Positions 1 to 55,008 of a DNA stretch of 55,008 nt are shown here, in pieces. The stretch lies in IMG/VR virus record IMGVR_UViG_3300045988_134234, positions 1-55,008 of that record. One strand, 5' to 3'. Position numbers and translations under genes: made by a program. This DNA is from a virus. Lineage: Duplodnaviria > Heunggongvirae > Uroviricota > Caudoviricetes. Below the pieces are notes generated by a model. That model ran no database searches. It saw nothing but the letters and a program-made list of their open reading frames with translations, and had not been told where the DNA came from. Positions within the stretch are counted from its first letter, which is position 1; each line of letters begins with the position of its first letter.

Positions 1-248
1 CAAGGCTGGGACGGAAGTCACTGTCGTTCTCAAAATCGGTGGAGCTGCATGACAAAGTCATCGGGCATTATCTGAACATAAAACACTATCAGTAAGTTGG
101 AGTCATTACCAGCCTGCCCGGCGTGAGTGTCCTGTGCGCCTGGCGGCGTTTGCTGTTTTGCTCTTTCCTGATGAGTTCAAATACGCGTGTGAAATCCTTA
201 GAGGACAGGCCGTCAGTGATATATCGCCCGTCCTGATTTTTCAGGAAG

Positions 249-578
249 TCAGGCATTTTCTATCTCCGGTGCCGAGCCAGCGTAATCGCGAATCTTGTTT
301 CTTAGCCATGCTGCGTCAGGAAGAGTTAACGTTGTCCCGACCGGCATTTCTTCCATTTCTGACTCATGGCCCACCAGCACGCGAAATACCCAGCGCAAAT
401 CAGCGTTGCCATAGGCGCGATAGGCCGCCAGGTCTGAGCGATAAACCTCATCAATTTTTATCGTGTACTGGAAATTATCGGAGTGATACTCCGATACCCG
501 CTTGATCATCTCCTGATGGAATAGTGCGCGCAGCACATCGTCTTCAATGCATCGATCGTCGAGCCTGCTGTAACTCAT
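249..578 (-). CDS. hypothetical protein (109 aa)
   Basis: Complete ORF with RBS-like GAGGAA upstream; no recognisable motif. Confidence 0.4.
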   Translation of the reverse strand: MSYSRLDDRCIEDDVLRALFHQEMIKRVSEYHSDNFQYTIKIDEVYRSDLAAYRAYGNADLRWVFRVLVGHESEMEEMPVGTTLTLPDAAWLRNKIRDYAGSAPEIENA

Positions 579-774
579 AACAGTTCCTCACAGTCATAAC
601 CTGGGGGGAACTGTATGCAGGGTGTGAAATGCGAGAAACAGACAGGCCACCAGTTCAGGGGGATGTGGTTCATAAATCCCCTCACTGGTGACAAGTGACT
701 TTCATTAATCTTTATGCGGGGGCCAGCTTCATTGTTTGCTGGCTGTAGATTAAAAATTAAATAGTGTGAATGAC

Positions 775-909
775 ATGGACGTTATTCTCGAATTGTTAAA
801 GCTAATTGTTCTGTTTATGAACGCCTCGTTGACCACGCAAATACTGGCGTTAGTATTTTTGTTACTCTTCTACCTGGTATTAAGGGAGTTAACAAAGCTA
901 CTGAGTTGA
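775..909 (+). CDS. possible small hydrophobic peptide (~44 aa)
   Basis: Short ORF below ORF-track threshold, read by eye (MDVILELLKLIVLF...); approximate coordinates. Confidence 0.2.
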   Translation: MDVILELLKLIVLFMNASLTTQILALVFLLLFYLVLRELTKLLS

Positions 910-1563
910 TTAAAGTATCACCGTATCTTCATCAATTACTTGCCCGGCCAGCGATTTTGGTTGGGTATTTCCTGCTTTAGCTTTTTGATCGCTGATAATG
1001 GACAGGAACGAGGCCATTATCCCTGCTTTGTTTTCTTTCTCTACCGCTCCTGTCATTTGTTTCAGGTAATCCGCGCTGGCAACATTGTGGTATACCGTTG
1101 CATAGCAGCACAGAATCATCAGGATGTGCTCTGGTCGGATATCTTGCCAGTTAACTCGATAAACCTCTTCACCGTTGCCGTTGTATTCGGTATCGACGAT
1201 AGAGTCGGGGATCTCGAATGCCCCTTTGTTCTTGTCAGGCAGGGATAGCAGCCTTTGTAGTTTCAGCTCTCGGTATCTCTCCATGCCGACAATGATCGCC
1301 GCTCTGCCGTCGGCGTGCCGTGTTTTTAATGTTACCTGGCTGGCACCTGTACCGGCTGAAATGGTTGGCGTGATTTCGTCAACCAGCACCTTAAATTCGC
1401 TTTTACGCAGCTCGGCAATTGCTGGTGGAATTTTTCGTTTTTGTTCAATAGCAGATGCTGGGAGGGGCTTTACTTTGTCAATTACAAGCGCACCGTCTTT
1501 CAGGACTGCCGTAGCCATCAGCGGCTTGTTAGTCGAAAGGCTGAATATTGCGATCTTTTGCAT
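910..1563 (-). CDS. hypothetical protein (217 aa)
   Basis: Long ORF, GGAG about 9 nt upstream of ATG; no family recognised. Confidence 0.5.
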   Translation of the reverse strand: MQKIAIFSLSTNKPLMATAVLKDGALVIDKVKPLPASAIEQKRKIPPAIAELRKSEFKVLVDEITPTISAGTGASQVTLKTRHADGRAAIIVGMERYRELKLQRLLSLPDKNKGAFEIPDSIVDTEYNGNGEEVYRVNWQDIRPEHILMILCCYATVYHNVASADYLKQMTGAVEKENKAGIMASFLSIISDQKAKAGNTQPKSLAGQVIDEDTVIL

Positions 1564-1590
1564 GGCTTTTGCTCCACGATAGCAGGCACA

Positions 1591-1614
1591 AAAAAAGGCC
1601 GCACATGGCGGCCT
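1591..1614 (-). terminator. terminator-like hairpin (GGCCGC-loop-GCGGCC followed by T7 on minus strand)
   Basis: Perfect 6-bp GC stem followed by T-run on minus strand; sits in the 5' leader of the 910..1563 gene, so function is uncertain. Confidence 0.3.
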
Positions 1615-1829
1615 GCTTTGGCGTTATGACTCCCTACCGCGCATCGGCTGAAAGTTAGTCGTCAAAAGAACCTTCAACGGGAGCCGTTTGCGCAATGGAT
1701 TTTGTCCAGATTGTGATTTCCAGAATAGTGTCAACAATTTTTTTTGAATTTTTTATTCGCGCTGAATTTGGCCTAAGTCATTTTGGCGTAGATGTTTGTT
1801 TTTGTAACATAAAACTTCAGTTTGTTTAC

Positions 1830-2450
1830 ATGAAGGATGGTTTTGTGAAGTTAAGGGTTTTGGGAGCAGTGCTCGCGGTTATATTGGGGGGAGTTTCTCT
1901 TAATGCTGCCTATGCAGGCGCGTTACCTGCAAAGTATGAGGCTGGACTGAAGGTATTGCGGGACTATAAAACCGATAGACCTGATGAATTTATAGACTTT
2001 TGCGAAAAAGAAAATATCACGCTGCAACCGGTTGAACCGGGGTTTACAGGAAAGGGCGATTTCTGTTTGTTTGCGTATTCAGCAGACCGATTAGACAAGG
2101 CTATACGCAAGGCTGGCTATTCCACCAAAGACACTATGACAGCGTTAAGTAAAAGCTGGATGCAGTTTCAAGTTTATAGCCGGGAAGGAATGGGGGAGCT
2201 GTTGCAGCCGTTGTATGCTCTAGCATTGGTGCCGGAAGGTCAGCAGTTTCTGATCAAGAAAGGGTTCATGAGGGAGGAAGATGTAGCTGGTTTCGATGCC
2301 ATCGTTGCCTATGAAAAACAACTCAAGGAACAGCGCAATAAAAAACCATCTGCCTCATGCGTGCAAAGCAAAACAGCAGAATACAGCGCAGTGGCTGGGC
2401 CTTTAGCCCCACAAATGGCAGAGCAATGGTGTAAACAATACGGGCAATAA
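1830..2450 (+). CDS. secreted protein with N-terminal signal peptide
   Basis: Internal ATG of ORF 1695..2450; hydrophobic signal VKLRVLGAVLAVILGGVSLNAAYA; AT-rich upstream region. Confidence 0.5.
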   Translation: MKDGFVKLRVLGAVLAVILGGVSLNAAYAGALPAKYEAGLKVLRDYKTDRPDEFIDFCEKENITLQPVEPGFTGKGDFCLFAYSADRLDKAIRKAGYSTKDTMTALSKSWMQFQVYSREGMGELLQPLYALALVPEGQQFLIKKGFMREEDVAGFDAIVAYEKQLKEQRNKKPSASCVQSKTAEYSAVAGPLAPQMAEQWCKQYGQ

Positions 2451-2470
2451 GTTACGCAGCGGAGGCAGAA

Positions 2471-2863
2471 TTGAAAAGATTAGCTATTGCTTTATTGGCA
2501 GCTTTCCCTTTGATCGCTCACGCCGGGAATTTACAAGTGAAGTGCGGTAGGTTTGATATAAAAATCTATCCGAACGCCATATTTCTGAATGGGAATAAGG
2601 TCGATAACGCGCACCGGAAAACTGAATCTGACGTAATGAGCTATGTGTTCCAGGAGTATGCCGAGATGGGGGGAACTTACACGTTGTACTCGCTGGATGT
2701 TCCTTCTCGTGGTGATATGACGTTATCTCATCAATGGCAGAATGCCGATGGCGAAGCTCTGCGCGAGGTTAAAACAGAAAAATGTGGCACTTTCCATTCT
2801 TTTAAAGGGAAAGCGCCCAATGTTAAATCTACGCTTGAAAAACAGCGTGCTGGTGAGCTTTAA
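2471..2863 (+). CDS. small secreted protein with signal peptide
   Basis: MKRLAIALLAAFPLIAHA signal-like N-terminus; follows previous gene by about 20 nt. Confidence 0.5.
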   Translation: MKRLAIALLAAFPLIAHAGNLQVKCGRFDIKIYPNAIFLNGNKVDNAHRKTESDVMSYVFQEYAEMGGTYTLYSLDVPSRGDMTLSHQWQNADGEALREVKTEKCGTFHSFKGKAPNVKSTLEKQRAGEL

Positions 2864-3198
2864 GCCCCTTTAATCACGGAGATTTCGTTTCCCGCACGAT
2901 AGCGGCGGGGAACGGAACTCTCCATCAGGTCGCGAATTGCTCCCGCCTCACGCAGTTCCTCTGTCTCCCAGTATCTGTTTGTCACCAGGTCAAGGCTGGC
3001 AATGACTTTATGCCGGTCATTCGGCATTGCTTCTTTTTCAGCCATTATCATCAGTGAGAACTCTTCATCCAGTAGAATTTGATACCAGACTTTTGACAGT
3101 TCCAACTCTCTAATGAGGGTGAAGCGCCGCTCAATTGTGGCGGAAGAATAAGTGAAATCAATTTTTTTCGTGGCATACATTTTGCTGTGTCCGGTCAC
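2860..3198 (-). CDS. hypothetical protein (112 aa)
   Basis: ORF only; no motif recognised. Confidence 0.35.
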   Translation of the reverse strand: MTGHSKMYATKKIDFTYSSATIERRFTLIRELELSKVWYQILLDEEFSLMIMAEKEAMPNDRHKVIASLDLVTNRYWETEELREAGAIRDLMESSVPRRYRAGNEISVIKGA

Positions 3199-3210
3199 TT
3201 AGTAGTTAAA

Positions 3211-3229
3211 GCCCCGGCATGACCGGGGC
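3211..3229 (-). terminator. GC-rich hairpin downstream of Rha-like gene
   Basis: GCCCCGG-catga-CCGGGGC stem-loop; weak T tract; a similar hairpin follows the paralogous module at about 43979..43997. Confidence 0.3.
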
Positions 3230-3236
3230 AAATCTA

Positions 3237-4163
3237 TTAACTAACAATCCAGTCGGTCGCTGCTACATCTTCTGGCTGTAAATCAATCGCACAGATCTTG
3301 CCGTCGCGAATGGTGCGCCAGTTTTTCCGTGAGCCTCTTTCGGGCCATACCCAGACACTTTCAGGCCAGGATGCTCGACGGCATACGGTTGCATACCCTG
3401 TTTTAATCTTCTCTCTGGCGGTATGCAACGACAGGTTTGCCTTTGGACTTTCAGGCACAGGATGGTGAATGGCCTGAAATAGCCCCATCCTGGGATGATA
3501 CCAGCGTTTGTTACGTGGTTCTGCCTCCGACATAACCTGCTTAAAGGCTTTCCGGAAGGGGGCCAGGGCCACAATGGAGCGTCTCGCGAGCAAACCATCG
3601 GGAGTTAAAAACTCATGTGTATCGGTGGGAATCCGATACGCATTGACCAGGTTACGGCATTTGGCTTCAGTCAGGCCGCATTTCGCCGCTAACTGGCGGT
3701 AGCCAATGTAGCCTTCCGGAATATTGCCTTTCTTTATTTGCTCGACGGTTTCAGCGACTTTGGACACTTGTGCCGATACTTCGGCTACCTGGGCATTAAC
3801 GGCGTTGATCCGGCGTTCATGCTCAAGATGCATTTGCGCCATTTCGGCCAGGATTTCGGCTTTTGATTTTAACGGTCCCCTGGCATTCTCCAGTTCGCGC
3901 CAGCGGTCCACCAGCCGGGCGGTGAATTCGGGAGAGAGCTGCGCGACGACAATGATGCTATCGCGCTTGCCTTGCTCGCCTTCGAAGACGTAATAGCTCG
4001 CCGGGCGGCCTGCGGTGGGCTTTTCCTCAATTTGAGGAAAAGATATTACGCCCCGTTCCGCCAAGTGTTCAATGGTGCGTTTAACGTTATCAGGGCGCTT
4101 TCCTACCAGTTCCGCGATCTCAATGCTGGTCATTGTCGCTTTTTGAGAGATGGACAGATTCAT
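3237..4163 (-). CDS. Rha-family phage regulatory/antirepressor-like protein with DUF2829-like C-terminal domain
   Basis: N-terminus IEIAELVGKRPDNVKRTIEHL matches recalled Rha signature (IAE.FGK.H.NV.R.I..L); C-terminal 65 aa (CRRASW...VWVWPE...ATDWIVS) resembles the separate 70-aa ORF at 44006..44218. Confidence 0.6.
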   Translation of the reverse strand: MNLSISQKATMTSIEIAELVGKRPDNVKRTIEHLAERGVISFPQIEEKPTAGRPASYYVFEGEQGKRDSIIVVAQLSPEFTARLVDRWRELENARGPLKSKAEILAEMAQMHLEHERRINAVNAQVAEVSAQVSKVAETVEQIKKGNIPEGYIGYRQLAAKCGLTEAKCRNLVNAYRIPTDTHEFLTPDGLLARRSIVALAPFRKAFKQVMSEAEPRNKRWYHPRMGLFQAIHHPVPESPKANLSLHTAREKIKTGYATVCRRASWPESVWVWPERGSRKNWRTIRDGKICAIDLQPEDVAATDWIVS

Positions 4164-4378
4164 CAGTGCACCTCCACGCAGTTCATTGGCAGATTCCAGT
4201 AATTGAGGATCTCCATCGCATCAAGAGTGAAGCGAGCAGCAAAAATGCAGGGTTCTTCGGGAAGGTATGAGCGCGCCTCTGCTTCGGTAGCAGCCATTAC
4301 GCAGATATAAAGGTGTTTTTGGCAGGAATAGAAACGCCAGATAAATTCAGAATGAGTTGGGGTAGGGATAGTAGCCAT
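4163..4378 (-). CDS. small protein upstream of Rha-like gene (Icd/Ash-like position)
   Basis: 71 aa, AAGGAGG RBS, start overlaps stop of downstream gene; paralog at 44910..45134 shares EFIWRF...AATE.EARS motif. Confidence 0.5.
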   Translation of the reverse strand: MATIPTPTHSEFIWRFYSCQKHLYICVMAATEAEARSYLPEEPCIFAARFTLDAMEILNYWNLPMNCVEVH

Positions 4379-4379
4379 A

Positions 4380-4640
4380 TTGGCAGCCTCCTTTGACTAA
4401 GTTAAGGAGCTACCGCGTGAGGTTCCAATCTCAATGGCGGTAGCACTGACTGGGTTGGAACTACCGGCGTCAAAGGGAACCGGCCTGCCTTTCGGCAGCC
4501 CAGCCAGCACTACCATTGATCTCTGAGCTAAACGCTACGTATGGCTGTGCGATGGCGTGACACAAAAAAAGACGCTTTCGGCGTCTGTGTCGCCTTTGAC
4601 ATTATCCGGGGTTCCAATCCCGGCACCCGTTTTTCTAAGG
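4380..4640 (-). ncRNA. structured leader / candidate antisense-regulatory RNA (C4-like hypothesis)
   Basis: About 260 nt untranslated leader with repeated GATTGGAACC elements and a complementary GTTCCAACC element, multiple hairpins, and an anti-SD hairpin (CTCCTT...AAGGAG) sequestering the RBS of the 71-aa gene. Confidence 0.25.
4562..4586 (-). terminator. rho-independent terminator (minus strand)
   Basis: GACGC-cgaaa-GCGTC hairpin followed by T7 on minus strand. Confidence 0.55.
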
Positions 4641-4690
4641 TGCCGTAGAAATATACCTCACGATAATGCCAGGGCGCAACAGTCAGTATT

Positions 4691-4858
4691 TTATGCTTTG
4701 GCGGATTTCTTCCGGGCTTGCTTGCAGGCGTAGGCCATTGCTTTAGCTTTCACTTCATCCAGCTTTCCGGTGATCACTTCTTTTCCGAGAGTGACAAACC
4801 AGTCATAGCAACCGCCAGTAATGTTCTGGATTTGAAAGTTGAGGTAGCGAACGGTCAT
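4691..4858 (-). CDS. possible small protein (~55 aa)
   Basis: ORF below threshold read by eye (MTVRYLNFQIQNITGGCYDWFV...); G-rich RBS-like tract upstream; approximate coordinates. Confidence 0.3.
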   Translation of the reverse strand: MTVRYLNFQIQNITGGCYDWFVTLGKEVITGKLDEVKAKAMAYACKQARKKSAKA

Positions 4859-5179
4859 TTTGACCCCCCCAGCGCGAGTAAAGAATGCAGATTATCGCGT
4901 GAGTGGCGGACAACGAGTGATGGGAAAAGACAGTAGCTGTTCATAGTGTAGTGACTCCTTGCTTTCGGAGCCGCCATCGACTGTTCCACGGTCTGGTGGC
5001 GGCGCAATAAAGGTTGGAACACCGTGAGTCAACGGGGGCTTTTCAGCCACCTATATTGCACCGCCATTGGTATGGCGGCGGCAATCATACGAAAAACCAA
5101 ACGGTTTGTCTCAAAAAGTTGACCGGTGTACCAATCGGTTGTGAATGTACAACGGCGAATCTCACAATTCAACTTAAAA

Positions 5180-5202
5180 TGTTAGAAAATTAATTTATTA
5201 AT
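5180..5202. promoter_or_regulatory. operator-like motif TGTTAGAAAATTAATTTATTAA
   Basis: Member of a dispersed motif family (more than 12 copies) located at promoter regions. Confidence 0.4.
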
Positions 5203-5765
5203 TCAGTCACCATCTGATACAACGTCATTTCATCAGCATTGTGCCGCCTGAAATCTGCTTTGCCGCCTATTTTTCCATCAGCATGAACAGGAACCAACCA
5301 GGGGTATTGCTCGCGGATCTCTGCTGGCGCTGCGTGTTGATGGTGCCATTTACACAAAGGGAGGACGTATTTATGCGCGTTCTCTGCTGTTCTCCCGAAG
5401 ATGTGGTGCAGGGATACCACAGGGCTATGCTGTCCGTGCATATGGCAGGCAATGCAGGGGAGAGCACCGATGGCAGTTTGTATCCGGCGCTCATCTGCTG
5501 TGAGTGTTCTGCCTTTCAGGCCGCGTGACGCGCGAGTTTTTTTGACAGGAGCAGAAGCGGCCTTCTCTTTTCTTCGCTGTTCATATTGCTTCGCTTTTTC
5601 AATTTTCTTTTGCCGATATTCAGGCGATGCGGCTTTTTCTCGCGCACGCTGCTGCTGGCGTTGAGCTTGCTGAAGACGCTTTGCCCTTTGTTCCTCCCGC
5701 CATTTCGGATCAGCCAGTTTTTGCAGGGCTTTTTGTGTCTGTTTCTCCCAATAGCTTTGCTTCAT
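5190..5765 (-). CDS. HNH-family nuclease with basic N-terminal region (P1 Ref-like)
   Basis: C-terminal C..C / HH...N..H...LCKWHH HNH-like motif; Lys/Arg/Gln-rich low-complexity N-terminus; ATG chosen at Met15 of ORF 5190..5807 (a TTG at 5807 is the alternative); operator palindrome immediately upstream. Confidence 0.5.
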   Translation of the reverse strand: MKQSYWEKQTQKALQKLADPKWREEQRAKRLQQAQRQQQRAREKAASPEYRQKKIEKAKQYEQRRKEKAASAPVKKTRASRGLKGRTLTADERRIQTAIGALPCIACHMHGQHSPVVSLHHIFGRTAENAHKYVLPLCKWHHQHAAPAEIREQYPWLVPVHADGKIGGKADFRRHNADEMTLYQMVTELIN

Positions 5766-5810
5766 AGAAATACCCGGTTTGTCTACATCGCCGCTATGGT
5801 TGATCAAATG

Positions 5811-5840
5811 TGTTAGAAAATCAAAATTGATTTTCTAACA
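5811..5840. promoter_or_regulatory. 30-bp near-perfect palindromic operator TGTTAGAAAATCAAA/ATTGATTTTCTAACA
   Basis: Inverted pair of the dispersed motif between divergent Ref-like gene and the 5882.. operon. Confidence 0.6.
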
Positions 5841-5881
5841 CAAAATGAAGATACTTTTTTCAGACGCTATATCAGGAGGTC

Positions 5882-6037
5882 ATGATGCTTGTCGCAATAA
5901 GTGCAATCCACCAGCAATCCGGTACAGAAATTGGGTTGCTATATGCCCTGTTTTTCACTGTCCTGGCGTTGTTTGAGCTGGGCATTGAACTCTTTGCTCT
6001 CATCAACTTTTGCGTAACGTTCCTGGGGAAACTTTGA
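5882..6037 (+). CDS. possible small membrane peptide (~51 aa)
   Basis: Strong AGGAGG RBS; hydrophobic MMLVAISAIHQQSGTEIGLLYALFFTVLALF...; stop overlaps ATG of next gene (TGATG); approximate coordinates. Confidence 0.35.
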   Translation: MMLVAISAIHQQSGTEIGLLYALFFTVLALFELGIELFALINFCVTFLGKL

Positions 6038-6648
6038 TGTCAAAACGCATTATGAAAATTTACATCGCGGGTCCGATGACTGGTTATCCCGACTACAACC
6101 GCACAGCGTTTTTTTCGAAAGCAAAAGAGCTGATGGAGGAAGGGCATATTGTTCTGAATCCGGCGCTGTTACCTGCTGGCCTCTGCCAGAGCGAATACAT
6201 GGATATTTGCCTTGCAATGGTGCGTTCGGCTAATGCGGTCTATTTGCTCAAGGGGTGGGAGGAATCAGTTGGCGCTCGTGCAGAGCACGAGCTGGCTCAA
6301 AAGCTGGGGCTGAATGTAATTTATGAGTCACCAACCAACATTGAATGCCAAGTTGCTCCGCATATTTACCGGGAACTGGTCAATGCACTGCGTGATATCG
6401 CTGCTGTATATCACGGCACAGAACAGCTTCGTGAGCGTTTAGCCCATACCATTTCCTATTACCTGTCTGCATCTCATGAGCACAAGCTCCGTCAGAAGGT
6501 AATGATCAAATTTATCATGAGGTTATCGAAATCCCTGGCAAACGCCGATCCAAAGAATCCATTACCGAAAGTGGCAATGAATTACCTGAAGTCCTGCAAC
6601 ATTGTTTCTGAAGATGGCGTTCTTTTGGTTAGAAGGAGTTCTGCGTGA
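6037..6648 (+). CDS. nucleoside 2-deoxyribosyltransferase-like (DUF4406-like) N-terminal domain protein
   Basis: KIYIAGPMTGYPDYN...VLNP...YLLKGWEESVGARAEHELAQKLGL resembles recalled DUF4406/NDT-like fold signature; internal ATG of ORF 6010..6648. Confidence 0.4.
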   Translation: MSKRIMKIYIAGPMTGYPDYNRTAFFSKAKELMEEGHIVLNPALLPAGLCQSEYMDICLAMVRSANAVYLLKGWEESVGARAEHELAQKLGLNVIYESPTNIECQVAPHIYRELVNALRDIAAVYHGTEQLRERLAHTISYYLSASHEHKLRQKVMIKFIMRLSKSLANADPKNPLPKVAMNYLKSCNIVSEDGVLLVRRSSA

Positions 6649-6962
6649 GCTGGCGGGGATGGGGAAGGGCAGAAATCATGATACTCCGCCAGTGCGCCGG
6701 GACTATGACAGTCGAGGGTATTGGGAGACTGATCGGGCGTACCGGTGGTGCTGTCAGGACTAAAGCGCGGCAATTGCGGATCAGCATGATTCTGAAAGGT
6801 GACTTTCACCAGTCAGCCAAATACCGGCAGAGCGATATAGAGCTGGCGCGGCAGCTTCATCAGTGTGGCGTTCCCCGCCGTGAGATCGCAGAAAAGCTCG
6901 AAATGCCCCTGGGCATGATTAATCAGTACGTTTATTTCGAAAGGAGAGTGCATGAAGTCTGA
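6645..6962 (+). CDS. small HTH-like DNA-binding protein
   Basis: GTG start after AGGAG; two HTH-like segments (GRLIGRTGGAVRTKARQL; REIAEKLEMPLGMINQYV). Confidence 0.4.
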   Translation: MSWRGWGRAEIMILRQCAGTMTVEGIGRLIGRTGGAVRTKARQLRISMILKGDFHQSAKYRQSDIELARQLHQCGVPRREIAEKLEMPLGMINQYVYFERRVHEV

Positions 6963-7455
6963 AGGTTTAACGCCCGCACAACTGGCAGAGCGTAACGCTG
7001 AGTATGTAACGGAAATTTCCCGACTTGAGAAAGAGCGCGCGGCGCTGGCGGCGGAGAATGCACTTGCTCGTAAAGCTGTTCAGGCATTCTGTGATGTTGT
7101 TGGCGACAACACTGAGATTATCTCCGAGTTGGTTGGGCAAGATGGCGTTCTGGTTATTTTGAAGGCCATGAAGGCAACAGGAAATATGTCAGCCACCGAC
7201 GCTTTCCTGGCTGAAATACGTGCGGAGGCACGCAACGAGGGGATTAACTACACCGCAAGCCGTCTTGCTGCTGCGTTCAATCACGGATTTATCAATAAGT
7301 CTTTGCGTGAAGTTTTCGACGTTACACGCATGATTTTGTCAGCGAAAGAAGAGTTGGCTAATGAACCGCATCCGATTGATGGCCTGTCCGGTGAATATGC
7401 GGAGAAATCCCTTGAAGAATGGGCGGAACAGATTCGCAAAGGAGTTCAGTCATGA
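6952..7455 (+). CDS. hypothetical coiled-coil protein
   Basis: AAGGAGAG RBS; coiled-coil segment ERAALAAENALARK also seen in the 8495.. gene. Confidence 0.45.
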   Translation: MKSEGLTPAQLAERNAEYVTEISRLEKERAALAAENALARKAVQAFCDVVGDNTEIISELVGQDGVLVILKAMKATGNMSATDAFLAEIRAEARNEGINYTASRLAAAFNHGFINKSLREVFDVTRMILSAKEELANEPHPIDGLSGEYAEKSLEEWAEQIRKGVQS

Positions 7456-7685
7456 GCATCCGAACTGAACATGGATTTGGTCCTTCAACGGTCGAAGTCG
7501 AATGGCTTGATGATTGCCCTAAGTGCCAGCACGGCAAAGCCAGGGTAACAGGATGGTCGGTAACCAAAGATTCTTTGTGGGCGGGTGATGAGGCCGTTTG
7601 TTCCAAATGCGGTCACAAAGGTGAAATCGATGCTGATGGAGAGAATGCCTGGGTGGAATGGGACGAAATCGAGGAGGCACAATGA
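7452..7685 (+). CDS. small zinc-ribbon protein (CxxC...CxxC)
   Basis: CPKCQHG...CSKCGHKG; start overlaps upstream stop. Confidence 0.45.
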   Translation: MSIRTEHGFGPSTVEVEWLDDCPKCQHGKARVTGWSVTKDSLWAGDEAVCSKCGHKGEIDADGENAWVEWDEIEEAQ

Positions 7686-8173
7686 GCAACATCGACATCG
7701 ACACACTGGCGCTGCGTGAGGCGGCAGAACGTGCAATTCCGGCAATGGAACGCCTGTTAATGTTGCCAGTTGATGATGATCTGATAAGTGAACAGGAACT
7801 TAAAGATTACGGTGTGGATATTGATGCGCTCAACGCCTTCAAATTTCTGGCCGGACCAGAAACCGTGCTGGCGCTTCTGGATGAACGGGAAAGAAACCAG
7901 CAATACATCAAACGCCGCGACCAGGAGAACGAGGATATTGCGCTAACGGTAGGGAAGCTGCGCGTTGAGCTTGAAGCAGAAAAACAGCGGGCAAAGGTTC
8001 TATTTATGGAAAATGCTCGGCTTAAGTCAGGCATAGCCGGTCTGATACACCTCGGTATTCGATATGCAGATGTTGAGGTCATGAAAATTGCTGGAGATGC
8101 CCAGCTTTCTACCCCATGCACTGACAGCATCATAAACAGCATTGCAACAGGCATTCGCATCAAAGGAGAGTGA
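7682..8173 (+). CDS. Ea22-like coiled-coil protein
   Basis: N-terminal [10 protein letters not shown] motif shared with the 12322.. gene; C-terminal GIRIKGE shared with the 12322.. gene. Confidence 0.4.
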
Positions 8174-8174
8174 G

Positions 8175-8498
8175 ATGACCACATCGCATTCTGCAATCAC
8201 CCAGGAAAAAGTATTTCGCTTGCTCGAACGTCTGGAGGCGCTCGCCACGGAGGAGGATATATCCCCGGAGATGCTGGTCGAGTGCAGCCGTGTGATATTG
8301 CGTCGCAAGAACGACATCGCGCGGCTGACATCTGGCGCACCATCCGTATCAGCCAGTCCAACGCTTTATTGCAGCTTCTGCAACAAATCCCAGCACACCG
8401 TTAAAAAGTTAATTGCCGGGGACAACGTTTTCATCTGCAACGAGTGCGTGAAAGATTGCAACAACATTATCCAGGAAGAGCAAAGGGAATCAGCATGA
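8175..8498 (+). CDS. small protein with ClpX-type N-terminal zinc-binding domain (ZBD) at its C-terminus
   Basis: [39 protein letters not shown] closely matches recalled E. coli ClpX ZBD ([39 protein letters not shown]); no AAA+ domain; AAGGAG RBS. Confidence 0.7.
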
Positions 8499-9205
8499 AA
8501 TTTTCCAAATTTTCTGAGTTGGTGAATCGTATTTTGTCCAACAACCACAGCCATCGTCGCGATATGGATGTAACGATCGTTGTTCATTCGCCTGGCAGCA
8601 TTGGTTCAACACCTTCAGTTGAGGTTCAGTCAATTCACGCTGGTTTTGATTGGGATTCCGGGAAAGTGCTGATTTTCCCAGCACAGCCACTGACCACGCT
8701 AACACCAGAACAGATTACTGATATCACGGATAGTGTGCGCAAAGGTCAGTCTTGGCACGCATATCAGGAATACAAGAAGCATAAAGAGCAGTTGGAAAAA
8801 TTGTCGATTGAACTGGATGCTGCAAGACGGCGCATTACAGAACTGGAGAGCGAACGCGCGGTGCTGGCGGCGGAGAATGCGGAGCTGAAGTCTGTGCACC
8901 CTCAACCATTCGGAGCTGAGATGATGAAGGCTCTTGATGCGTATGAGAAGCATCAGGATGAAGTGCCAGAGACAGGAATGCTCAATGCATTTTTCATCTT
9001 GCGCGACAGCATCCGTGTTGAAACCCCAGCCACCGACTCTTTCCTGTCTGAAGTACGGGCGCAGGGGGTGGATATGGCTCGTAACGCGATGATTGATTTT
9101 GTTGATGGTGAAGTTGGGCCAAACAAGAACGTTCCGGGGCTGATTAGAGGCGCAGAGATATGCGTAAGTATTGCTGAACAGCTTCGCAAAGGAGGCAACC
9201 AGTGA
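8495..9205 (+). CDS. hypothetical coiled-coil protein (Ea22-like region)
   Basis: Internal ATG of ORF 8444..9205 overlapping upstream stop (ATGA); [17 protein letters not shown] coiled coil. Confidence 0.45.
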
Positions 9206-9477
9206 ATATCGACACGACAATAACGATCGATACGCTCCTAAATACCGGTCTGGCACTTCTCGGTTGGCTTTACATCATGTCCCGTACATGGCGATGGCTG
9301 GGTTCCATTTTCCTGAAACAGTGGAAAAAACGGCGCAAACAGGAACTACGCCAGAAGGCATTAGAAGCGTTCTATGACGCATTTGAACTTGGCAGCATTG
9401 AACCCGGCACAACAGCGAGGATAGCGACAAAAGGCGACCTGATGATAGTGATGTTCAGACAGGAGAAAACCAAATGA
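9202..9477 (+). CDS. small membrane protein
   Basis: Hydrophobic segment LLNTGLALLGWLYIM followed by basic stretch. Confidence 0.4.
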   Translation: MNIDTTITIDTLLNTGLALLGWLYIMSRTWRWLGSIFLKQWKKRRKQELRQKALEAFYDAFELGSIEPGTTARIATKGDLMIVMFRQEKTK

Positions 9478-9701
9478 CAGAACAGACGATGACAAATCGC
9501 GAACTTGTTGATGCCGCGATTGAACTTGCTGGCGATTTTTATTCCATGATGGGGTACACGCATCGCCCTGGCTTCAAATATTGGGAGTCTCCGCACCCGC
9601 AAGAGCAACAGGTATTTCAAATGGCCTGCCGCGCTTTTGAAGTTATTCGCGGTTCTGATGTGATGGACGCGGTTGCTGATTTGGAGGATGTTGCAGAATG
9701 A
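9474..9701 (+). CDS. hypothetical protein (75 aa)
   Basis: ORF in tightly packed same-strand array. Confidence 0.4.
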
Positions 9702-10381
9702 TCACCGTTAACGGCCAGGCTTTATATGGCCGTATTGATGGTTCAGGATACAGAAACATATGGGTTGTTGGTGATTTGCACGGTTGCTACACCCTACTTA
9801 TGAATGAACTCCATCGTGTGGATTTTGACCCGACACAGGATTTACTGATATCGGTTGGCGACCTTATCGATCGCGGCACCGAAAATGTTGAATGCCTGGA
9901 GCTATTGCAGATGCCCTGGTTTCGGTCGGTTATGGGAAACCACGAGCGATTAATGATCGATGCGTTAAGTCCCGCAGGCAATGTGAATAACTGGCTAATG
10001 AATGGCGGTCAATGGTTCTTCATGCTGGACGCTGATCGGGAAATATTAGCCAGGGCGCTGGTGGAGCTGGTAAGACGTTTGCCCTATATCATTGAGTTGA
10101 ACACCGGGCATGAAACTATCGTTATAGTCCATGCCGACTATCCTGATAACGAATACCAGTTTGGTAAACCTGTTAGCGATCTCAATGTTACCTGGCGTCG
10201 TGAGCGATTTTATGACGCGGTTGATGGTGTTGGTGGAATGATCACTGGTGCAGATAGCTTTATTTTCGGGCATACGCCAGTAAACAGCCCGAAATCTTTC
10301 TGGAACCAGCACTACATAGACACTGGCGCGGTTTTTTGCGGAAATCTGACGCTAAAGCAGGTGAAGGGAGGACAGCCGTAA
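9698..10381 (+). CDS. Ser/Thr protein phosphatase (lambda-PPase/NinI-like metallophosphoesterase)
   Basis: GDLHG, GDLIDRG, GNHE, and later HADYP / GHTP metallophosphatase motifs. Confidence 0.85.
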
Positions 10382-10413
10382 TCCTGAACACATCGTTTAT
10401 GCACTCAAAATGG

Positions 10414-10443
10414 TGTTAGAATATTGATTTTAATTTTCTAACA
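10414..10443. promoter_or_regulatory. operator-like inverted pair TGTTAGAA...TTTCTAACA
   Basis: Between phosphatase gene and the 10486 gene. Confidence 0.5.
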
Positions 10444-10485
10444 TATTATTTTACCGCTTGGAACAAAACAGAGTCGGTATACATT

Positions 10486-11481
10486 ATGAGTGCAATAATC
10501 ACACCTCATTTCGTAAACGGAGCTGGTGTGGCTGTCTTTCCGGTAGACAAGCCCACCAGCAACTACATTGGCGCAGGTCGCCGTTTCATTATCTCTCCAC
10601 TTCCGCGTGAACAGGCTGAAAACACGCCAGATGGCGTAGTGGATCTGAATTATTCGCTGGTTGCCAACCAGTCTCTGAAACCGTTTTTTCAAAGCGAGCG
10701 CGTATTTAACGCGTTGGGCGGTGAAGATTCGCTTGTTCATTGGGTAAGTTCCAATATCCACGATTGCCAGGCGCACGATAAGCGCGATTGCAGCCACCAG
10801 CTAACCACTCATTTCTATAACGGCTCTGCCGTTCGCCTGTGCTGGAAGCATGATGCGGAATACATGATGAAGGGGTACAGCAAGCTGGACGACCAGTTAT
10901 CCCTGAATCGTGCCAACTGGGTTATGAACTGGGCTGCGAGCGAGTTAAAACTACCGCCAGAACGCGATCTGAGCATGGTTGAACTCACTTTTTGGGCCAT
11001 TCGCCGAAATCTTAAAGACGAGCTGCCAGATGAAGCCGGTCGCATTGCATTTTGTCAGCCAAAACAGGAAATCCCTACCGGCACACTGAAAGAATCGGAT
11101 ATCACCTGGGAGCACAGCACCCGTGAGCTGGTGGACATAACCGCAGAGCAGATCGTCAACCTGTCTGTAGATGAGGATTCCGGCCTGCTGTATATGCGCC
11201 GACCAAAAGCGGTTCTCGGTAAAAGCCCGGCTTATCTCCGGTTTGTGATTTCTCGTCCGTGCATCGGATGCGGTGGCAAAGTTAATCACCCGTTCATGTA
11301 CCGCGCCCGCTCGTTAAACGAACACGATCGCTGGGCCGTTCCTCTTTGCGATGAATGCGCCAGAAGCGCAGAAAACGATGTCCGGGCATGGGAAAAAGCA
11401 CATGGCATACGCCTTTACGTAGCCGCTAACCAGCTTTTCGACTTCGCCATCGAGCGCGGAGTGATCACGTTCAATAACTGA
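10486..11481 (+). CDS. hypothetical protein with C-terminal Cys cluster
   Basis: 331 aa; CIGCGG...CDEC motif near C-terminus; family not assigned. Confidence 0.5.
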   Translation: MSAIITPHFVNGAGVAVFPVDKPTSNYIGAGRRFIISPLPREQAENTPDGVVDLNYSLVANQSLKPFFQSERVFNALGGEDSLVHWVSSNIHDCQAHDKRDCSHQLTTHFYNGSAVRLCWKHDAEYMMKGYSKLDDQLSLNRANWVMNWAASELKLPPERDLSMVELTFWAIRRNLKDELPDEAGRIAFCQPKQEIPTGTLKESDITWEHSTRELVDITAEQIVNLSVDEDSGLLYMRRPKAVLGKSPAYLRFVISRPCIGCGGKVNHPFMYRARSLNEHDRWAVPLCDECARSAENDVRAWEKAHGIRLYVAANQLFDFAIERGVITFNN

Positions 11482-11485
11482 TGGA

Positions 11486-12076
11486 GTGGATCAAAAAATG
11501 AAAGAACGCGGGATGATTTTTAACGATGAAATGGTCCGGGCAATTCTTGGCGGGGATAAAACACAGACTCGCAGGATTGTTGAAGAAAAATTCTATGGAC
11601 GGGCAGTGGCCGCAGAGTTGCTTGCCAAGCATTGTCCATATGGTCAACCGGGCGATCGTATTTGGGTTCGCGAAACCTACCGGGTACATGGCAAAGCGAC
11701 GGACGTCGCAACGCTGGTTTATCGCGCAAGCGTGCGTAACTCCTGGACAGAACAAACGCACCGGGTTCCGGTCGATGTTTGTAATAAACCAGTATCAGAA
11801 AAGTGGACGCCATCAATTCACATGCCGCGCTGGGCATCACGCATTCTTCTGGAAATTACCGACGTGCGTGTGGAACGGCTGCATGACATGAGCGAGGCAG
11901 ATGCTAAAGCAGAAGGCGCAACTCCGGCGACGTACAAGATTACGCCACCTGAAGCTGTTTATCGCGTTGGTTTTGGTGATATCTGGCGCAGTATTTACGG
12001 GCAGGATAACTGGCTATCTAACCCGTGGGTATGGGTAATCGAGTTTAAGCGTATTCAGGGGGCAACCAGTGAGTGA
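11486..12076 (+). CDS. hypothetical protein (196 aa)
   Basis: N-terminal MIFNDEMVRAILGGDKTQTRR motif; family uncertain. Confidence 0.45.
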   Translation: MDQKMKERGMIFNDEMVRAILGGDKTQTRRIVEEKFYGRAVAAELLAKHCPYGQPGDRIWVRETYRVHGKATDVATLVYRASVRNSWTEQTHRVPVDVCNKPVSEKWTPSIHMPRWASRILLEITDVRVERLHDMSEADAKAEGATPATYKITPPEAVYRVGFGDIWRSIYGQDNWLSNPWVWVIEFKRIQGATSE

Positions 12077-12335
12077 GTCAAAATGCCAAATTAATGGCAA
12101 CAAGATAGAACCGTGCGCGGCTTTGGCACAATCGCTGGAGTATGACGCTGAATACACGACGCGAAAAGGGCTTCTGAAATACAAAATTTATAACCATGCA
12201 TTAATTAATTCACAAGACCTGATCATGCTGCGGTCTGGTGAATTTTCTAAATCGCCTATTCGAGTTTCATTTTGCCCGTTCTGTGGTGAAAGTCTGAAAA
12301 CGTGGGAAGCGGAGGCAACCAGTGAGCAAAATTAA
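12069..12335 (+). CDS. hypothetical small protein with CxxC
   Basis: ORF; CPFCGE motif. Confidence 0.35.
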   Translation: MSESKCQINGNKIEPCAALAQSLEYDAEYTTRKGLLKYKIYNHALINSQDLIMLRSGEFSKSPIRVSFCPFCGESLKTWEAEATSEQN

Positions 12336-12999
12336 CTATCAAGAACTGCGCGAGGCGGCGGAACAGGCAACGCAAGATGAATGGGTAGCATATATTTTGC
12401 CGGGTCATAACGGCATTTATCCTGCGCGCACGTCTGAGGGTAGGCATTGCGGATACTTTATTGACTGGCCTGGCATTGATGGGCAAAGGAATGCTGGTGC
12501 TAATGCCCGTTATATCGCGGCTATCCCACCAAAAGTTGCGCTGGCACTACTGGATGAGATCAACGCATTAGAGGAAACGCGTATCAACGATGTTTGCCGT
12601 ATTGCGGAACTAACAAAACAACTGGAGTCGGCAAAATCAAAACTCAACGAACAGCGTGAATATTACGAAGGTGTTATCTCGGATGGGAGTAAGCGCATTG
12701 CAGAACTGGAAGCACGGGAAATAAAACCAGCCAAAGGTGAAGTTCTTGTCGTTGTTTCTGGTTTTACTGGTTGCGGAAAAAGCGCCATCGCCGGGGAAAT
12801 AGAAATCGCGATGCAGGCTATTGGTGTACCGGTTCAGTGGACTAATGGCGATGCGGAAAAGCGCATGACAGGAGCTGACTGGCTGACAGCGATTGATATG
12901 TACAAACCAACAGTGCGCATCGTGGAAGTTAATGTGCCACGCGCCCCTGGCATTCGCATCAAAGGAGACGCAGGAGAACAAAACGATGAAAAACCGTAA
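12322..12999 (+). CDS. Ea22-like protein
   Basis: N-terminal YQELREAAEQA and C-terminal GIRIKGD shared with the 7682.. gene. Confidence 0.45.
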   Translation: MSKINYQELREAAEQATQDEWVAYILPGHNGIYPARTSEGRHCGYFIDWPGIDGQRNAGANARYIAAIPPKVALALLDEINALEETRINDVCRIAELTKQLESAKSKLNEQREYYEGVISDGSKRIAELEAREIKPAKGEVLVVVSGFTGCGKSAIAGEIEIAMQAIGVPVQWTNGDAEKRMTGADWLTAIDMYKPTVRIVEVNVPRAPGIRIKGDAGEQNDEKP

Positions 13000-13570
13000 A
13001 GCAAAATTACTTCTTTTATCGCGTTCGACGGGGTACGAGAAGCTACCAATCAGCAATCACAAACGGGCGGTGATCGGCATGTTTGGTAGGGTGGTATTCG
13101 CATTTAACTATAAACCCACCGCGTCGCGGAACAGACGAGAGAAGGGGTACGCAGTGCGATGAAAAACCGTAAGGCAAAGATGCTGATAGCAAAGCCCGGG
13201 CAGCGTATCCGTATCTCAAATCGGCTTGTTATTTACTATAGATATCTGGGTTTTAGGGGGTGTTCCTCTATTCGTTTTTACGGTGTCTGGCGGAGCAGAA
13301 GCGTGGCGCAAAACCGCTGGAAAAACCACTTGCGCACTAAAGGAGAGTGAGGTGCCTACACTATTCAGGAAAAACTATCCGCGAAAGAGTAGAGCAATAG
13401 AATTGCTGTTTATCATTCTGTTTTTCGTGTTGCTGATACCAATATCCTCAATATTAGTGACTGTTCTAGTGGGGAAAGCATTTGAACCGTTAGTTGACCT
13501 GTATATCGATATAGTGTGTAAACCATTCGGGGCACTACACAATAAAATTAACCCATACAAGGAAACTGAT

Positions 13571-13807
13571 ATGGCAACTTTGACAAAAGAAGATCGTTTT
13601 ACCAAAAAACAAATCGCCGAGGCAAAAATCCTCGATAACAACGGAACCTACTTCATCAACGGTTCCATTCTTCCTGTTTATATCAATGAAGATGGAGACA
13701 CTTACCTTATTGAAGAGTACGAAAAAGGCGAGCCGAGCGAACACCTCATTAAAGATTTGTTCGCGGATGGCGTTATTGTTGCTGTTAATCCGATTGGCTA
13801 CAACTAA
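13571..13807 (+). CDS. hypothetical small protein
   Basis: Internal ATG (Met116) of ORF 13226..13807 in AT-rich region; start uncertain. Confidence 0.3.
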   Translation: MATLTKEDRFTKKQIAEAKILDNNGTYFINGSILPVYINEDGDTYLIEEYEKGEPSEHLIKDLFADGVIVAVNPIGYN

Positions 13808-13817
13808 AGCATAAATT

Positions 13818-14330
13818 ATGACCAGTATTACCAGAGAACAGGCCAAGAAAATTATTGAAGCTGCCGATGAGGTTATTAGTGCGCTTGCCGGAACTAACGA
13901 GGATGTTCACCCTGGTAGCGATAACATGCTACGTCTGTGGGATGACCTGAATGACCGTTACGCGCCCCCTGAAGTTGTGCGTGAGCTGGCACGAATTGTG
14001 CTGGCATCGCTGGAAGCAGAACCGATGGCATGGCGATATCGCTACGTGAAAAAAGGCATTACGGACTCACAGGGGGAGCCGTGGGTTGGTGACTGGAAAT
14101 ATGTACCGACAAAAGAGGATTGCAACGACAGACCGAACTATGAAATTCAGGCGTTATTCACTGCCCCGCCTGTGCCACTAACACCAGAAGGATTGATTAA
14201 AGCAGTGCGCTTCTATGAACAGGTTAAGCGTGAAAATCCGCCAGTCGAAACCGGAGCATGGAAAGACGCTGTTGACTGGGTGCTCAAAGAGGCTTGCCAG
14301 GCTGTAAACATTGGTACCAAAGGAGATTGA
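13818..14330 (+). CDS. hypothetical protein, paralog pair member A
   Basis: Shares ALASLEAEPMAW and LFTAPPVP motifs with the next gene. Confidence 0.5.
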   Translation: MTSITREQAKKIIEAADEVISALAGTNEDVHPGSDNMLRLWDDLNDRYAPPEVVRELARIVLASLEAEPMAWRYRYVKKGITDSQGEPWVGDWKYVPTKEDCNDRPNYEIQALFTAPPVPLTPEGLIKAVRFYEQVKRENPPVETGAWKDAVDWVLKEACQAVNIGTKGD

Positions 14331-14331
14331 T

Positions 14332-14718
14332 ATGAGCGCTTTTACCGACAAAGAACTGATTAAAGAAATCAAAGAGCGCATAGGCAGCTTGGACGTGCGA
14401 GACAATATTGAGCGCCGGGCTTATGAAATAGCGTTAGCCTCGCTGGAAGCAGAGCCGGTGGCATGGGTAATGGCTGACGACCTTAGAGATAATGCAATTG
14501 TATCTACCCCGGCCTACCCATGTCTGGATGATGCGAAAGAGCGAACAATTGGCAGTTTGATTGCTTTGTACGCCGCCCCTCCAGTGCCAGTAGTACCGGA
14601 AGAAAAACCAATGCCTAATCCTCTTAGCATGTACGCGGTTGATGCTGTTGCCGCTATTGCAGAGGTGAGAGGATGGAACGCCTGCCGTGCAGCCATGCTT
14701 AAGGGGGATAAATCATGA
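14332..14718 (+). CDS. hypothetical protein, paralog pair member B
   Basis: Internal ATG of ORF 14311..14718; ALASLEAEPVAW, LYAAPPVP. Confidence 0.5.
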   Translation: MSAFTDKELIKEIKERIGSLDVRDNIERRAYEIALASLEAEPVAWVMADDLRDNAIVSTPAYPCLDDAKERTIGSLIALYAAPPVPVVPEEKPMPNPLSMYAVDAVAAIAEVRGWNACRAAMLKGDKS

Positions 14719-15074
14719 TTAATCGAACCAAACTGGAGCACATCCTCGAGTATGCCAGGCAGCAGAGGCGCTTTGGCCAGCTTTGTAAAATTCTGCCAGG
14801 AGATATGGTTGAAATCGTGGAGATTGCCATGCGTAAGACTGGCAACTCTCCGGTAACTCCGGATAGTTGGATAAGCTGTAGTGAGCGAATGCCAAATGAT
14901 GGTCAGCACGTAATTATTTTATGTGATGGCGCATTCGTTCTTTATGCGCAATATCGAGACGGAGAGTTTTTCGATATTGTCCGCAATGGTGATGAATTTT
15001 TCGAAACACAGAGTCACAATGTAACCGACTGGATGCCTCTACCAGAACCGCCTCAGGAGGTTAACCGTGGCTAA
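14715..15074 (+). CDS. DUF551-like phage protein
   Basis: C-terminal VTDWMPLPEPP signature. Confidence 0.5.
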   Translation: MINRTKLEHILEYARQQRRFGQLCKILPGDMVEIVEIAMRKTGNSPVTPDSWISCSERMPNDGQHVIILCDGAFVLYAQYRDGEFFDIVRNGDEFFETQSHNVTDWMPLPEPPQEVNRG

Positions 15075-15250
15075 CCTGCAACTTATCCTCAAAGGTGAAA
15101 AGATTTGAGGATTCGCATCATTAATAACACCGACAAGCATCCGGATGATTATTTGGATTGCTCGTTAGCAGAGCGCGTGGAATTGATATAAGAGAATCTC
15201 CGCACATCGGCAACACACAGCTAAGTATGTTCGCAATAAAGGTTAAATCA

Positions 15251-15652
15251 ATGGCTAAATTTCGGAGAACTATTATTTTTCTGGCAATGTTATCTGCCTG
15301 CCATTTATCACATGCATCGGTTATTGTTGCAACCGCCGCAACAACGGCAGCAATTAGCGCCTCAGCCGCAAGCGAGCAGGAGCAACGCACTGCAATCAAT
15401 GCATCCGCAAATACCACCACTGTAGCAGTCACGCAAGATAAGCCAAATATAGGCTTTGTTACTTGCGGAAAACGGCATGGAGAGACGGTCGGTTCTCTTG
15501 GTTGCGCAGTGTGGCATGACGAACGAGCAGAAATTCCGTGGAAATCATGGCCTGGTTACATTCTTGGCGAAAAGATACCCACCAGCTATGAAGTAAATGC
15601 TATTTCGTTCGATCAATATAACAGAGTCGCAACGGTTTACTTTTCTTATTAA
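15251..15652 (+). CDS. putative lipoprotein
   Basis: Internal ATG of ORF 15158..15652; MAKFRRTIIFLAMLSAC lipobox-like signal. Confidence 0.45.
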   Translation: MAKFRRTIIFLAMLSACHLSHASVIVATAATTAAISASAASEQEQRTAINASANTTTVAVTQDKPNIGFVTCGKRHGETVGSLGCAVWHDERAEIPWKSWPGYILGEKIPTSYEVNAISFDQYNRVATVYFSY

Positions 15653-15658
15653 CACGGA

Positions 15659-15958
15659 GTGATTATGTGGCGCGGTAATAATCATGGCGGAAGCCAGATG
15701 ATACTTACCGAATATAAGCTAGACCACAAAACCAATAAATCACGCTCAGTATATTTGCTCCGGCACAATAGCCGCGTAAGGAACACCGTGCTGGAGCAAA
15801 ATCTGACCGTTGAAATGGATAATTTGGGAAACTTCAAGCCAACAATATCGCTTGATGATTTTCCTCGTGGTTTAAGCGAAAGAGAAGCAATGCTGAAATT
15901 AGCAGAATGGCTACAAAGATTGAGCATTGTTATTGAAGATAACTGGAGTCAACCATAA
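15659..15958 (+). CDS. hypothetical protein (99 aa)
   Basis: ORF only. Confidence 0.4.
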   Translation: MIMWRGNNHGGSQMILTEYKLDHKTNKSRSVYLLRHNSRVRNTVLEQNLTVEMDNLGNFKPTISLDDFPRGLSEREAMLKLAEWLQRLSIVIEDNWSQP

Positions 15959-16041
15959 TGAAAAACAGAAAGAAATTTTGGATTACTTTTTTTGTTTGTA
16001 TGCCTTTGCGGTTTATTTGTTTTATTAGCTGGTGGTGTTAA
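15958..16041 (+). CDS. possible tiny hydrophobic peptide (~27 aa)
   Basis: MKNRKKFWITFFVCMPLRF...; start overlaps upstream stop (TAATG); approximate coordinates. Confidence 0.2.
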   Translation: MKNRKKFWITFFVCMPLRFICFISWWC

Positions 16042-16155
16042 ATGGGGTACGGTGGGGTGTGGTTTTTGGAGTGGGCTTACTCTTTTCGCAGCCTGGCTTA
16101 TCGCCAACTTTGAGTCAGGCGGAGGGTATTGGTAAGTGGTCTTATTCCCCACTTC

Positions 16156-16207
16156 ATAACGGATATCACGCTCGTGATAACGGATATTCCAATTTTGATA
16201 ACGGATA
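16156..16207. repeat. three direct repeats of (T)GATAACGGATA phased at 21 bp
   Basis: Copies at about 16156, 16177 and 16198 immediately upstream of the 16215 ATG. Confidence 0.6.
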
Positions 16208-16214
16208 AGGCCAA

Positions 16215-16424
16215 ATGAAGCATTTTTTAAGGTTGGCATTTGTTCTGGCGCTATTTGCTCCTCCGGCTGCGATGGCTGGAGAACAGCAACATTGCACAAA
16301 AGAGAATGAACACCCTTTCATCGTTATTCAATGTGATGATGGAACGGTGACAGTAGTTAATGTAAGAGATAAACGTGCAGCCGTATGCCGTAAAGGCGAA
16401 CCATGCAAGGAAATAAAACTATGA
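16215..16424 (+). CDS. small Cys-containing secreted protein
   Basis: MKHFLRLAFVLALFAPPAAMA signal-like N-terminus. Confidence 0.5.
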   Translation: MKHFLRLAFVLALFAPPAAMAGEQQHCTKENEHPFIVIQCDDGTVTVVNVRDKRAAVCRKGEPCKEIKL

Positions 16425-17218
16425 CTAAAATCACTAAATTTCGCATATCAGAGATTATTGCACGCATCGAAATGTATGGACACGGCGCTGGATACACGGC
16501 GGATGAGGTATTGGAGCTTGCCCAAATAGCGTTAGCAACCTGCAAAGACGGTGAGAGTATAAAGCTGATTGACTTGTTGGTGCTGGAGCTGCCAAAGCGT
16601 GGAGGGTGGCCTGATGATGTGCTCGATTGTCGCATGGTTAGAGAGGACTGCTGTGAACCATCATATGGTTTCTTTGCTTTTGGCTCTGATCCAGCGAAAA
16701 GCCCGCGTGGGCGCAATTTTTGCCTTGAGGTCAGGCTTCCGATAAGTAACCTTGATCGCGAGGAATACACGGAAATAATTTCGCGCAAACAATACGAAGA
16801 GGCTCTTGAAGCATCCAATAAGTTAAATTTTGAGCAATGGCTGGGACAACAACGCGAAAAAATCGACCTGGACTGCGGTTGTGTGTCTACTGAAACATTC
16901 ATGCACTGGCTGCGGGTAGCCTATGAATCTGGCAACCGTCTGGATACTCATCCACAAGAGGTGCCGAAGCCAAGAGTAAGCACAACTCTGGAAAGGAGCT
17001 ATCTTGAAACTGCATTAAAGATTAAGGCAGGCCATACGCTAGGCGTCATTGATGCCATGTTGGTTCATGAAATGGCGAAGGCTTTACTACCAGAAATTCC
17101 CGCGAATACGCCTACGCAAGTTCTGGCGCTAATGAACAAACACAATCTGCCCAGGGAAGCATTCTGGTGCTTTGACCATGAACAGTGGAGATACTCATGC
17201 TATGAATGCCGGTATTAA
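16403..17218 (+). CDS. hypothetical protein (271 aa)
   Basis: ORF only. Confidence 0.45.
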   Translation: MQGNKTMTKITKFRISEIIARIEMYGHGAGYTADEVLELAQIALATCKDGESIKLIDLLVLELPKRGGWPDDVLDCRMVREDCCEPSYGFFAFGSDPAKSPRGRNFCLEVRLPISNLDREEYTEIISRKQYEEALEASNKLNFEQWLGQQREKIDLDCGCVSTETFMHWLRVAYESGNRLDTHPQEVPKPRVSTTLERSYLETALKIKAGHTLGVIDAMLVHEMAKALLPEIPANTPTQVLALMNKHNLPREAFWCFDHEQWRYSCYECRY

Positions 17219-17274
17219 TGATGACTGGTGAGCTTGTAGTTCTGGCTACCCGCAGCACCCCTGGTTACTACAAA

Positions 17275-17625
17275 TCATTGTAGTGGGTGGCATTTAACGA
17301 AATCGATCACCCTATCCTGAACTTCAGAAAGAAGGGCTTTTTCACGCGCCAGGACGTCAGGATATTGACGTTCTGGCCTTACCAGATGCCGGAGCTTCCC
17401 ATTAAGCAGAATGGCCTCAGAAAACACTTTTACGCTGTGCTTTATCCCCTCTGTTTCACTTTTCAACGTCAAAATAAAGCGCAATTGCTTATTAGCCTGA
17501 TTCAGATTCAATACACGAATTTGCAGTTCGTCTATGCTGTTTCGCAATGGGATTGATGCCACCACACTGGTGCAGTCTCTGATTGTCTGAATTGAACGGC
17601 TAACATTGAGAACGTTATTGTGCAT
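17275..17625 (-). CDS. hypothetical protein (116 aa)
   Basis: ORF on opposite strand between same-strand arrays. Confidence 0.3.
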   Translation of the reverse strand: MHNNVLNVSRSIQTIRDCTSVVASIPLRNSIDELQIRVLNLNQANKQLRFILTLKSETEGIKHSVKVFSEAILLNGKLRHLVRPERQYPDVLAREKALLSEVQDRVIDFVKCHPLQ

Positions 17626-17657
17626 GTGCCTGATCCACTAACTCCGGGAGGTTTCTT

Positions 17658-17909
17658 GTGTCAGATCGAAATATAGCAGCTAAAAGCCAGGAAGAGCGAG
17701 ACAAGGTGAACGTAGACCTTGCCGCCAGCGGCGTTGCTTACAAAGAACGCCTGAATATACCCGTGATTGCAGAGCAGGTGGCCCGTGAGCAACCGGAAAA
17801 CCTGCGCGCCTATTTCATGGAACGGCTACGGCACTACCGGCAGTTAAGCCTCCAGTTGCCAAAAGGGAGCGATCCGGTGTATCAGAACGAGGATGCACCA
17901 AAAAAATAA
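17658..17909 (+). CDS. hot: DNA polymerase III theta (HolE)-like protein, P1 Hot-like
   Basis: [43 protein letters not shown] aligns with recalled E. coli HolE ([43 protein letters not shown]). Confidence 0.75.
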
Positions 17910-18285
17910 CGGCAAGATGGGGGAGACATTAAACATGCTTAACTATCACGACAACACGCGTTCTATGCAGACAATCCGCACCAATACAGCGGTGGTCGAT
18001 AGCTTTCCTGTACATACTCAAGGCCGTGAAGATACCGTGGAAGTGCGACGCATGTTGTGTCGCCGGTCACCAGGCCACCAGCACTTCATCGTAACGTTTA
18101 AAAGCGATGTAGAGCGCGCCGAGAAAATCTCTAACTCCACATCTCTGGTTAAGCCGTTGGCGGAGGTTATTGTGCGCAACAATAAGGCGCGCTTTGTCCT
18201 TGAGGAGCATCATTCTGATTTTAATGAAAAAATTGAGTCAAGCATTTTGCAATATATGAATGGCAAGTTCACGCCACCAATGTGA
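17893..18285 (+). CDS. hypothetical protein (130 aa)
   Basis: ORF between hot-like and humD-like genes. Confidence 0.4.
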
Positions 18286-18346
18286 TTAGCCCCCAGCGTG
18301 GCGCGCGTACAAACCCCGCTTTCACAAACTATGCCTTTTCAATGTA

Positions 18347-18366
18347 TACTGTATGAATAAACAGTG
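18347..18366. promoter_or_regulatory. LexA (SOS) box-like site CTGT-N8-ACAG
   Basis: taCTGTatgaataaACAGtg about 20 nt upstream of the humD-like start. Confidence 0.5.
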
Positions 18367-18384
18367 TTATTGAGGTAAAACGCT

Positions 18385-18774
18385 ATGGGCTTCCCTTCTC
18401 CTGCTGCGGATTATGCAGAGAGCCGTATTTCTCTTGATCAGCAACTAATCAGACATCCTTCCGCGACCTACTTCATGCGGGCGGCAGACAGCCATCACCG
18501 TGAGGGAATATTGCAAGGTGCTTTGCTGGTGGTTGATTCCTCACTTACTCCGGTTGATGGTTCACTGCTTATATGCGCTATGGAGGGGGAATATCGCGTA
18601 AAAAGATACCGGAAGTATCCGCGCCAGCACCTGGAGGATTTAAGCACCGGGAAGAAAGAGGCGTTACCAGTAGATGACGATGGTTACACGGGTAGTAATG
18701 CTGTTTTTGGTGTGATCACTCATGTCATCAATGATGCCCGAAGTGGGGAGTTTGATGATTGTCCGGTCATTTAA
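18385..18774 (+). CDS. humD: UmuD-like protein (P1 HumD-like)
   Basis: [32 protein letters not shown] matches recalled UmuD ([32 protein letters not shown]); C-terminal FGVITHVI. Confidence 0.8.
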   Translation: [129 protein letters not shown]

Positions 18775-18846
18775 GCTGCAAAGTGCTGGTGCTTTATGCC
18801 TGTGAAGTTTATGATTGCGTACACATAACGAGTACACGAGGTGTTT

Positions 18847-19068
18847 ATGCAATCCATTAACTTCCGTACCGCGCGTGGCAACCTTTCTGAAGTGCTCAAC
18901 AATGTTGAAGCCGGGGAAGAGGTTGAAATCACCCGCAGAGGCCGTGAGCCAGCAGTAATTGTCAGCAAGGCTACTTTCGAAGCCTACAAAAAAGCGGCGC
19001 TGGATGCTGAATTTGCATCCCTGTTTGACACCCTGGACTCCACCAACAAGGAACTGGTTAACCGATAA
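18847..19068 (+). CDS. phd: Phd antitoxin
   Basis: [39 protein letters not shown]... matches recalled P1 Phd; ATG at Met3 of ORF 18841..19068. Confidence 0.9.
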
Positions 19069-19448
19069 TGAGGCATATATCACCGGAAGAACTTATTTCG
19101 CTTCATGATGCGAATATAAACCGCTACGGCGGCCTGCCGGGAATGTCAGATCCGGGTAGGGCTGAGGCCATTATCGGGAGAGTTCAGGCCAGAGTTGCCT
19201 ACGAAGAGATCACCGACCTTTTCGAAGTCTCCGCCACCTACCTGGTGGCTACAGCGAGAGGGCATATATTCAATGATGCCAATAAGCGTACCGCGCTAAA
19301 CAGTGCGCTGCTATTTCTACGCCGTAACGGTATACAGGTATATGATTCTCCCGTGCTGGTGGAACTTGCGGTGGGGGCTGCAACTGGTGAAATCCCCGTA
19401 TCTTCAGTAGCGGAAAAACTACGTGAACTATATGGTTCCAATATTTGA
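19068..19448 (+). CDS. doc: Doc toxin (Fic-fold)
   Basis: Fic-type [11 protein letters not shown] motif; 126 aa; translationally coupled to phd. Confidence 0.9.
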
Positions 19449-19452
19449 AAAG

Positions 19453-19478
19453 AAGCCCGCTCAACCAAGCGGGCTTCC
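19453..19478. terminator. hairpin terminator between convergent doc and TerL-like genes
   Basis: GAAGCCCGC-loop-GCGGGCTTC; T4 on minus strand. Confidence 0.5.
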
Positions 19479-19483
19479 TACTA

Positions 19484-20590
19484 TCACTCAATGATTTTTT
19501 CTGCTGTCAGCCAGCTAACTTCTTGCCTGTCTTTCGGCGGTTTTAGCATGTGGGCGTATTCAGCGACATTCTCCCACGGAATTGTTTTTGCCCACTCAAC
19601 GATAGCATTGTGATCTGCAGTGAAGAGTGGAATGGTGTGCGATTTCAACCACTCTAATGTTGTAACGCCATGTTTTTTGGCGTGGTGCTGTGCATGATGC
19701 CGGGCTATCACTAGTAATGGCATTGTCCATTCACTACCATCATGCATCGTAAAGCGCATTGTTTTCGGCATATCTGATTCAAGAACAGCCTCCCGAATAC
19801 CAGGGAACTCACCAAGAACCATACGACGGTAGTAATCGCTATTTTTACCACCATATATTTCTGCAATGTTATCAAGATAACCTTGAGAAATAATGGGGGT
19901 ATCTTCTGCGTTCAACTTGATGGCTGTATAAATACCACATGGATTTTCTTCAGATTTTGCACGACCATGATGGGAATCGTAAAAGTGTCCATGCTCCTCC
20001 TCTGAAGGAGCGGACATTAAAAGTATACGTGAATCGTCACTTACTAACGATGCTCTTAACATGCTGAATAGCCGATCGCCAGCAAGAGCCGCCTCCGTAA
20101 CAATGATTAAAAGATGTTCAGCATAATATCCACCGAAACCTTCCTCATAATTTCGGTGATATGGCTTAATTTCGCAGCCCCAATATTCCCGGTAACGATG
20201 AGTGATGCCGTTTCCGTCGACTTTAAAATATTCTCCCAGCAATGGGATTCTGTTACTGACTCTATCCCAATACGTACTTATGTATTGGATAACTTGCCTG
20301 CGACAATTATAGAACTTTGGGGAAACAATGACCGTTTTAGACTCAGGCATCAGGATTGTATAAAGAATACTAATTATAGCCATAACCGTCTTTTGGCCTA
20401 TCCCTTCAGGAGTGGTGACGCTGACTGCTGAACCTTTTTGTTGAATCGCCTCAACAATTAGCTTTTGCTGGTGGGTTAACTTAACACCCATCAACTCTTC
20501 TGCTGCTAATGCCCAGTCATGGCTATATTTGCTTACCAGCTCTCTCCACTCTGGTAATTCGGTGATGTTTTTAGGCGTCAGCATCAGCAT
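19484..20590 (-). CDS. truncated terminase-large-subunit ATPase-domain paralog with degenerate Walker motifs
   Basis: Aligns by eye to N-terminal half of window TerL 25963..27471 (HQQKLIVEAIQQKGSAVSVTT vs HQQQQIIQSVQETGSRTTVTS; YYAEHLLIIVTEAA vs EHAEHLLLILDEAS; HFYDSHHGRAKSEENP vs YFYESHHSRAKAEGNP); Walker A GHGTGKS replaced by PEGIGQK, Walker B DE by TE; no nuclease domain. Confidence 0.65.
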   Translation of the reverse strand: MLMLTPKNITELPEWRELVSKYSHDWALAAEELMGVKLTHQQKLIVEAIQQKGSAVSVTTPEGIGQKTVMAIISILYTILMPESKTVIVSPKFYNCRRQVIQYISTYWDRVSNRIPLLGEYFKVDGNGITHRYREYWGCEIKPYHRNYEEGFGGYYAEHLLIIVTEAALAGDRLFSMLRASLVSDDSRILLMSAPSEEEHGHFYDSHHGRAKSEENPCGIYTAIKLNAEDTPIISQGYLDNIAEIYGGKNSDYYRRMVLGEFPGIREAVLESDMPKTMRFTMHDGSEWTMPLLVIARHHAQHHAKKHGVTTLEWLKSHTIPLFTADHNAIVEWAKTIPWENVAEYAHMLKPPKDRQEVSWLTAEKIIE

Positions 20591-21377
20591 CCTCCGCTAC
20601 CTCTGCTTCCACATCTGCCGCGACTTCATCGGACTGTTCTTCTTTGGCCTGTTCTGCAATCGCCGCACGGCATTTCGCCCTGGCTGTGGCGATAGCCTCA
20701 ACTTTCACGTCATTAGGAATACTTGAGGTGACATACATATCCAGTTCTTCAGCACGGAATACTGTTTTGCCCAAGAATTCATCAAGCATCCAGGTTAAGG
20801 AAAAGTCGCAGGAAATCAGGTCTACTTCGCCTTCCGCGCCGTTTGGGAAATGGATAAACATCTGCTTGCCCAGGCCAAGCACGCGACAAGCTGCCATCAT
20901 TACTGCAAGTTCCAGGTCTTTGTTTTCACCTGCTACTGGTTGATCCACACCAGTAATAGTGCCGTTCAAATGGATATTATATGGCTGATATTTAGAGATG
21001 CGTTCTACACGCCATGTGCCGGTTAAGGTTCCCTGGCGGAAGATTATTGGCGTGACCGAAAGCGACAGCTCTCGAATGAGTTGTTGCGCTATGGCTGGGT
21101 CATACAGGGGATCTAACGCGATGCATCCATAAGACTGCGCCAGTTCAAACAATTCTTCCTGTGTGCACTGAATGCCTCTTGCCGTAATAAAACGTCTGAC
21201 TCCCGTTTTTCCGTCACGCCAGATAGCAATGCCATTCTCACTATCTAGCTCTTCGTCTAAGCCCAGGTATGTAAGGATGGTTCGCTCAATGGTGGCAAAG
21301 GGCAGGGACATATCATCGTTTACATCCACCAGCAGGCCGTTACGCAGGCGATATTGAATGTTCTTGGTATTTTCCAC
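20571..21377 (-). CDS. hypothetical protein with acidic C-terminal tail
   Basis: 268 aa; C-terminus EEQSDEVAADVEAEVAEDADADA; overlaps start of TerL-like gene. Confidence 0.5.
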   Translation of the reverse strand: MENTKNIQYRLRNGLLVDVNDDMSLPFATIERTILTYLGLDEELDSENGIAIWRDGKTGVRRFITARGIQCTQEELFELAQSYGCIALDPLYDPAIAQQLIRELSLSVTPIIFRQGTLTGTWRVERISKYQPYNIHLNGTITGVDQPVAGENKDLELAVMMAACRVLGLGKQMFIHFPNGAEGEVDLISCDFSLTWMLDEFLGKTVFRAEELDMYVTSSIPNDVKVEAIATARAKCRAAIAEQAKEEQSDEVAADVEAEVAEDADADA

Positions 21378-21383
21378 GTTAAA

Positions 21384-22070
21384 TCACTCCACAACAAACC
21401 AGTCACAGGCCAGCAGGTCGCCAACTGAAGGCACCCACGGAACAACTACACCTTGTGCATTTTTCAAAGCGAAATGCGTACCATAAGGAGCAAGAGGAGA
21501 GTCGAAATTGATTTCAAGCTCTCCATTGATGGCATGTTTTATAGGGGTTAGTCTTGAAGCGCCCTGTTTGTCTGGAACCAGCCAGCAGAATTGGTTTTCG
21601 CCGTTCCACCCGCGCCGGGCAACTTTCTTGCCATCCTTCAGCCACATCAGCGCGTCAGAAAAGTCGGCTGCTTCAAGGTCGATTTCTTCTTGTAGAGTAG
21701 CGATACCGCCAGCAGAAATAGTTACGTCCCTGGCTGTAATGAATGTCACCCCATTGTGACCTTCAATGCTGAGCGATACCCCATTTTCGGAGGCGTCGTT
21801 AACCCGGCTATAGCATTTTTCAAATGCTTTCTCTGGCACATAGACCAGATAGCCATTTTCAGCAGTGACGAGATATCCTCCTATTTGCGGTCGGAATTTT
21901 TCCAAGAACACACCATCAACACGAAGCGTCATTCCTTTTGGCTCCACGACTTCGATACTGCCAAAAATGGGCGCATAAGCTTCGCCGACAATAACAATAT
22001 CTTTGATTTTCGATGCCCGAATGATGCTGTGGCTTTTGTATTTGGGGAACACCTGAAAAGTGCTGGCCAT
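21384..22070 (-). CDS. two-domain protein with C-terminal DUF2829 (Tad2-like) domain
   Basis: C-terminal ALMWLKDGKKVARRGWNGENQFCWLV...VVPWVPSVGDLLACDWFVV resembles recalled DUF2829 signature (GKKV.R.GWNG...VPW....DLLA.DW). Confidence 0.4.
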   Translation of the reverse strand: MASTFQVFPKYKSHSIIRASKIKDIVIVGEAYAPIFGSIEVVEPKGMTLRVDGVFLEKFRPQIGGYLVTAENGYLVYVPEKAFEKCYSRVNDASENGVSLSIEGHNGVTFITARDVTISAGGIATLQEEIDLEAADFSDALMWLKDGKKVARRGWNGENQFCWLVPDKQGASRLTPIKHAINGELEINFDSPLAPYGTHFALKNAQGVVVPWVPSVGDLLACDWFVVE

Positions 22071-22084
22071 AATCTTTCCTCTAC

Positions 22085-22579
22085 TTAAAACTTTTCGTAC
22101 TGAAGCGGTGTACGCTTGATTTCAATGCGGTCTTCCGATGTGCTACCAAAGCCACCAGCACCTCGCTCTGTTTCATCGAGTTCATCAACTTCTACCAGCG
22201 ATACCGGTTCAACACGCTCAAAAATGCCTTGCATGACCGTCATTCCTGGCTTGAGGCAAACGCCTTCACCACCGGGATCTGTAATCAGTTTTGCTTTGAT
22301 TTCACCGCGATAATCGGAGTCGATAATTCCTACGCAGTTAGCCAGGCGCGTATGCTTTTTGCAGCCCAATCCGGAACGAGGATAAAGTTTCAGACACCAG
22401 CCAGGAGGGATCGCCATAGCGAGGCCGGTATGCACCCACCAGCTTGAGGAAATAGCGCCGTTGCTATTGATACCTGGCGTTATTTCAACAGCAATAAAAT
22501 CCATCGCCGCCGATCCGGCGGTGGCGTAAACGGGGAGTTTTGCCGCCGGATGAAGGCGTTTCACTTTCACGTTAATCAT
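22085..22579 (-). CDS. dut: dUTP diphosphatase (trimeric dUTPase)
   Basis: YATAGSAAMD, PRSGLG, GIIDSDYRGEI, RGAGGFGSTS motifs. Confidence 0.85.
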   Translation of the reverse strand: MINVKVKRLHPAAKLPVYATAGSAAMDFIAVEITPGINSNGAISSSWWVHTGLAMAIPPGWCLKLYPRSGLGCKKHTRLANCVGIIDSDYRGEIKAKLITDPGGEGVCLKPGMTVMQGIFERVEPVSLVEVDELDETERGAGGFGSTSEDRIEIKRTPLQYEKF

Positions 22580-23064
22580 TGCTTTTTAGCTCTCCGGGTA
22601 AATGTATAAATCCGGCGTTTGATATGCGGAGCGGTCGGGACGGAGACGCAGGTATTCTCGATAACACCTTGTTCCTCCAGCGATCGCACAGCACGCAAGA
22701 ACTGTGATGCATCGCCACCGCCAGACAGCCAAAATTTGCGGGCATAGACGCTGCCATTACGGATAATTTCTGCGATCACCCGCGCTTGCGTCTGGCTTTC
22801 TCGATAGCCAAAGAGTTCTCTTGCCTCTCCTTGTGGGATAGCCAACTGATAGCCTTTCCCGCTACGGTGACGGACAAAACCGTGAGCAATGAGGTTCTTC
22901 AGCTCATTTCGGGTGCGGATACACCCGTACTCAGGGAACTGTGTGTTGATATCACCAGGCTTATGCCATTCATCAGGACTATCAGCCAGGAGGGACAGAA
23001 GTTTCCCTGACAGCTCAGGATTAGTGGTTGGATAGCAGTTCAGGGATGGGTAGTAAGTTTTCAT
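22576..23064 (-). CDS. hypothetical protein (162 aa)
   Basis: ORF; start overlaps upstream stop. Confidence 0.45.
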   Translation of the reverse strand: MKTYYPSLNCYPTTNPELSGKLLSLLADSPDEWHKPGDINTQFPEYGCIRTRNELKNLIAHGFVRHRSGKGYQLAIPQGEARELFGYRESQTQARVIAEIIRNGSVYARKFWLSGGGDASQFLRAVRSLEEQGVIENTCVSVPTAPHIKRRIYTFTRRAKKQ

Positions 23065-23405
23065 TTGCGCCCCCTTGCCGGATAGCGCCCGGCATTTGCA
23101 TCAGGGGCAATGAAGCCGCTGGTGGGGCGAGTGAAAACATGGTTAATTTTCTCGGTCATAGCGCGATAATTTTCCTGATAGTGGGCCAGGAGTTTTTCAG
23201 CAGCAATGACGGTTACTTTCCGGACGTAGCGTTCAGCTTCCTCCAGATTTCGCCAGTTTTTTTCGAGGGTAAACACGGGAACGGCATCAAGTCCGGTCAT
23301 AACACCGAACACCACGACCGCCTGGTCGCGCTTAACGCCCGCAGTGAAGGTTATGGTGTAACCGTCAACAGTGAAGCGTTTTGATTCCGTAATACGATTG
23401 TGCAA
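23061..23405 (-). CDS. hypothetical protein (114 aa), first gene downstream of cre
   Basis: ORF; operator-like motif upstream. Confidence 0.45.
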   Translation of the reverse strand: MHNRITESKRFTVDGYTITFTAGVKRDQAVVVFGVMTGLDAVPVFTLEKNWRNLEEAERYVRKVTVIAAEKLLAHYQENYRAMTEKINHVFTRPTSGFIAPDANAGRYPARGRK

Positions 23406-23462
23406 AGTACCCTCCGCAATAGGCGAGGGTACTTTACATTAAAATGCACTGTCTAAAAAGGT

Positions 23463-23484
23463 TGTTAGAAAATTAATTTATGAG
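23463..23484. promoter_or_regulatory. operator-like motif TGTTAGAAAATTAATTTATGAG
   Basis: Overlaps 3' end of cre-like gene, upstream of 23405 operon. Confidence 0.4.
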
Positions 23485-24506
23485 TCCATCAGGCGACTAT
23501 TTGCACCAACGGATGCCCCGCTACGGCGCAAATATCGCATAAGTGTTTCGGGCTTTTTCCATGTGCCTTCCTGCATGATCTCGACCATTGACACCTGTTT
23601 CTCAGCCATATCAATTGCCGCACCAACACGCGCACTATGACCTGTCCACGTCCGGTATCTTCCTTTGTTCGGCGTTGCATCTCGTTTGTTCAGCAACCCC
23701 CAGGCATCGCTGAATATTTTCTCCATTGCAGGTGCAGTAAGGGGAGTTGTCGTGATTCTGGCCTTATTACTGCGGTGTATTGGCGGGAATAGCACCGCGT
23801 CCGGATGTTGACGAAGTCCGGACACCTCCAGCCAGTCGTTCAGTACGGCGGTAGTGCAACGAGAAAGCACCTTATCAAGTCCGGCGGCGGTCGTGATGGT
23901 CTTCGTGTGTGAAATATGCAGCGTTACAGTGTCACCTGTTTGGTCCAGATCTCCGACGCGGATGCGCGAGATTTCTGACATACGCATCAGGGTATTGTAT
24001 GCCACGAAGAGAAACGCCCGATTGCGCAGGTCCACCAGCCGCTCGGAACGGGACAGCAATACGTCGAGCAATTTCAGATCATCCCACCGCAACGGTATAG
24101 CCTGGCCTGTTCGCTCGCCTTTTTCCGTTGCCGCTTCGCGTCGGATGCGCCGCATGGCCAGAGACACACTTTTATCGTCCGACAGTGGCGGGAGGCCACA
24201 TTGCGAAAGCAGCATGTTAAGCATGGCATAGTGCTTATCAATGGTGGTCGAAGCCAGATCGGCCTCATGCAACTGGAGAAGATACTCGCGGGCCATTTCC
24301 GGCGTAATCGGGAACCAGGGGCGCTGGCGCGAATTACACCACCGCGCCCAGGAATGAAACACCAGACGGAGATCACGAAGTGTATTTGGGGCATAAGCTC
24401 CCTGGTCGTTCATGAACTGCATAAAGTTTTTTGCAGCTTCCTGGTATTCGGTGCCAATATCGCGCAGAAAACCACCAGAACCGCCGGAGATAACTAGTTC
24501 ACCCAT
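23478..24506 (-). CDS. cre: Cre-like tyrosine site-specific recombinase
   Basis: 342 aa; colinear with recalled P1 Cre (HSWARWC/RSWAAWC, KHYAMLNML, VSLAMRRIRRE, AYNTLMRMSEISRIRV, GHSARVGAAIDMA, W...Y near C-terminus). Confidence 0.85.
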   Translation of the reverse strand: MGELVISGGSGGFLRDIGTEYQEAAKNFMQFMNDQGAYAPNTLRDLRLVFHSWARWCNSRQRPWFPITPEMAREYLLQLHEADLASTTIDKHYAMLNMLLSQCGLPPLSDDKSVSLAMRRIRREAATEKGERTGQAIPLRWDDLKLLDVLLSRSERLVDLRNRAFLFVAYNTLMRMSEISRIRVGDLDQTGDTVTLHISHTKTITTAAGLDKVLSRCTTAVLNDWLEVSGLRQHPDAVLFPPIHRSNKARITTTPLTAPAMEKIFSDAWGLLNKRDATPNKGRYRTWTGHSARVGAAIDMAEKQVSMVEIMQEGTWKKPETLMRYLRRSGASVGANSRLMDS

Positions 24507-24657
24507 GAAACTATTAAACCTCTATATACAGATAACGCTACGTGAAAAATAGAAAACTGACAGGGTAGTTATAAGTTAATTTTCAAAATTCAAGCCTTTG
24601 ATTCGAGGCATGATTTTTCATCCTTGTCAATACTACCTGTTTACTGGAGATTATAGC

Positions 24658-24691
24658 CTAACTTTAAATAATGCCAATTATTTAAAGTTAG
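24658..24691. other. lox-like recombination site (13-bp inverted arms, 8-bp spacer)
   Basis: CTAACTTTAAATA-ATGCCAAT-TATTTAAAGTTAG; arms resemble loxP arm ATAACTTCGTATA; about 150 bp upstream of cre-like start. Confidence 0.6.
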
Positions 24692-24771
24692 AAATCGGGA
24701 CTTTTTTCCCAAAAAAAACACCGACCAGATCACTTCGCAAATCCGTCAGCCATGCGGTAGCCGTTCCTGGT

Positions 24772-24786
24772 TACATTTTCTAATAG
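24772..24786. promoter_or_regulatory. operator-like motif (ACATTTTCTAATAGG)
   Basis: Inverted relative to the 24860 copy, upstream of candidate repressor gene. Confidence 0.4.
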
Positions 24787-24859
24787 GAACAATCAAAAAA
24801 AAGCGGTTTTATCCTTTACTCACCTTGTTATTCAGCATAAATTTGTCACAGGACTTTTA

Positions 24860-24875
24860 TGTTAGAAAACTAAAT
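24860..24875. promoter_or_regulatory. operator-like motif TGTTAGAAAACTAAAT about 12 nt upstream of the 24888 ATG
   Basis: Motif immediately precedes RBS/start of the 345-aa gene. Confidence 0.45.
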
Positions 24876-24887
24876 CGAGTAGGAATA

Positions 24888-25925
24888 ATGAGTAAGAAGT
24901 CGATCGAGAATGAGTACAAACGGTTCCTGCAAACCGCTGAACGGTGGAAAGAGCTGGTGGTCGCAAACTCTGTTTTCCATGATACCAGTTATGTTGGCGA
25001 GGAATTTCGCCATGTTGCATTAACACATGATCCGGCTGTATTAGAAGAAGCTGAAAAATGCATAGCCGAATGGAAAGCCTTTGTTGATCTGTGTCGCAAG
25101 GATGATGACAAAGCCTCAAACATTGTTGAGTCGGTTTATTTACCGATCCCATTCATTGTTGAGGATACTAATCAGAGTACGCATATCGTTATGCAAAGCG
25201 CAACCACAACGAGAACATTTACGCGCGAAGACCTGCTGAAAAAATACGATAAAACTATAAAGAAAAGCATGAAAAACAGGATATTTTCACAGGTTGTCGG
25301 TGCGCTTGAAGAAGAACGCAGATTCTTCGCCGCTGAACGTGAGGGCGAGGTATACCGCGCAAGAAAAGAAGGTTATACCGATGTGGTGATTACCACCAAT
25401 ATCGAGGGCAACAATGGACTTTCACGCTTCAGAGTGGGTACGCACGGTGCGCTGATCTTTGCCAGAAAAGCAAACACAGAGATTCCCGTTGTTAACAACG
25501 TTGGTGAGCGCCGCACCCTTACCATTTACACTGGCATTAAACCGCTTCCGTGCGGACTTCTCGGCGAATTTGACCTTTATCGGGTTCGTGATCTGGAAAA
25601 GCAGCAGCCAAGCTATGTCGTGAAGTCATATATCCTGAGAAACATTGATATCCGCAATCAGAGTTTAAAAAACAAATCAGATAAAATGCTGGCCGAAGCC
25701 GATCCAGCCATACACCAGATCGTTAGCCGGAAAATTCAAGAGGCTAAAGATGCAATGGCAAGGCTGGATAAAATGGACCTGGAACTACTGGAAGTTATGA
25801 TTGCCTCCGGCGATGACCTGACAGGCATCCGCCTTACTGAAGCCAGGAAAAAATACGGTAAAAGCGTTGAAGAACGCTATGGGTACACATTCACACAAAC
25901 GATGTACGCGGCAAAACTCTGGTAA
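24888..25925 (+). CDS. hypothetical protein; candidate master repressor by position and operator context
   Basis: Internal ATG (Met22) of ORF 24825..25925 with AGGAA RBS; between lox/cre and terminase, convergent with pacB; no sequence-level family assignment possible. Confidence 0.35.
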   Translation: MSKKSIENEYKRFLQTAERWKELVVANSVFHDTSYVGEEFRHVALTHDPAVLEEAEKCIAEWKAFVDLCRKDDDKASNIVESVYLPIPFIVEDTNQSTHIVMQSATTTRTFTREDLLKKYDKTIKKSMKNRIFSQVVGALEEERRFFAAEREGEVYRARKEGYTDVVITTNIEGNNGLSRFRVGTHGALIFARKANTEIPVVNNVGERRTLTIYTGIKPLPCGLLGEFDLYRVRDLEKQQPSYVVKSYILRNIDIRNQSLKNKSDKMLAEADPAIHQIVSRKIQEAKDAMARLDKMDLELLEVMIASGDDLTGIRLTEARKKYGKSVEERYGYTFTQTMYAAKLW

Positions 25926-25942
25926 TCGCAAACCACCCACAA

Positions 25943-25964
25943 GCCCCGAATCGCCGGGGCTTTT
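25943..25964 (+). terminator. rho-independent terminator
   Basis: GCCCCG-aatcgc-CGGGGC followed by TTTT, directly after the 24888..25925 stop. Confidence 0.55.
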
Positions 25965-27471
25965 AAATGTCAATATCAGGAATATCCACTTCTGCCAACA
26001 CCTGATCGCGGAATGTTGCGAGTTCTGCGCCAATGTCTTCATTAGCAGGCACGTAATCCACCAGCATAGTGAAGCAGTAGGTATCCCATCTGTCCGGCGA
26101 CTTGATGTTTAACTTCTGCCGCATGTGCTCCTTGCGCATCATCGCTACCTTCCCTTCTTCGTTAAGCATATACGGGATTTTTGATGCCTGATCTGCGGTT
26201 TTGGGGTCACTATCGATACGCATACGCCCGGATTTAATGGCATCCCCTGCCATAATATTGGCGTAAGCACGCTGATTGACAAAGCGTTCTCTGTCTCTTA
26301 GCGCAAACATAGGCTTACCCCAACGGATGCGAACGGGATTAGCACCACGGCGGACAAGCTGCGCACACGTATCTGAACCAAAGCCATCAGCATCCACAGC
26401 AATGGTGATGTTCGGGTATTTATCAGGAGTGCATTCGTTATAGATAAAGTCGGCAAAAGCCAACGGGTCCATAGTGCCTGACATCTCCAGTATCTTAAAG
26501 TTCACAACGCGTCGTTTCTCACGATAACCGGATACTTTGCATATATTGAGCACCGATTTGTCGCGACCATTACCGACGTCAGCGGTCGCTACCCAGCCCC
26601 AATCTTTCTCCAGCAACACTTTACGCCGTGCGGCGCGGTCGCACTCATCACGACCAAGCAAATACCCGTTAATTGCACGCGGGAACTGGCCCAGCACCTT
26701 AACCATGTACTCCAGCGAATCCCTGCCGCCGTACTCCAGCAATTTCTCACGAATAAAGCTCGGTTCAACGAATGGTGATTCTTCAGAGTTAAGGACTATT
26801 GCCGTCCAGACACCTTCCGGATTGCCTTCTGCCTTTGCCCTTGAATGGTGAGATTCATAAAAGTAACCGCTTGGACGCGTAGGCTGGGAAAGCATGAGCA
26901 TACGGTTATCTTTCTGCGTTAACGCCCCCGTCATGACGTTAATCGCCTTATCGGATATGCCCGATGCTTCATCAAGGATTAGCAGTAAATGCTCCGCGTG
27001 CTCCCCCGCCAGTGCCTCTTCGTTACCGAGTCGATAACCTTTACAGAGCACTTCCCATATCCCTTTACGGGAACGCTCATAAAACATGGTGTCAGACAGG
27101 ACAAAATAGGTCTGTAACCAGCCGTGGCGCTTAACAGCATTCGCCCAAAACTGTTTCACGTATTTGAATACGCCTGTTTTTACCTGGCCTATTTTGTTCG
27201 CAACAATAATGACGCGGGCGTCGGGGAACAGGATCATAAAAATTAGTAGCAACATCGCGGTAAGGGACGACTTACCCGTTCCGTGTCCGGACGTAACGGT
27301 CGTCCTGCTCCCCGTCTCCTGCACTGACTGAATGATCTGCTGCTGCTGGTGGGAGGGGAACATCCCAAAAATATCGACAACCGCTTGGGTAAAGTTGTAT
27401 CGATACCTGATAACCATATCGCGCCAACGTGGATCACTGGTGACGCACTTAATCTTACGACCACCAGCCAT
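25963..27471 (-). CDS. pacB: terminase large subunit (PacB-like)
   Basis: Walker A VTSGHGTGKSS, Walker B LLLILDEAS; C-terminal nuclease-type region; 502 aa. Confidence 0.85.
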   Translation of the reverse strand: MAGGRKIKCVTSDPRWRDMVIRYRYNFTQAVVDIFGMFPSHQQQQIIQSVQETGSRTTVTSGHGTGKSSLTAMLLLIFMILFPDARVIIVANKIGQVKTGVFKYVKQFWANAVKRHGWLQTYFVLSDTMFYERSRKGIWEVLCKGYRLGNEEALAGEHAEHLLLILDEASGISDKAINVMTGALTQKDNRMLMLSQPTRPSGYFYESHHSRAKAEGNPEGVWTAIVLNSEESPFVEPSFIREKLLEYGGRDSLEYMVKVLGQFPRAINGYLLGRDECDRAARRKVLLEKDWGWVATADVGNGRDKSVLNICKVSGYREKRRVVNFKILEMSGTMDPLAFADFIYNECTPDKYPNITIAVDADGFGSDTCAQLVRRGANPVRIRWGKPMFALRDRERFVNQRAYANIMAGDAIKSGRMRIDSDPKTADQASKIPYMLNEEGKVAMMRKEHMRQKLNIKSPDRWDTYCFTMLVDYVPANEDIGAELATFRDQVLAEVDIPDIDI

Positions 27472-28835
27472 TAGTCATCCTCCGGCTGGTCTATCGCAAT
27501 CTCGTCATCCACAGCATCAAAACCGGTATCCCCCGCGTCATAATCACCGTAGATATCAGCCGTGGCGGAAGGGTCTATATTCAGGTCTTCATCATTGGCC
27601 TCAAATTCACCGGCTTTACGTTCTCCGTTCCGGTCGTAATCCCCCATCCCAAGCCTATCAACGATTTTCGCTACTTCAGCCCGGCGTTGTGCAAGCCATT
27701 GTGGGAGTCCAGCTTGTTGCTCGGCAAACTGCTTCGCCTCTTTATCCAGTTGCTCATCATCAACATCGTTAACGTCAGAAACCGGAGGCTCCAGAAGTGA
27801 GATCGCTTTTGCCGCTCGTGCCGCCAGGATAGCCGGGACACTGACGCCCTGCCGCTCGATATATTCAGCAACACCTATATCATCCAGCTCCTCGCGCTCA
27901 CGCATACGTATAGCGGCGGCGATAACTCTGGCGGCGCGTGCGTCAGCGCCAATGCGATACTCAATCTCCTTGCCACGCTGCTCGGCTTGTAGGCGGGCAA
28001 TCGCCAGTTTTTCTCTGGCCTCAGCCTCCCTGAATGCCTGCTGACGCGCGCCCTGCGCAAGTTTTTCATCCCCCTGGCGTAGCTTCTGCTCGTTCTGATA
28101 GATGGCTGCCAGCCTGGTGATAAAGTCATTCATGTAGTAGGCCGCATCGCTGATCAGTCCGAGAAGACGCTGCCCTGGGTGCATCCCCTCTGGCTGTGTA
28201 TCACCGAGGGCGTCAATCTCTTCCTGTAGTCGCTCCGCTTCCTGGTCAACGATAGCCTGATACTGAATTGCTCGTTCCTGCGCCATCTGTATCGCAAGTC
28301 GTAAATGTTCAGTCGCGCCGTTCTTCATCATCTCACGGGCGACGTTGGTGGCTGGCAAAGTGGCGCTTTGAGCTGATGAATCAGGGATCATTTGCAATGA
28401 TCCCTTGTTTCGTTGGGCTTTTTCGCTGCTTTTAGGGATCATTTCTCCAATTTCATCACAAAATGATCCCTTCACATCCTTGTGTATCTTGCTGTTATTG
28501 CTTGACTTTTCTTTGTGATCCGCATTTTGTTTTTGCGGCATGGCGCGGAACCGTCCACCAGCTAACGATTTGTCAGTTTTTGTAAATTCTGTGCTTTTAT
28601 CAGCCTTTTTTTGCTCTTTTTTTGAGCCGGTGGCGCAGCTTTTTGCGCGCTGTTTTGTACTTTTCCCGGCAGCCTTAGCTTTCGCCTTAACCTCATTTTT
28701 TTTCATATTGAGATGCTTTCTGGCGGTGTTAAAGCTGAGGTCATGCTGCTCGCAATATTCTTTTATGGTGATCCCGGTTTCTTCTCTTAACTCCAGGAAC
28801 TTAGCTCGATGCGCTTCCCAGTTAATTAACGTCAT
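27471..28835 (-). CDS. pacA: terminase small subunit (PacA-like) containing pac-like GATC cluster
   Basis: N-terminal HTH-like (ITIKEYCEQHDLSFNTARKHL), Lys-rich region, acidic C-terminus; overlaps pacB start. Confidence 0.6.
   Translation of the reverse strand: MTLINWEAHRAKFLELREETGITIKEYCEQHDLSFNTARKHLNMKKNEVKAKAKAAGKSTKQRAKSCATGSKKEQKKADKSTEFTKTDKSLAGGRFRAMPQKQNADHKEKSSNNSKIHKDVKGSFCDEIGEMIPKSSEKAQRNKGSLQMIPDSSAQSATLPATNVAREMMKNGATEHLRLAIQMAQERAIQYQAIVDQEAERLQEEIDALGDTQPEGMHPGQRLLGLISDAAYYMNDFITRLAAIYQNEQKLRQGDEKLAQGARQQAFREAEAREKLAIARLQAEQRGKEIEYRIGADARAARVIAAAIRMREREELDDIGVAEYIERQGVSVPAILAARAAKAISLLEPPVSDVNDVDDEQLDKEAKQFAEQQAGLPQWLAQRRAEVAKIVDRLGMGDYDRNGERKAGEFEANDEDLNIDPSATADIYGDYDAGDTGFDAVDDEIAIDQPEDD
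28383..28520. promoter_or_regulatory. pac-like cluster of five GATC-containing heptamers (GGGATCA/TGATCCC)
   Basis: GATC at about 28386, 28399, 28437, 28465, 28516 arranged as inverted pairs within pacA codons about 105-150. Confidence 0.5.
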
Positions 28836-29224
28836 AGGGAAGCCTCACGTTTTTTCACAGCGGCGTTCCATAGCTGGTTAGTCATCGCCACCAACTGACG
28901 CTGCTCCTTTCGTAATTGAGCTTCTATCTTTCGGTTGGTGTTTTTCACCAACAGCCGACCGAATTCAGGAGTGCGCCCGCGCACCTTGAACTGGTATCCA
29001 TTCAGGCCATGTAACCAATATTTCCGGGGGTATACGCGGTCGTCTATTTCGCAAATGGCACGACTGGAACGAACAAAAAAACGTATGATGTTATTTACGT
29101 TTACGCGCGACACATGAAGGTGAGGATATTGTGCTTTTGCACGGCTGGTGATTTCGGTGACCGTCAGATAGCAGTCAGCCCTGATCATGATATCCGCTAT
29201 TTCGGCGCTACTGATTTGCTCCAT
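28832..29224 (-). CDS. hypothetical protein immediately upstream of pacA (Lpa-like position)
   Basis: 130 aa; operator palindrome directly upstream. Confidence 0.35.
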   Translation of the reverse strand: MEQISSAEIADIMIRADCYLTVTEITSRAKAQYPHLHVSRVNVNNIIRFFVRSSRAICEIDDRVYPRKYWLHGLNGYQFKVRGRTPEFGRLLVKNTNRKIEAQLRKEQRQLVAMTNQLWNAAVKKREASL

Positions 29225-29301
29225 TTATCCCCCGGATAGAAAAAGACCGAGGGGATGATAATCAGCTTGTTAATACTGAGAAGACTGTCAAAAACATGAT
29301 G

Positions 29302-29331
29302 TATTAGAAAATTAATATTAATTTACTAACA
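29302..29331. promoter_or_regulatory. operator-like imperfect palindrome TATTAGAAAATTAAT/ATTAATTTACTAACA
   Basis: Upstream of the 29224 start. Confidence 0.5.
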
Positions 29332-29715
29332 CTACCAGCGGGATAAACGAACAACATGCTTAACTTTTGCCTCCCACTTCCCTTTATGTTTGTTGATCAC
29401 CGCCTGGGCCATCTTCAGACTGGCTTCAAAATCGGCTTTTCGACCACTATTACCCACCAGCAACGCTCCGTCTATTTCAGGTAAGCATAAGTAATCCTGC
29501 TCGACGGTAAGCGGCATTGATGATGTAACCTGGCAGGCTTTCCATCTGAAGCGTATGCGCACACTCCTGACTGACATCACGACATAACCTGATATTGTGC
29601 TCTTGTGTCCGGCGTCTGTGCGTGTAGCCTTGCATGATGTTATCTTGCAGGTGATGATGTCCCAACCAATGTGCATCGCATCCTCAATGCGTAATTTAGT
29701 AGCCTCGTACATCAA
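29332..29715 (-). CDS. hypothetical protein (127 aa)
   Basis: ORF; overlaps next gene. Confidence 0.4.
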   Translation of the reverse strand: MMYEATKLRIEDAMHIGWDIITCKITSCKATRTDAGHKSTISGYVVMSVRSVRIRFRWKACQVTSSMPLTVEQDYLCLPEIDGALLVGNSGRKADFEASLKMAQAVINKHKGKWEAKVKHVVRLSRW

Positions 29716-30287
29716 AAAACCTCCCAGTCAGTAGCGATAATATCAACACCAGTTGCAAACCAGTCTGTCTGCGCCTGTAAATCCCCATTCATCATTACCA
29801 GGCGAGGCATAACCATCACATCACAACCTTCAACAATATCGAATGCCTCTTCCGGCAGGAATTCGACGAGCTTTTCTTTGCTACCAACACTGCCACGGAG
29901 CATCGATATATAGCTCCCTTTAGGCCATGATGTTCGCCGGGCATCAAGCCCCTTCATCATCCAGTAAAAGGCCGATGAGAACGGGATGTTCTTTTTGGCG
30001 ATGAGCACGTTATTCGCTTCTGTGTACTTCAGGAACTTAACTAACCTTACCATCGACTCGGATAACGCAATGTACGGCTCATGATTGATTGCTGACACAC
30101 TTACGCCGTGCAGTCCAACACTTACCACTGTCATATCACCGTTCTGTGCGGTTTCGATGTTGACGCCTTTACGAACTAACGCTGCATAAAGCTCCTCGCG
30201 CTTTTGCGTCCAGCATTCTCGTCGCCCTATAAAGTCACTCAAAACGAGATCATCTTCTGAATACGCGTTATCGTTCGCCGTTAACAT
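29712..30287 (-). CDS. hypothetical protein (191 aa)
   Basis: ORF downstream of tRNA island. Confidence 0.45.
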   Translation of the reverse strand: MLTANDNAYSEDDLVLSDFIGRRECWTQKREELYAALVRKGVNIETAQNGDMTVVSVGLHGVSVSAINHEPYIALSESMVRLVKFLKYTEANNVLIAKKNIPFSSAFYWMMKGLDARRTSWPKGSYISMLRGSVGSKEKLVEFLPEEAFDIVEGCDVMVMPRLVMMNGDLQAQTDWFATGVDIIATDWEVF

Positions 30288-30507
30288 AACGTCTCCTTTT
30301 TTACACGCGCGACTATCCCCCGGCTGAACCGGTAGTGACGTCGTAACTTCGTATTAATTAAGGGTTACAGCCTGAGCGGCTATATGATGAATTGAAAGGA
30401 GTTGTGGCGGTGGTGCCTCCACCTGCCAGGTTAGCCACGCCCGGCGACGACACTTATCAGAACGTAGTGAATGAAAATGGCTTCGTCACGAGCGCATAGC
30501 CGCAATT

Positions 30508-30556
30508 ACCACAACGGAGAAGGCGCTCGTATTAATTAAACACCTTTTCCTGTTGT
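30508..30556. repeat. long-hairpin family unit A
   Basis: ACCACAACGGAGAAGG...CCTTTTCCTGTTGT inverted arms. Confidence 0.45.
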
Positions 30557-30741
30557 ACGCCGTGCTATTCCGGCTGTCACACCGAATCGCCAGGATGGTG
30601 AGTCCCTGAGTCCGCTATCCTACCAACGGTGACTTGCACATTCCGGCTACCTGATGTGCCCATGCAGTGTTAGTAAGGCACCTAACAGCTACACCAGACC
30701 GCTAACGACGCATGTGCCATACGCCGTGTTACAACCAAATG

Positions 30742-30817
30742 TGGTGGCCCCTACCGGACTTGAACCGGTGACCGTGCGATTATGAGTCGCCCGCTCTAAC
30801 CACTGAGCTAAGGGGCC
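30742..30817 (-). tRNA. tRNA anticodon CAU (Met or Ile2 via lysidine)
   Basis: RC reads GGCCCCTTAGCTCAGTGGTTAGAGC...CTCATAA...GGTTCAAGTCC...GGGGCCACCA; resembles recalled E. coli ileX/ileY-type tRNA. Confidence 0.8.
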
Positions 30818-30826
30818 AGATTACTG

Positions 30827-30955
30827 TTAATTACGCTTACGCTTTTTGCCAGAACCGCGTAAGGCTTTTGCCGCTTGCTCTACCCCGTATGCAACCACCA
30901 GCAGAAACAATAATGTCCACTCCGGGTTTTTATCGGCAAACGCCCAAAAATCCAT
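30827..30955 (-). CDS. possible small membrane peptide (~42 aa)
   Basis: MDFWAFADKNPEWTLLFLLVVAYG...; AGGTGG RBS-like upstream; approximate coordinates. Confidence 0.3.
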   Translation of the reverse strand: MDFWAFADKNPEWTLLFLLVVAYGVEQAAKALRGSGKKRKRN

Positions 30956-31133
30956 CACTTGCAGCCACCTTTTAAGACAAAACGCCATTGCTGTTAGGTT
31001 GCGGTGCCGGGTGCCTCCCGGTGACGTTAACCAGTTAACAATTAACGCCGGATCACTTATGGATTCTCGTTACGCCAGTAAAAAGACCACCTTTACTGTT
31101 TTAACTGTTCCGCGTGCGCTTAGCCGCATTCAC

Positions 31134-31246
31134 CGCAATGGTAAGAGCATTTGGCTGACTGGGCGGCGATGACGCCTGTACGCATTTGGTGATCCGGTTC
31201 TGCTTCCGGCATTCGCTTAATTAGCCAAATACTCTTAACGTTGCGA
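31134..31246. repeat. long-hairpin family unit B (abuts 3' end of tRNA-Ser)
   Basis: CGCAATGGTAAGAGCATTT ... AAATACTCTTAACGTTGCG. Confidence 0.45.
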
Positions 31247-31333
31247 TGGCGGAGAGTAATGGAATCGAACCATCATCGCTTGCGCGACGGGACGGTTTTC
31301 AAGACCGCTTGAGCACCATGCTCCCTACTCTCC
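31247..31333 (-). tRNA. tRNA-Ser (anticodon UGA), class II with long variable arm
   Basis: RC reads GGAGAGT...GCGGTCTTGAAAACCGT (anticodon TGA)...long variable arm...GGTTCGATTCC...ACTCTCCGCCA. Confidence 0.65.
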
Positions 31334-31483
31334 AGTGATTGTGGTGGTCGGTACTGATCTCCGACTGCGCCTCTTTTTTTCATAGCGCATAAGGCCGGTC
31401 AGTGCGCTTGATGACTGAGGCATCGATATTTACTACGCCGCCTCGTTGCCATAGGGCGGACTTGCGCGCCAGCAACGCGCATT

Positions 31484-31573
31484 CACCACAACGGAAAGAG
31501 CATTTATGGCTCGCATCGCGGGAAAAAGCCCACGGTAGAGAGTCGAACTCTACAAATGCTCTTACCTGTTGTG
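31484..31573. repeat. long-hairpin family unit C with internal T-loop-like hairpin
   Basis: CACCACAACGGAAAGAGCATTT ... AAATGCTCTTACCTGTTGTG; internal GTAGAG-TTCGACT-CTCTAC on minus strand. Confidence 0.45.
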
Positions 31574-31698
31574 TTGTGATGACCGGTGCTGATCTCCGGC
31601 TTGCGGTAATTTCAGACTCTCACGGGCGTTTAATTGCCCCGCCGAACAGCTCTTTTCCGCAATAGCTGCAATGTCTTTCGCGCATCAGCCTGCGCATT

Positions 31699-31788
31699 CA
31701 TCACAACGGTAAGGGTACTTCGTAGGGATTCGAACCCTCTGCCAAGCTCGGCGATCTCCGACGTCGCAAAATACCCTTACCTGTTGTG
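31699..31788. repeat. long-hairpin family unit D with internal T-arm-like GGGTTCGAATCCC (abuts tRNA-Thr)
   Basis: CATCACAACGGTAAGGGTA ... TACCCTTACCTGTTGTG; tRNA-like but lacks D-arm and CCA. Confidence 0.45.
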
Positions 31789-31789
31789 C

Positions 31790-31865
31790 TGGTGCCGATT
31801 AACGGACTCGAACCGCTGACATCCTGCTTACAAGGCAGGCGCTCTACCAACTGAGCTAAACCGGC
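31790..31865 (-). tRNA. tRNA-Thr (anticodon UGU)
   Basis: RC reads GCCGGTTTAGCTCAGTTGGTAGAGC GCCTGCCTTGTAAGCAGG...GGTTCGAGTCC...AATCGGCACCA. Confidence 0.8.
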
Positions 31866-31867
31866 AT

Positions 31868-31943
31868 TGGCGATGGTGGATGGATTTGAACCATCGACCC
31901 GTTGATTAACAGTCAACCGCTCTAACCGCTGAGCTACACCATC
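31868..31943 (-). tRNA. tRNA-Asn (anticodon GUU)
   Basis: RC reads GATGGTGTAGCTCAGCGGTTAGAGC GGTTGACTGTTAATCAACG...GGTTCAAATCC...CACCATCGCCA. Confidence 0.8.
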
Positions 31944-32131
31944 ACTTGCCGGGTACGTCTCCGGCGAGGGCTTCCACCTCCGTATGCTTTTCGGCGCACC
32001 GCGCCCTGGCTGCAATTCGGTAACAGGGGATGCATAACCCTGGCTTCTAGCGTGATTAGCGCCTTCAGCATGACGGGATATACCCGTTACAAGACATTAT
32101 TCCAGAAAGCCATTAACCAATGGCTGTTACG

Positions 32132-32225
32132 CGGGAAGGACGTAACAGGTAAGGGCGCTGACCAGAAAGACCTGACCCTTCTCATTCATCTGGTTAATCA
32201 CACCAGCGCCCTTGCCTGTTATGCC
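32132..32225. repeat. long-hairpin family unit E
   Basis: CGTAACAGGTAAGGGCGCTG ... CAGCGCCCTTGCCTGTTATG. Confidence 0.4.
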
Positions 32226-32841
32226 TCCCCGTTCCCTAATACACAGACGGGGACACTCTGCGGTCGATTTTTTGACGGGGGACGACTCATACCCCGTGGC
32301 GTCTGGCTTCTTAGGCCGCTACCATCATCAGATCATCGTTTGCATTTACTTTAATGGTCGGATTCTAAACCGCCGCAAAGTCGCTAACCATGACGAAAAC
32401 CCTGAAAAAACACCCACCCGAAGGTGGGCAAATATCCCACTCACGGTATTGCCACTTAGGCGTATGGTCAGCCTGGCAAATCGGCGTCATAAGGGGGAAG
32501 GAGTCACTGCCCCGCCATACTTGCCGCCGCGCCTGTCGCGGTTATCGCTACGTATCAACATAAAAGCCGACTGCCTGAGCAAGATTCACTTTCAAAGGCC
32601 CGCAGAAAGGAATCCATAGTCGGCTTTTATCTTGAAGCGGCTCTCTCTCCGCCCGTCACCGTCCTATCCCGGTTGTCGCGTTTGCCACGCCAGCCGTAAC
32701 GAGGTTTAAAGTCTTTTCACGTTTTCATCACTCGACTGCCGTCTATGGCTGTTCGTTGCAGCGGGGGTGCCTCCCCCTGGGGATATCCCCGGCCTTACCC
32801 CCATTCTTTCAAAACACAATGCAAGGCCACATCCGCATAGG

Positions 32842-32930
32842 TGCATTACCGCAACGTTAAGGAGACTCAGAGTCAGCAAAATAAGAGGAAAACCCAACTC
32901 TGCGCCTCCTTAACGTTGAGGATGTGCACT
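32842..32930. repeat. long-hairpin unit F (about 22-bp stem)
   Basis: GTGCATTACCGCAACGTTAAGGAG ... CTCCTTAACGTTGAGGATGTGCAC. Confidence 0.4.
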
Positions 32931-33139
32931 GATGATGACCCGATGCAGCCTGGCCCACTTAACATACTCACTGCCAGATCATCATCAATGAACACCTTAA
33001 AAAGACCTTCCGTGGCTCAAGTCACTGTCGTTTACTCCGTAAAATGCTCTCGCTGAAACCACTTTACGCACTAAACCTGCCGGGCATGTATTTGCACGGT
33101 GCCGGAGCTTTCCCTTACCTTAAAATTTACTTTCTAACA

Positions 33140-33150
33140 CTTAAATTTGT
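33140..33150. promoter_or_regulatory. operator-like motif (ACTTTCTAACA)
   Basis: Single arm near the head of the non-coding island. Confidence 0.35.
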
Positions 33151-33259
33151 TTTATGCTGGTGGGGAAAGACAATGAAGTGACTATCAAACCCGCAAGCGA
33201 CATGGGAAGCTCCCCACCAGCACGAAAAATTCTATGTTAAGTTAACCTCATAATCAATA

Positions 33260-33289
33260 TGTTAGAAAGACAATTCTAATTTTCTAACA
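33260..33289. promoter_or_regulatory. operator-like inverted pair TGTTAGAAA-N12-TTTCTAACA
   Basis: Perfect 9-bp arms; downstream of the 402-aa gene, at the head of the non-coding tRNA island. Confidence 0.5.
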
Positions 33290-33291
33290 CA

Positions 33292-34500
33292 TTATTTCCC
33301 GTAAAGATTTTCAACTCCACCGTTCTTCTTATCCCACTCGTTCGCCCATACCCGGCAAGCATCAATTATTTCCTGACGGCGATCGCCCTGCATGAACGGA
33401 ATGCTTTCATGAAAGCTGCTTGGAATGCAGGCCACACTGAACACTGTATCAAACTCAGTCTGCTTGATTGCCTCCAACGTCTCTGGACGCATTTTCAATT
33501 CGTCGATCGGTGCATCCTTAGAGTCCATAATCCGGCGATGCAAGCGTGGAAAATCCGTTTCAAGGTACGCCATAATTTTATCTGCCAGACATTCGTCTAT
33601 GTCGGTATTCCAGTCAGTTTCGAAGCCAGGAATTCGGTAGTAAAGCGGCGTTCCCCATACTGACGGGATCACATCCATCGTCAGCAGGCGGCTGGTTCTG
33701 ATTTGCTGATGGTAATTTGCCGTCAGCAACGCTTCGCCACGTTGCCCAGTCTCCGCGACCAGACCATGCGGAAACTCATGGATATAGGCAATAGCTTCTC
33801 TTCCGTCATACATTAGCGGGAATGTCTCTGGCCTTTGCCCCATGCCACAGGCGCGATTCAGATCATGACCAAGCTCTGAACACTCTCGTTTCAATGTTTC
33901 AATAATGCTCTGCGCCGCTGCTAACTTTTTACGCAGTGTGACGAGTTCGCCTTGATACTCAACGCATTGCTGATTTAGCTTGGTTAAACGCTCTTTTAGT
34001 TCGCGACGCTCTCTTTTCAGCGTGCGGTTATCTTTCTCCGCAACATCCAGTCGTTTTGTCAGGCTTGGCGGATAGTCTTTTTTGTAACGACTCAAATCGA
34101 CTTCAGCAGATTTGCGCAGTGTATTTGCCTGCTCAAGACGCGCCTCCAGATTGCCGATCTCATTACGCATATTCGCGGCAAATTGATTAACTGCATCCCC
34201 CAGGCTTTCAACTGTCGCTGATACACCAGTGACTTGAGAAAAACGGATCAAGCCATCATTAACGGCTTGCTGATATTCCTCAAACTGATCCACCAGCTTA
34301 TTGTAATCAACTGCCCCATCATCAAGGAGCTGGTTGATTTCCGCCACCAGGTTATCTGTAGTGGCAATGACGCTCTCATGCAGTCGCTTTGACAGGTCAT
34401 CGCCCGGATTTCGTTTCTGTATAAGCGCGATTTGTGTCCGCAGTGTTTCAATTGCGGTTGAGATGATCTCCAGGCTTGATGATTCTACTTGCTGACTCAT
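33292..34500 (-). CDS. hypothetical protein (402 aa), coiled-coil N-terminal half
   Basis: Monocistronic unit bracketed by operator motifs and an upstream terminator. Confidence 0.55.
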   Translation of the reverse strand: MSQQVESSSLEIISTAIETLRTQIALIQKRNPGDDLSKRLHESVIATTDNLVAEINQLLDDGAVDYNKLVDQFEEYQQAVNDGLIRFSQVTGVSATVESLGDAVNQFAANMRNEIGNLEARLEQANTLRKSAEVDLSRYKKDYPPSLTKRLDVAEKDNRTLKRERRELKERLTKLNQQCVEYQGELVTLRKKLAAAQSIIETLKRECSELGHDLNRACGMGQRPETFPLMYDGREAIAYIHEFPHGLVAETGQRGEALLTANYHQQIRTSRLLTMDVIPSVWGTPLYYRIPGFETDWNTDIDECLADKIMAYLETDFPRLHRRIMDSKDAPIDELKMRPETLEAIKQTEFDTVFSVACIPSSFHESIPFMQGDRRQEIIDACRVWANEWDKKNGGVENLYGK

Positions 34501-34520
34501 GTTTGTTCCCTTTCTTGAAA

Positions 34521-34534
34521 TTAGTTTTCTAACA
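34521..34534. promoter_or_regulatory. operator-like motif (TTAGTTTTCTAACA) in promoter of the 402-aa gene
   Basis: About 20 nt upstream of the 34500 start. Confidence 0.4.
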
Positions 34535-34575
34535 TATTTTATTAGTATGCAATTTCAATAAAAAGACTCAGGCAA

Positions 34576-34597
34576 CAAAAAACCCGCCAACTGGCGG
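34576..34597 (-). terminator. rho-independent terminator (minus strand)
   Basis: CCCGCC-agtt-GGCGGG followed by T6 on minus strand. Confidence 0.5.
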
Positions 34598-34609
34598 GTT
34601 TATGACCGT

Positions 34610-34936
34610 TTAGACGTGTTGGAGTAGCATGTATGCCATATAAATCAAAGCTATCAGTACGACAACTACCTCTGAAATTCTAAACGCGCGCTTTACTATC
34701 TGCCGCTCACCGTGGGGTATACCATCCGAGTATTCCTGATCCGTCATTTTCCCCAGCCAGCTTACCGATAACAGAGCTGCATTCTCACTCATATCAAGTT
34801 CACTTACGGCCTCTCGTATAAGTGGAGCGGTTACTTTCCTGGAAGCAACTTTCATGGTTATGCTTCTGGTTCTTCCGGCGTCATCAGCAAACGTCAGATT
34901 TACGTGGTGTTTTCTGCTCAATGAACAAACTCCCAA
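34610..34936 (-). CDS. hypothetical tail-anchored membrane protein
   Basis: C-terminal hydrophobic VVVVLIALIYMAYMLL. Confidence 0.4.
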   Translation of the reverse strand: MGVCSLSRKHHVNLTFADDAGRTRSITMKVASRKVTAPLIREAVSELDMSENAALLSVSWLGKMTDQEYSDGIPHGERQIVKRAFRISEVVVVLIALIYMAYMLLQHV

Positions 34937-35118
34937 TCATTGGCTGTCGCGCTTTCCGGGGTAATGCATACCTTGTCGCCGGTAACTATGTTTCGGGCTT
35001 CTAATGCCCCATCATCCATCTTTTTAAGCTCTATACAGAAAGAATGAGGCCATGAGCAGCGACGAGCAACAACGTTAGCACCGGCAGGGATAAGTTCAGC
35101 CACGTTAAGTAAACGCAA
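34918..35118 (-). CDS. hypothetical small protein (66 aa)
   Basis: ORF only. Confidence 0.3.
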   Translation of the reverse strand: MRLLNVAELIPAGANVVARRCSWPHSFCIELKKMDDGALEARNIVTGDKVCITPESATANDWEFVH

Positions 35119-35132
35119 AACGATTTCTCCGT

Positions 35133-35576
35133 TTAATCAAGATTTACATATTCCGTGATAGCTTTTATGGCTTCATCGGCACTGCGCGCCTCAAAGCAGT
35201 AATAGCCTGCTTCCGTGAGGCGGGTCATCCAGACGAGCTGTTCGGGAGTCAGACGGTTTCTCCCGTGCTTCATCTCAATGCGCATTCCGTGATACCCACC
35301 ACGAGCAAGGTCAATAGAAAGGTCCGGATAGCCCTTCTTCTGACCTTCTGCCACCATCTTAATGGCTGTCCTTTTGCCTCTCAGGCCGCCGTTCGGTGTT
35401 GAGTGTGTGTGCTCATACACGTATCGCATGTTGCGATACAGCCAATCCAGAACGCGAACCTGTTCGTAATGTTCGTAATTCCGTTTTAATAAGTCAGGAT
35501 TTCTTTCTAACTCTCTTAGTGCAGCAGCGTGCGGGGATATTTCAGAATACGCACTATGATGCCTGCGCCTTCGCAT
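35133..35576 (-). CDS. VRR-NUC domain nuclease-like protein
   Basis: GYPDLSIDLARGGYHGMRIEMK resembles recalled VRR-NUC (PD-(D/E)xK) signature; ATG at second Met. Confidence 0.55.
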   Translation of the reverse strand: MRRRRHHSAYSEISPHAAALRELERNPDLLKRNYEHYEQVRVLDWLYRNMRYVYEHTHSTPNGGLRGKRTAIKMVAEGQKKGYPDLSIDLARGGYHGMRIEMKHGRNRLTPEQLVWMTRLTEAGYYCFEARSADEAIKAITEYVNLD

Positions 35577-35579
35577 CAA

Positions 35580-35590
35580 ATTTCTAACAC
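35580..35590. promoter_or_regulatory. operator-like motif abutting VRR-NUC start
   Basis: TGTGTTAGAAATTTG immediately 5' of start on minus strand. Confidence 0.35.
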
Positions 35591-35765
35591 AAACTTCCTG
35601 AAATCATGAACACGATAATAACAAGAGCGTTAGTTTTATCAAAACCGAGGGGAATACTACTAAAGAGATAGGTGGATGCAACAGGTCGGACTTGTTTTTA
35701 GAGTAAATGGTGATGCGGGTCAACAAGCCGGGTAAATTGTATGTCATTTACCCAACTTGTTATTT

Positions 35766-36026
35766 TTAATGGTTTATTTTATCCGGTTCGTTAATTTCCG
35801 TAACCGCCTTGTCGATAGCAATCATCCATCCTTCATAGGATAAATCATCAACAAGCCCCACCAGCTTATCGTCAGTGTGCGGAAAATAAATCCATCCCCA
35901 TTTCGAAGGGTTTTCTATATGCCGCAGGGTAAATACCCGCTTATAACGGTGGTATTCAAGGGCGTATCCCTTCCCTTGTGAGTACGCTTTTAAGTCGTCG
36001 ATCGTAAACCTACGATTCTTTCGCAT
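35766..36026 (-). CDS. hypothetical protein (86 aa)
   Basis: ORF downstream of DarB-like gene. Confidence 0.4.
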   Translation of the reverse strand: MRKNRRFTIDDLKAYSQGKGYALEYHRYKRVFTLRHIENPSKWGWIYFPHTDDKLVGLVDDLSYEGWMIAIDKAVTEINEPDKINH

Positions 36027-36028
36027 GG

Positions 36029-36463
36029 CTACCCCACGATTCGATATTTCTCTATAGACTCGTCGTAACTTGTGTATACGTATGGCTCTGTATCATCAGC
36101 ATAAGGCGCGACTTCCAGAGCATGAACGGGATTGTATACCGCGTCATTTTCCAGGCGATCGCTCGAATACAGATGCCCGGCTAAAACCGTAAGCGCCGGG
36201 CGACTCATTTTGTAGATCTCTGCCACATCACTATCTACAACTTGTCCAAATGATATGTCGCCGCGCTCCAGCAATAACGTTTTAAGCGCAGGCCACCACG
36301 GCCCATAAAGGTGATAAAGCTGTGGATCTCTTTTCAGCCTTTCCACCATGCCATCCAGATATGCATCCAGAAACGCCTCTTCACTCCTGCCATTGAGCGC
36401 CTGCGGCAAAATGTCCTCAAGGTAGGATTCCGTCGGTTTTACAGTGTCAATTAATGTCGTCAT
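36029..36463 (-). CDS. hypothetical protein (144 aa)
   Basis: ORF downstream of DarB-like gene. Confidence 0.45.
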   Translation of the reverse strand: MTTLIDTVKPTESYLEDILPQALNGRSEEAFLDAYLDGMVERLKRDPQLYHLYGPWWPALKTLLLERGDISFGQVVDSDVAEIYKMSRPALTVLAGHLYSSDRLENDAVYNPVHALEVAPYADDTEPYVYTSYDESIEKYRIVG

Positions 36464-36499
36464 TCAAATTCGGCCCCGGATGGGGCCGCTCCTTATCTG

Positions 36500-39400
36500 T
36501 TAGGCCGCATCGGCGATTATTTTACGCAGTTCATCTACCGAGTAACGCGTAGATACCATCCATGCCGGACGGTCAAAGTTCACATCAGCAACCGGGTTTG
36601 CTTCAAAATTCCAGAAACGCCCGCCAATCTTCTTAATCGCGTCTTTGGCGTTCCGTATTGTCGAGGAACCAGGTTGGTCGGCAATGAGATAAACCGCGCC
36701 AACGTCCTCGCTGACGCTCCACCAGCGCCCGCGAACACGCGCCTTAGCGCGAATCGGCTTATCATTAACCACAATGATATAGTCATCATTCGCCGCTTCA
36801 TCAGCTCTGGCTTCTGCCACTGCCGCCTGCTCTTCTCTTTTGCTTTCAGCCTGTTCAAGCCTTTCCGCGATCTCTGATTCGGTGGCTCCGCCGTTTTTCA
36901 GCGATACATAGTCTTGCCACGTTGCTGATTTGAGCGCATCCGGCAACTCATTCACATAGTCACCGTCTTTCAACTCACGGGCGCGGCGGGTAGCCATTTC
37001 TACCAGGCGATTAACAGAAACAGCATCAGCAAAATCGTCCTTACTAATGTGTTTTTCATCAAATGCATTGATGACAGCCCCCACCTTAATCCACTGTGCT
37101 GCCGGTGATTCCAGGGGGTTATCAGCCTGGACAATGGCGAGTTTCGCTCCATCTACCCCATTATTCGCCAACTGTTCCAGTGCCGCCCATCCATCTGCAT
37201 CACTGAGTGATTTATATTGCTCAAACAATGCATCGCGCCAGGCCACCAGCGCAGAACGTGTTTTTTCGATCTTCGTCTTAATTTTCGCGATCTTGACCTG
37301 ATTAAACATCCGTTCAATATCATCGATATTGCTAAAGGCTTTCATCCTGCCCTTGAATAAACGGTATGCCAGCACGGTCCTCCAGAATGATTCCAGACCT
37401 TCTCCGGACGGTTTGCGGAACAAGCTAAGAATATCTTCAGAAGTGACTTTATTAAGCGAACGACCTGACAGACCACGCCCAGCCATCCAGTTTTCGAACT
37501 CCTGGGCAACATCATCCATCGTTGCCTGTGCGCCCCATGCCTGCATTCCCTGGATGTAATCATACCCATACAATGCCTGGAGGAATCCCTCACCGTCCAC
37601 GATATTCAGCGGGTTATCACTGGCTTGTATTTTTGCCACTTCACGCTTCAGCGCCTCATCGTTGCCATCTGGATATATCCATCGTTCAGGTGCTATATCC
37701 GATGCTCGCCCGATTTTTTGGCCTATCACGCCATCATAGGCCGATGACAGCGCGATCTGACCATCATCTGTGCGATATGCCCAGTATTTAATAGCTGACC
37801 CACCGCCCCATGCATTACCAGGTTTACCAGCAATAACATTCATTACCCCATTGCGAATAGCATCATAGAACTGATCGCGAGTAAGTATTGTTGATAGCTG
37901 GTGGCACTGAACACCACGCGCAGCCGTTGCGCGCGATTCAGCTACCCCCTCTTCAAAAGTTACCGCTTCAATCACAGAGTCAAACGGCAATGTAACGATT
38001 GACCCCGGTGATCGAGCGTAACGACTTGCTCTATCCAGCCAGGCGATACGGCAGAGGTATTGTGCTTTTTCACCGTCAATTTTTTCCACCCGGACAATCG
38101 CTGTTGTTTCGCGATCATCAATGACTGCACGGTAATAACTACCTTTATGCAACAGGATATTCTTGTCAGTGCGCATATATTCCTGTGGGTTCTGAATAAC
38201 ATCGATACTGATATCCAGCACACCAGACTTAATAGCGCGCTCCACATCACCACGAGAGCGTTTCATTATGGTATCCGCGTCTTTTGCCCTGGTGATCGCA
38301 AACCGCAGCACCCGCGCACGTTTTCTGTAGCTACTCAACTGCTCAAGCGCGAATTTTTGCCCATTCCTGTTCGTACCCGCTTTTATCAGGTCGTCAAGAT
38401 TTCGCTGGTAATACTCTATCTGTTCCATCGCGCTTTTCAGTTCTGTCTCCATCATGCCGATATCTTTTCCAGCGGCGTTTGCCGCTTTCAGGTAGATATC
38501 GAGAGCATTGTTGGCCTCGCGCTGTGCTTTCAGTTTCAGACGTTCTTCACGCTCTTGCGCCTGGCGAGCCATGATTGCGCGGCGTTCTTCCGGGTTTGCC
38601 GCCAGCATAATGGCGCGTTCATCAGCATCATCCGCATCACCATTGGCGATCTCTGACATGTCGGAGGTCATCACCATCTTGATCCAGTCTTTCTTACGTT
38701 TCAGCGTATCCAGACGGAAGTCGTCGAATGTGCCTTTGCCACAATAGTAGTGAACATTGACCTTCTCTTGCGGTGAACCTACGCGCGCACCGCGCCCATT
38801 TCGTTGGTCGATACTGGCTGGTGTCCAGGGTAGTGTCAGGTGGTGGATATCGGTTGTCCCGATATGCAGGTTAATACCTACTTCAGCCTTCTTGTTACAG
38901 ATAATGATGCGCGTGCGCCCTTCGTTATAGTCGGCGGCAATGCCTTCCATACCCTCAAGGCCAGCATCATTTTTAGCTGAGAGATAATCCTCATATTGGG
39001 CAAGTTTGCTGTAGTAGGTTTCCCATGCCCCTTCTTTGTATTCACCGTTTTTATTCGGAGTAGGTTCAGTCGGCTTATTCACCTTCTTCAGCTTGATGCC
39101 GCCAGCCTGGCTAACGGTCGTCGCATTGATAATGCCTATCTCCTGCTCCGGCATTTGCAGTGCACTGGCGATAATACGGCGCAGCTTCTGGTGCTGGGCT
39201 TTTTCATCAATGAAGACAATTTGTTTACCGTTCTTCAGACCTTCACGAAGGTTTTCGATCAGCGCGGCATACTTCGGCGGGATGGGGTGTGATACCTGCT
39301 GCAGATCAATCCCGGCGGCAGCAATGGCCTTCAGTATTTCAGCTTCCAGTTCAATGCTGGCACGTATTTCAACATGCGCCGGATGTTCACTAAAGGTGGT

Positions 39401-42400
39401 CTTCACTACCTTACTGGTGCGCGTACTAACCAGCCCACCAGCGCCGTCTTCTTCGGCCTCGTCTGCATCATCTGCCACTTTACCGCCAGCTACTTTTGGC
39501 AGGGCATCAGCAATAGCTTTTACCTTGTCTGCAAGCTCAACGGGGAACTGGAATGTAATCGCACTGGCATACAGATCCGGATCTATAGCAACCTTATCCA
39601 TGTCGCGGATGATGGAGAAGATGAAATCATCCGGTTTTTCGTTTGTGATATGCCCGTTTTCATCAACCGTCAGCGCATCTTTACTACTTAACTCCTGTGC
39701 ACGCTTACGAAGCTCTTCATAAGCAGCCTCCTGCTCCCCTGTCATCGGGATCTGCAAGGTATTCTCGACAATATCAGGGATTTTAACCGTCGCCCCGACG
39801 TCCGCAGCAGTCTTCAGAGTAGTCCAGCGATGGAAAATACCACGCAGGCCATCAAGGTTCTGGAAGCCAACCAGCCCCTGCTTCTCTTCCACTTCCCCGG
39901 AAATTTTCTGGACCTGAACTGTGGCTGTTTTACCAAACACACGAACGAAATCATCAGGCGTAATGATGCCCATGCGCATCCACTCTTCCTGCGGAATGAC
40001 AGTAGACAGCATGTTGAAGGCATCAATCGGACTGTTCACCAGCGGTGTTGCCGTCAGCATCACTACACCACGCCCGTTGTTGCGTTTCATCATGTACGCA
40101 GCTTTTACAGCCATGTCGCGGGCCATCTTGGATACTGCCGGGTTAGGCAAATATGCCAGTTGTCCCGCTTCACGCCCGGCATTAAAGGAGTTGCGGTAGT
40201 TATGCCCCTCGTCGGCAATCACGCTATCGAAGTTCATATCCTCAAAGTACGGGATATTCTGCTTCTTCGTTGTACCGGTATTCGCGGCCTGATCCTTAAT
40301 CTTGTTCTTCTTCTGCGCATCACGGTGTTTACCAGACGCCAGGTCAAGACGCCCCATTTCCACAGCATTAAAGACAGCTTGCTGTGAGTTCTCCTCGATG
40401 GTTTTTTCTCGTAGCGGGATAGACGCGAATTGTTCTTTTGTCATGATGACCGTTCGCCAATTTGACGACGGGATCATGTTCATGCGCTGAACGATAACGG
40501 CGCTGGCGGACTCTTTCACAACATTTCTGGTAAGAGGCTGCCCGTTACTGTCGAGGCGTGGTTCGCCATTTTCATCAAGCACCGGCGCGGTCAGAATATT
40601 TCCGCTGTCATCACGAACTTCATCCAGACCGATAAACATCATATTGGCGAAGGCATCAGCACTGTAGAAGCTCTGTGCCTCGTGATACCAGTTCTGATAA
40701 ACCGCCTTCGGAACAACAATACACGTGCGTTTAGTACGACCTGTTTCGAAGTTATACGCCTCAAGCGCAAGCGCGGTCGTGGTTTTACCCAGCCCGGTAC
40801 CAAATCCCATGATGCCGCGCCCATCTTCTGACAAGCGACGAACTTCTTCATTCTGATAAGTCAGAGGAATGCGCTTTCCACTAATCCCTTCCAGGCCAAG
40901 CGGTGCGTTAGAGTGCGTGAACGGAATGAAGCCATTGAATGCGTCGTTATAGTCACGGGCTATCTGATCCGCCTGCGGGTGGGTGCGTAACCAGTCGTTA
41001 AAGCTAACTTCCAGTTGAGCAATTTTATCCAGGTACTCGTTAGCGTTCTGCCCACGCGGTTTAACACCGTTCAGGTAGTTTTCTAACTGGTTCAGGAAGC
41101 CGTCTTTATTGTTGGCCTTCTTGAACTCATTCCCGTTTTTGCCGTTTACGGTTCGTAGCTGATAGCCGGTAAATACCCCGTCCTTACCTTCGTAATCGTC
41201 CGGAGATACCAGAATGCCATCGACGACCTTCAGATCAGGTTCAGTGTACTTAAACTCGTCATAGCCCTGCTCTGCCAGGAACTCTTTTATCAAGCGGCGA
41301 TCCAGCCAGCGGGCGTTCAGATTAACGGTGACTTTATTTAGTGGCGTGAAAATGCGTTTCTCTTCGATTTTCGCCAACTGACGCTCAAAGTTCGCTTTCT
41401 GCTCACCTGTTGATGCATCACGCCAGCCCACCAGCAATGCTGTTTTGGTTACAATATCGCCGCTGGTGGCGCGGTCCATCGGCAGCAGGCAGCCATACCC
41501 ATCAATAGCGATATCATCAAATTTCGCCAGGTATTCAAGGGCCGCGTCGTCGTCCTCTGGCAGTTCACCAGCAAACGCCTCACGAAAGTCGCCCAGCGTT
41601 ATAGGATTAAGGGCTACATCACTGAAAAGATGTGCTATCACTTGTTCCGGACGTGTAAAGTCAATACCGGCAGCACCATCCGTTACATCAAGTCGCCCTG
41701 CCAGAAGGTCAGAAGTGGAACCATCCTGTTTCACATTGCCAGTGAACGTCATCCAGTTTTTAGCGCCAGCTTCAGCAAGCCCATTCAGCTTAATCGCGTG
41801 CGGTGGTCCATACTTCGCAACTTCTGCTGCCGCCAGGCGGGATGCATCTGCCAGTTTGTCATCAACGTTCACCCCCAGGTTACGCAAATCAAGTGCCTTG
41901 TTGATCAACTGCCCTATCAACGCACCGCGCATAACGCGCTCCCTGTCTTTTTCTCGCTGTTTGCCAGCAAAGCGAATCATTGCTGCCACTTCATCACTGA
42001 CAACCGATGGATAGTCGGACGCGATCGCCGATATCTGGTCCCATGACAAAGCCAGAATCCCGTTTGTTGACTGGAACGCGATCTGCAGATCGCCAAACGT
42101 CGAAACACCATATCGACTTACATCAAGCGCGGAGGATTTGGTTGTCGTGTCCTTAACCCATTTCAGGCCATCAAACTCATGCCAGATACCGCCTACAAGA
42201 CGCTTATCCCCTACTTTTGCGCCCTGCCATGCCTGGGTAGTTACTCCGAGCAAATCCCAATTAATACGGCTTTCAAAGCGGCGTGATAACGCGGTTTTCA
42301 TCGACTCATTGGATACACGACCGTCCTTTTTCACCACCAGGGTATTGCGGAAGCTGGTGCGTTCCATGTCGCCGTAAACAAATCGCTTCCCTTCGGTTGT

Positions 42401-43351
42401 AAACCATTTCCCTTTGAGGAAGGTATCCCAAAGGACGTTTGCCGATTTGAGCGTTGCATCATCCGTGTCGGGGATCATCTCCAGGAAGGTTTCCGGGTGT
42501 TTACGCAATACCCATACGTCCACCACGGTATCTGTACCGGATTCGCTGAACGTACCAGAAGGCATACGATGCGCGCCCAAAAATTCCGCTTTACGGCTGA
42601 CTTTATCGCGCAATTTTTTGTATTTCGTACCATCGGTCATGCCATTCGGCACCACCAATACAATTAGTCCACCAGGCTTAACCTTGTCGATCGTGCGCAG
42701 CACAAAATAATTGCCAACGTTCTTCTCGTTTGCATATGCCGGATCAAGCCCGGCGACGCCGGAACGCCCTTCACCAAACGGTACGTTACCAACTGCGTGG
42801 TCATACATTGCATCTTTCGCCGCCAGCGCCTCAAACGCCCCGATATTCACATCATCTTCCGGGTGCAAAAGCTGGTTTATTCGACCGGAGATCGGAGACA
42901 GTTCGGCGCTGGTCATTATCATGCCCTGCCGTTTTGTCTCCTGGAAAATACCTGTGCCTGCTGACGGTTCCAGTACGTGACCGCTATCAATACCGTAGTC
43001 GCCGAAGAGATCCCATATACCTTCTGCCATAAACTGTGGCGTATAGTATTCGTATTGGCTGCCCTCACCATCTGTCAGGCCGCCTTCACCGGTATACCCG
43101 GCAAGAATCTGACGCTGTTCGTCAGTTAATTTCGCCCCATCGAAGCCAGGCGGAAGGGAATTAAGAAGATTTACTGCGGCGTTGTTTGCTGCCCGGCGTG
43201 TTTTCTGAATACTGACGCCATCGACTTTCTTAACGCCAAAGGTCACTACAGCTCGCGGTTTATGCAACCGACTAACAATTTCAATCAGCGCCCCAATGCT
43301 GGTGGCCTGGCTAATTGAATCAATTATTTTGTCCAAAGGAAGCCCCCTCAA
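36500..43351 (-). CDS. darB: giant methyltransferase-helicase (P1 DarB-like antirestriction protein)
   Basis: 2283 aa; N6-MTase motifs EPSAGTGIF and NVPFGE; SF2 helicase motifs GFGTGLGKTT, DEGHNYRN, TATPLVNS, QRNGRGARVG; size close to recalled P1 DarB (about 2255 aa). Confidence 0.7.
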   Translation of the reverse strand: MRGLPLDKIIDSISQATSIGALIEIVSRLHKPRAVVTFGVKKVDGVSIQKTRRAANNAAVNLLNSLPPGFDGAKLTDEQRQILAGYTGEGGLTDGEGSQYEYYTPQFMAEGIWDLFGDYGIDSGHVLEPSAGTGIFQETKRQGMIMTSAELSPISGRINQLLHPEDDVNIGAFEALAAKDAMYDHAVGNVPFGEGRSGVAGLDPAYANEKNVGNYFVLRTIDKVKPGGLIVLVVPNGMTDGTKYKKLRDKVSRKAEFLGAHRMPSGTFSESGTDTVVDVWVLRKHPETFLEMIPDTDDATLKSANVLWDTFLKGKWFTTEGKRFVYGDMERTSFRNTLVVKKDGRVSNESMKTALSRRFESRINWDLLGVTTQAWQGAKVGDKRLVGGIWHEFDGLKWVKDTTTKSSALDVSRYGVSTFGDLQIAFQSTNGILALSWDQISAIASDYPSVVSDEVAAMIRFAGKQREKDRERVMRGALIGQLINKALDLRNLGVNVDDKLADASRLAAAEVAKYGPPHAIKLNGLAEAGAKNWMTFTGNVKQDGSTSDLLAGRLDVTDGAAGIDFTRPEQVIAHLFSDVALNPITLGDFREAFAGELPEDDDAALEYLAKFDDIAIDGYGCLLPMDRATSGDIVTKTALLVGWRDASTGEQKANFERQLAKIEEKRIFTPLNKVTVNLNARWLDRRLIKEFLAEQGYDEFKYTEPDLKVVDGILVSPDDYEGKDGVFTGYQLRTVNGKNGNEFKKANNKDGFLNQLENYLNGVKPRGQNANEYLDKIAQLEVSFNDWLRTHPQADQIARDYNDAFNGFIPFTHSNAPLGLEGISGKRIPLTYQNEEVRRLSEDGRGIMGFGTGLGKTTTALALEAYNFETGRTKRTCIVVPKAVYQNWYHEAQSFYSADAFANMMFIGLDEVRDDSGNILTAPVLDENGEPRLDSNGQPLTRNVVKESASAVIVQRMNMIPSSNWRTVIMTKEQFASIPLREKTIEENSQQAVFNAVEMGRLDLASGKHRDAQKKNKIKDQAANTGTTKKQNIPYFEDMNFDSVIADEGHNYRNSFNAGREAGQLAYLPNPAVSKMARDMAVKAAYMMKRNNGRGVVMLTATPLVNSPIDAFNMLSTVIPQEEWMRMGIITPDDFVRVFGKTATVQVQKISGEVEEKQGLVGFQNLDGLRGIFHRWTTLKTAADVGATVKIPDIVENTLQIPMTGEQEAAYEELRKRAQELSSKDALTVDENGHITNEKPDDFIFSIIRDMDKVAIDPDLYASAITFQFPVELADKVKAIADALPKVAGGKVADDADEAEEDGAGGLVSTRTSKVVKTTFSEHPAHVEIRASIELEAEILKAIAAAGIDLQQVSHPIPPKYAALIENLREGLKNGKQIVFIDEKAQHQKLRRIIASALQMPEQEIGIINATTVSQAGGIKLKKVNKPTEPTPNKNGEYKEGAWETYYSKLAQYEDYLSAKNDAGLEGMEGIAADYNEGRTRIIICNKKAEVGINLHIGTTDIHHLTLPWTPASIDQRNGRGARVGSPQEKVNVHYYCGKGTFDDFRLDTLKRKKDWIKMVMTSDMSEIANGDADDADERAIMLAANPEERRAIMARQAQEREERLKLKAQREANNALDIYLKAANAAGKDIGMMETELKSAMEQIEYYQRNLDDLIKAGTNRNGQKFALEQLSSYRKRARVLRFAITRAKDADTIMKRSRGDVERAIKSGVLDISIDVIQNPQEYMRTDKNILLHKGSYYRAVIDDRETTAIVRVEKIDGEKAQYLCRIAWLDRASRYARSPGSIVTLPFDSVIEAVTFEEGVAESRATAARGVQCHQLSTILTRDQFYDAIRNGVMNVIAGKPGNAWGGGSAIKYWAYRTDDGQIALSSAYDGVIGQKIGRASDIAPERWIYPDGNDEALKREVAKIQASDNPLNIVDGEGFLQALYGYDYIQGMQAWGAQATMDDVAQEFENWMAGRGLSGRSLNKVTSEDILSLFRKPSGEGLESFWRTVLAYRLFKGRMKAFSNIDDIERMFNQVKIAKIKTKIEKTRSALVAWRDALFEQYKSLSDADGWAALEQLANNGVDGAKLAIVQADNPLESPAAQWIKVGAVINAFDEKHISKDDFADAVSVNRLVEMATRRARELKDGDYVNELPDALKSATWQDYVSLKNGGATESEIAERLEQAESKREEQAAVAEARADEAANDDYIIVVNDKPIRAKARVRGRWWSVSEDVGAVYLIADQPGSSTIRNAKDAIKKIGGRFWNFEANPVADVNFDRPAWMVSTRYSVDELRKIIADAA

Positions 43352-43488
43352 AACCGTTAAATCCGCCTTAAGCGGTTCGGTTTGAGAGGGTATGGAGAAT
43401 GTTATTTTCAGGGATGAACGACACTACCGTCAAAATCACATACTCACCATAGTTTGCCTACTTATTAACCCATGAGCGGGAGAAATAT

Positions 43489-43974
43489 ATGGCAAACATT
43501 GAACCTCGCTGGCTTATTGAGGCCCGTAAAAATATTGGAGTCACCGAAATAAAAGGAGCGAAACACAATCCAGAGATCGTTCAGTTCTGGCGGGATATTA
43601 AGCGCAGCGGAATTAAAGACGACGAAACGCCGTGGTGCGCTGCATTTGTTGGTGCAATGCTGGAACGTGTAGGTATCCGCTCAACAAGATTTGAGTCGGC
43701 AAAATCCTATCTGGATTGGGGCGAGAAATTAGATACACCGGCATACGGATGTATCGTTGTATTTACTCGCGCAGGCGGTGGGCATGTAGGCTTTGTTGTC
43801 GGACACCGCGCCAATGGCGATCTGCTTGTCTTGGGTGGGAACCAGGGGGATGCTGTTAATATTCGCGCATTCCCAACATCAAGAGTGTCTGGCTATCGCT
43901 GGCCTGCTGGCGAACCACGCAATACAGCTCTGTTACCAGTCGGAGACGCAGCAACCTCAACTAATGAGGCATAA
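43489..43974 (+). CDS. NlpC/P60- or CHAP-like peptidase family protein
   Basis: Conserved Cys (TPWCAAFVG) and His (GGGHVGFVVG) spacing typical of papain-like cell-wall hydrolases. Confidence 0.5.
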   Translation: MANIEPRWLIEARKNIGVTEIKGAKHNPEIVQFWRDIKRSGIKDDETPWCAAFVGAMLERVGIRSTRFESAKSYLDWGEKLDTPAYGCIVVFTRAGGGHVGFVVGHRANGDLLVLGGNQGDAVNIRAFPTSRVSGYRWPAGEPRNTALLPVGDAATSTNEA

Positions 43975-43978
43975 AAAA

Positions 43979-43997
43979 GCCCCGGCCAGGCCGGGGC
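43979..43997. terminator. GC-rich hairpin between convergent genes
   Basis: GCCCCGG-ccagg-CCGGGGC; A6/T6 on one side. Confidence 0.45.
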
Positions 43998-44005
43998 ATC
44001 ACACT

Positions 44006-44218
44006 TCAAGTTACGATCCAATCATTACCGACTGCATCCGCCGTCGATAAATCGACTTCCCGGATCTGGTATCCATTGATACAAAACCATCCAGTAGTAG
44101 AGCTATTATCAGGCCAGACCCATACACCAACACTCCATGCTTTACGGCGGCACACTTCAGCCTGTCCTTCCCTGATTTTTTTTACCGCCTGCATGATGTC
44201 CATCACTCGCCTCCCCAA
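44006..44218 (-). CDS. DUF2829-like small protein (separate ORF; fused to Rha-like gene in the first module)
   Basis: AVKKIREGQAEVCRRKAW...VWVWP...NDWIVT parallels C-terminus of 3237..4163 product; overlaps upstream ORF by 16 nt in a different frame. Confidence 0.4.
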   Translation of the reverse strand: MGRRVMDIMQAVKKIREGQAEVCRRKAWSVGVWVWPDNSSTTGWFCINGYQIREVDLSTADAVGNDWIVT

Positions 44219-44910
44219 CCGATTACCTGGAATTGCCCCATCCTTGGGTGATACCAGCGTTTTCCTCGGTGTTCAGCCTCCGACATCATCAGGGTAAAGG
44301 CATTCATGAAGGGAGATAAGGCCACAATAGTACGACGCGACAATACCCCCTCTGGCGTCAAAAACTCATGCGTATCTGTGGGGATCCGGTAAGCGTTGAC
44401 CAGGTTGCGGCATTTGGCTTCAGTCAGGCCGCATTTCGCCGCCAACTGGCGATAGCCAATGTAGCCTTCTGGTATGTTGCCTTTCTTGATCTGCTCGACG
44501 GTTTCAGCGACCTGGCTAACCTTTGACTCAACAGCATGAAGCCGCTTTTGCTGCTGAACTGCATTCGCAGCCATTGCAGCGATCATCTCTATTTCGGTCA
44601 ACGGCTGGCGTACTTGTTCTTCCAGTTCGCGCCAGCGGTCCACCAGCCGGGCGGTGAATTCGGGAGAGAGCTGCGCGACGACGATAATGCTATCGCGCTT
44701 GCCTTGCTCGCCTTCGAAGACGTAAGCCTCAACACTACGTCGTAGTCCTAAGTTATTGATTTTTTCGAAAACCTCAATTTGAGGACGAACAATAACGCCA
44801 CCTTTGGCTAATGTCTCAATAGTGCGTTTCACATTGTCATGACGTTTTCCCACCAGCTCCGCGATCTCAATGCTGGTCATTGATGGCTTTTCGAGAATGC
44901 AGATATCCAT
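44203..44910 (-). CDS. Rha-family regulatory/antirepressor-like protein (paralog of 3237..4163)
   Basis: IEIAELVGKRHDNVKRTIETL; long stretches identical to the first module. Confidence 0.6.
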   Translation of the reverse strand: MDICILEKPSMTSIEIAELVGKRHDNVKRTIETLAKGGVIVRPQIEVFEKINNLGLRRSVEAYVFEGEQGKRDSIIVVAQLSPEFTARLVDRWRELEEQVRQPLTEIEMIAAMAANAVQQQKRLHAVESKVSQVAETVEQIKKGNIPEGYIGYRQLAAKCGLTEAKCRNLVNAYRIPTDTHEFLTPEGVLSRRTIVALSPFMNAFTLMMSEAEHRGKRWYHPRMGQFQVIGWGGE

Positions 44911-45134
44911 CAGTGAGCCTCCGCAATGCCGGGATTGGTAATATTGCGATACCAGGGATTGGTGTTTGGTTGTGGGGAAGTAGAGAAACGACCAGTGAGA
45001 ACGCCATACTGATCAGGGATCAGAGAACGGGCTTCTTTTTCAGTTGCGGCAATTGCGAAGTGATCGCAGTGTTTTTGCAGGGAGTGAAAACGCCAGATGA
45101 ATTCTGGACGTGAGCAAGGATTGGCATTAACCAT
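44910..45134 (-). CDS. small protein (paralog of 4163..4378)
   Basis: EFIWRFHSLQKH...AIAATEKEARS. Confidence 0.5.
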   Translation of the reverse strand: MVNANPCSRPEFIWRFHSLQKHCDHFAIAATEKEARSLIPDQYGVLTGRFSTSPQPNTNPWYRNITNPGIAEAH

Positions 45135-45159
45135 AGTTACGGCCTCGTAAGTTGATAAA

Positions 45160-45360
45160 CAACCTGCGACCCGCTGTCAAACAGGTGGCAGGACGTGACA
45201 GGGTTGACAGACTGGCACTTACGAAACCAGCAGGCCGAAGCCTCCCCATCACGCCCCACCATAATTCGGGCGTAACGTGGTTTTACGGACACAAAAATAC
45301 CGCAATATCGGAAATGTGCGGTTGTCCGCGTAAGTATTCAGGCTGTCAAACCTGGTCGCA
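45160..45360. repeat. TGTCAAAC / GTTGACAG short repeats in leader region
   Basis: CGCTGTCAAACAGG, GGGTTGACAGACTGG, GGCTGTCAAACCTGG: two direct copies plus one complementary copy. Confidence 0.4.
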
Positions 45361-45462
45361 GAATTTGCTACGACGGCATGAATATAAGCCTGAACATTAG
45401 AAAGATCAACAGAATTTTTATCAAATGCTGTTTTTTAGTGACAATGTAAATCATACATTCTT

Positions 45463-45491
45463 GATTAGAAACATCAATTTAATTTTCTAAC
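45463..45491. promoter_or_regulatory. operator-like inverted pair GATTAGAAA...TTTTCTAACA (plus a single copy at about 45395..45410)
   Basis: Upstream of second Icd/Ant-like module. Confidence 0.5.
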
Positions 45492-45549
45492 ATACATTTT
45501 CGAGCGATGAAATTCCCGCCGCACGGTTATTGTACAGTCAATCGCAACA

Positions 45550-46497
45550 TCATCCCCGAAAGCCCTCCGGAATTGACCAGTCTTCCCGGTCAAATTCAGA
45601 CCTATAGCCACGCTGTTTCATCAGGTCAAATGCTTCATTGATGGTTGCACATCCCTGGGAAGCAGAATAATCCATAGAGAAATCCAGGGCGCTGGATCGT
45701 TTGGGCTTATTCACTGTGGTAGCACTACGTAACCATGCAAATTTTTTTGCCAGTTTTTCAGCGGTACGATACAGAGCCTGCCGTTTTGCGTACCCCTCGT
45801 CTGAACGACGCTTTGCAGCTCTCGCTTTTGCTGCCGCCAGGCAGTGGTTGGTATGTTCTTCCCTGATTACTGTCAAGCCATTATCCGCTTGAGAACTATC
45901 TGCTGGTGAAGCCTTTGGCTGAACCGCGCATGATCTTTCTCTTCTTTTGGCTATAGAGTGACTCTTATTTTCTATTGGCTGTTCATTTTGAACATGGGGG
46001 GACTTGTTCAATTTGAACAGGGGGTTCCCAGTTTCAAAAAAATAACGAACCTTTGAAATCAACTGCTTAACCAGTTTTGTGGCGTTGGCAAATTTGATGC
46101 CCTGCTTACTCCCTATCTCCATTGCTACATGAATGAAGTGGAGAAATTGTGTTGTAAACCGGTACACGTTACACACCTGAGCATTGTTATTCGCTACCTG
46201 ATGCTGCTTAACAAGCATTCCGCACTTCGTCGCTTCGGTAAATGCCCGGCGCACAGTAGAAATACTGCGTCCTGTAATCTCGGACATATCAGCATATGAG
46301 CGACGGATCATGTATTCATCGGTAGCTCCTGCCAGGTTGGCGAACTCGGCAATAATGGCGCTATGTGAAGGGGAAAGAAAACCGCTATGACGAGCAAAAA
46401 AACTCAACTGATGACCTTTGATTTTTTTGTGGTATTCAGTGTTGTTTTTATACTCAGAAGTGTTGAAAGTAACTGAAACTGAATTTAAAATACTCAC
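45550..46497 (-). CDS. HTH-containing protein; candidate replication initiator (speculative)
   Basis: HTH-like MSEITGRSISTVRRAFTEATKCGML; own operator-bearing promoter; repeats downstream. Confidence 0.3.
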   Translation of the reverse strand: MSILNSVSVTFNTSEYKNNTEYHKKIKGHQLSFFARHSGFLSPSHSAIIAEFANLAGATDEYMIRRSYADMSEITGRSISTVRRAFTEATKCGMLVKQHQVANNNAQVCNVYRFTTQFLHFIHVAMEIGSKQGIKFANATKLVKQLISKVRYFFETGNPLFKLNKSPHVQNEQPIENKSHSIAKRRERSCAVQPKASPADSSQADNGLTVIREEHTNHCLAAAKARAAKRRSDEGYAKRQALYRTAEKLAKKFAWLRSATTVNKPKRSSALDFSMDYSASQGCATINEAFDLMKQRGYRSEFDREDWSIPEGFRG

Positions 46498-46669
46498 CAG
46501 ATAGTTCCGTGAAAAATCTATCTACCGTATAAATCTATGCCAGTGGATTTATACACCCAAAAGCCGCTACTCAGCGGCTTTTGCTTTTTTTGGCAGTCGC
46601 TACCGAAGCAGTGACCGCGATCCTACTCGATCACGTGCCGTCGGATCAACAGTGTATAAAAACACACTG

Positions 46670-46693
46670 TGTTAGAAAATTAAGCTAGCTTTT
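46670..46693. promoter_or_regulatory. operator-like motif TGTTAGAAAATTAAGCTAGC
   Basis: In the 200-bp gap upstream of the 46497 start. Confidence 0.45.
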
Positions 46694-46696
46694 AGC

Positions 46697-47695
46697 TCAC
46701 ATCCTCTTAGACACAAAGATCAGCGGAGTCACCGTCTTGTTCTCTTTCACCGGTATTTCTTGTTGTTTATTGGCTGATATTGGCAGACCATAAGTGGCAT
46801 TAGCCCCTAGGGATTCAAGCATCGCTGCGACAATGCGTGCATCATCCTCTGACTGCATACGGCAGAGCGCCCGGCGCTGTTCTGCGCTGATAAAAACAGG
46901 CATTTCCTGGATAGCATCACGCAAAATACGGCGGCATTTCTTCGCGTTCTCCCCCTGGCTTTCCATCATCGCGGCCTGGTCGCGTAGTTTGTCGCGAAGC
47001 TGCATATTTTCCACTTCAAGATGTATCAGTTCCGACTCCAGAACTTCACGTTGTGCTGATTCGAATATGGCTTGCTGACTCTTCATTGCTGAAAAGTGGT
47101 GAACCAGATCCGTAGCAGCATTATCGGTAAAACCTTGTTCGATAAGTGCCGCATGAATCGCCGCGTCGCGTTCTTCTGCTGATTCAAGCATCAGGCTTTT
47201 CTTGTCGAGGCTGATATAGTTAGGCACAGTTACGTAATCAAAACCGTGAAAAGACTTTACCAGGGATACAGAGTAATCTGGACCAGATGTAGCCCATGAC
47301 CAACCACCTGCGCCAGAATTAATCATACCCTGAACAATACGTCCGGTGTCCGTATCCAGTATTTCCTGTGTATGGGTAACAATGCCGTTGTCGTCAATTG
47401 AAATGTCGATAGTCCTGTTTGACGGCACGTTCTCCAATACAACAGGCTTCCCATCTACCATCACAACAGAGACTTCCGGCAAGTCCAGGCTTTTCGTTTT
47501 GTTATAGTGCATCGCCCGGCGACCATGACCGTAATAACCATACATCTCACCCAGTGCGATACGCTCTTTTGTTTCTGGCGAGTTGAATGTGTCTCGTACC
47601 GACTGGATAACGTAATTGCGATTGTTCTGAGGTGTGTGTTTGCGGATTTTCTCTACCAGGGAGAAGCGATCCGTAACGGTATTCAGTGATTGCAT
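46697..47695 (-). CDS. putative prohead protease/scaffold-like protein (Pro-like position)
   Basis: Globular N-terminal half plus C-terminal coiled coil; adjacent to portal-sized gene; assignment by context only. Confidence 0.3.
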   Translation of the reverse strand: MQSLNTVTDRFSLVEKIRKHTPQNNRNYVIQSVRDTFNSPETKERIALGEMYGYYGHGRRAMHYNKTKSLDLPEVSVVMVDGKPVVLENVPSNRTIDISIDDNGIVTHTQEILDTDTGRIVQGMINSGAGGWSWATSGPDYSVSLVKSFHGFDYVTVPNYISLDKKSLMLESAEERDAAIHAALIEQGFTDNAATDLVHHFSAMKSQQAIFESAQREVLESELIHLEVENMQLRDKLRDQAAMMESQGENAKKCRRILRDAIQEMPVFISAEQRRALCRMQSEDDARIVAAMLESLGANATYGLPISANKQQEIPVKENKTVTPLIFVSKRM

Positions 47696-47708
47696 TATTT
47701 CCCTCCGG

Positions 47709-49394
47709 TTAATTATTGCTCATCACAAATTTTGCAAAGTTGATTAATTGTTCTTGCGTCCAGTTTTCCGGATCGTCACCGGACGACAACGGCGCGGATT
47801 CGTACATACCATGCTCGTTGTTTTGCTCTGATTCATTCGCCTTAAACTCTTTGATCATTACGTTGAGAGTGTCATCGTCGATACGAAGCTGTTCGGTGAA
47901 CAGATAACGCATAAACGCGTCGCTACCCGCCAGTTTCGGGTTGTTCTGGATCTGGTCCATTATTTGCGAGATGACAGCTACGAAGTTGGCGCGCGCATCC
48001 AGCTCTCGGTTTTCCTCTTCCTGGATAGCTGTGTTCATTGAGTTGAATTGCACGTCATAAGGACGGTTTTTTTCGGTGTAAACCTTCCCGTATTTATAAG
48101 CGAGGTGAATGTCATGAAGCCGATAAATAGTTCGCTGGGCGGCCTGTCTGATCCAGTTCGCACGTAATGCGGCCTGGATAGCTGTTTGCTGCCAACCGCC
48201 TTCTCCAAGTCCCCCACTCATCTGATCAGCCCAGCCAAGCATTGTTGCGTCAATGCCGAGGCTTGCCGCGAGCTGTCGGAGATGAAACATAACGTCTTCG
48301 ATACCACTGATATCTGCGGGTATAGATTGCGTATCAATGGTGATCCCGTTCTTCCCATCCCCCATGACAGGTATCAGATGGTTAAGTACAGATGGGAGAG
48401 CATTAGAATTAATCGACCGTTGCGCTACGAGGTCGCTATGGCGCTTCAGCGCCTGGCTGACCCCGCGCGTATAATTCGCCGCGTTTACCGGATCTATCGT
48501 GTTCGTTGTGAGTGCAATCAGGCGATCAATTTTTGCAGCGTTGTTTCGCGTTGCTTTCAGCGCAGCAAGCGCGGCACATAAATTCAGGTAGGGTTCATAA
48601 CTGTATTCAAGAAACGACGTACCGTAGTTCTGCGTCTCCATTAACGGCTTGTCCTGCTGTTCACTAAGCAAGGAATAGCCTTTAGTGCCGTAAGTTACTG
48701 GCATTACTTTATGCTGAGGCGTCCAGTACGGGTTTTTCATGGAAACCAGATTCCACGGTTCGGTTATAACTCTGCGCAAAGTATGCGTATCCAGAATATA
48801 ATCACCGCTGAATCCGACAAGTTGGCTACCGCGATAAAACTCCTGAATGAAATGAGGGAGCGTGTAATAGCTCGACTCAATTCCAGTTATCCCCTTCCCT
48901 TGCTCTGCATATGGACGGATATACGACACACCGAAAATAGCCATGATCATGGCCCACGATGGCAGGCCATCATTAATCATTGAGCTTAAATCAGCGGTCA
49001 ATTCCTCACATCGACTTACAGCCTCCTTATCCGCCCCATTTTTCGGAGCGAGAATAAATGCGAGGCCTGTTTTTTTTGATGGAGCCAGAGAATGCGCAAT
49101 GTGAATGTTTAATGCTGTGGAGATAGTCGGACTTTTCGCCATCGTCTCCAGTATGTTGTATTTTTGCAGGCGGTCACTCGGTAATTCTGCCGATATAGAT
49201 ACTGTATCCGCCGCGCTTGTCATGCCATCGCTATTGCTCCCCAGGATGCCAGGACGCAAGGCGGACAGGCCAGAACGAGCAACGACGCTATGCCCGCTCG
49301 CAAATACGACCGGATCGGCAGGCGTAACATCACCACCGCTGAAGGCTTTCTTCAATGCCGACAGAAAGCCCTTGTTTTTGTCTTTCGTTGCCAT
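47709..49394 (-). CDS. putative portal protein (Prt-like position)
   Basis: 561 aa; size and position next to protease-like gene; no motif-level proof. Confidence 0.3.
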   Translation of the reverse strand: MATKDKNKGFLSALKKAFSGGDVTPADPVVFASGHSVVARSGLSALRPGILGSNSDGMTSAADTVSISAELPSDRLQKYNILETMAKSPTISTALNIHIAHSLAPSKKTGLAFILAPKNGADKEAVSRCEELTADLSSMINDGLPSWAMIMAIFGVSYIRPYAEQGKGITGIESSYYTLPHFIQEFYRGSQLVGFSGDYILDTHTLRRVITEPWNLVSMKNPYWTPQHKVMPVTYGTKGYSLLSEQQDKPLMETQNYGTSFLEYSYEPYLNLCAALAALKATRNNAAKIDRLIALTTNTIDPVNAANYTRGVSQALKRHSDLVAQRSINSNALPSVLNHLIPVMGDGKNGITIDTQSIPADISGIEDVMFHLRQLAASLGIDATMLGWADQMSGGLGEGGWQQTAIQAALRANWIRQAAQRTIYRLHDIHLAYKYGKVYTEKNRPYDVQFNSMNTAIQEEENRELDARANFVAVISQIMDQIQNNPKLAGSDAFMRYLFTEQLRIDDDTLNVMIKEFKANESEQNNEHGMYESAPLSSGDDPENWTQEQLINFAKFVMSNN

Positions 49395-49626
49395 GATTCA
49401 CCGCAAAAGGTTTCCGATTTCGTGGCAGCTTATCCAGTGTGTGATTTCATCAGTAATTTTTCGTTGTTTTCACCATATGCTGATGTTTTTTCATATGCGG
49501 AAATGCTTTTCCAAAAACGCAACCACCAAACAAATAAGTTATGTTTATAAACATTTTTGTTGTGTTTTATGTCTTTTGTGTTACTATTCTTATCGCCCAT
49601 GATGGATAAATTGCATAAGGAAACTT

Positions 49627-49809
49627 GTGAAGTATTCAGAGTTCAAACGCTGGTTAATCCAGCAAGGGGCAGAGTTCAGGAAAGCGCCAGGTGGCGGCAG
49701 TCATCAGAAAGTGAACCTGAACGGAAAGCGGTCGGTTTTCCCGGACCACGGTTCAAAGGAAATGCCTGAACCGCTACGCAAGAAAATAATGAAGGACCTG
49801 GGGCTTTAA
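49627..49809 (+). CDS. hicA: HicA toxin (mRNA interferase)
   Basis: 60 aa; KYSEFKRWLIQQGAEF...GGSHQKV...PLRKKIMKDLGL matches recalled HicA; GTG start after AAGGA. Confidence 0.85.
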   Translation: MKYSEFKRWLIQQGAEFRKAPGGGSHQKVNLNGKRSVFPDHGSKEMPEPLRKKIMKDLGL

Positions 49810-49839
49810 GCCCCAGCCTTTTTCACTAGGAGCTTCTCT

Positions 49840-50271
49840 ATGTTTAACTATCCGGTAAAACTGGAGCGCGACGACAAAACCGGCGCGTATGTCGTATCAT
49901 GCCGCGACCTACCATTGTTTAATTCCGTGGGTGACTCAGTTGAAGAAGCGTTGCTTGAGGCTGGTTATGGATTGGTCGCAGCGGTTGCGATTGAGATTGA
50001 AGAACGCCGACCTGTTCCCACTGGTAGCGAGCCAAAAGAAGGTGAGTACGTTGTCTCTTTGCCAGTGCTACCAGCAATGAAGGCTGCACTCCACAACGCG
50101 ATGATAGAAACCGGCACACGCAAAGCAGAGTTGGCGCGCAAACTCGGAAAAAATGGAACACAGATTGATCGGCTTCTCGACGTCGAACATTCATCGAAAG
50201 TTGAAACTGTCGAGCTGGCACTGCATCAACTGAATAAAAATATCGCCGTATCTGTCACACCAATGCGGTGA
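49840..50271 (+). CDS. hicB: HicB antitoxin
   Basis: N-terminal MFNYPVKLERDDKTGAYVVSCRDLP HicB fold signature plus C-terminal HTH-like region (ELARKLGKNGTQIDRLL). Confidence 0.8.
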   Translation: MFNYPVKLERDDKTGAYVVSCRDLPLFNSVGDSVEEALLEAGYGLVAAVAIEIEERRPVPTGSEPKEGEYVVSLPVLPAMKAALHNAMIETGTRKAELARKLGKNGTQIDRLLDVEHSSKVETVELALHQLNKNIAVSVTPMR

Positions 50272-50383
50272 CTGCTCCCCGCCCTGGCTGGGCGAGGATT
50301 TACGGGGTATTTGTTAAAAACGCTCTATTCAAAGAAGAAATACCGAATCCCCCGGAGGTTATCCGGGGTGTCCGGTCGCCAGG

Positions 50384-51769
50384 TCAGGTTTCCAGCCCAA
50401 AATCGCTTTGTTCTGTTTTGGCTTCGAACATCGTGAAGTTAAGCCCTTTCCCCTCTCCATGTTCCAGTTCAATCTCATTAGAAACAGCGGTCAAAATACT
50501 ACGTAGATCGACATCTCCACCGCCGAACATATCGCCCAACGCCTGCTGTTTATGAATCAGTTCGTCGTTGATTTTTTGTGCCATTTTTTTGAATGCAGCC
50601 CCCATGCGCTTCGCGCTTCGATTATTTGCCACGATGAATAGCGCCAACGCCTCAGCTTCCGGCGTGCTATCACCGAAGAGTCCGCGCTGGGCTATCACCT
50701 CTTCCACTGCCTGACCGTTGTCTTTGGCTTCACGAACAAGGTTAATCGCGTCCTGGAGTGCTGCTATAGCCTGTTTATCCAGACCGTTCACCTGCTCTAT
50801 ACCATCAACCAGACCAGTTACAGCATCATGATGTGCATCGCCAGAAATCGACTGCATTTGCGCAAAGTCACTGGCTGCTGTATTAAGCGCGGTCAGGATA
50901 TTGCGCATTTCCGGATCCGGTTCTTCCGCCACAAGCCGAACAAGTCGCTCATCCTTATAGGCTTTGGCAAAAATCGCATTCTGAATGCGATCGATAAGCT
51001 GTTTCGTTGGACGTCCATCGGCTGTAAGCAAACCTGCCGTCGCCGTATCACCTATTTCGCGCAAAAACGCACGAATAAACGCATCATTGGACCGCGCCAG
51101 TAGATTTCCATCATCTGAAGGATTAAATAGCGCCATGACGCTCTCAGTGAGAAATTGCGCATCCGCATACGCTTTCTCACTTGCAGCCATCTCTTGCAGA
51201 TCGCTGATGTTTGAGTCGCGTGCAAATTGAGCACGATCAACGTCAGTGAGGCGCTCGCGAACCAGTACAGGCATCACCATTGCCCTGACGTCTTCGGGAT
51301 TAAGGCCAAACTCTTTAGCGTGATCGATAAGATATTGTCGGTAATCTTCAGCCTGCCCTTGTTCATAAGCACGCCAGATTCCCATGCTTCGACCATTACC
51401 AGACTCAACGACATTATCCGGACCAACAATCGGGGAACCATGACTACTCATACCCGAATCAGTGAGTTGTGCCGGGCGTAAATTGGCGGCGATACGGTTA
51501 ACCTGGAGCTTGCTTGACAGTCGGGTGCGATCGCGAGGCTGGAGTTCCTCCGGAAATGACGGATTTATACTTCCGTCCAGGTTGTTAGAAATGATGAGCT
51601 TTTTGGCATCAATAACCTTGAACGCTGTTTTAACTTCGTCGCCTTTGCTGGTGACGACATAGCTGCTACGCCCCAACTTCGTCTCTTGCTTTTCAAGAGA
51701 TGACACCACAGCGATAACCCCCTCAATGTTCGCTGCGGCCAGAAGTGCTGATGTTACGTTTTGAGTCAC
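50384..51769 (-). CDS. hypothetical protein (461 aa), last gene of DarA-like operon
   Basis: ORF in same-strand operon 54816 to 50384. Confidence 0.45.
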   Translation of the reverse strand: MTQNVTSALLAAANIEGVIAVVSSLEKQETKLGRSSYVVTSKGDEVKTAFKVIDAKKLIISNNLDGSINPSFPEELQPRDRTRLSSKLQVNRIAANLRPAQLTDSGMSSHGSPIVGPDNVVESGNGRSMGIWRAYEQGQAEDYRQYLIDHAKEFGLNPEDVRAMVMPVLVRERLTDVDRAQFARDSNISDLQEMAASEKAYADAQFLTESVMALFNPSDDGNLLARSNDAFIRAFLREIGDTATAGLLTADGRPTKQLIDRIQNAIFAKAYKDERLVRLVAEEPDPEMRNILTALNTAASDFAQMQSISGDAHHDAVTGLVDGIEQVNGLDKQAIAALQDAINLVREAKDNGQAVEEVIAQRGLFGDSTPEAEALALFIVANNRSAKRMGAAFKKMAQKINDELIHKQQALGDMFGGGDVDLRSILTAVSNEIELEHGEGKGLNFTMFEAKTEQSDFGLET

Positions 51770-51860
51770 AATTAACCACCTTTCTGTAAAAAAGGCAGTG
51801 TAAAAAGTGTGTTATTTCGCTGACTATTTTAAGAAGAAAGGGGCATTCTGCCCCTCTCTT

Positions 51861-52232
51861 TCACGCTGCATACCCGTTAGCTGAAACCCAGTTTACGGTC
51901 TGTTCTTTGGCCTGGTCGAGTGTCAAAAATTCACCAATATATTGAGATATGCCTCTCAAAGCATCGATGAACTCCATTTGTGATGATTTAGTAAATGCAC
52001 CACTAAGGAAGTCAGCAACAATTTTAGGCGTTTCTTGTGCCGCCGGTTGCACTTCCTCTTCTTGCTGTTGTGCTGGATTATTCGATGAACCAAGCCCCAG
52101 CTTCATCATCACTTCAACTATCCGCACGCCAATAGTGACACGTTGTACCGCAGTCGCGCTTTTTTGCGCTGACATCAGCTCAGACAGTTCTTTGCCTAAG
52201 CTAAGGCGCTCCGTTACTGATATTTTCACCAC
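51861..52232 (-). CDS. hypothetical protein (123 aa)
   Basis: ORF; overlaps upstream gene end. Confidence 0.4.
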   Translation of the reverse strand: MVKISVTERLSLGKELSELMSAQKSATAVQRVTIGVRIVEVMMKLGLGSSNNPAQQQEEEVQPAAQETPKIVADFLSGAFTKSSQMEFIDALRGISQYIGEFLTLDQAKEQTVNWVSANGYAA

Positions 52233-54178
52233 ACGCCCCCTTGTTGTATCTCTGCCAGAATGTTGATCAGGTGATCGGCTGCCGCACCGACAAGTGACTC
52301 GTTCTCATCATATCGACCTGCGTTGATAAGAACATTAGCTGCCTCCTGAATGCGATCAAACTCCGCTCTAATCACCGTCAAATCACGAGACGTAAACTGC
52401 AACGGCACGGATTTCAGATATTCCAGCGCACTGTCCGCCTCCTGATCAGCCTCACTAACTACTGGCCCATCTGAACCTGTATCAGACTCTTGGGGGGATT
52501 CAGGTTCAGACTCAGGTTCTGGTTCTTGTACAGCTTCCGGTGCCTGATCTAATGTCTGTTCAGCTTCGACTACTTCTGATTGATTCTGAAGCGCGTCATA
52601 GATATCCATTATAAAAAGGTTCTCCCCATCTCCAAGTGGATAAGCGACGTTAGGAAATGCTTTGCGGAAGAGGATTTTTATCTGCGCCTTAAAGGTTTTC
52701 AAGTCGCTTCCAAACAGATCAACATAGCCATCAATATGGTTCGACATACTGGACGCAACCAATTCGCCTGCAATCTCTTTCAATTCATCGTCACCAGGGA
52801 GATATAGCAACTCGTACTGACTGACTTCTTCGTCTGTCAGTTTGCGGTCATACGTAATGATTCCGTGACGAGCATATTCGTAATACGGATCAGCCTGATC
52901 AGGACGGTCAAGTACAGCTTTATTTCCTTCAGGAACCGCACCAACACCCGCCGGGCGAGATTGGAGCGCATAGCGATATTTACCAACTTCCAAGGGATCA
53001 GGATGTGATTCTGGTTGTGGCTCCTGTTCAGGCTGCGGCTGATCAGTTGGCTCAGGCTGGCCCGGCAACACATCCACTTTGTATTGATCAGCATTATGTT
53101 CACGATAGGCTTTAAGTAATTTGGTTGCAGCGTCCGCTGAACTCCCACCTTTAACAGCACTGACATCAATACTGAAATTGCCTTCTGGTGCCTCAATCGT
53201 GACAAAGCTATCACTGCCTGACGTGACATACTTAACTACAGCACCATTATCCAGCGTTGTTTGGCCTTCTGTAGCAAGATTATGTTTTATGTGTCGCAGT
53301 TGATCATTGAAGGCACGCTCTTTAGTTCCTTGGCTCTTAGCTGACAATAAATTATCGCGTTTAGCCTGCAATTCCGCGTTAAGGGCTTTTTGTGCGTCTA
53401 ATTTATTCTGCATATCATTGAGTGTTGAGCGTTTCTCTGCCAGCCCCCGCTGTGCGTCTTCAACCTGCTCAATCAGCACAGAACGTTCTTCTGCCAGCTT
53501 GTCGGCTTCATTGAGATACCCCTCAATATCAGCCTTCATTTTGTCCTGGCGCTCCTTTGCTTTTTTGAATTTTGCACTGTTACGCTCAATGAGGTTAGAA
53601 AGCGCCTGACACACCTGGCTCAGAGATACATCACGCCCACCGATTGGCGCAACAACATGCGTAACGTTTCTTTTGTTAAGAAGAAACTGAAACGCAACCA
53701 GCTCGTCATCCCCTTTAATTCTTGTGCCGTCTGCGGTTGGAGAATGGAAAATTATGCTTGTCGTTTGCCCATCGGTTAGAGGTATTTGTGCTGTTACAAC
53801 AGGGATATTAGCAACCCGGCGCACGCGCCCAATGATTGCCCCACCGATACTATTACGTCCGTCTTCATATTCACCTGCCTCATCCGTACCCGCAGCAATG
53901 TTAGTGCCATTCAGGCCGCGATTAAGCGCCCGGACAAATGCTCGCATTGTTTGCGCTAACCGCAATTTTGTTGTGGTTATAGCTTCGAACATTGCCTCAT
54001 TGGTAGTTACCAAAATTTCGTTGCCCATATAGGCCAGCTCGATATCTTCCAGCGTCGCAGGCTCGATAAGTAAATCATCCTCGGTGATATCTTCCGCCAC
54101 CCAACGATTAGGCGTATATCCAGTGAGCGTATCTGCAAAAGTGGACTGGATATTTATTCGAATAGGTTTCTTTATCAT
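52226..54178 (-). CDS. large acidic coiled-coil protein (DarA-like internal head protein by size and context; speculative)
   Basis: 650 aa; central coiled coil; Pro/Glu-rich linkers (PEPTDQPQPEQEPQPE; EPEPESEPESPQE). Confidence 0.3.
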   Translation of the reverse strand: MIKKPIRINIQSTFADTLTGYTPNRWVAEDITEDDLLIEPATLEDIELAYMGNEILVTTNEAMFEAITTTKLRLAQTMRAFVRALNRGLNGTNIAAGTDEAGEYEDGRNSIGGAIIGRVRRVANIPVVTAQIPLTDGQTTSIIFHSPTADGTRIKGDDELVAFQFLLNKRNVTHVVAPIGGRDVSLSQVCQALSNLIERNSAKFKKAKERQDKMKADIEGYLNEADKLAEERSVLIEQVEDAQRGLAEKRSTLNDMQNKLDAQKALNAELQAKRDNLLSAKSQGTKERAFNDQLRHIKHNLATEGQTTLDNGAVVKYVTSGSDSFVTIEAPEGNFSIDVSAVKGGSSADAATKLLKAYREHNADQYKVDVLPGQPEPTDQPQPEQEPQPESHPDPLEVGKYRYALQSRPAGVGAVPEGNKAVLDRPDQADPYYEYARHGIITYDRKLTDEEVSQYELLYLPGDDELKEIAGELVASSMSNHIDGYVDLFGSDLKTFKAQIKILFRKAFPNVAYPLGDGENLFIMDIYDALQNQSEVVEAEQTLDQAPEAVQEPEPESEPESPQESDTGSDGPVVSEADQEADSALEYLKSVPLQFTSRDLTVIRAEFDRIQEAANVLINAGRYDENESLVGAAADHLINILAEIQQGGVW

Positions 54179-54816
54179 GCATCTTCCTCCAGGCGCGCTA
54201 TTTCTTCTTTCAATACGCGAGTTTTCGCCAGTTCCTGCGCCATCTCGGTTCTAATGATTTCAGTTTCTCTTGTTGCGCGGTCTGAATTACCTTGCACCTG
54301 ATTTAATTTTTCTTTGGCCCTTTCAATATCCTCGCGGATCGCATCGCGAGATTCCTTTGCCTCTGCTAGTTTCTGCGCATTGGACTTAACGCCTTTTATT
54401 TTCTTATTTCCATCATCAATATCTTTCGCCGCACGAGCTAACTTACGCGCCAATGATTTCTGAAATGATGATGCGCCTTTATTAAATAAAGCAGCCAGTG
54501 ATTGCCCTAAAGCCGTCAGCGTTTTAACTGGCTTGAAAGGAACAATTTTTCCGTTCAGTTTTACACCAGAAATATCACCAGTATCATTAACCTGAACGTC
54601 CATCGTCTGCTCATCGATTCCGATAAGGGTAAACGTGCGCGTCATGATCCCGTCTTTCTTCCTGCCATTACTGGCGGGGATCACCCTCGCTATCTTGTAG
54701 CCTCCTTTACCGATTTCTTTGACGAGTTTTGCCAGCCCCTTTTCGTTTAACTCATCATAATTAAGAAGAACATAATTAGACTTATTTGACATTCCAGTCT
54801 CCTTCACACTTTTCAA
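54175..54816 (-). CDS. hypothetical coiled-coil protein (Hdf-like position; speculative)
   Basis: 213 aa; first gene of operon; overlaps next gene start. Confidence 0.3.
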   Translation of the reverse strand: MKSVKETGMSNKSNYVLLNYDELNEKGLAKLVKEIGKGGYKIARVIPASNGRKKDGIMTRTFTLIGIDEQTMDVQVNDTGDISGVKLNGKIVPFKPVKTLTALGQSLAALFNKGASSFQKSLARKLARAAKDIDDGNKKIKGVKSNAQKLAEAKESRDAIREDIERAKEKLNQVQGNSDRATRETEIIRTEMAQELAKTRVLKEEIARLEEDA

Positions 54817-54863
54817 TCATAAACTGGCGTTCTATGCAGTCATTGATAGGGAAAATGCGATAA

Positions 54864-55008
<145 letters not shown>

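Follow-up and report, generated by a model that had tools for sequence, protein, structure and literature searches.

Whether a cluster of Dam methylation sites lying inside a terminase gene marks the place where a phage-plasmid starts to package its DNA, and whether it does so with the same sequence preference as phage P1, is the question raised by a locus in the 55,008-nucleotide stretch of viral DNA analysed here (the window). The pac site of P1, reportedly the work of Sternberg and Coulby, is the textbook methylation-controlled packaging site and underlies the P1 phagemid and transduction tools. It occupies 161-162 bp within pacA, contains seven TGATCA/G hexamers (4 + 3) together with an IHF site, and is cut in the centre (PMC10028697; NC_005856 features); its cleavage is under Dam methylation control, and its elements have been recoded synonymously in P1 (PMC10028697). 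An earlier sequence-only reading of the window had drawn on this system, describing P1 pac as a Dam-dependent cluster of TGATCA/G in pacA, a description which is correct by that paper and the P1 record.

Gene context of the array

The gene that holds the array had been called a small-terminase gene, and this is borne out by its similarity to the pacA of D6 and of P1, by a match of the product to PHROG 1711 (phrog_1711, 'terminase', E 2.6e-166) and by synteny. With phage D6 PacA the homolog shares 77% nucleotide and 74% amino acid identity, and its relation to P1 PacA is weak yet recognisable (~20% identity, BLASTP E 8e-9). The start of pacB overlaps the pacA stop, and the PacB homolog matches the phrog_2 terminase large subunit with an E of 3.8e-41 (Table 1). 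The region has lpa-pacA-pacB-c1-tyrosine recombinase synteny, the order of the pac genes is as in D6 and P1, and an Lpa domain, a tyrosine recombinase and homologs of DarA, DarB and DdrB were all found in the window. Plasmids of 94 kb from Escherichia marmotae carry a pacA that is 99.5% identical to the window copy. An element was counted as D6-like on D6-type PacA and PacB, the lpa-pacA-pacB-c1-tyrosine recombinase synteny and a plasmid of ~90 kb, and the window is, as judged from its gene content and from the 94-kb plasmids with a near-identical pacA, a D6-like plasmid prophage of the P1 supergroup and a sister lineage of D6.

A Pfam search gave no family for either PacA or PacB, no solved structure matched PacA by sequence, and PacA relatives were found neither in the species-representative genomes scanned nor in the viral contigs scanned with the Klebsiella PacA. 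In Rfam the sole match was a sub-threshold miRNA (23 bits, with the gathering score at 75), which is meaningless here. In the AlphaFold prediction, residues 6-42 of PacA form an N-terminal domain of three helices, residues 47-159 are a disordered linker, and the C-terminal part is long and helical. A methylase of the Dam family is encoded by D6 (PF02086, E 2e-56), and the closest complete relative of the window has one that is 80% identical to that of D6; within the 55-kb window such a gene was sought and is absent, being located in the part of the element that lies beyond it.

Table 1. Positions in the window of the two pac genes, the GATC elements of pacA and the two constrained islands that have no GATC.
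Feature	Position	Strand	Product or sequence	Encoded residues, location or basis
pacA homolog (454 aa)	27471..28835	-	small/recognition subunit of P1/D6-type pacase	ORF and homology
pacB homolog (502 aa)	25963..27471	-	large terminase or nuclease-ATPase subunit	ORF and phrog_2
E5	28383..28392	+	exact AGGGATCATT; coding strand AATGATCCCT	Q-M-I-P, codons 148-151
E4	28396..28405	-	exact AGGGATCATT on coding strand	K-G-S-L
E3	28434..28443	+	exact AGGGATCATT; coding strand AATGATCCCT	E-M-I-P
E2	28462..28471	-	exact AGGGATCATT on coding strand	K-G-S-F
E1	28514..28523	-	degenerate copy GCGGATCACA on coding strand	A-D-H
E0 (possible outlying element)	28767..28776	-	CGGGATCACC on coding strand	G-I-T of the N-terminal domain; pacA nt 61-68
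Island 1	28570..28589	-	GAA TTT ACA AAA ACT GAC AA	~codons 83-89
Island 2	28485..28499	-	AAT AAC AGC AAG ATA	codons 113-117, between E1 and E2

The GATC elements and the expectation by chance

The GATCs of the array start at 28386, 28399, 28437, 28465 and 28517 of the window and occupy pacA codons 106, 123, 132, 145 and 149, in agreement with the proposed location at codons of about 105-150; the array as a whole spans pacA nt 313-453 (codons 105-151). The sequence-only reading had listed five GGGATCA/TGATCCC elements. Four of them are exact, and each of the four extends to the identical 10-mer AGGGATCATT, but the fifth (28516-28522) is a degenerate copy that reads TGATCCG, or CGGATCA when read along the coding strand. 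The arrangement as two inverted pairs plus one, on the other hand, stands when arms and spacers are mapped. E5 and E4 form a palindrome (28383-28405) with 10-bp arms and a 3-bp spacer that is perfect over 23 bp, and the E3/E2 pair (28434-28471) has 11-bp arms that are 16 bp apart, with the 10-mers themselves 18 bp apart.

An elevated density of GATC had been put forward as the check on the array, and this turns out to be a weak refutation test. The five sites within 135 bp do constitute the densest cluster of the window, but their density is not significant (P ~0.2), an equally dense cluster being present in ~20% of random 55-kb sequences, and the window overall shows no excess of GATC (198 sites, with 215 +/- 15 expected). 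Density was therefore replaced by tests of the 10-mer and of conservation. Four non-overlapping copies of AGGGATCATT lie within 89 bp (28383-28471) and there is none elsewhere in the 55-kb window, and in third-order Markov simulations no run out of 300 gave any 10-mer four times within 100 bp. The repeated 10-mer, unlike the density of GATC, exceeds chance. That the array is a functionless chance cluster of Dam sites, a view that could draw upon the one random sequence in five with such a cluster, is contradicted by these simulations and by the conservation of the elements across lineages whose proteins are 25-65% divergent; its probability is negligible, and the conservation data refute it.

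Conservation of the elements at the level of DNA

The motif was surveyed across 13 PacA lineages ranging from 98% down to 33% PacA identity, whose linkers contain 76 GATCs with the oriented consensus R-G-G-GATC-W-T-T. Of these 76, 71 have G at -1 and 59 have it at -2, 75 have A or T at +1, and 64 have T at +2. A GG flank occurs at 55 of the 76 linker sites versus 5 of the 34 that lie in other parts of pacA (P 2e-8), and at 17 of the 190 window GATCs outside pacA; the 34 sites elsewhere in pacA of the 13 lineages are without the R-G-G-GATC-W-T-T consensus. When the window, D6 and L026 (three deep lineages that align without indels) are compared, all 20 of 20 GATC columns are invariant versus 45% of linker columns, an outcome equalled in none of 20,000 permutations (P < 5e-5). 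Similarly, variation among 25 unique D6-like sequences affects 5 of the 30 columns in the element cores versus 192 of 286 in the remaining linker (Fisher P 1e-7).

Individual elements differ in how widely they are kept. E5 is the most conserved of the family, its 10-mer being identical in 24 of the 25 unique D6-like sequences and its aligned position holding an element in every lineage with at least 44% PacA identity. The convergent E2 and E3 preserve a GATC-to-GATC spacing of 28 bp in relatives down to 44% identity, E1 retains GGATCA in the window, D6 and L026 despite a changed preceding codon (GCG, TCG and GAG), and E4 is restricted to the clade of the window, D6, L026 and L032. Relatives at 44-57% identity have two clusters of elements (nt ~160-240 and ~380-500) that are ~170 bp apart, with neighbouring elements often separated by 12-15 bp in a P1-like manner. 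The upstream cluster of these relatives is absent from the window clade, which has one stretch of five plus the possible outlier E0, and so two P1-like arms around a cut are not evident in the window sequence. E0 was found solely in clades that have no upstream cluster, and in other clades the same G-I-T is written GGC ATC or GGA ATT and contains no GATC; E0 may be an outlying element of the array, a possible but weak assignment.

Conservation of this kind could in principle arise from selection on short peptides of the linker (KGS, MIP and DH) with the DNA repeats as a by-product, and M/K-I-P and G-S do recur at fixed columns of the protein alignment. The one DNA motif is however encoded by four peptides in all three reading frames (G-D-H, G-S, M/K-I-P and G-I-I), and at the E2 site L033 has GGG ATC ATT (G-I-I) against GGA TCA TTT in the others, a register shift of one base. 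Third-position bases of the motif are kept while the amino acid changes, in that the wobble G preceding GATC persists through A/S/E and K/E/Q replacements, and changes of glycine to arginine (GGA to AGA) leave GATC intact. Isoleucine is always ATC at two element columns (26 of 26 cases, versus 32% elsewhere), with the E3 codon being ATC in 14 of 14 lineages, and in the profile of synonymous constraint along pacA the elements are among the highest peaks. Moreover, conservation in the linker is otherwise poor, and the prediction is of a disordered segment. Selection on the peptides is thus largely refuted, and we regard it as extremely unlikely. Judged from these substitution patterns, the elements are under selection at the level of DNA across the D6 supergroup, and a disordered and sequence-tolerant linker would be a host in which such a site can persist while the surrounding protein drifts.

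Constraint is also seen at two islands that contain no GATC. Island 1 is the strongest synonymous-constraint peak of pacA, where pairs with the same amino acid share the codon at a frequency of 1.00 versus 0.485 gene-wide. In relatives it falls between the two element clusters, and its plus strand holds TTGTCAGT, an 8-mer that also spans the annotated P1 cut positions; island 1 is a candidate for the centre of the site, be it the cut region or a factor site. Island 2 is likewise under synonymous constraint and in some relatives resembles the annotated P1 IHF site: at its alignment column P1 has AAACAAAGAGTTA and L038 has AAACAATGTGTTA, and the window copy departs from WATCAANNNNTTR at 3 positions. 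Island 2 may be a site for a host factor. A search of the first 560 nt of the window pacA for the IHF consensus WATCAANNNNTTR at no more than one mismatch gave none, and the scattered one-mismatch matches in relatives come to approximately the number expected by chance.

Regulation and secondary structure

DNA-level conservation implies a factor that reads the DNA without naming which, and clustered GATCs are classical regulatory targets of SeqA and Dam. The elements might then be sites, Dam- or SeqA-sensitive or for some other protein, that regulate expression or its timing (transcription of pacA-pacB for instance) rather than the start of packaging, and a terminator-like hairpin was indeed scored on the antisense strand at 28383-28405. 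However the GG...WTT flanks extend past the sequence that Dam or SeqA recognises, the array has no promoter-like site beside it, and both the promoter scan and the terminator-like matches (2 found, 1.9 expected) are at chance level. Further, in P1, the only characterised homologous system, an array of exactly this kind within pacA serves as the pac site. A purely regulatory function seems unlikely.

The inverted pairs could also be conserved as secondary structure, with mRNA hairpins or DNA cruciforms controlling translation, the stability of the mRNA or the entry of a nuclease. The window copy of the region folds much better than its shuffles, both as RNA (z = -3.9, two perfect stems, one of 10 bp and one of 12 bp) and as DNA hairpins (z = -4.3 to -4.4), and the 28-bp spacing of E2 and E3 is kept in many lineages. 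This complementarity is nevertheless lost in relatives: in D6 the E4/E5 pair is reduced to 7 bp only (z -2.0) and E2/E3 is mismatched, and in the clade at 55% the forward copies tend to GATCA and the reverse copies to GATCT, so that the stem is broken. Compensatory changes are not observed, the motif itself being fixed. E4 and E1 occur in some clades only, and single unpaired copies are conserved equally well. Structure as the selected feature is therefore very unlikely.

Comparison with P1, D6 and other headful phages

Several headful phages, such as P22 (gene 3), SPP1 (gene 1) and Sf6, are known to carry the pac site within the gene for its own recognition protein. To our knowledge Dam-site repeats do not make up the pac sites of these three, whose small terminases share no sequence relationship with PacA.

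The resemblance to P1 lies in several features. In both cases the array is found in pacA just past the N-terminal domain, in the stretch that codes for the linker predicted by AlphaFold to be disordered (P1 hexamers at nt 195-351, the window array at nt 313-453), consists of short repeats with a Dam site in each, and often has neighbouring repeats 11-15 bp apart; the pacA and pacB genes are homologous and in the same order, and a Dam-family methylase is encoded in the lineage. In contrast to the symmetric TGATCA/G of P1, the window elements are asymmetric, R-G-G-GATC-W-T-T, and present in both orientations. P1 always has T at -1, whereas the linker sites of the D6 supergroup have G there in 71 of 76, and so the suggestion of an altered element sequence is upheld, GG 5' and WTT 3' of GATC differing consistently from the P1 hexamer across the supergroup. 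P1 places 4 + 3 elements around a mapped cut and the window five in one stretch that includes two convergent pairs; an IHF site is annotated in P1 and none is evident in the window copy. PacA is only ~20% identical, and the linker alignment to P1 PacA is too weak for positional homology of individual elements. Two more distant lineages with P1-sized pacA genes, L050 and L051 (29-31% identity), have P1-like TGATCA elements in the linker.

D6 (AY753669, MF356679) has the same five GATC positions (pacA nt 316, 368, 396, 434 and 447, plus nt 63), an equal pacA length and the same synteny. Three of its five elements are less perfect (GGAGATCATT, AGGGATCTTC and TCGGATCATG), whereas the window has four identical 10-mers and the perfect 23-bp palindrome. 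The D6 records AY753669 and MF356679 annotate rox and cix sites but no pac feature, and no account of a D6 pac site came up in full-text literature searches, although an earlier description is possible.

A proposed P1-type pac site with altered specificity

The conservation of the GATC repeats as DNA rather than as protein across relatives makes the array most likely the D6-group counterpart of P1 pac, and the consistent difference of the flanks from the P1 hexamer fits a pac site of altered specificity. We put at about three in four the probability that the array is the PacA-recognition part of a P1-type, Dam-sensitive pac site with such an altered specificity. That PacA binds the array, that cleavage takes place, where the cut falls and that Dam controls it are all inferred by analogy with P1. 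As we envisage it, the N-terminal helix-turn-helix-like domain of PacA would bind several copies of the asymmetric 10-bp R-G-G-GATC-W-T-T, set in both orientations in a stretch of ~140 bp inside pacA itself. PacA with PacB and probably a host DNA-bending protein would then cut nearby and so initiate headful packaging. Given a Dam site in every element, binding or cutting would be expected to depend on the methylation state, as in P1, and the two G's 5' of GATC (where P1 has T) together with the WTT tail would give a packaging specificity unlike that of P1.

An extension of this proposal, to which we give slightly less than an even chance, is that the PacA family comprises at least two orthogonal classes of Dam-site pac, namely TGATCA in P1 with L050 and L051, and the asymmetric GGGATCWTT, read in both orientations, throughout the D6 supergroup to PacA identities as low as 33%. 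The D6-type site would in addition need both islands, with islands 1 and 2 serving as cut centre and host-factor site. Were there two such classes, phage-plasmids of the P1 type and of the D6 type that share a cell would each leave the other's DNA unpackaged, and the 10-mer array could act as an independent phagemid packaging signal.

Overall nothing is overturned, a P1-like pac site in a relative of P1 being what a specialist would expect. The locus does provide a clean example of a DNA signal inside a coding region, kept in a disordered linker and written in whichever frame is available. If the array is a pac site of altered specificity, it would offer a testable candidate pac site for one widespread group of phage-plasmids of Escherichia, Salmonella and Klebsiella, a natural comparison for which bases PacA reads, and a second packaging signal, possibly orthogonal to that of P1.

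A D6-like pacA gene and its GATC array

The window is a portion of a D6-like plasmid prophage, because the 454-aa ORF that carries the array is a pacA (small pacase subunit) gene with 77% nucleotide and 74% amino acid identity to that of Escherichia phage D6 and 99.5% identity to pacA of 94-kb Escherichia marmotae plasmids, and homologs of the C1-like repressor, a tyrosine recombinase, DarA, DarB and DdrB are positioned as in D6 and P1. The Lpa late-promoter activator (PF25716) is among the pacA neighbours. Among PHROG families the protein hits 'terminase' (PHROG 1711, E 2.6e-166), and its alignment with P1 PacA is weak (20% identity, E 8e-9). At E <= 0.001 no Pfam-A family was found for PacA or PacB, both of which match PHROG terminase families, and a Pfam model seems to be missing for the pacase subunits of P1 and D6. 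AlphaFold gives PacA a three-helix domain (residues 6-42), a disordered linker (residues 47-159, pLDDT below 50) and long helices in the rest, and thus the array would sit in coding DNA whose product is predicted to tolerate almost any sequence.

Coordinates in the window of the terminase genes, the GATC elements E1 to E5, the possible outlier E0 and two conserved islands lacking GATC
Feature	Position	Strand	Remarks
pacB (large-terminase) homolog, 502-aa ORF	25963-27471		phrog_2; start overlapped by the stop of the 454-aa ORF
pacA homolog, 454-aa ORF	27471-28835	-	D6 PacA similarity and PHROG 1711
E5	28383-28392	+	exact AGGGATCATT
E4	28396-28405	-	exact AGGGATCATT
E3	28434-28443	+	exact AGGGATCATT
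E2	28462-28471	-	exact AGGGATCATT
Island 2	28485-28499		linker between E1 and E2; AATAACAGCAAGATA (AAT AAC AGC AAG ATA); codons 113-117; score 0.87
E1	28514-28523	-	degenerate copy; coding strand GCGGATCACA
Island 1	28570-28589		linker; GAATTTACAAAAACTGACAA (GAA TTT ACA AAA ACT GAC AA); codons ~83-89; synonymous constraint 1.00
E0	28767-28776		possible outlier; nt 61-68, GGG ATC AC in G-I-T codons of the N-terminal domain; window/D6/L026/L032 clade
130-aa ORF	28832-29224		directly upstream of the 454-aa ORF

The five GATCs start at 28386, 28399, 28437, 28465 and 28517 (pacA nt 447, 434, 396, 368 and 316; codons 106-149), and on the coding strand the elements run E1 >, E2 >, E3 <, E4 >, E5 <. 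The sequence-only reading described five GGGATCA/TGATCCC elements; four are indeed exact copies and, since the element at 28514-28523 is degenerate, the fifth is a variant. Beyond the four copies of AGGGATCATT the 55 kb holds no other, nor any one-mismatch copy with the GG flank. Clustering of Dam sites alone is unremarkable, with 198 GATCs in the window against 215 +/- 15 expected, and about 20% of random sequences contain a cluster of five within 139 bp. In 300 simulations no 10-mer ever reached four non-overlapping copies within 100 bp, a result that together with conservation across lineages excludes a chance cluster.

On the + strand of 28383-28405 the E4/E5 palindrome followed by TGTTTCGTTG scores as terminator-like, antisense to pacA, such hits being at chance level in the region. 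The window's next-densest group of GATCs (46619-46670; sites at 46619, 46629 and 46644, then the palindrome CAGTGT-ATAAAAA-CACACTG) sits in a 200-bp gap between a head-protease-like gene and a lytic replication (repL-like) gene, a place that may hold an origin or a region of promoter control. N-terminally truncated PacA entries are numerous in the database (P0011, P0021, P0023, P0024), and the length of P0011 (326 aa, 310 member sequences) would put its start near an ATG within E3; such entries may reflect frameshifts in linker A-runs or contig breaks in the region.

Conservation and the family motif

Comparison of 25 unique pacA sequences of D6 type, drawn from IMG/VR, D6 and the window, all of 1365 nt and without indels, distinguishes three deep lineages with 72-75% identity to one another. 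Nearly all have GATCs at nt 63, 316, 368, 396, 434 and 447, and the remaining GATCs come and go. Variable columns make up 5 of 30 in the element cores against 192 of 286 in the other linker DNA (P 1e-7). Among the window, D6 and the relative L026, 45% of the columns of the linker-coding part (nt 145-460) are invariant, as are 20/20 GATC columns and 35/40 columns of the flanked 8-mers, a result matched in 0 of 20,000 permutations. In each of two natural variants, L025 and L030 (pacA at 1501-2865), one T-to-C change has removed a Dam site, E2 reading GGAGACCATT in one and E3 reading AATGACCCCC in the other, and therefore the array tolerates losing one element. A 23.6-kb D6-like contig (L029 1-60; IMGVR_UViG_2537562191_000021) has its first base within pacA, immediately after the E1 GATC, a single anecdote that may reflect either a true DNA end or an accident of assembly.

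Protein searches found PacA homologs at 67, 55, 47, 44 and 33-35% identity in Escherichia fergusonii, Klebsiella, Raoultella, Enterobacter and metagenomes, and all ten distant homologs compared at the DNA level have between 4 and 8 GATCs in the linker-coding part. Pooling of 76 linker GATCs over 13 lineages gives the oriented consensus R-G-G-GATC-W-T-T (position -3, G 47 and A 22; -2, G 59; -1, G 71; +1, A 59 and T 16; +2, T 64; +3, T 56), flanks that have no counterpart at 34 GATCs elsewhere in the same pacA genes. The GG flank is found at 55/76 linker sites against 5/34 of the other pacA sites (P 2e-8), and 17/190 of the window GATCs outside pacA have it.

DNA or peptide as the target of constraint

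Judging from the aligned genes the constraint evidently acts on DNA, because the motif is encoded in four ways, a wobble G is kept, isoleucine codons are biased to ATC and synonymous identity peaks at the elements. The encodings are G-D-H (GGN GAT CAY, frame 0), G-S-F (GGA TCA TT, frame 1), M/K-I-P in the opposite orientation (ATG ATC CC, frame 2) and, in L033, G-I-I (GGG ATC ATT), the last being the same column and identical DNA to GGA TCA TTT of other lineages with the register shifted by one base. The third-position G before GATC stays constant despite amino acid change (GCG, TCG, GAG at E1; AAG, GAG, CAG at E4), and GATC is retained through Gly-to-Arg changes (GGA to AGA). Isoleucine is ATC in 14/14 lineages at E3 and 12/12 at E5, as against 32% elsewhere in these genes. 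A scan of the fraction of same-amino-acid pairs with the same codon (gene-wide mean 0.485) gives 0.89 at E3, 0.84 at E2 and 0.83 at E5, all within the top seven peaks of pacA. Selection for a peptide motif is excluded by the multi-frame encoding, the kept wobble bases and the codon data. That a hairpin or other secondary structure is the conserved feature would fit the RNA fold (z = -3.9) and DNA hairpins (z about -4.3) of the window, but complementarity decays in the relatives without compensation and unpaired copies are conserved equally, and this explanation seems very improbable. A further peak of 0.80 against 0.485, at codons 310-314 (27894-27908, CGT ATG CGT GAG CGC) in the best-conserved protein segment of PacA, could be codon bias or an embedded signal, for example an internal pacB promoter as predicted in P1.

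Array architecture and conserved islands

In lineages at 44-57% identity the elements form two clusters, one around nt 160-240 (typically > > < or > <) and the other around nt 380-500 (typically > > < ... <). Some 170-200 bp separate the inner elements of the two, against about 100 bp in the 33-35% lineages. Between the convergent elements E2 and E3 the GATC-to-GATC spacing stays at 28 bp (window, D6 and L026, 368/396; five lineages, 380/408; L038, 371/399), with 27 bp in L033. The window/D6/L026/L032 clade is without the upstream cluster and has E1, E4 and the E0 sequence instead. Whether E0 belongs to the site is uncertain, and the G-I-T codons of other clades contain no GATC.

Both islands lie between the clusters in two-cluster relatives, and are leads and not findings. 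No part of pacA is under stronger synonymous constraint than island 1, where same-amino-acid pairs always have identical codons against 0.485 gene-wide; across 12 lineages the codons Thr ACA and Asp GAC do not vary, TT is kept through F/L/I replacements, and the island is absent from the 33-35% lineages. Its + strand holds TTGTCAGT, the 8-mer across the annotated P1 cut positions (L003, the P1 record, 2804-2811; cuts 2805-2814), a post hoc match in which one base varies among lineages. In island 2 the third-position A of an I/L/V codon is invariant in 14 lineages. Some relatives have an island 2 close in sequence to the IHF site annotated in P1 (P1 AAACAAAGAGTTA; L038 AAACAATGTGTTA, aligned to the same column), but the window differs from the IHF consensus at 3 positions, and the total of consensus hits is about what chance would give.

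Relation to the P1 pac site

P1 pac spans 161-162 bp of pacA and comprises seven TGATCA/G hexamers (HEX4 and HEX3) together with an IHF site, the cut falling in its centre; Dam methylation regulates the cleavage (PMC10028697; P1 record). The hexamer GATCs are at pacA nt 195, 202, 214, 229, 325, 337 and 348. The window array occupies the equivalent part of the homologous gene with the same build, but its element has GG where P1 has T, is asymmetric and carries a WTT tail. Across the lineages gaps of 12-15 bp between neighbouring elements are frequent, much as between the P1 hexamers (7, 12, 15, 12 and 11 bp). D6 encodes a Dam-family methylase (PF02086, E 2e-56), and the closest complete relative of the window has a copy 80% identical to it, in a region beyond the window. 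Clustered GATCs could also make up a purely regulatory Dam/SeqA site, but nothing specific favours it and it appears unlikely.

The array is real, and the 10-mer repeats, the DNA-level conservation and the P1 comparison make a pac-like site with an altered element, as first proposed, the best-supported reading. At a probability of about three in four, from sequence and analogy, the array would be the recognition part of a pac site of P1 type, sensitive to methylation, that uses another element and is common to the whole D6 supergroup. Neither D6 record annotates pac, though rox is annotated in both and cix sites in one, and no description of a D6 pac site was found in the literature searched; the D6 elements may have been mentioned earlier elsewhere.

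Two virome contigs of about 86 kb (L050 1489-2703 and L051 1501-2706) encode P1-sized PacA proteins (401-404 aa) with 29-31% identity to that of the window, and are a lineage between the D6 and P1 types. Their linkers have TGATCA at nt 187, 204 and 330 (L050) and nt 175 and 192 (L051), of P1 type in a 2 + 1 arrangement. With TGATCA here and in P1 as against the GG-flanked elements, the comparison shows at least two putative element types on a common plan in the PacA family.

Follow-up and report, generated by a model that had tools for sequence, protein, structure and literature searches.

A nearly gene-free stretch of about 3 kb in the genome of a P1/D6-like phage-plasmid holds tRNAs and small structured RNAs, with one conserved long hairpin, here called the stalk, recurring between them. 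The reading that we favor, at a probability of roughly 55%, is that this island forms the untranslated front of a repressor-controlled operon and is a polycistronic array of stable RNAs processed at the stalks by RNase III. The transcript would carry four tRNAs, small structured RNAs ("modules") and "cargo" inside the hairpins. Each stalk would be a processing site at the RNA level, a 19-bp helix enclosing variable cargo in the manner of the stalks around 16S and 23S rRNA. Host RNase III would most likely cut the stalk, and RNase P and RNase E would trim the ends of the tRNAs and sRNAs; these cuts would release and insulate the individual RNAs. Each 3′ arm (GUUGUG) is also able to pair with a downstream CACAAC and close the next module. 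By its homology, the island belongs with the non-coding leaders of the dicBF type, as an expanded relative.

Layout of the island and its promoter

The window, the whole stretch of 55,008 nt that was analyzed, carries on the minus (tRNA) strand of the island four tRNAs together with long hairpins, at least seven in number, that belong to one family; every feature below is on this strand. At the head of the island, where operator motifs had been noted from the sequence alone, the palindrome TGTTAGAAA-N12-TTTCTAACA occupies 33260–33289 and overlaps a sigma70-like promoter (−35 TTGATT, −10 TAGAAT), giving a predicted repressor-controlled promoter at 33229–33289. The palindrome occurs twice in the window against 0 expected, and its half-site GTGTTAGAAA 19 times against 3.4 expected. 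This promoter is the positional equivalent of P1 Pban/Op72, and the layout in P1 is the same, with Pban/Op72 followed by the dicF-like region and then the tRNAs. Most of the array is separated from the promoter by an intrinsic terminator (32405–32430, a GC-rich stem of 8 bp and then UUUUUU), and read-through or a second promoter is therefore needed. The terminator, the tciB-like ORF, the closing helices and the tmRNA-directed module described below had all been overlooked in the sequence-only reading.

Exactly the four minus-strand tRNAs proposed earlier were called by ARAGORN: tRNA-Asn (GUU; 31868–31943), tRNA-Thr (UGU; 31790–31865), tRNA-Ser (UGA; 31247–31333) and a tRNA with anticodon CAU (30742–30817), the P1 counterpart of which is annotated as tRNA-Ile2, ileX-like. 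Rfam confirmed three of them (Asn, Thr and CAU) as tRNA; tRNA-Ser scored on the tRNA-Sec model of the same clan, at 45.7 bits, below the cut-off of 47. The claim that some 3 kb lack convincing ORFs stands for nearly all of the island and fails at 30827–30988, where a 53-aa tciB-like ORF, without a Pfam match, is the sole plausible protein gene. A non-coding segment at 30576–30740 is 73% identical to the first part of the PL leader of the lambdoid phage mEp460.

The stalk family and its likely processing

The stalk consists of 19 conserved base pairs, CACAAC-A-GGUAAGAGCAUUG / CAGUGCUCUUUCC-GUUGUG, enclosing freely variable cargo, and its helix keeps a bulged A and a U·U mismatch. All six long hairpins (A–F) of the sequence-only reading exist, their inverted repeats also being found independently, and a seventh member (A2) lies at 32555–32635. 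Folded as RNA, A–F gave z scores of −4.2 to −8.9, with 0 of 200 shuffles as good. The 3′-arm motif CYCTTNCCGTTGYG occurs 13 times in the window with up to two mismatches (4.1 ± 2.1 expected), and every match with at most one mismatch falls inside the island. Among 34 aligned members of the family, 91.6% of cells were paired, against at most 58% when the partner was slid by 1–3 columns, and double-sided changes were present in 11 of the 19 pairs (3.8 ± 1.1 in shuffles, 0 of 500 reaching the observed value). Across the 64 distinct units, 1064 stalk pairs are Watson-Crick, 82 are G·U and only 8 are A·C, and compensatory changes are found in diverged copies. In viral contigs, 100 of 137 matches to the 5′ arm had a 3′ arm within 400 nt; units are 42–318 nt long with loops unrelated to each other. 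The stem is conserved or compensated, and the loop varies freely. All 67 tRNAs within 1.5 kb of a unit lie on its strand.

In the direction of transcription, the first stalk, A (32836–32934; CAACGUUAAGGAGG / CUCCUUAACGUUG; z −8.9), is diverged; A2 (CAAGAUAAAAGCCGACU / AGUCGGCUUUUAUGUUGA) is the positional homologue of the stalk in the Qin prophage, and B (32143–32221; UAACAGGCAAGGGCGCUG / CAGCGCCCUUACCUGUUA) is followed by a minimal closing helix, CUGUUACG/CGUAACAG, reaching ∼32117. Stalks C (31701–31788) and D (31486–31578) are canonical. As had been noted, both enclose T-arm-like hairpins (GGGTTCGAATCCC, GAGTTCGACTCTC) and lack a D-arm and CCA: C carries the T-arm mimic AGGG-UUCGAAU-CCCU and a GAGAUC remnant, and D carries GUAGAG-UUCGACU-CUCUAC, followed directly by the hairpin CGUGGG-CUUUUU-CCCGCG. 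The concern that these units are ordinary tRNAs, mis-folded in the earlier reading, was not borne out, neither being called as tRNA by ARAGORN at default or relaxed (-ps85) thresholds or by Rfam at E ≤ 10; the T-arm is their sole tRNA part. Two units do abut tRNA 3′ ends, C starting 1 nt after tRNA-Thr and the stem of E overlapping the CCA of tRNA-Ser. The 64-nt cargo (31159–31222) of the diverged stalk E (31131–31249) is 98% identical to lambda 44866–44929 and ∼90% identical to an element 3′ of tRNA-Ser(UGA) in rV5-like phages. Stalk F (30506–30560; 46 bits, E 2.6e-10) is minimal, with nearly no cargo. Three copies of the motif GATCTCCGRC were found, as claimed; two of them are the loop in a terminal hairpin that is conserved as CCGG-AGAUCAGCA-CCGG or UCGG-..-CCGA, a compensatory change.

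The family is present in lambda (just after tR′), P1, D6, rV5-like phages, Ackermannviridae and Klebsiella phages, always co-oriented with the tRNAs. It is modular and exchanged among very different enterobacterial phages: the arms stay ∼90%–100% identical while cargo and modules are shuffled among unrelated phages. Such near-invariance of stem sequence exceeds what an RNase III helix needs, which points to an additional sequence-specific partner or to very recent horizontal spread.

A helix of ∼20 bp, or two turns, on the transcribed strand is provided by the 19 conserved pairs together with cargo-proximal pairs. In rRNA operons and T7 early RNA, RNase III stalks are long helices that flank a stable RNA or segment, contain an internal bulge or mismatch and are repeated along the polycistronic RNA, and the present stalks share these properties. 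They differ in keeping the stem sequence itself from one unrelated phage to another, in having small (10–290 nt), interchangeable cargo and in sharing the 3′ strand with a mutually exclusive second helix. RNase III would probably cut these particular stalks. The suggestion that the hairpins are processing signals is supported by the excess of G·U over A·C pairs, by the uniform co-orientation with tRNAs, by the conservation of the stem and by a homologue in E. coli K-12. There, the Qin prophage carries a diverged stalk, CCAUAACGCGAAAGCGCAUGG / CCGUGCGCUUCCGGUUGUGG. A 190-nt DicF precursor, whose 5′ end is generated by RNase III, is lost when rnc is mutated (bioRxiv 10.1101/2023.04.14.536235). 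Counted back 190 nt from the annotated dicF 3′ end, a length sized on gels to ∼±10 nt, this end maps to ∼19246 of the Qin locus (L127), inside the 3′ arm of the stalk. Judged from these coordinates, the DicF precursor has its RNase III-dependent 5′ end within the Qin stalk, a diverged homologue.

A different function, which we regard as doubtful, is that the arms act mainly at the DNA level, as linkers or boundaries or as sites of an unknown recombinase for swapping tRNA and sRNA cassettes, with the hairpin potential a by-product of inverted repeats flanking cassettes, as in integron attC sites. The shuffling of cargo and modules between nearly identical arms fits this idea, and homology of the window with D6, P1 and mEp460 breaks at stalk tails or closing-helix ends (31697, 31363 and 30994). 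The pattern GCACAAC...GTTGTGC also loosely resembles the attC core consensus, RYYYAAC...GTTRRRY. However, DNA-level action does not account for the preference for G·U over A·C pairs, the invariable co-orientation with tRNAs, the conserved bulge and U·U mismatch, the compensatory changes in diverged copies or the RNase III-dependent end at the Qin homologue, and no integrase or recombinase gene accompanies the units (none adjoins them in lambda, P1, D6, Magnus or FFH2). Recombination at the stalks is in any case expected as a side effect because their sequence is conserved, and the proposal that the repeats are recombination targets is right in that homology with relatives breaks at these elements, although this is probably a consequence rather than their function. 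Integron attC sites were also considered as a class in their own right and set aside, the arms GCACAAC and GTTGTGC each being one position off the consensus and no integrase lying near the units in these five phages.

It is improbable that the hairpins with T-arm cargo are tRNA mimics, merely stabilized by the stalk, which would act like the tRNA-derived decoys suggested from the sequence alone or sponge up defense nucleases or the host's tRNA-directed enzymes. The phage tRNA island is a suitable setting for such mimics; UUCGA(A/U/C)U T-arm loops recur in many cargos on covarying stems (GUAGAG/CUCUAC, GCAGAG/CUCUGC, GAGAGG/CCUCUU and AAAGG/CCUUU), a cargo in Magnus also has the D-arm-like GGAAAUUGGUAGAC, and in unit D the T-arm and the 6-bp hairpin that follows it at once could stack as a closed acceptor/T minihelix. 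Nevertheless, a T-arm is found in only a minority of cargos, no cargo is called as a tRNA, CCA and an anticodon arm are absent from all of them, the Rfam models for tRNA and for Y-RNA-like (YrlA) RNA give no match to the cargos, and mimicry would account for the cargo and not for the stalk family.

Slightly less probable still is that the 3′ arm is a boxA-like site at which Nus factors load, in the manner of the lambda nut sites and of rRNA operons, letting RNA polymerase traverse the 3 kb, which are untranslated and prone to Rho. A long stretch of such RNA ahead of needed genes has to evade Rho, one unit lies in the mEp460 PL leader where nutL would be, and the canonical 3′ arm, UGCUCUUU(C) or UGCUCUUA(C), matches the 8-nt core of rrn or lambda boxA (consensus UGCUCUUUAACAA and CGCUCUUA, respectively); yet boxA is recognized by NusB/NusE as single-stranded GCUCUUU(A), whereas here the core letters are buried in a stable helix and decay in diverged copies (ACCCUUAC, CUCCUUAA, GCCUUCUC) in which 5′-arm changes keep the pairing, seven copies in 3 kb are far above any loading need, and the lambda copy sits in a Q-antiterminated transcript that has no need for boxA.

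Modules, closing helices and the Qin dicBF leader

The hairpins make up only half of the repeat. After a stalk there usually comes a module that GUUGUGnnn/nnnCACAAC closes, the 3′ arm of the stalk pairing with a second CACAAC downstream of it. For 21 of 100 units, a closing partner of 10 nt with no more than one mismatch was found, against ∼1 by our own estimate of chance, and the closing helices covary (AUGA/UCAU in the window, GUGA/UCAC in mEp460, CUG/CAG in lambda). Pairings of GUUGUG with the two CACAAC copies are mutually exclusive. In minimum-free-energy folds, the closing helix wins and the stalk is reduced to 13 bp, which is short for RNase III.

Three modules are, by sequence and predicted fold, of the STnc100/PasD sRNA type and relatives of the Hfq-bound sRNA STnc100: M_A (32755–32855; GUUGCGGUAAU and a small hairpin ... 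GGGGG-AGGCA-CCCCC ... GCUGCAAC), M_E (30998–31137), which is 78% identical to the dicF–dicB intergenic region of Qin, and M_F (30401–30515; GGUGG-AGGCA-CCACC, closed by GUUGUGG/CCACAAC). STnc100 and PasD are reported prophage sRNAs. M_E aligns to positions 31–147 of the Rfam STnc100 model (RF02076), including the closing helix and the AGGCA-loop hairpin, with a score of 40.8 bits that is below the gathering cut-off of 47; the Qin spacer reaches 34.4 bits, and a copy in phage Magnus, at 52.9 bits, is above the cut-off. The three modules share with STnc100 and PasD the closing helix, GAAU with a small hairpin, and an AGGCA loop on a 5-bp stem that is compensated among the window copies (GGUGG/CCACC, CCGGG/CCCGG, GGGGG/CCCCC). 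They differ in scoring below the cut-off, in lacking the STnc100 terminator and in lying within an operon rather than as stand-alone genes. These relatives support the earlier suggestion of stable small RNAs, and the modules may accumulate as sRNAs in this phage. Two other modules are of different types. M_C (31573–31707) has a loop of the GAGAUCAGCA type and the closing helix GUUGUGAUGA/UCAUCACAAC, and it shares 95% identity with the mEp460 PL leader, where the covarying positions are GUGA/UCAC. M_D (31338–31492), which has a GAGAUCAGUA-type loop and is closed by GUUGUGGUG/CACCACAAU, stops 4 nt short of tRNA-Ser.

The segment at 32449–32541, the "dicF-like region" of P1, shares 81% identity with the part of Qin that separates the RNase III stalk from dicF. 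The DicF body itself is missing: the 52-nt DicF model (RF00039), which scores 76.7 bits on Qin, has no match in the island at E ≤ 10. The view that the repeats could not be assigned to a known class does not hold, since annotators of P1 had marked the dicF-like region there and lambda carries one unit. Like Qin dicBF, the island belongs to a repressor-controlled early-type operon, has a stalk of the same design as that at the DicF-precursor 5′ end, contains the 81% and 78% identical segments and has an STnc100-type module before the next gene. In contrast to Qin, with its single, diverged stalk, the window has at least seven, lacks the DicF body and adds four tRNAs and a tmRNA-directed module. 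In being structured, unannotated RNA adjoining phage tRNA genes, the island presumably resembles GOLLD and ROOL, large non-coding RNAs of phages. No Rfam match to either was obtained, and where these form one large fold, the island strings together small units that can be interchanged.

A module apparently directed at host tmRNA

An unannotated module at 32213–32404 occurs in 728 phage records, including P1, D6, Vi01-like, Felix O1-like, N4-like and many other enterobacterial phages. Its 5′ arm (32403–32355) is antisense to nt ∼68–106 of host tmRNA (ssrA). A resume codon GCA (32343–32341) opens a 10-codon tag frame, ANDDLMMVAA (32343–32314), with the stop codon UAA at 32313–32311; a pseudoknot comes next, and then a hairpin whose loop is conserved. 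As in the mRNA-like domain of tmRNA, the GCA has U(−5)A(−4), the tag is ∼10 codons long and ends in A-A or V-A, and the stop is in frame. Exactly 10 tag codons are present in 89 of 93 distinct modules, the other two frames running for 1 to 12 codons, and these modules specify at least 16 different AND/ANE...AA/VA tags.

With tmRNA, including two-piece forms and the TLD-only RNA of mycobacteriophage DS6A, the module shares the GCA after U(−5)A(−4), an AND...AA tag of 10 codons, a small hairpin that contains the stop codon and a pseudoknot after the tag. It differs in having no tRNA-like domain: ARAGORN -m found no such domain (acceptor stem G3·U70, T-arm, 3′ CCA) in the window and 127 loci, and relaxed thresholds returned only noise. 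Scores on Rfam tmRNA models were below cut-off, at 26.1 bits for tmRNA_permuted (cut-off 47) and 11 bits for beta_tmRNA, and, in Magnus, at 24.7 bits for alpha_tmRNA. Further differences are a promoter directly upstream in several phages (L058, L062, L097 and HY02) and the antisense 5′ arm, which no described tmRNA has. Published phage tmRNAs are those of mycobacteriophages and Bacillus phage G only.

The complementarity suggests that the module was built to pair with host tmRNA and perhaps to re-program it. In a tamer version, it may simply silence tmRNA or mark it for RNase III. On a bolder and rather unlikely reading, the module would be a trans-acting "tag-swap" RNA that re-programs host ribosome rescue. 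Its 5′ arm would anneal to nt ∼68–106 of host tmRNA, burying the host resume codon and first tag codons, and the resulting duplex would replace pseudoknot 1. About 10 unpaired nt further on, the module would offer its own resume codon and 10-codon tag, here ANDDLMMVAA. If so, ribosome rescue in the infected cell would continue on a tag specified by the phage.

Architecture and setting of the hairpin array

The island, a nearly gene-free stretch of about 3 kb (30290–33290) with its tRNAs and hairpins on the minus strand, is an array with the grammar (CACAAC - stalk with cargo - GUUGUG - module - CACAAC)n. The stalk is a conserved hairpin stem, the cargo a variable insert within it and the module the RNA segment that follows. 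Along the minus strand, which is the one transcribed, a canonical unit has the sequence CACAAC-A-GGUAAGAGCAUUG (cargo) CAGUGCUCUUUCC-GUUGUG. Its stalk has 19 pairs and is interrupted by a bulged A and a U·U mismatch; a U·G pair is also present. A small hairpin, GUGAAUGCGCA-GGCUGA-UGCGC, stands 3′ of most units, with a covarying stem and a constant loop. In the Rfam STnc100 alignment of window 31000–31137, the 3′ arm of the stalk finds another complement further on: its GUUGYGGUGA matches UCACCRCAAC downstream, and the closing helix so formed encloses a module of 100–155 nt. The window contains five modules. Three are of the STnc100 type, with an AGGCA loop on a 5-bp stem that varies by compensatory changes (GGUGG/CCACC, CCGGG/CCCGG and GGGGG/CCCCC). 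The other two carry a CCGG-AGAUCAGCA-CCGG hairpin, in which the recurrent motif GATCTCCG of the sequence-only reading is located. The closing helix itself covaries, being AUGA/UCAU in the window, GUGA/UCAC in the lambdoid phage mEp460 and CUG/CAG in lambda. The GUUGUG of each 3′ arm (31701–31707, 31486–31492 and equivalents) is complementary to two copies of CACAAC, one upstream and one downstream, and the two helices exclude each other; they might form in turn as the RNA folds, act as a switch or do neither. In minimum-energy folds the closing helix prevails over the stalk's GUUGUG pairing.

All four tRNAs proposed from the sequence alone were called by ARAGORN, and three were confirmed by the Rfam tRNA model; for tRNA-Ser the match was to tRNA-Sec, a model from that clan, at a score slightly below its cut-off. 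The six long hairpins described earlier have RNA fold z-scores of −4.2 to −8.9, equaled by no shuffle, and a further, seventh hairpin lies at 32555–32635. The arm motif said to recur among them is enriched (3′ arm, 13 copies in the window versus 4.1 expected), with close matches confined to the island. T-loop-like inserts are present in hairpin units C and D as claimed, and no tool called a tRNA there. Both hairpins described as abutting tRNA 3′ ends do so: unit C begins 1 nt past tRNA-Thr, and unit E shares sequence with the tRNA-Ser CCA. The GATCTCCGRC motif was verified in three copies, and the operator placed at the head of the island corresponds to a palindrome at 33260–33289; the window has 19 copies of its half-site GTGTTAGAAA, where 3.4 are expected. 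A sigma70-like promoter lies under this palindrome, and an intrinsic terminator is found at 32405–32430. The statement that the island has no convincing ORFs did not hold, as a 53-aa tciB-like ORF was found at 30827–30988; Pfam gave no match for the four island ORFs scanned, this one included. A degraded protein-coding gene was rejected on this ground and because the island ORFs overlap tRNAs or stalks.

The island resides on a P1/D6-like phage-plasmid. Its nearest record is Escherichia phage D6 (78% coverage, 90% identity), and P1, P7, RCS47 and SJ46 cover 39%–47% of it. On the minus strand it is flanked by a pmgS-like gene (33292–34500), and the first gene past it is orf6-like (29712–30287) and encodes a Tad2-like (Thoeris anti-defence 2) domain (PF11195, E 4.4e-10), which places the RNA array directly upstream of a likely anti-defence gene. 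C4 and isrK RNAs are present elsewhere in the window, in agreement with a P1-type immunity system. There are two distinct C4 antisense RNA loci (4433–4643 and 45181–45387), one adjoined by isrK and the other with an a1/b1 target element, and this pairing suggests two immI-like regions within the 55-kb window. The P1 counterpart of the island is the front of the ban operon, with, in order, Pban/operator Op72, the ‘dicF-like region’, tRNA-Asn, tRNA-Thr, plp/upl, tciABC, tRNA-Ile2 and ban. The P1 plp ORF (3850–4227 of the fetched locus, L003) overlaps the tRNA-Thr gene (4198–4273) and lies opposite the stalk after that tRNA; its annotation may deserve re-examination.

Distribution of the hairpin family

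The hairpin family is pan-phage, with lambda, P1 and rV5-, Vi01- and T1-like enterobacterial phages among its carriers. In lambda (J02459 ∼44787–44945; L004 1121–1280), one canonical stalk and a closed 64-nt module lie between tR′ and gene S, directly 3′ of the 6S RNA terminator tR′, in a stretch without an annotated feature. This module matches the stalk E cargo of the window at 98% identity, and a near-identical lambda unit occurs in 435 of 5426 complete E. coli genomes, unannotated every time. In rV5-like phages, a module resembling the stalk E cargo follows immediately after tRNA-Ser(UGA) with another closing helix, UGUUGACC/GGUCAACA. The PL leader of mEp460 carries one unit and module with 95% identity to window 31720–31572. 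Upstream of the tRNAs of Klebsiella phage Magnus (Ackermannviridae) lies a 3-kb island (L006 1650–4880), composed of stalks and modules as in the window plus a tmRNA-directed module; the ∼12 ORFs of ∼30–70 aa annotated there are probably spurious. The cargo of one Magnus stalk combines D-arm-like and T-arm-like parts.

A scan of viral contigs with the 5′ arm gave at least 120 loci. The 3′ arm follows within 400 nt in 100 of the 137 5′-arm matches listed, and among these matches are at least 64 distinct units of 42–318 nt with unrelated loops. A covariance model built from cargo-trimmed seeds (R1) recovered the cargo-less unit F alone (46 bits) and gave ∼8 bits on units with 40–90 nt of cargo, making it unusable for member counts; an nhmmer profile of the 3′ arm retrieved only units C and D. 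In one viral locus (L074 3972–4096), a 125-nt tRNA match (44.5 bits) with a long insertion begins right after the stalk 3′ arm. In the cargo of a 209-nt unit seen at two others (L022 62–107 and L080), the letters of a type I hammerhead core (CUGACGAG-stem II-CGAAAC-stem III-GUC) are complete by eye; the Rfam Hammerhead_HH9 score is 15.3 bits (E 0.77), with none at the gathering threshold.

DicF processing, STnc100/PasD and the P1 ‘dicF-like region’ are already known. The stalk-cargo-module grammar common to phages, and its lambda copy, did not turn up in the literature that could be searched, in which no paper with the stalk arm or tail sequences was found.

Proposed processing by RNase III and competing explanations

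The nearest system with experimental support is found in Qin, a prophage of E. coli K-12, whose dicBF operon has a diverged stalk (CCAUAACGCGAAAGCGCAUGG/CCGUGCGCUUCCGGUUGUGG) upstream of dicF. According to bioRxiv 10.1101/2023.04.14.536235, which cites Faubladier et al. (1990), DicF has 53-nt and 190-nt forms, the 190-nt form is lost without RNase III, and its 5′ end is an RNase III cut by primer extension. The position 190 nt before the annotated 3′ end of dicF is L127 19246, within the 3′ arm of the Qin stalk (19238–19259), a placement that is arithmetic from a gel size and accurate to ∼10 nt. Since window 32541–32449 is 81% identical to the Qin sequence just past the stalk, the hairpin at 32555–32635 is its positional homologue. 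Window module M_E (30998–31137) is 78% identical, with compensatory changes, to the Qin dicF-dicB spacer (L127 19436–19600; NC_000913.3 1649435–1649599). This spacer is an STnc100-type module, unannotated in K-12, with a closing helix of ∼25 bp (UUUUGUGAUGUGGUGAAU.../...CACUGCAUCACAAAA) and an Rfam STnc100 score of 34.4 bits, under the cut-off.

By the logic that holds for rRNA stalks too, a conserved helix with interchangeable cargo, and by analogy to Qin dicBF, the island hairpins can be read as RNase III processing stalks, with a probability somewhat above even (about 0.55). Cuts at such stalks would divide a polycistronic RNA under repressor control into its tRNAs, cargo RNAs and modules. 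Both STnc100 and PasD have been reported as sRNAs of prophages, which indicates that at least one module type yields a stable RNA elsewhere. Daniels et al., in 1988, reportedly described RNase III sites in lambda late RNA. Processing by RNase III gives no reason for the near-constant stem sequence and leaves the meaning of the two competing helices, as well as transcription past the terminator at 32405–32430, unaccounted for.

The evidence favors a stalk that acts as RNA rather than DNA. The stalk pairs of the 64 units among the matches listed comprise 1064 Watson-Crick, 82 G·U and 8 A·C pairs, and all 67 tRNAs within 1.5 kb of a unit are on the same strand. In an alignment of 34 members that takes in the diverged copies from the window, 91.6% of cells are paired, compared with at most 58% in slid controls. 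Both-side changes occur at 11 of 19 stalk pairs versus 3.8 in shuffles. As many of the sequences are close kin, the counts given here do not stand for independent events. Homology to D6, P1 and mEp460 breaks at the stalk tails and closing-helix ends, as if the arms were recombination linkers; given the asymmetry between strands, the constant orientation of the units and the absence of a recombinase linked to them, this would be a consequence rather than the function. The letters UGCUCUUU in the 3′ arm suggest a boxA-like antitermination site, but they are paired and decay in diverged copies that retain pairing. T-arm hairpins with covarying stems recur in cargos and could be tRNA-mimic decoys, an explanation that covers a minority of cargos and leaves the family itself unexplained. 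A Y-RNA-like (YrlA) identity for stalk and tRNA-like cargo was rejected, as Rfam YrlA matches true tRNAs only, at ∼25 bits against a cut-off of 69.

A module with an SsrA-like frame and complementarity to host tmRNA

An unannotated RNA module at 32213–32404 (minus strand) combines an SsrA-like tag frame, a pseudoknot and, at its 5′ side, an arm that is antisense to nt 68–106 of host tmRNA. Weak Rfam permuted-tmRNA matches (26 bits) pointed to its tag region, where window 32343–32311 (GCA AAC GAU GAU CUG AUG AUG GUA GCG GCC UAA) encodes ANDDLMMVAA followed by a stop codon, compared with ANDENYALAA for the SsrA tag of E. coli. P1 and D6 share this frame, and the Magnus version is ANDDVVLMAA. The tag is exactly 10 codons long in 89 of 93 distinct modules from viral contigs, and the two other frames run for 1–12 codons. 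There are at least 16 different tags, all AN(D/E)x...(A/V)A, such as ANEEMYLAVA, ANDEQFLAVA, ANDNTFLAVA (Vi01), ANDNVFLAVA (a Felix O1-like phage) and ANDNAFRVAA (phage 7-11). U(-5)A(-4) stands ahead of the GCA of the module; in E. coli tmRNA, U85 and A86, whose role is described in the tmRNA literature, likewise precede the resume GCA. The stop codon is contained in a small hairpin, and in the pseudoknot 3′ of it each of the four pairs between loop and downstream sequence varies on both sides and is formed in 18 of 18 sequences. ARAGORN found no tRNA-like domain in 127 module loci, and its relaxed tmRNA search (-ps80, -ps70) returned 4–15 overlapping noise calls, none in the ANDD frame. In several phages, a TTGACA-17-TAGATT promoter lies immediately upstream, so the RNA would begin at the module.

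The 5′ arm is antisense to host ssrA in three collinear blocks: UAGUUUUCGU(C) to nt 96–106 (tag codons 3–6), GCGACU to nt 86–91, spanning the resume codon, and UUUGCGGCUUUUUA to nt 68–81. Against the reverse complement of ssrA 53–112, the arm has a mean score of 29.4 (89 modules), compared with 13.2 for shuffled controls and again 13.2 when the target is the complement of the tag region in the module itself. At ∼−49 kcal/mol, the predicted arm-ssrA duplex is only modestly more stable than those of shuffles (−35 to −39). A ‘PK1-like pseudoknot’ upstream of the tag was discarded when the same letters turned out to be antisense to host ssrA. Phage records with the module number 728, with P1, Vi01, Felix O1-like and N4-like phages among them, and nearly all leave it unannotated. 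Published phage tmRNAs are those of mycobacteriophages and Bacillus phage G only, and the literature search found no paper on a phage RNA pairing with tmRNA. These results show that the module exists, that its frame is conserved and that it is complementary to host tmRNA. What it does is inferred: it may block tmRNA, expose tmRNA to RNase III or replace the tag template.

Should the stalks prove to be RNase III sites, one ‘punctuation mark’ for tRNA and small-RNA operons would be common to many enterobacterial phages. This would account for several gene-free, tRNA-linked islands that some records fill with probably spurious tiny ORFs, join DicF, STnc100/PasD and the P1 ban-operon leader in one system, and provide a rule for locating phage sRNAs through their frames. 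The tmRNA-directed module, which lacks annotation even in some well-studied phages, is farther from described systems than the hairpin family; if it does act on tmRNA, it would be the first case of a phage RNA that targets host trans-translation machinery.

Follow-up and report, generated by a model that had tools for sequence, protein, structure and literature searches.

Are the genes that follow a giant methyltransferase-helicase parts of the same anti-restriction system, or merely its neighbors? This question is raised by positions 35133-43351 of a 55,008-nucleotide viral sequence (IMG/VR record IMGVR_UViG_3300045988_134234; hereafter, the window). Here, a gene resembling darB of phage P1 is followed by three small genes, which an earlier note, made from the sequence alone, described as two unknowns and a VRR-NUC nuclease and proposed as additional injected or anti-defense components. 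All four open reading frames are present as described, every one on the minus strand.

The window has a 100% identical counterpart in NZ_CP099353.1, a 94-kb plasmid of Escherichia marmotae, and phage D6, a P1 relative, shows 95% identity across the region from 35133 to 43351. The source is therefore a D6-like plasmid prophage of the P1 family. Such D6-like phage-plasmids are widespread and sometimes carry resistance. The region contains three functional units and is largely ordinary, with darB and ulx already known. As a whole, it is in our judgment best explained, with good though not full confidence, as a darB-ulx pair, an lxc-like gene and a separate pmgM unit. Statements on function are by analogy for every one of these genes and should be read with the distance to P1 in mind, as the P1 orthologues are only 43-56% identical.

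The darB-ulx pair

The giant gene is a homologue of darB (36500-43336, minus strand). Its maximal open reading frame extends over 36500-43351 and encodes 2283 aa, although the true start is likely the TTG at 43336, which lies behind a GAGGGGG ribosome-binding site. The resulting length of 2278 aa agrees with the D6 annotation, and the gene is 95-100% identical to D6 orf15 at the nucleotide level. The match to P1 DarB (YP_006479, 2255 aa) is collinear, with 43% identity over 2000 aa and a score of 1521 bits, and a match to phrog_1685 spans residues 7-2283 of the giant protein.

As in P1, the protein combines an N-terminal N6-adenine methyltransferase with an SF2 (SNF2-like) helicase. Methyltransferase motif I (VLEPSAGTGIF, from residue 126) and motif IV (NVPF, at 189) are of the same type as in P1. 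The helicase carries motif I (the Walker A sequence GTGLGKT) at 851, motif II (DEGH) at 1047, motif III (LTATP), and motif VI (QRNGRGAR) at 1516. Four core motifs (NVPF, GTGLGKT, DEGH and QRNGRGAR) are identical in the two proteins. In Pfam, SNF2-rel_dom, ResIII and Helicase_C exceed their cut-offs, while N6_Mtase scores 20.1 bits, marginally short of its cut-off of 20.4. The original identification of a DarB-like methyltransferase-helicase is thus borne out by full-length homology to P1 DarB, by intact catalytic motifs, and by the presence of other Dar homologues in the window. Using P1 proteins as tblastn queries, we found homologues of hdf, darA, ddrA, ddrB and ulx, with DdrB represented by its N-terminal 442 aa only.

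In P1, DarB is packaged in the head, is ejected with the DNA, and protects against EcoB and EcoK (PMC9024508, PMC12810830). Both DarB and Ulx are contained in P1 heads (PMC9024508), and a six-protein model of the P1 Dar system is available (PMC12810830). By orthology, DarB of the window may likewise be packaged, ejected and protective against EcoB and EcoK. DarB and Ulx would be taken up into the head after assembly steps that need hdf, darA, ddrA and ddrB, and the ejected proteins would then shield the DNA in cis from type I restriction of the EcoB/EcoK type. Late transcription of darB can here only be inferred, because P1-type late promoters (-22 box) are not enriched in the window and a candidate upstream of the gene (43423-43441) is within chance expectation.

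The gene previously listed as a 144-aa unknown (36029-36463, minus strand) is identifiable as ulx. Its product matches phrog_1629 (“Ulx-like anti-restriction”) with an E value of 5e-59 and is 46% identical to P1 Ulx over 138 aa (E = 1e-44). The D6 record describes it as similar to ulx, and PGAP names the gene “olxA”. Searches of Pfam, NCBIfam and PDB sequences return no match for Ulx. On the strength of these sequence matches, we assign the protein as Ulx, a component of the DarB branch of the Dar system. P1 Ulx is found in heads and “aids DarB localization” (PMC9024508), and it is known as a virion protein required for DarB function. A spacer of 36 nt separates darB from ulx and holds a GC-rich stem-loop (36470-36488, minus strand) whose 7-bp GC stem is part of a fold predicted at -17.9 kcal/mol (z = -2.95).

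An orphan gene in the lxc slot

The third gene (35766-36026, minus strand) encodes 86 aa, and its ATG lies 2 nt past the ulx stop. It comes after darB-ulx in all eight of the diverged lineages examined, with the reading frames overlapping in three of them (L012, L014 and L015), and in each lineage examined other than P1 it has a fixed place as the third gene of the darB-ulx operon. Annotated as a “hypothetical protein”, it is present in more than 120 D6-like plasmids from Escherichia, Salmonella, Shigella, Pantoea and Enterobacter. A family member was also detected by profile in Citrobacter, and regions downstream of ulx in Leclercia and Vibrio hold no member of the family. The gene apparently lacks a promoter of its own, as a crude consensus scan finds no sigma-70-like site with at least 9 of 12 matches within ulx (36029-36463). 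Searches of Pfam, NCBIfam and PDB sequences yield nothing for the 86-aa family, which is a genuine database orphan.

In P1, the corresponding slot abutting the ulx stop is occupied by lxc (bof), whose product (YP_006477, 82 aa) is a small alpha/beta protein. Lxc associates with operator-bound C1 repressor, strengthens repression and works against the antirepressor Coi (PMC8546580). BLASTP detects no similarity between the 86-aa protein and P1 Lxc, and the signal that links them comes from profile methods only. An HMM of the 86-aa family, searched with HMMER, scores Lxc at a level that 0 of 1000 shuffles reach in one set and 1 of 5000 in another. When the profile is run against 783 natural ORF segments taken from P1 and the window, Lxc is its top match (E = 0.018), and the runner-up scores 5.2 bits. 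Alignment of the family with Lxc by hhalign covers 64-71 collinear columns (64 columns at a pairwise E of 9.5e-4), and its score is reached by none of 300 shuffles. The signal is nonetheless weak, at 11 bits and a 22% hhalign probability, and is too weak for a database-wide search. A reciprocal profile cannot be built for want of natural sequence diversity in Lxc, which itself has no match in Pfam, NCBIfam or PDB sequence searches. Matches that looked like divergent Lxc proteins are frameshifted copies and not real diversity.

Predicted structural features point in the same direction. The two proteins share, in register, the predicted order of secondary structure elements, alpha-beta-beta-beta-alpha; the structure model of Lxc is of low confidence (pLDDT 57). 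Conserved Trp residues and a VRD..EEW / iRdL..EgW motif align, and the lengths are comparable (82 aa for Lxc, 84-94 aa in the 86-aa family). The degree of divergence also has a parallel among P1 relatives. Between L012 and the window, Ulx is 49% and the slot protein 24% identical; between P1 and the window, the values are 46% for Ulx and ~22% for Lxc.

Taken together, these comparisons weakly show homology to Lxc, and we consider it rather probable that the 86-aa protein is a remote Lxc homologue that acts as a co-repressor of a C1-type repressor, a function that would follow by analogy with P1. The 86-aa protein would pair with the distant C1-like repressor encoded at 24825-25925, and the two would act together on operators of the sequence TGTGTTAGAAAATTAA. 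This 16-mer is a lineage-specific motif with 15 copies in the window against 0.56 expected, whereas the P1 C1 operator consensus ATTGCTCTAATAAATTT has no match in the 55 kb at up to 3 mismatches. Across plasmids, variants of the 86-aa protein and of C1 are broadly parallel. Two plasmids are discordant, each combining a window-type 86-aa protein (98-99%) with a D6-type C1 (80.6%).

Three other readings of the gene deserve mention. The protein might instead be a third, unrecognized DarB-Ulx component, such as a chaperone, packaging adaptor or co-injected factor, with the likeness to Lxc due to chance or very distant ancestry. We regard this as unlikely, as P1 has lxc in that very slot, overlapping ulx, and Lxc is the sole notable profile match among P1 ORFs. 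Moreover, identity between the window and D6 falls to ~70% precisely where the 86-aa gene begins, which suggests a boundary left by recombination at the ulx stop. Such a mosaic breakpoint is unexpected for tight physical partners; because of this drop, near-identical DarB and Ulx proteins would have to function with 86-aa variants that are only 73% identical. Neither the text nor the virion table of the P1 proteome study (PMC9024508) names Lxc.

It is more improbable still that the Lxc-like protein is made late and loaded or ejected with DarB and Ulx, such that incoming DNA would bring along a co-repressor made in advance or the protein would serve Dar as an accessory as well. If true, co-loading would tie anti-restriction to the lysis-lysogeny decision. 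Finally, a lineage-specific moron with no relation to either Dar or Lxc, such as an inhibitor of another host system, would suit an orphan of Pfam and NCBIfam that belongs to a small family (12 matches in 1.8 billion representatives) and diverges faster than the neighboring genes. However, the slot is fixed across lineages, unlike that of typical morons, and the link to Lxc is at once statistical, positional and structural at the secondary level, so that we give this reading very little credence. The placement of the gene in the lxc slot, with a probable C1 co-repressor as its product, speaks against the suggested anti-defense role.

A probable separate unit for the VRR-NUC nuclease

Between the 86-aa gene and the nuclease gene lies a 17-bp RNA hairpin without a U-tract (35722-35761, minus strand), which would form the 3′ end of the darB-ulx-86-aa unit. 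Its predicted folding energy of -22.4 kcal/mol (z = -5.6) is equaled by none of 200 shuffles, and it is kept in D6 although local identity is only ~70%. This palindrome was also considered as a repeated regulatory site, but elsewhere in the window it has a single, weak match (3 mismatches), and we therefore treat it as an RNA hairpin. Further downstream is a sigma-70-like promoter candidate (35615-35642, minus strand) of the form TTGATA-16-TATTAT with an extended -10 TG, matching 10 of 12 consensus positions. In D6, the sole in-frame start of the gene overlaps this -10 element, which makes the candidate uncertain.

The nuclease gene (35133-35576, minus strand) encodes 147 aa from an ATG at 35576, within a maximal open reading frame of 148 aa (35133-35579). 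The VRR-NUC assignment made from the sequence is upheld. The Pfam VRR_NUC score of 26.2 bits is above the cut-off of 23.8, the catalytic residues D86, E102 and K104 are invariant in an alignment with P1 and D6, and the protein matches PDB entry 4qbl_A (E = 1e-16). At 56% identity to P1 PmgM, the sequence identifies the gene as a pmgM orthologue encoding a stand-alone VRR-NUC (PD-ExK) nuclease. Other VRR-Nuc proteins of this stand-alone type resolve junctions as dimers (PMC4103454), and by analogy the protein of the window would cleave four-way junctions in dimeric form.

An operator motif had been noted as abutting the start of this gene. A copy of TGTGTTAGAAAATTAA at 35576-35591 (minus strand) indeed overlaps the TTG/ATG start and is conserved in D6, but it is the lineage-specific C1-type motif and not the P1 operator. 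Because the operator covers the start, the gene is expected to be repressed in a lysogen and expressed upon induction. Beyond the stable hairpin, the nuclease gene thus appears to open a separate unit, which is closed by a terminator at 34580-34601. We propose that the product is a Holliday-junction-type nuclease acting as a dimer on replication or recombination intermediates, and would be neither a virion nor an anti-restriction protein.

The nuclease could alternatively be an injected or early anti-defense effector that cooperates with DarB, for instance by attacking DNA structures of host defenses or processing restriction intermediates. Its gene is found one or two genes away from the darB-ulx-86-aa cassette in six of the seven diverged lineages checked, a placement that is, by sequence alone, compatible with a functional link, and VRR-Nuc domains are reported to act as T6SS effector toxins (PMC9635880). 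Nonetheless, this proximity reflects general backbone synteny, because the conserved order reaches as far as pmgS. The protein is a plain stand-alone VRR-Nuc nearest to dimeric junction resolvases, and its gene is preceded by the hairpin and has a repressor operator on its start. P1 mutants lacking pmgM are viable, plate normally and show “normal restriction” on EcoA, EcoB and EcoK, and PmgM is not named in either the text or the virion table of the P1 proteome study (PMC9024508). An effector role is accordingly among the least probable readings of the locus. By orthology to P1, then, the nuclease shows the outcome that the earlier note itself named as refuting its proposal, absence from virions and no restriction phenotype. 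The proposal of additional injected or anti-defense components probably fails for the 86-aa gene too, and it stands for Ulx only, for which it was already known.

Comparison with D6 and P1

In D6 (MF356679), orf15-orf12 comprise the same four genes in identical order. Similarity to darB, ulx and pmgM is already annotated in the D6 record, and the P1 Dar system has already been dissected by genetics, proteomics and structure. The darB and ulx genes of D6 are 95-100% identical to those of the window at the nucleotide level. In contrast, the product of orf13 is 73% identical to the 86-aa protein, and identity is 62-82% in the intergenic region and the 5′ portion of pmgM.

P1 shares the gene content of the locus and differs in its arrangement. 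As in the window, ulx (YP_006478, 146 aa) is of similar size and lies immediately 3′ of darB, with nothing notable to set the two Ulx proteins apart, and the remaining Dar genes are present. The gene upstream of darB encodes a CHAP domain in the window, whereas in P1 it is prt. P1 pmgM is distant from darB, after pmgL, and lies in a C1-controlled unit with Op82 and Op83 on either side, whereas the copy in the window adjoins the darB cassette. Judged from these gene orders, darB-ulx-lxc-like-pmgM is the common arrangement in P1 relatives and P1 is a rearranged outlier, which cautions against inferring the function of the nuclease from its nearness to darB.

PmgM of P1 (192 aa) is longer, and its ~37 N-terminal and ~19 C-terminal residues are without counterpart in the protein of the window. 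Both would be under phage repressor control, which is predicted here from the operator. The intact PD-ExK triad and single-domain form are common to this protein, PmgM and the nucleases psNUC and stNUC (PDB 4QBL, 4QBO and 4QBN).

Other contrasts concern Lxc. In P1, lxc and ulx share 4 nt, in place of the 2-nt gap seen here, and lxc has three constitutive promoters of its own inside ulx (P1lxc, P2lxc and P3lxc); no internal promoter was found in ulx of the window. The two slot proteins are ~22% identical in the hhalign alignment. Likewise, the repressor of the window is ~21% identical to P1 C1 and would recognize a different operator. Further copies of TGTGTTAGAAAATTAA lie upstream of lpa, repL-like and c1-like genes, and C1 operators in P1 are likewise found upstream of lpa, repL and c1-type genes. 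The 86-aa protein of D6-like plasmids probably fills the co-repressor role of Lxc (Bof). If so, its family would be the first diverse set of Lxc proteins available for structure-function work, and C1-type immunity in these phage-plasmids would share the three-part logic of P1.

The element and its darB-ulx pair

The cassette outlined in the earlier note was recovered in full, with all four ORFs found at their coordinates within 35133-43351 and all on the minus strand. This region is 95.2% identical in nucleotide sequence to Escherichia phage D6 (MF356679 10918-19133), a relative of P1, and P1 darB gives only a short patch of ~80% nucleotide identity. Over a 2.1-kb stretch it matches the 94,247-bp non-mobilizable Escherichia marmotae plasmid NZ_CP099353.1 with 100% identity, and the block is present in 112 PLSDB plasmids. 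These phage and plasmid matches indicate that the window is, as judged by its sequence, a section of a plasmid prophage of the P1 family that resembles D6. The depositors of D6 annotated orf15 as similar to P1 darB, orf14 as similar to ulx, orf13 as hypothetical and orf12 as similar to pmgM.

Alignment of the giant ORF with P1 DarB (43% identity over 2000 residues) confirms that it encodes a DarB-like methyltransferase-helicase, as do methyltransferase motifs I (VLEPSAGTGIF) and IV (NVPF) and the helicase motifs Walker A (GTGLGKT), DEGH, LTATP and VI (QRNGRGAR), all of which are the same in P1. Pfam supports SNF2-related, ResIII and Helicase_C domains, with N6_Mtase slightly below its cut-off. 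The darB start is likely the TTG at 43336, preceded by a GAGGGGG ribosome-binding site, which yields the length of 2278 aa also given for D6. Homologues of hdf, darA, ddrA, ddrB, darB and ulx (6/6) lie within the window. The DdrB homologue (50384-51769, minus strand) has 461 aa compared with 995 aa in P1; conservation is confined to the first ~442 residues (ddrB-ParB domain, 64% identity), and nothing in the window corresponds to the C-terminal half of P1 DdrB. Upstream of darB and divergently transcribed is a gene for a 161-aa CHAP-domain protein (43489-43974, plus strand) that matches phrog_1259 (‘baseplate hub subunit and tail lysozyme’); prt occupies that place in P1.

The 144-aa gene had been listed as an unknown, but 46% identity of its product to P1 Ulx (E = 1e-44) and a match to phrog_1629, ‘Ulx-like anti-restriction’ (E = 5e-59), mark it as ulx; PGAP names it olxA in related plasmids. 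Ulx is one of six Dar proteins (PMC12810830), and in P1 it was found in purified virions, where it is placed in the head; it ‘aids DarB localization’ (PMC9024508). The proposal that genes downstream of darB encode further injected or anti-defence components thus holds only for Ulx, a real additional virion component that was already known. At 500-2220 of NZ_CP102376.1, a plasmid of Leclercia adecarboxylata, a gene for a 433-aa protein unlike DarB overlaps at its end with a Ulx-like gene (32% identity), and a protein kinase gene adjoins. Therefore, Ulx-family proteins may have partners other than DarB.

The gene 3' of ulx and its relation to P1 lxc

The 86-aa protein is a database orphan that belongs to no Pfam or NCBIfam family and falls into only five 90%-identity clusters. 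Its AlphaFold model (pLDDT 79, pTM 0.72) has a predicted alpha-beta-beta-beta-alpha layout, and a structural neighbour search with this model returned nothing significant. An exhaustive profile search revealed eight further small relatives. In every lineage with readable context, genes for a giant DarB-like protein and a Ulx homologue directly precede that for a family member, whose start codon often overlaps the stop codon before it. The contexts examined were D6-like elements, six contigs from metagenomes or genomes that represent four further lineages, and plasmids of Citrobacter and Pantoea, across which DarB identity to the window is 42-71% where compared.

The P1 gene in this slot, overlapping the ulx stop codon, is lxc (bof), whose product is a co-repressor of repressor C1. 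BLASTP detects no similarity between the 86-aa protein and P1 Lxc. When the family profile is compared with Lxc using hhalign, a collinear alignment of 64-71 columns is obtained (pairwise E = 9.5e-4, probability 22%; score reached by 0/300 shuffles), in which the invariant tryptophans and iRdL..EgW of the family align with W45, W68 and VRD..EEW of Lxc. The HMMER score of the profile against Lxc is 11 bits, reached by 0/1000 and 1/5000 composition-matched shuffles. In a set of 783 natural stop-to-stop segments (50 aa or longer) taken from the window and 39 kb of P1, Lxc (10.6 bits, E = 0.018) is outscored only by the query itself, and the segment ranked next has 5.2 bits. The score for Lxc is far below the level for a database-wide claim, and Lxc lacks natural diversity and hence a reciprocal profile. 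Lxc predicted alone, at low confidence, has the same order of secondary structure, in register with the alignment. The divergence of the slot proteins is what orthology would predict, since in a related locus (L012) Ulx is 49% and the slot protein 24% identical, paralleling the values for P1 (Ulx 46%, Lxc about 22%). Together, the slot, the profile scores with their controls, the secondary structure and the divergence lead us to consider the 86-aa gene the probable lxc counterpart of this lineage, encoding a remote homologue.

Most likely, the gene encodes a co-repressor of immunity and not the anti-defence factor that had been proposed. Two further caveats apply to the Lxc reading. Identities of the 86-aa protein and of C1 are broadly parallel across lineages (pairs of 100/99, 73/80, 63/66 and 27/31%), but two plasmids carry a window-type 86-aa protein with a D6-type C1. 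A promoter scan of the window found none inside ulx. Nucleotide identity between the window and D6 is 95-100% over darB and ulx, drops sharply to about 70% at 36029 (ulx stop/86-aa start), remains about 50-80% over the 86-aa gene, the spacer, the 5' part of pmgM, a 66-aa ORF and a pmgR-like gene, and recovers in pmgS; 36029 marks a sharp recombination boundary against D6. Because nearly identical DarB and Ulx coexist with 73%-identical 86-aa variants, this comparison argues against a tight physical partnership of the 86-aa protein with either. What is new here is limited to the probable identification of a widespread ‘hypothetical protein’ as Lxc.

The VRR-NUC gene, its predicted control and backbone synteny

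The VRR-NUC assignment of the 148-aa ORF is borne out by a score above the Pfam VRR_NUC threshold, retention of D86, E102 and K104, and a match to the solved VRR-Nuc protein 4qbl_A (E = 1e-16). Its product is 56% identical to P1 PmgM, and the gene is the pmgM orthologue, under predicted repressor control.

Nowhere in the window does a site match the operator consensus of P1 C1 with up to 3 mismatches. The 16-mer TGTGTTAGAAAATTAA occurs in 15 copies versus 0.56 expected, a count that no shuffle reached, and three occurrences are inverted pairs like the bivalent operators of P1. Sites include 5809-5842, 10412-10445, 24858-24873, 29300-29333, 33276-33291, 34521-34536, 35576-35591, 45479-45494 and 46668-46683. 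Copies lie upstream of pmgS-like, repL-like, c1-like (24825-25925) and Lpa late activator (28832-29224) genes; lpa-, repL- and c1-type genes are classes under C1 control in P1 (PMC8546580). Presumably, the motif serves as operator for the distant C1-like repressor encoded at 24825-25925 (21% identity to P1 C1). As had been noticed earlier, a copy (35576-35591) sits at the VRR-NUC start, overlapping the TTG/ATG, and it is conserved in D6.

A 186-nt spacer separates the VRR-NUC gene from the upstream genes, and contains a 17-bp hairpin (-22.4 kcal/mol, z = -5.6) and a strong promoter-like site. The exact promoter position is uncertain because the only in-frame start codon of D6 overlaps the predicted -10. 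The unit ends at a canonical terminator (34580-34601). Start annotations are inconsistent (window 35133-35579, NZ_CP099353.1 12555-12779, D6 10918-11412): the window ATG at 35576 is inside the operator copy, the PGAP version in the identical plasmid is a truncated one of 74 aa that lacks the conserved N-terminal helix, and the D6 annotation reaches 16 codons further upstream, to a TTG.

The suggestion that the nuclease is a virion or anti-defence component fails, by orthology, on the P1 data: an in-frame ΔpmgM mutant is viable with ‘normal restriction’ on EcoA, EcoB and EcoK hosts, and PmgM is not named in the text or virion table (PMC9024508, Table S3). A better anti-defence candidate than the genes of 35133-43351 is one for a 191-aa protein (29712-30287, minus strand), in which Pfam recognises a Tad2-like (Thoeris anti-defence 2) domain (40.4 bits, cut-off 25); in four related loci (L008, L009, L012 and L013), Tad2-like genes are likewise located a few kb away from the darB cassette. 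ARAGORN predicts four tRNA genes (Met-cat, Ser-tga, Thr-tgt and Asn-gtt) at 30742-31943 (minus strand), differing from the D6 GenBank record, which has three (Ser, Thr, Asn) in the equivalent position and on the other strand.

The proximity of the nuclease gene to darB is backbone synteny and should not be taken as a sign that the two share a function. Of seven diverged lineages, six retain the order darB-ulx-slot-(about 55 aa)-pmgM...pmgS, whereas P1 is a rearranged outlier in which type III res-mod genes adjoin lxc, and pmgM (78.9-79.4 kb) lies far from darB (10.5-17.2 kb), within a unit that has a C1 operator on either side (Op82 and Op83).

Follow-up and report, generated by a model that had tools for sequence, protein, structure and literature searches.

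The segment from nt 45493 to nt 43979 (45493-43979, minus strand) of the window, i.e. the whole 55,008-nt stretch of viral DNA analysed here, is in all probability (about 85%) an immI operon of the P1 type, functional and carried by a D6-like phage-plasmid. What was seen at the locus itself comprises the RNA elements, their complementarity and covariation, the homology to P1, signals for coupled translation, the operator motif and, in icd, the marks of purifying selection. Read 5' to 3', the operon consists of a putative operator pair lying over a promoter, a second promoter, the a1/b1 element, a C4 RNA, the a2/b2 sites, icd, ant, a 65-aa ORF, and a terminator. An earlier sequence-only reading of this DNA had described a paralogous Icd/Ant module that has an operator to itself and RNA-pairing repeats in its leader, and all of these elements were found at or near where it had placed them. 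The 74-aa, Rha-like and separate 70-aa ORFs are present as it described them; its leader of roughly 320 nt measures about 310 nt, from the likely start of the outer promoter (~45443) to the ATG of icd (45134); and the two modules, thought to lie about 40 kb apart, are separated by about 40.8 kb. The other copy, module 1 (nt 3237-5191), has the same layout. Numbering the present locus as the second is arbitrary, as module 2 is the copy that is orthologous to P1 immI. Directly upstream of its operon is repL (nt 45550-46497), and the operon ends at an intrinsic terminator (nt 43973-43997, minus strand; terminator scan) with the sequence GCCCCGGCC-TGG-CCGGGGC followed by a T-run, in which 8/8 stem pairs are G-C, and which is common to the operon and a convergent CHAP-domain gene.

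The window is a D6-like phage-plasmid, a relative of P1. The locus corresponds to the orf17-19 region of D6, with 91.8% DNA identity over 97% of its length, no change in genes or gene order, a peptidoglycan hydrolase and repL as neighbours in both, and common a' and b' types in module 2. The D6 record is without annotation of c4 RNAs or their targets. Dual c4/icd regions in D6-like elements were reported in 2019, and the D6-like plasmid pYU39_89 carries an 'ImmI-related region'. Across the leader and the 5' part of icd, P1 is 88-90% identical in DNA to module 2, and P7 about 85%. The immI regions of both phages have the same element order (operator, two promoters, a1, b1, c4, a2, b2, icd, coupled gene), and each leader feature annotated in P1, from the two promoters through a1, b1, c4, a2 and b2 to icd, has an aligned counterpart in module 2. 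The c4 RNA of P1 is identical to that of module 2 outside the b' loop, so that the stem, the 3' CCACC and the a' address are all shared. The b address differs, being CGUAAGU in module 2, CACUAAC in P1 and CACAAUC in P7, and represents a third type. Further differences are found in the surroundings. P1 carries Ant1/2 downstream, while module 2 has an unrelated Rha-family protein and the additional 65-aa ORF; and repL lies upstream of the operon in the window, whereas kilA-repL is downstream in P1, with sim on the other side. The immI region of P1 has been characterised by experiment. Its mechanism has been summarised previously (PMC8201110).

Control region and leader RNAs

An operator pair had been proposed at about nt 45463..45491, and this agrees with the two half-sites found. 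The strong half, AATTTTCTAACAT (nt 45481-45493, plus strand), is an exact match to the operator motif, lies directly upstream of the outer promoter's -35, and in the alignment occupies the place of the P1 C1 operator Oc4/Op51. The predicted degenerate half, ATGTTTCTAATCA (nt 45462-45474, minus strand), differs from the motif at 5 of 13 positions and overlaps the -35 and spacer of the same promoter; its TGTTTCTAA core is kept in D6. The halves are placed back-to-back with a 19-bp offset, as in the bivalent pairs at 5810/5829, 10413/10432 and 29301/29320. The motif (consensus ttnAnaTTAATTTTCTAACAY) occurs at 14 sites in the window relative to 1.9 expected, a number reached by none of 100 shuffles. 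It is carried by both modules, and is also present upstream of repL and at the start of a C1-like ORF (nt 24825-25925), which is a distant homologue of P1 C1 (tblastn, E = 1e-5). The operator of module 2 is of the D6 type, AATTTTCTAACAY, whereas P1 has ATTGCTCTAATAAATTT.

Two sigma-70-like promoters are predicted (promoter scan). The outer (nt 45450-45477, minus strand; TTGATG, 16 nt, TATGAT; consensus match) is overlapped by the operator, is placed relative to it as in P1, and is the counterpart of P1 P2c4/P51a. The inner (nt 45381-45409, minus strand; TTGATC, 17 nt, TATATT) is the counterpart of P1 P1c4/P51b, and aligns column for column with the annotated P1c4.

The leader opens with an IsrK-like a1/b1 element (nt 45292-45387, minus strand, as are all of the leader elements that follow). 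This comprises a 5' hairpin, a hairpin carrying a1 (UUGACAG, nt 45349-45343) in its loop, a single-stranded b1 (ACUUACG, nt 45335-45329) and, at its 3' end, a weak terminator-like hairpin (nt 45321-45298) with a U-run (nt 45297-45292). The stem of this leader-internal terminator is 6 bp and its loop about 12 nt, and it was missed by the terminator scan. In Rfam, the c4-a1b1 model (RF03163) matches at nt 45387-45335 with 55.2 bits (cut-off 46.7), and the isrK model (RF01394) at nt 45374-45293 with 45.5 bits, which is just under its gathering score of 50; the upstream element of module 1 passes the isrK model, with 62.7 bits. The c4 antisense RNA follows, with a predicted mature length of 77 nt (nt 45184-45260; alignment to P1 c4). 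Its structure includes a long closing stem and a UUCG hairpin, and it exposes b' (CGUAAGU, nt 45223-45217) in its second hairpin loop and a' (CUGUCAA, nt 45210-45204) in a single-stranded joint. The Rfam C4 model (RF01695) is matched over its full length, 1-87, at nt 45266-45181 (69.6 bits, gathering score 45), and the MFE structure (-43.3 kcal/mol, z = -4.5) is the Rfam fold. Both remaining sites are placed as annotated in P1: a2 (UUGACAG, nt 45174-45180) lies 3 nt past the c4 3' end and forms 7 bp with a', and b2 (ACUUACG, nt 45146-45152) abuts and overlaps the icd Shine-Dalgarno sequence, GAGG (nt 45146-45143). The b':b2 duplex has 10 continuous pairs (8 bp plus 2 G-U; -11.1 kcal/mol) and reaches the GAGG, while module 2 b' on the module 1 target gives -5.7 kcal/mol.

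The sequence-only reading had drawn attention to two copies of a repeat and one complementary element in this leader, and these are indeed present, on the annotated a1, a2 and a' sites of P1. The 55-kb window has exactly two copies of GTTTGACAG, each of them on the minus strand (nt 45351-45343 and 45182-45174), corresponding to a1 and a2, and a single minus-strand copy of CTGTCAAC (nt 45210-45203), which corresponds to the a' loop of c4. That account was right about the a-type repeats but overlooked the c4 RNA gene and the second pairing trio (ACTTACG in b1/b2 and CGTAAGT in b').

How such an operon may work can be proposed by extension from studies of P1 and Gifsy-1, from which the RNA processing, the termination by Rho, the action of a1/b1 as a decoy and the identity of Ant's target are taken. 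In P1, c4 is released by RNase P processing, and Rho blocks transcription of ant when icd is untranslated; both steps have reportedly been described in earlier work on that phage. In the window, transcription would begin at two points, one at the outer promoter, under a bivalent-type operator for the C1-like repressor, and one at the inner promoter, which has no recognisable operator. The leader, with the IsrK-like a1/b1 element ending in a weak terminator and then the c4 sequence, would be processed so that c4 is excised, with the 5' cut made by RNase P if P1 is a guide. The exposed a' and b' segments would then pair with the a2 and b2 sites of transcripts of the same kind and, because the c4-paired b2 abuts the icd ribosome-binding site, icd would be left untranslated. 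Through TGATG overlaps, both ant and the 65-aa ORF are probably coupled in translation to icd, and untranslated icd RNA may also be terminated by Rho, as in P1; coupling and Rho termination would together have the result that neither the ant nor the 65-aa product is made in the lysogen. Should c4 become limiting, or be titrated by RNA bearing a1/b1, then Icd, Ant and the 65-aa protein would be made, Icd blocking cell division and the Rha-type Ant favouring lytic growth via antagonism of the C1-like repressor.

A leader-processed antisense RNA with complementary sites on both sides is also found in satellite phage P4 (CI RNA, with seqA and seqC; compared in PMC4825925), but P4 CI belongs to another RNA family, terminates transcription of replication genes, and is without icd or ant.

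Products of the operon

The icd-like gene (nt 44910-45134, minus strand) encodes 74 aa, matches NCBIfam NF033153 phage_ICD_like (40 bits vs 25) and phrog_1426 (E = 6e-39), and its product shows 57% identity to P1 Icd. A Pfam search with both Icd proteins of the window gave no match. Compared with D6, the gene has 8 synonymous and 0 non-synonymous codon differences. The start of ant (nt 44203-44910, minus strand) overlaps the icd stop as TGATG, and the gene specifies a Rha-family putative antirepressor of 235 aa, a winged-helix protein with PF09669 (36.7 bits, cut-off 29.9; profile 1-91 of 91) and HTH_24 domains and a match to phrog_63 'anti-repressor Ant' (E = 2e-48). BLASTP comparison of module 2 Ant with P1 Ant1 found no significant similarity (E = 0.11) and, judged by sequence, Ant is a non-orthologous replacement of P1 Ant1/Ant2.

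The role of Ant as an antirepressor of C1 is putative, and is based on gene position and the PHROG label. A rather unlikely alternative is that the RNA switch operates as described while the Rha-type protein is a DNA-binding activator of transcription of another phage operon, as is AnrP, instead of an antirepressor that binds C1. This would suit the Rha/winged-helix DNA-binding domain and the lack of significant similarity to P1 Ant1 in the comparison above. The differences between the Ant of the window and that of D6 are concentrated in the N-terminal wHTH region (residues 22-62), the pattern expected of a specificity-determining surface. A model for such a function is the isrK-orf45-anrP region of Gifsy-1 in Salmonella (PMC4825925), in which a terminator-ended sRNA with the decoy sites is followed by a processed stable RNA and there is a small ORF coupled in translation to an antirepressor-like gene, and in which an activating, decoy-like role of the upstream RNA has been shown; the output there is activation of antQ transcription. 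As seen above, the upstream element of module 1 is a full match to isrK and that of module 2 a near match. The resemblance is incomplete, since the module 2 element best fits the c4-a1b1 model and the published model of IsrK action involves alternative mRNA structures and not c4-type antisense pairing. Relatives of the protein are labelled as antirepressors both in PHROG and in NCBI annotations, and in the P1 operon, where leader and icd are almost the same, the last gene encodes a proven antirepressor; both points argue for the antirepressor reading.

The last ORF of the operon (nt 44006-44203, minus strand) had previously been read as 70 aa from a TTG start (nt 44218-44006), but the ATG at nt 44203, which gives 65 aa, overlaps the Ant stop as TGATG and is preceded by a GGGGAGG Shine-Dalgarno sequence, is the better start. 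The counterpart of its product in module 1 is the C-terminal domain of Ant, here detached. The product had been called DUF2829-like, for which support is weak, every score falling below threshold. PF11195 (Tad2-like) gives 16.1 bits (cut-off 25; E = 0.016) over profile positions 1-72 of 73, and 23.9 bits with a homologue (P0005), also below the cut-off. An AF2 model of the 65-aa protein has a pLDDT of 76.5, and in a Foldseek search with this model Tad2 chains fill the first 11 ranks (probability up to 0.92, TM 0.55). An exhaustive HMM search of 1.84 billion representatives recovered 7 matches; one of them, an 825-aa repetitive protein (P0008), was rejected as a low-complexity artefact. A word-indexed protein search gave 3 near-identical matches alone, all without Pfam labels, and a PDB sequence search gave no match at E values up to 10. 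It is improbable, though conceivable from the coverage of the whole PF11195 profile, the near-threshold homologue and the Foldseek ranking, that this ORF is anti-defence cargo, i.e. a minimal Tad2/DUF2829-type sponge for Thoeris-type signalling nucleotides that is placed under immI control and lies outside the antirepressor function. Against this, all of the scores are under family or significance thresholds, and the family is tiny. The equivalent domain forms the C-terminus of Ant in module 1 and in phrog_63 generally, which points to a function inside Ant, for example in oligomerisation or in sensing a ligand.

Relation between the two modules

Of the two explanations that had been offered for the presence of two modules, dual immunity control fits the data, while a recent duplication does not. 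It is very improbable that module 2 is a redundant or inactive recent duplicate of module 1, with one copy decaying. The Ant proteins are 70% identical overall, with nucleotide stretches of 90-97%, as a duplication would predict, but their identity is patchy (35-97%) and resembles mosaic exchange more than copying of a whole module. The Icd proteins are a mere 40% identical, the loops and targets of c4 are entirely different in the two modules, with non-complementary loops and different a/b addresses, and the upstream elements best match different Rfam models, placing the leaders in different classes. The leader of module 2 is nearer to P1 (88-90%) than to module 1. The possibility that one copy is a pseudogene, which the sequence-only reading had itself raised, finds no support, as all of the ORFs are intact with their coupling signals and icd shows the synonymous-only divergence from D6 noted above. 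Relatives were checked for one or two copies, and the pair is conserved: D6, 92-109 plasmid records (≥80% coverage; many from E. coli and Salmonella) and at least 17 IMG/VR contigs have kept both modules.

The two switches look orthogonal and independently controlled at the RNA level, because the module 1 addresses do not match module 2. As computed, cognate loop-target duplexes are continuous (-9 to -13 kcal/mol), whereas most of those across modules are interrupted (-4 to -6 kcal/mol). The exception is the module 1 b' segment on the downstream region of module 2, a duplex that is interrupted but, at -9.7 kcal/mol, is near the cognate values.

Covariation and the address code

Complementarity between the c4 loops and their targets was followed in 62 distinct P1-class leaders from IMG/VR, whole leaders being aligned with MAFFT within each class. 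For each of the pairings a1:a', a2:a', b1:b' and b2:b', every base-pair cell (434/434) holds a standard pair. Compensatory double changes affect two of the seven a positions and six of the seven b positions (8/14 in all), and the three b elements of the window differ from those of P1 and P7 in a mutually compensatory manner. Taken by itself the number of GTTTGACAG 9-mers is unremarkable, with at least two copies in 10 of 100 shuffles; the significance of the repeats comes instead from their position and from this covariation in relatives.

That the leader repeats are protein-binding iterons, with the GTTTGACAG copies bound by RepL or another DNA-binding protein, as the sequence-only reading had allowed, might be suggested by the adjoining repL gene and by the statistically uncompelling 9-mer count, but is barely credible because the targets pair perfectly with the c4 loops, with compensatory changes, across the 62 leaders: the direct copies are just two, separated by 169 nt, and the third, inverted copy is a reverse complement lying inside an RNA gene, in the unpaired joint of a high-scoring C4 RNA, and changes jointly with the direct copies so that Watson-Crick complementarity is kept, the independent b trio shows like covariation, the repeats coincide with annotated RNA-binding sites of P1, and the lytic origin of P1 is inside repL and outside immI.

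The 62 P1-class leaders contain 2 a-types and 5 b-types, at least 2 and 5 respectively for the class, which occur in 8 combinations, and in IsrK-class leaders the a-types number at least 5 and the b-types at least 4. As a rule an element has two addresses that are orthogonal to one another, and in some cases three. In module 2 the window and D6 have a common address, whereas in module 1 the a and b addresses of D6 are both different. Tentatively, and with chances a little below even, the a/b sites may be regarded as a modular two-part address code that is reshuffled by recombination among near-identical P1/D6-like phage-plasmids. A search of a limited literature library for multi-type c4 specificities found no relevant report. 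Were each address to mark an immunity group of its own, the result would be a combinatorial, RNA-encoded heteroimmunity that is far richer than the classical P1/P7 pair, and with a second module a single prophage would then be able to sense or resist, independently of one another, two classes of superinfecting relatives.

The locus is ordinary and already known in kind, a P1-type immI antisense switch in the known D6-like lineage, and two switches with different RNA addresses are typical of this phage family. The third b-site specificity and the weakly Tad2/DUF2829-like small ORF are modest additions. Its main value is for correct annotation, as the D6 record and the plasmid annotations mark icd and Rha/Ant and leave out the c4 RNAs, the sites they target and the operators. 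The three-way covariation provides a clean natural series of compensatory mutations for an RNA-RNA interaction. Clinical E. coli and Salmonella commonly carry such plasmids, and the presence of orthogonal-looking modules in one genome offers a simple route to the study of RNA-encoded heteroimmunity and of the co-residence of P1-like plasmids.

Gene content and flanking regions of module 2

Module 2, the P1-type immI operon studied here, is a single compact unit on the minus strand, running from nt 45493 down to nt 43973 and carrying three overlapping ORFs. The first (icd, nt 45134–44910) specifies a 74-aa protein that is 57% identical to P1 Icd and matches NCBIfam phage_ICD_like (40 bits, cut-off 25). 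The second (ant, nt 44910–44203) starts at an ATG that overlaps the icd stop codon (TGATG), and its 235-aa product, the putative antirepressor Ant, has a Rha domain and a match to PHROG 63 'anti-repressor Ant'. As this protein shows no significant similarity to P1 Ant1 (E = 0.11), the antirepressor slot is filled by a non-orthologous protein. All 8 codon differences between icd and its counterpart in phage D6 are synonymous. In ant, 37 codons differ from D6 synonymously and 24 non-synonymously; the latter cluster in the winged-helix region (residues about 22–62, nt 44725–44850), a possible specificity-determining surface, and the rest of the Ant protein is nearly invariant. These patterns indicate that working genes are under selection rather than decaying, and argue against one copy being an inactive pseudogene, a possibility raised in an earlier, sequence-only reading.

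The third ORF (65 aa, nt 44203–44006) has its best start at the ATG at nt 44203, which overlaps the ant stop as TGATG and is preceded by a GGGGAGG Shine-Dalgarno sequence; the 70-aa form reported previously corresponds to a start at an upstream TTG. It shares 40% identity with the C-terminal 65 residues of the 308-aa Ant of module 1 (the paralogous operon, see below), so that module 2 has this domain as a separate, coupled cistron. Its earlier description as DUF2829-like is weakly supported: PF11195 (now Tad2-like) aligns over the full profile with E = 0.016 and 16 bits (cut-off 25), and an exhaustive search uncovered a homologue that scores 23.9 bits. The eleven best Foldseek matches to its AlphaFold model (pLDDT 76.5) are all Tad2 structures, with E values of at least 0.18 and a TM score of 0.55, and a remote fold relationship to Tad2 is probable.

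The operon ends in a perfectly paired G+C hairpin followed by a T-run (nt 43997–43979), a bidirectional terminator common to the convergent, plus-strand gene of a 161-aa CHAP-domain (TIGR02594-type) peptidoglycan hydrolase (nt 43489–43974). The same flank holds a minus-strand gene for a 2283-aa DarB-like methyltransferase/helicase (nt 36500–43351). Directly upstream, on the same strand as module 2, is a RepL-like lytic replication gene (nt 45550–46497). Scanning of nt 43900–45600 revealed no terminator between the end of repL (nt 45550) and the module 2 promoters, so that transcription from repL may read through into the immI leader. Three minus-strand tRNA genes (nt 30745–30817, 31793–31865 and 31871–31943; 68–75 bits), typical of P1/D6-like phage-plasmids, are also present in the window.

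Putative operators and promoters

The sequence AATTTTCTAACAT at nt 45481–45493 (plus strand) exactly matches a motif, AATTTTCTAACAY (consensus ttnAnaTTAATTTTCTAACAY), that occurs 14 times in the window against 1.9 expected, a number reached in no shuffle. The sites lie at nt 5179–5191, 5810–5841, 10413–10444, 23462–23474, 24859–24871, 29301–29332, 33278–33290, 34523–34535, 35578–35590, 45481–45493 and 46669–46681, and so include positions at module 1 and upstream of repL (nt 46669–46681). Three are clear bivalent pairs, back-to-back at 19 bp (5810/5829, 10413/10432 and 29301/29320). The operator pair previously proposed for module 2 has this same spacing and is real, although uneven, its strong half being exact and its second half (nt 45462–45474, minus strand) degenerate.

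The motif probably represents the operator set of a C1-like repressor of this element. P1 has an analogous dispersed set of C1 operators, mono- and bivalent, with a different sequence. A 366-aa plus-strand ORF (nt 24825–25925), distantly homologous to P1 C1 (tblastn, 21% identity over 241 aa, E = 1e-5), has an operator copy at its start (nt 24859–24871), and is the candidate for the primary repressor, on which the Ant proteins presumably act. The module 2 operator pair overlaps an outer promoter (nt 45477–45450, minus strand), while an inner promoter (nt 45409–45381, minus strand) is without a recognisable operator; by analogy these would correspond to the operator-controlled P51a and operator-free P51b of P1.

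Leader RNA elements and their covariation

At Rfam gathering thresholds, the minus strand of the leader contains a C4 antisense RNA (nt 45266–45181; 69.6 bits, cut-off 45) and a c4-a1b1 target element (nt 45387–45335; 55.2 bits, cut-off 46.7). In a permissive scan the upstream element also comes close to the isrK model (45.5 bits, cut-off 50); it comprises a hairpin, a further hairpin with a1 in its loop, b1 in single-stranded form and, at nt 45321–45292, a weak terminator hairpin followed by a U-run. By itself c4 folds into the family structure (-43.3 kcal/mol, z = -4.5), and in the fold of the whole leader a1/b1 pair with a'/b' in cis. The region nt 45023–45409 is 88–90% identical to the P1 immI region and about 85% to that of P7, and on alignment with the annotated P1 record each P1 feature (promoters P2c4/P51a and P1c4/P51b, a1, b1, c4, a2, b2, icd) has a counterpart in the window.

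The two repeats and one complementary element recognised earlier are present as described: GTTTGACAG has just two copies anywhere in the window, each on the minus strand (nt 45351–45343 and 45182–45174), and CTGTCAAC one minus-strand copy (nt 45210–45203). Since the 9-mer count by itself is not significant (10 of 100 shuffles give at least two copies), the argument rests on position and comparative data. The direct repeats correspond to a1 and a2, the upstream and downstream target sites, and the complementary element to a', which forms the unpaired joint of c4. A second pairing trio on the same strand, overlooked in the sequence-only reading, consists of b1 (ACUUACG, nt 45335–45329), b' (CGUAAGU, nt 45223–45217) in the large hairpin loop of c4, and b2 (ACUUACG, nt 45152–45146), which runs into the icd Shine-Dalgarno sequence GAGG (nt 45146–45143) ahead of the ATG at nt 45134.

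Eighty loci with relatives of the module 2 Icd were taken from IMG/VR, and 62 distinct full-length leaders were aligned. These display two a-types (a' = CUGUCAA or CUGCUAA) and five b-types (b' = CACAAUC, CACUAAC, CGUAAGU, CAUUCGU or CACAAGU) in eight combinations. Standard pairs are kept in 434 of 434 cells for each of a1:a', a2:a', b1:b' and b2:b', with 2 of 7 positions in a and 6 of 7 in b changed on both sides. Such three-way complementary covariation is predicted by RNA-RNA pairing and not by protein-bound iterons, a reading that can be set aside. The address (a plus b sequence type) of P1 is CUGUCAA + CACUAAC and that of P7 CUGCUAA + CACAAUC; module 2 and D6 have CUGUCAA + CGUAAGU, and thus the a address of P1 with a b that is neither that of P1 nor that of P7. 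The same three-way covariation is seen in IsrK-class (module 1-type) leaders from IMG/VR, which fall into at least five a-types and at least four b-types. In a single exception (L115), a1 (UUGAGAC) mismatches a' (GUUCCAA) while a2 still matches, likely from a recombination junction between a1 and c4.

By analogy with P1 and Gifsy-1, c4 would be processed out of the leader and its pairing with a2 and b2 would block icd translation; through translational coupling, and in P1 Rho termination, Ant synthesis would be prevented as well. By sequestering c4, in cis or in trans, the a1/b1 RNA could have a positive role. The scheme also draws on work on P1 by Citron and Schuster in 1990 and by Biere and colleagues in 1992. 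The P1 steps are summarised in PMC8201110, and the Gifsy-1 IsrK work is found in PMC4825925. Because Ant is a Rha-type DNA-binding protein, an activator role like that of Gifsy-1 AnrP is a live, if rather unlikely, alternative to antirepression.

Module 1 and distribution in relatives

Module 1 (nt 5191–3237, minus strand) follows the same plan as module 2. Its operator (nt 5179–5191) is followed by two small ORFs, an isrK element with a strong terminator (nt 4643–4565; 62.7 bits), a C4 RNA (nt 4520–4433; 77.1 bits), icd (nt 4378–4163) and the gene for the 308-aa Ant with a fused C-terminal domain (nt 4163–3237). A minus-strand gene for a Ref-type RecA-dependent nuclease (nt 5193–5807) lies directly upstream. 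Relative to D6, the non-synonymous changes in this Ant likewise fall in the N-terminal winged-helix region, the remainder being nearly invariant.

The address of module 1 (a' GUUCCAA, b' CCUUUGAC; a1/a2 UUGGAAC, b1/b2 GUCAAAGG) differs from that of module 2. Computed cognate loop-target duplexes are continuous (-9 to -13 kcal/mol), and those between modules are interrupted and mostly -4 to -6 kcal/mol; the exception, the module 1 b' segment on the module 2 downstream region (-9.7 kcal/mol), is likewise interrupted. The module 2 a' (CUGUCAA, nt 45204–45210) is partly complementary to the b' loop of module 1, CCUUUGACG (nt 4466–4479; 6 pairs in the predicted duplex, -5.3 kcal/mol), which may reflect chance or a weak contact between the two c4 RNAs.

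A recent duplication, as formerly suggested, is ruled out by Icd proteins only 40% identical, patchy ant similarity, different addresses, and a module 2 leader that resembles P1 much more closely than it does module 1. Between the two Ant proteins identity is 70%, and ant DNA identity (nt 44006–44910 against 3237–4163) ranges from 35 to 97% in 60-nt windows, with near-identical blocks at about codons 70–90 and 140–190, a mosaic that suggests exchange, either from one paralogue to the other or with a shared pool.

Taken as a whole, the locus has 91.8% identity to D6 and reaches 96.8% with E. coli plasmids, and 579 plasmid records match module 2 and 456 module 1. Two copies are also found in relatives: the D6 record annotates both icd+ant pairs, and at least 17 IMG/VR contigs, P1-like ones among them, have leaders of both the IsrK-class and the P1-class (module 2-type). 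The P1-like phages RCS47 and JL22 carry a module 1-class leader on top of the standard immI. A 97-kb P1-like contig (2703718869_000013) has three icd loci (L065, L083, L119), namely two with P1-class leaders that differ in b address (CACAAGUG and CACUAACG) and one of the module 1 class. Addresses reassort, D6 combining the module 2 address of the window with a different module 1 address (GUCUCAA + CCUUUUGC).

The D6-like plasmid pYU39_89, which is among the plasmid matches (95% identity to module 1), was described in 2019 with an ImmI-related region, adjoining the peptidoglycan hydrolase, that holds c4, icd and an antirepressor (PMC6799933). The same paper reports dual c4/icd regions in elements of this kind. 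No description of the third b address, of the orthogonality computed for the two modules, of how widely addresses reassort or of the Tad2-like resemblance of the small ORF came up in the literature searched. Since the ImmI-related region and its components had already been stated, module 2 is a known system in a known lineage, correctly recognised, to which these four points are incremental additions.

Follow-up and report, generated by a model that had tools for sequence, protein, structure and literature searches.

The 55,008-nucleotide stretch of DNA analysed here (the window; IMG/VR record IMGVR_UViG_3300045988_134234) contains two genes for Rha-like proteins. One of them runs on into a small C-terminal domain, the other is followed by a separate small open reading frame, which is homologous to that domain. 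This raises the question whether the two arrangements represent a natural variation between a fused gene and a pair of genes, or whether one of the copies was broken by a frameshift. It must also be asked what the small domain, for which the initial annotation proposed a resemblance to DUF2829 (Tad2) proteins, might do in the company of a putative antirepressor.

Two immI-type operons in a D6-like phage-plasmid

The window is 90-92% identical in DNA sequence to Escherichia phage D6 and has the same gene order. It is a D6-like phage-plasmid of the P1 family with two paralogous immI-type operons, in the following called module 1 and module 2; P1 itself is a plasmid-prophage relative of the element. 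The order is the same in both modules: c4 antisense RNA, icd, Rha-like putative antirepressor and a module of about 65 residues. Both operons lie on the minus strand, and each is closed by a GC-rich hairpin. The features are listed in the direction of transcription, with the similarity of the small domain to Tad2 being a prediction discussed below.

Features of module 2:
45335..45387 (-): a1/b1 target sites of the c4 RNA; RF03163, 55.2 bits (gathering score 46.7)
45181..45266 (-): c4 antisense RNA; RF01695, 69.6 bits (gathering score 45)
44910..45134 (-): icd-like gene; D6_19; phrog_1426; its stop overlaps the ant start (TGATG)
44203..44910 (-): Rha-like putative antirepressor, 235 aa, without the extra domain; PF09669; D6_18 'putative anti-repressor'
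44210..44216 (-): Shine-Dalgarno sequence GGGGAGG, six bases before the ATG, read from the sequence
44006..44203 (-): stand-alone gene of the predicted mini Tad2-like protein, 65 aa plus stop, last cistron; D6 orf17 homologue; phrog_7385, E 3.7e-47
43979..43997 (-): GC-rich hairpin and T-run directly 3' of the small gene; terminator used tail-to-tail with the CHAP gene

Features of module 1:
4433..4520 (-): c4 antisense RNA; RF01695, 77.1 bits
4163..4378 (-): icd-like gene; D6_83 homologue; PHROG match
3237..4163 (-): fused gene, 308 aa, with Rha-like wHTH, middle region, linker and predicted mini Tad2-like domain; D6 orf82 homologue
3435..3467 (-): Pro-rich linker HHPVPESPKAN, residues 233-243 (11 residues)
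3237..3434 (-): predicted mini Tad2-like domain, residues 244-308 plus stop; phrog_7385, E 1e-13; phrog_63 positions 380-431
3211..3229 (-): hairpin GCCCCGG-TCATG-CCGGGGC 3' of the fused gene, homologous to the module-2 terminator

Both icd homologues, which are labelled Icd-like in D6 and by PGAP, match phrog_1426 with E values of about 1e-39 to 1e-41, and a TGATG junction joins icd to ant in both modules. The Pfam profile PF09669 (Phage_pRha) scores 36.7 bits with the module-2 protein and 30.6 bits with the fused protein, above the gathering score of 29.9 in both cases. We call these proteins putative antirepressors from their operon position alone.

We know of no Tad2-like module in the immI operon of P1 (c4 - icd - ant1/ant2). 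The P1 operon has in common with the operons described here the c4 RNA and its target sites, icd, and a coupled regulator gene downstream, but in the window the ant gene belongs to the Rha family (PF09669) and not to the P1 Ant1/2 type, and the genome has two copies of the operon. Regulators of the Rha/Roi type (Roi of HK97 and of VT2-Sakai, P42 of APSE) likewise have a Rha wHTH at the N-terminus, followed by the conserved middle region; the nucleotide identity to them, 75-78%, is confined to a part of the Rha-like gene and stops short of the region of the small domain. An earlier paper on D6-like plasmids describes the second c4-icd region, but not the small domain (PMC6799933).

Some observations concern the surroundings of the operons. 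Just upstream of the module-1 c4 RNA there is a match to the isrK-like Hfq-binding sRNA (RF01394, 62.7 bits; 4565-4643, minus strand), whereas in module 2 the match at 45335-45387 is to the c4-a1b1 element, thus the leader RNAs of the two operons differ. Module 2 is flanked by a gene for a 2283-aa DarB-like methyltransferase/helicase (36500-43351, minus strand) and by the gene of a CHAP-domain peptidoglycan hydrolase (43489-43974, plus strand). Three tRNA genes lie at 30745-31943 (minus strand).

The small gene of module 2

The open reading frame originally delimited for the small gene was 44006..44218 (minus strand), encoding 70 aa from a TTG codon and overlapping the Rha-like reading frame (44203..44910, minus strand, 235 aa) by 16 nt. 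That module 2 has a separate reading frame for the small domain was correct, but the length and the overlap have to be revised, as the real start is most likely the ATG at 44203-44201 and not the TTG at 44218. The ATG is preceded by the Shine-Dalgarno sequence listed above (junction GGGGAGG-CGAGTG-ATG, GGAGG core at 44214-44210), which is kept in 21/21 related sequences, and its A is the last base of the TGA stop codon of the Rha-like gene (TGATG), thus the true overlap would be 1 nt. Translation from the ATG yields 65 aa, in agreement with the annotation of D6_17 in phage D6. In 17 of the 21 related sequences an in-frame TGA stands between the TTG and the ATG, which makes a TTG start impossible there, so the 70-aa version cannot be the conserved product. 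The Shine-Dalgarno site and the TGATG together make up a standard translational-coupling junction leading from the antirepressor to the small gene.

The fused gene of module 1

The 308-aa protein encoded by 3237..4163 (minus strand) ends with ...CRRASWPESVWVWPE...ATDWIVS, and it does run on, as had been described, into a C-terminal domain of about 65 aa (residues 244-308). The linker of 11 residues stands in place of the stop codon, Shine-Dalgarno and start codon found at the module-2 junction. We also looked at whether the domain could be made from an internal start in the fused gene, but there is no in-frame ATG, merely a weak AAGG 11 nt before a TTG, and this candidate is unconvincing.

Several variants of the fused gene deserve mention. 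In plasmid pEC7-3 (L054, 616-1614) a 332-aa fused protein has an ORF6N N-terminal domain replacing the Rha wHTH, with the middle region, the linker and the Tad2-like C-terminus unchanged, that is, domain shuffling took place around a constant C-terminal half. In the IMG/VR loci L036, L038, L039 and L040 a C5-to-C6 run at about 2875-2880 (equivalent to about 3553-3557 in the window) causes a +1 frameshift in the module-1 Rha-like gene, and the same frameshift was found in L037 and L047. The frameshifted loci keep a 120-aa reading frame with the Tad2-like domain; the change can be a real variant or a homopolymer read error. At L048 973-1914, L049 988-1914 and L053 688-1614, which correspond to 3237-4163 of the window, the fused gene is intact (308/313 aa) but RefSeq/PGAP treats it as a pseudogene, described as 'incomplete; partial in the middle of a contig; missing C-terminus'. 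Because the PGAP pseudogene stops short of the linker, many plasmid records have no annotation for the Tad2-like domain.

Distribution of the two arrangements

Phage D6 (MF356679) has direct orthologues with 90-94% identity and with the same split and fused states: orf82 is fused (313 aa), orf18 and orf17 (65 aa) are separate. In D6 orf17 is annotated as 'hypothetical protein' and orf82 as 'putative anti-repressor', and a Tad2-like label is absent. The junction regions matched 111 plasmids for module 2 and 106 for module 1, mostly non-mobilizable plasmids of about 90 kb from E. coli, Salmonella and Shigella. We sampled 45 loci from IMG/VR, 20 of the module-2 type and 25 of the module-1 type. 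All 20 module-2-type loci have the stand-alone reading frame, which is intact with 65 aa in 19. An intact 308/313-aa fusion is present in 17 of the 25 module-1-type loci; among the other eight, six are frameshifted or interrupted by a stop codon (several with the C5-to-C6 run), and the rest are truncated where their contigs end. The fused protein is matched over its full length by more than 110 protein clusters of 301-314 aa.

An exhaustive profile search of 1.84 billion protein representatives found only 7 relatives, which shows that the sub-family is narrow and does not allow a deep alignment. In tblastn searches of 50,697 phage records with the 65-aa domain D6 was the only match, word-index protein searches with the domain found close relatives only, a scan of genome contigs for the domain found nothing, and NCBIfam has no model for it. 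Two of the distant relatives are stand-alone proteins: P0005 (96 aa) from a Raoultella plasmid, and P0006 (68 aa), the distant homologue loci being L050 4001-4291 (96 aa) and L051 4001-4207 (68 aa). They are located on other phage-plasmid-like contigs of about 90 kb, which also carry genes for partition (ParM/StbA) and for tail proteins (Big_2/PAAR); upstream of each there is a gap of about 320 nt, and neither adjoins a Rha-like gene.

Relationship of the small domain to Tad2

Tad2 is a homotetramer, which sequesters cADPR-type or cyclic-nucleotide immune signals and thereby blocks Thoeris, CBASS or Pycsar. The proposed similarity to this family (DUF2829) is borne out as remote homology and fold similarity, although it stays below the Pfam cut-off. 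The profile PF11195 matches the free protein over its full length (1-64 vs. 1-72/73 of the profile) with 16.7 bits and E 0.011, under the gathering score of 25 bits; five of six family members match at E<=1, the best at 2.5e-5, and the fused protein gave no match to this profile. When the alignment of the family (A3) was compared by hhalign with SPO1 Tad2, ModTad2 and SptTad2, 62 columns aligned end to end with an E/P value of 3.8e-4 but a probability of only 36%, and all the links to Tad2 at the sequence level are thus sub-threshold. A profile search of the PDB sequences failed to reach Tad2; the Tad2 sequences in the PDB were retrieved with a consensus probe, which served for retrieval only.

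Structure prediction agrees with this relationship. From the single 65-aa sequence AF2 produced no usable model (pLDDT 58.7). When it was given an alignment of 12 sequences, the best model had a pLDDT of 85.7 (the other four 55-63) and the predicted topology alpha1-beta1-beta2-beta3-beta4-alpha-beta5. In a Foldseek search of the PDB with this model ranks 1-9 were all occupied by chains of SPO1 Tad2 (prob 0.94-0.99, TM 0.56-0.62), and the next match had a prob of 0.09. The top matches in BFVD were annotated Tad2-like/DUF2829 proteins, including forms of 65-72 aa and multi-domain proteins. Taken at the level of remote homology and predicted fold, the small domain thus appears to be a trimmed relative of Tad2/DUF2829.

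It is interesting to compare the module with the described Tad2 proteins (SPO1 Gp34.65; ModTad2; HgmTad2/AcrIIA7). They share the N-terminal helix, the antiparallel sheet, the short helix and the last strand, as well as the motifs A-x6-G...R-x-x-W and D-x4-DW-x-I/V, and all are small and phage-encoded. On the other hand, the module has 65 aa compared to the 89 aa of Tad2, it lacks the beta2-beta3 loop and the alpha2 dimer interface, its invariant C-R-R and its W-x-W-P motif are particular to it, it is found within or joined to an antirepressor gene that the c4 RNA controls, and it is known from its sequence and predicted structure.

The original description as small-molecule-binding needs correction. 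The main ligand contacts of SPO1 Tad2 are W25, N26, W73 and D79, and an extended beta2-beta3 loop with helix alpha2 forms the V-shaped dimer (10.1101/2023.05.01.538930). In the hhalign alignment W25 corresponds to the invariant W23 and D79 to the invariant D56 of the module, whereas N26 is replaced by S/P and W73 by V/I, and the beta2-beta3 loop is reduced to 8 residues (PDNSSTTG / PERGSRKN) from about 25 in SPO1 Tad2. Because of the reduced alpha2 loop and the replacement of N26 and W73, tetramerisation and ligand binding may be lost. Known Tad2 homologues have varied pockets. Ligand binding by the module seems plausible from the retained W25 and D79 equivalents, but it is not established, as the module lacks the alpha2 loop and two of the four main Tad2 contacts.

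Possible functions of the module

In P1 the c4 RNA blocks translation of icd. If the operons of the window are regulated like P1 immI, the c4 RNA would block translation of icd and hence, via TGATG coupling, of everything downstream. Because both the icd-to-ant and, in module 2, the ant-to-small-gene junction are coupled in this way, the module would be made only together with the antirepressor, and it would appear with it on infection or on commitment to the lytic cycle. The fused protein of module 1 would fix the ratio of the small domain to the antirepressor strictly at 1:1, and in module 2 this ratio would be loose.

Our working view, which is tentative and to which we would give somewhat less than an even chance, is that the module is an oligomerising, nucleotide-ligand-binding unit of the Tad2 type delivered with the antirepressor, acting as an anti-defence sponge at the onset of the lytic cycle, as a partner domain of the antirepressor, or as both. 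It is also possible, although we consider it rather unlikely, that the module has kept the shape of Tad2 but no longer binds ligands, and serves instead in protein-protein contacts (oligomerisation, or binding of a C1-type repressor), the free form being a subunit or modulator of Ant. The fusion itself (by Rosetta-stone logic) and the strict coupling to Ant are in line with such a role. So are the absence of the alpha2 loop and of counterparts to N26 and W73, the inclusion of the module in the phrog_63 'Ant' profile, and the fact that it has stayed with an unchanged middle region where ORF6N has replaced the DNA-binding domain at the N-terminus. However, the best-conserved motifs of the module (R-x-x-W and D-x4-DW) are those common to Tad2 and include two ligand contacts, and the distant P0005 and P0006 proteins are encoded without a Rha-like neighbour.

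Selection on the fused and the free copy

The fused domain is under purifying selection: its pN/pS ratio is 0.17, and the variable sites are distributed 12/10/36 by codon position. The free reading frame (44006-44203 of the window; loci L003-L021; 9 haplotypes) has a pN/pS of 0.82 and an even spread of variable sites (11/8/5). Its flanks are constrained, with pN/pS values of 0.07-0.10 for the C-terminal half of the Rha-like gene and 0.07 for the downstream CHAP gene, and the difference between the free reading frame and the adjacent 65 codons is significant (Fisher p = 0.0025). Among the D6-type haplotypes there are 0 synonymous and 1-5 nonsynonymous differences. Seven of the 15 variable residues are at positions 19-29, beside the conserved W23, in a segment corresponding to the pocket-forming beta1-beta2 loop of Tad2.

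With 9 haplotypes, this pattern fits relaxed constraint and diversifying selection equally. The free copy, lacking coding constraint, could be decaying. In its extreme form this would mean that the stand-alone copy is a functionless remnant drifting neutrally and that only the fused copy works, which we regard as unlikely. The even spread of the changes next to well-conserved flanks and the existence of frameshifted singletons speak for a remnant. Against it, the reading frame, the Shine-Dalgarno sequence and the start codon are intact in 19 of the 20 loci and in D6, which is weak evidence at such shallow divergence, the core motifs are untouched, and the concentration of nonsynonymous changes near W23 fits diversifying selection equally well.

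Origin of the split and fused arrangements

The two Rha-like proteins are 70% identical over their N-terminal 232 residues (E 1e-112). The 65-aa protein aligns with residues 244-308 of the fused protein without a gap at 40% identity (E 5e-17, far beyond chance). At the nucleotide level the junctions show gaps of 10 and 6 nt within a stretch that is about 43% identical; there is no single indel. Two blocks of the Rha-like genes are about 97% identical (3897-3986 vs. 44629-44718, and about 3600-3776 vs. about 44380-44513), whereas elsewhere the modules are 45-70% identical; gene conversion between these two paralogous operons, which share a replicon, is thus a probable source of the blocks. A diverged, gapped junction beside blocks of 97% identity shows that the modules are paralogues of long standing in which gene conversion has acted locally, and a single recent indel does not account for it.

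That the split arose by an error of sequencing, or by a frameshift that recently broke a once-fused gene and left a pseudogene, can be excluded. The frames at the junction do differ by a net 16 nt (1 modulo 3), and a few truncated variants of the small reading frame (P0002, P0003, P0007) exist in the databases. But the same split, with the same Shine-Dalgarno sequence and TGATG, recurs in about 110 plasmids, in D6 and in each of the 20 module-2-type loci from IMG/VR; the diverged junction has gaps of 10 and 6 nt and a proper ribosome-binding site; and the 40% identity of the domains is that of old paralogues. Programmed -1 ribosomal frameshifting in the 16-nt overlap, yielding a fused Rha-Tad2-like protein from module 2, can practically be dismissed: relative to the Rha-like gene the small reading frame is shifted by -1, and in the window no stop codon interrupts it ahead of the ATG, but the overlap contains no X XXY YYZ slippery heptamer, in 17 of the 21 sequences a TGA one codon before the ATG would terminate a shifted ribosome, and the canonical Shine-Dalgarno sequence and ATG suffice for expression.

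The first of the two explanations originally offered, a natural variation between a fused and a split form, is thus upheld, each state being fixed in its own paralogous lineage, as seen across D6, about 100 plasmids, the 45 loci from IMG/VR and over 110 clusters of proteins. We consider it quite likely that this is a case of natural gene fusion or fission, in which both states are old and are stably inherited within their lineages. Most Tad2 proteins are stand-alone, and so are the distant relatives P0005 and P0006, which favours the fusion as the derived state; the stand-alone form is thus probably ancestral.

Significance for D6-like phage-plasmids

Phage-plasmids of the D6 type occur commonly in E. 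coli, Salmonella and Shigella; the collections searched contained about 100 complete ones. Their lysis-lysogeny switch has been little studied. What is new in this work is that both antirepressor operons end in a previously unannotated module, which appears to be a trimmed relative of Tad2; the literature searched contained no paper tying DUF2829/Tad2 to antirepressors or to D6. It must be noted that RefSeq/PGAP often calls the fused gene a pseudogene although it is intact, so a survey that relies on the RefSeq/PGAP proteins will miss the domain.

A more speculative idea, which we think very unlikely to be correct, is that the module acts as a sensor: it would bind a second messenger of host immunity, either a cyclic nucleotide or an isomer of cADPR as produced by Thoeris, CBASS or Pycsar, and so switch on the antirepressor to which it is attached or with which it is partnered. 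If this were true, the plasmid prophage would induce and escape upon the abortive-infection alarm of its host, the fused and free forms would represent two immI operons with different input wiring, and the free copy would owe its nonsynonymous changes near W23 to a retuning of ligand specificity. The module-1 fusion links a fold known for the sequestration of bacterial immune signals to a prophage decision circuit. If the module does bind ligands, it would be either an anti-defence factor timed by the c4/Ant control or a signal input to induction of the prophage.
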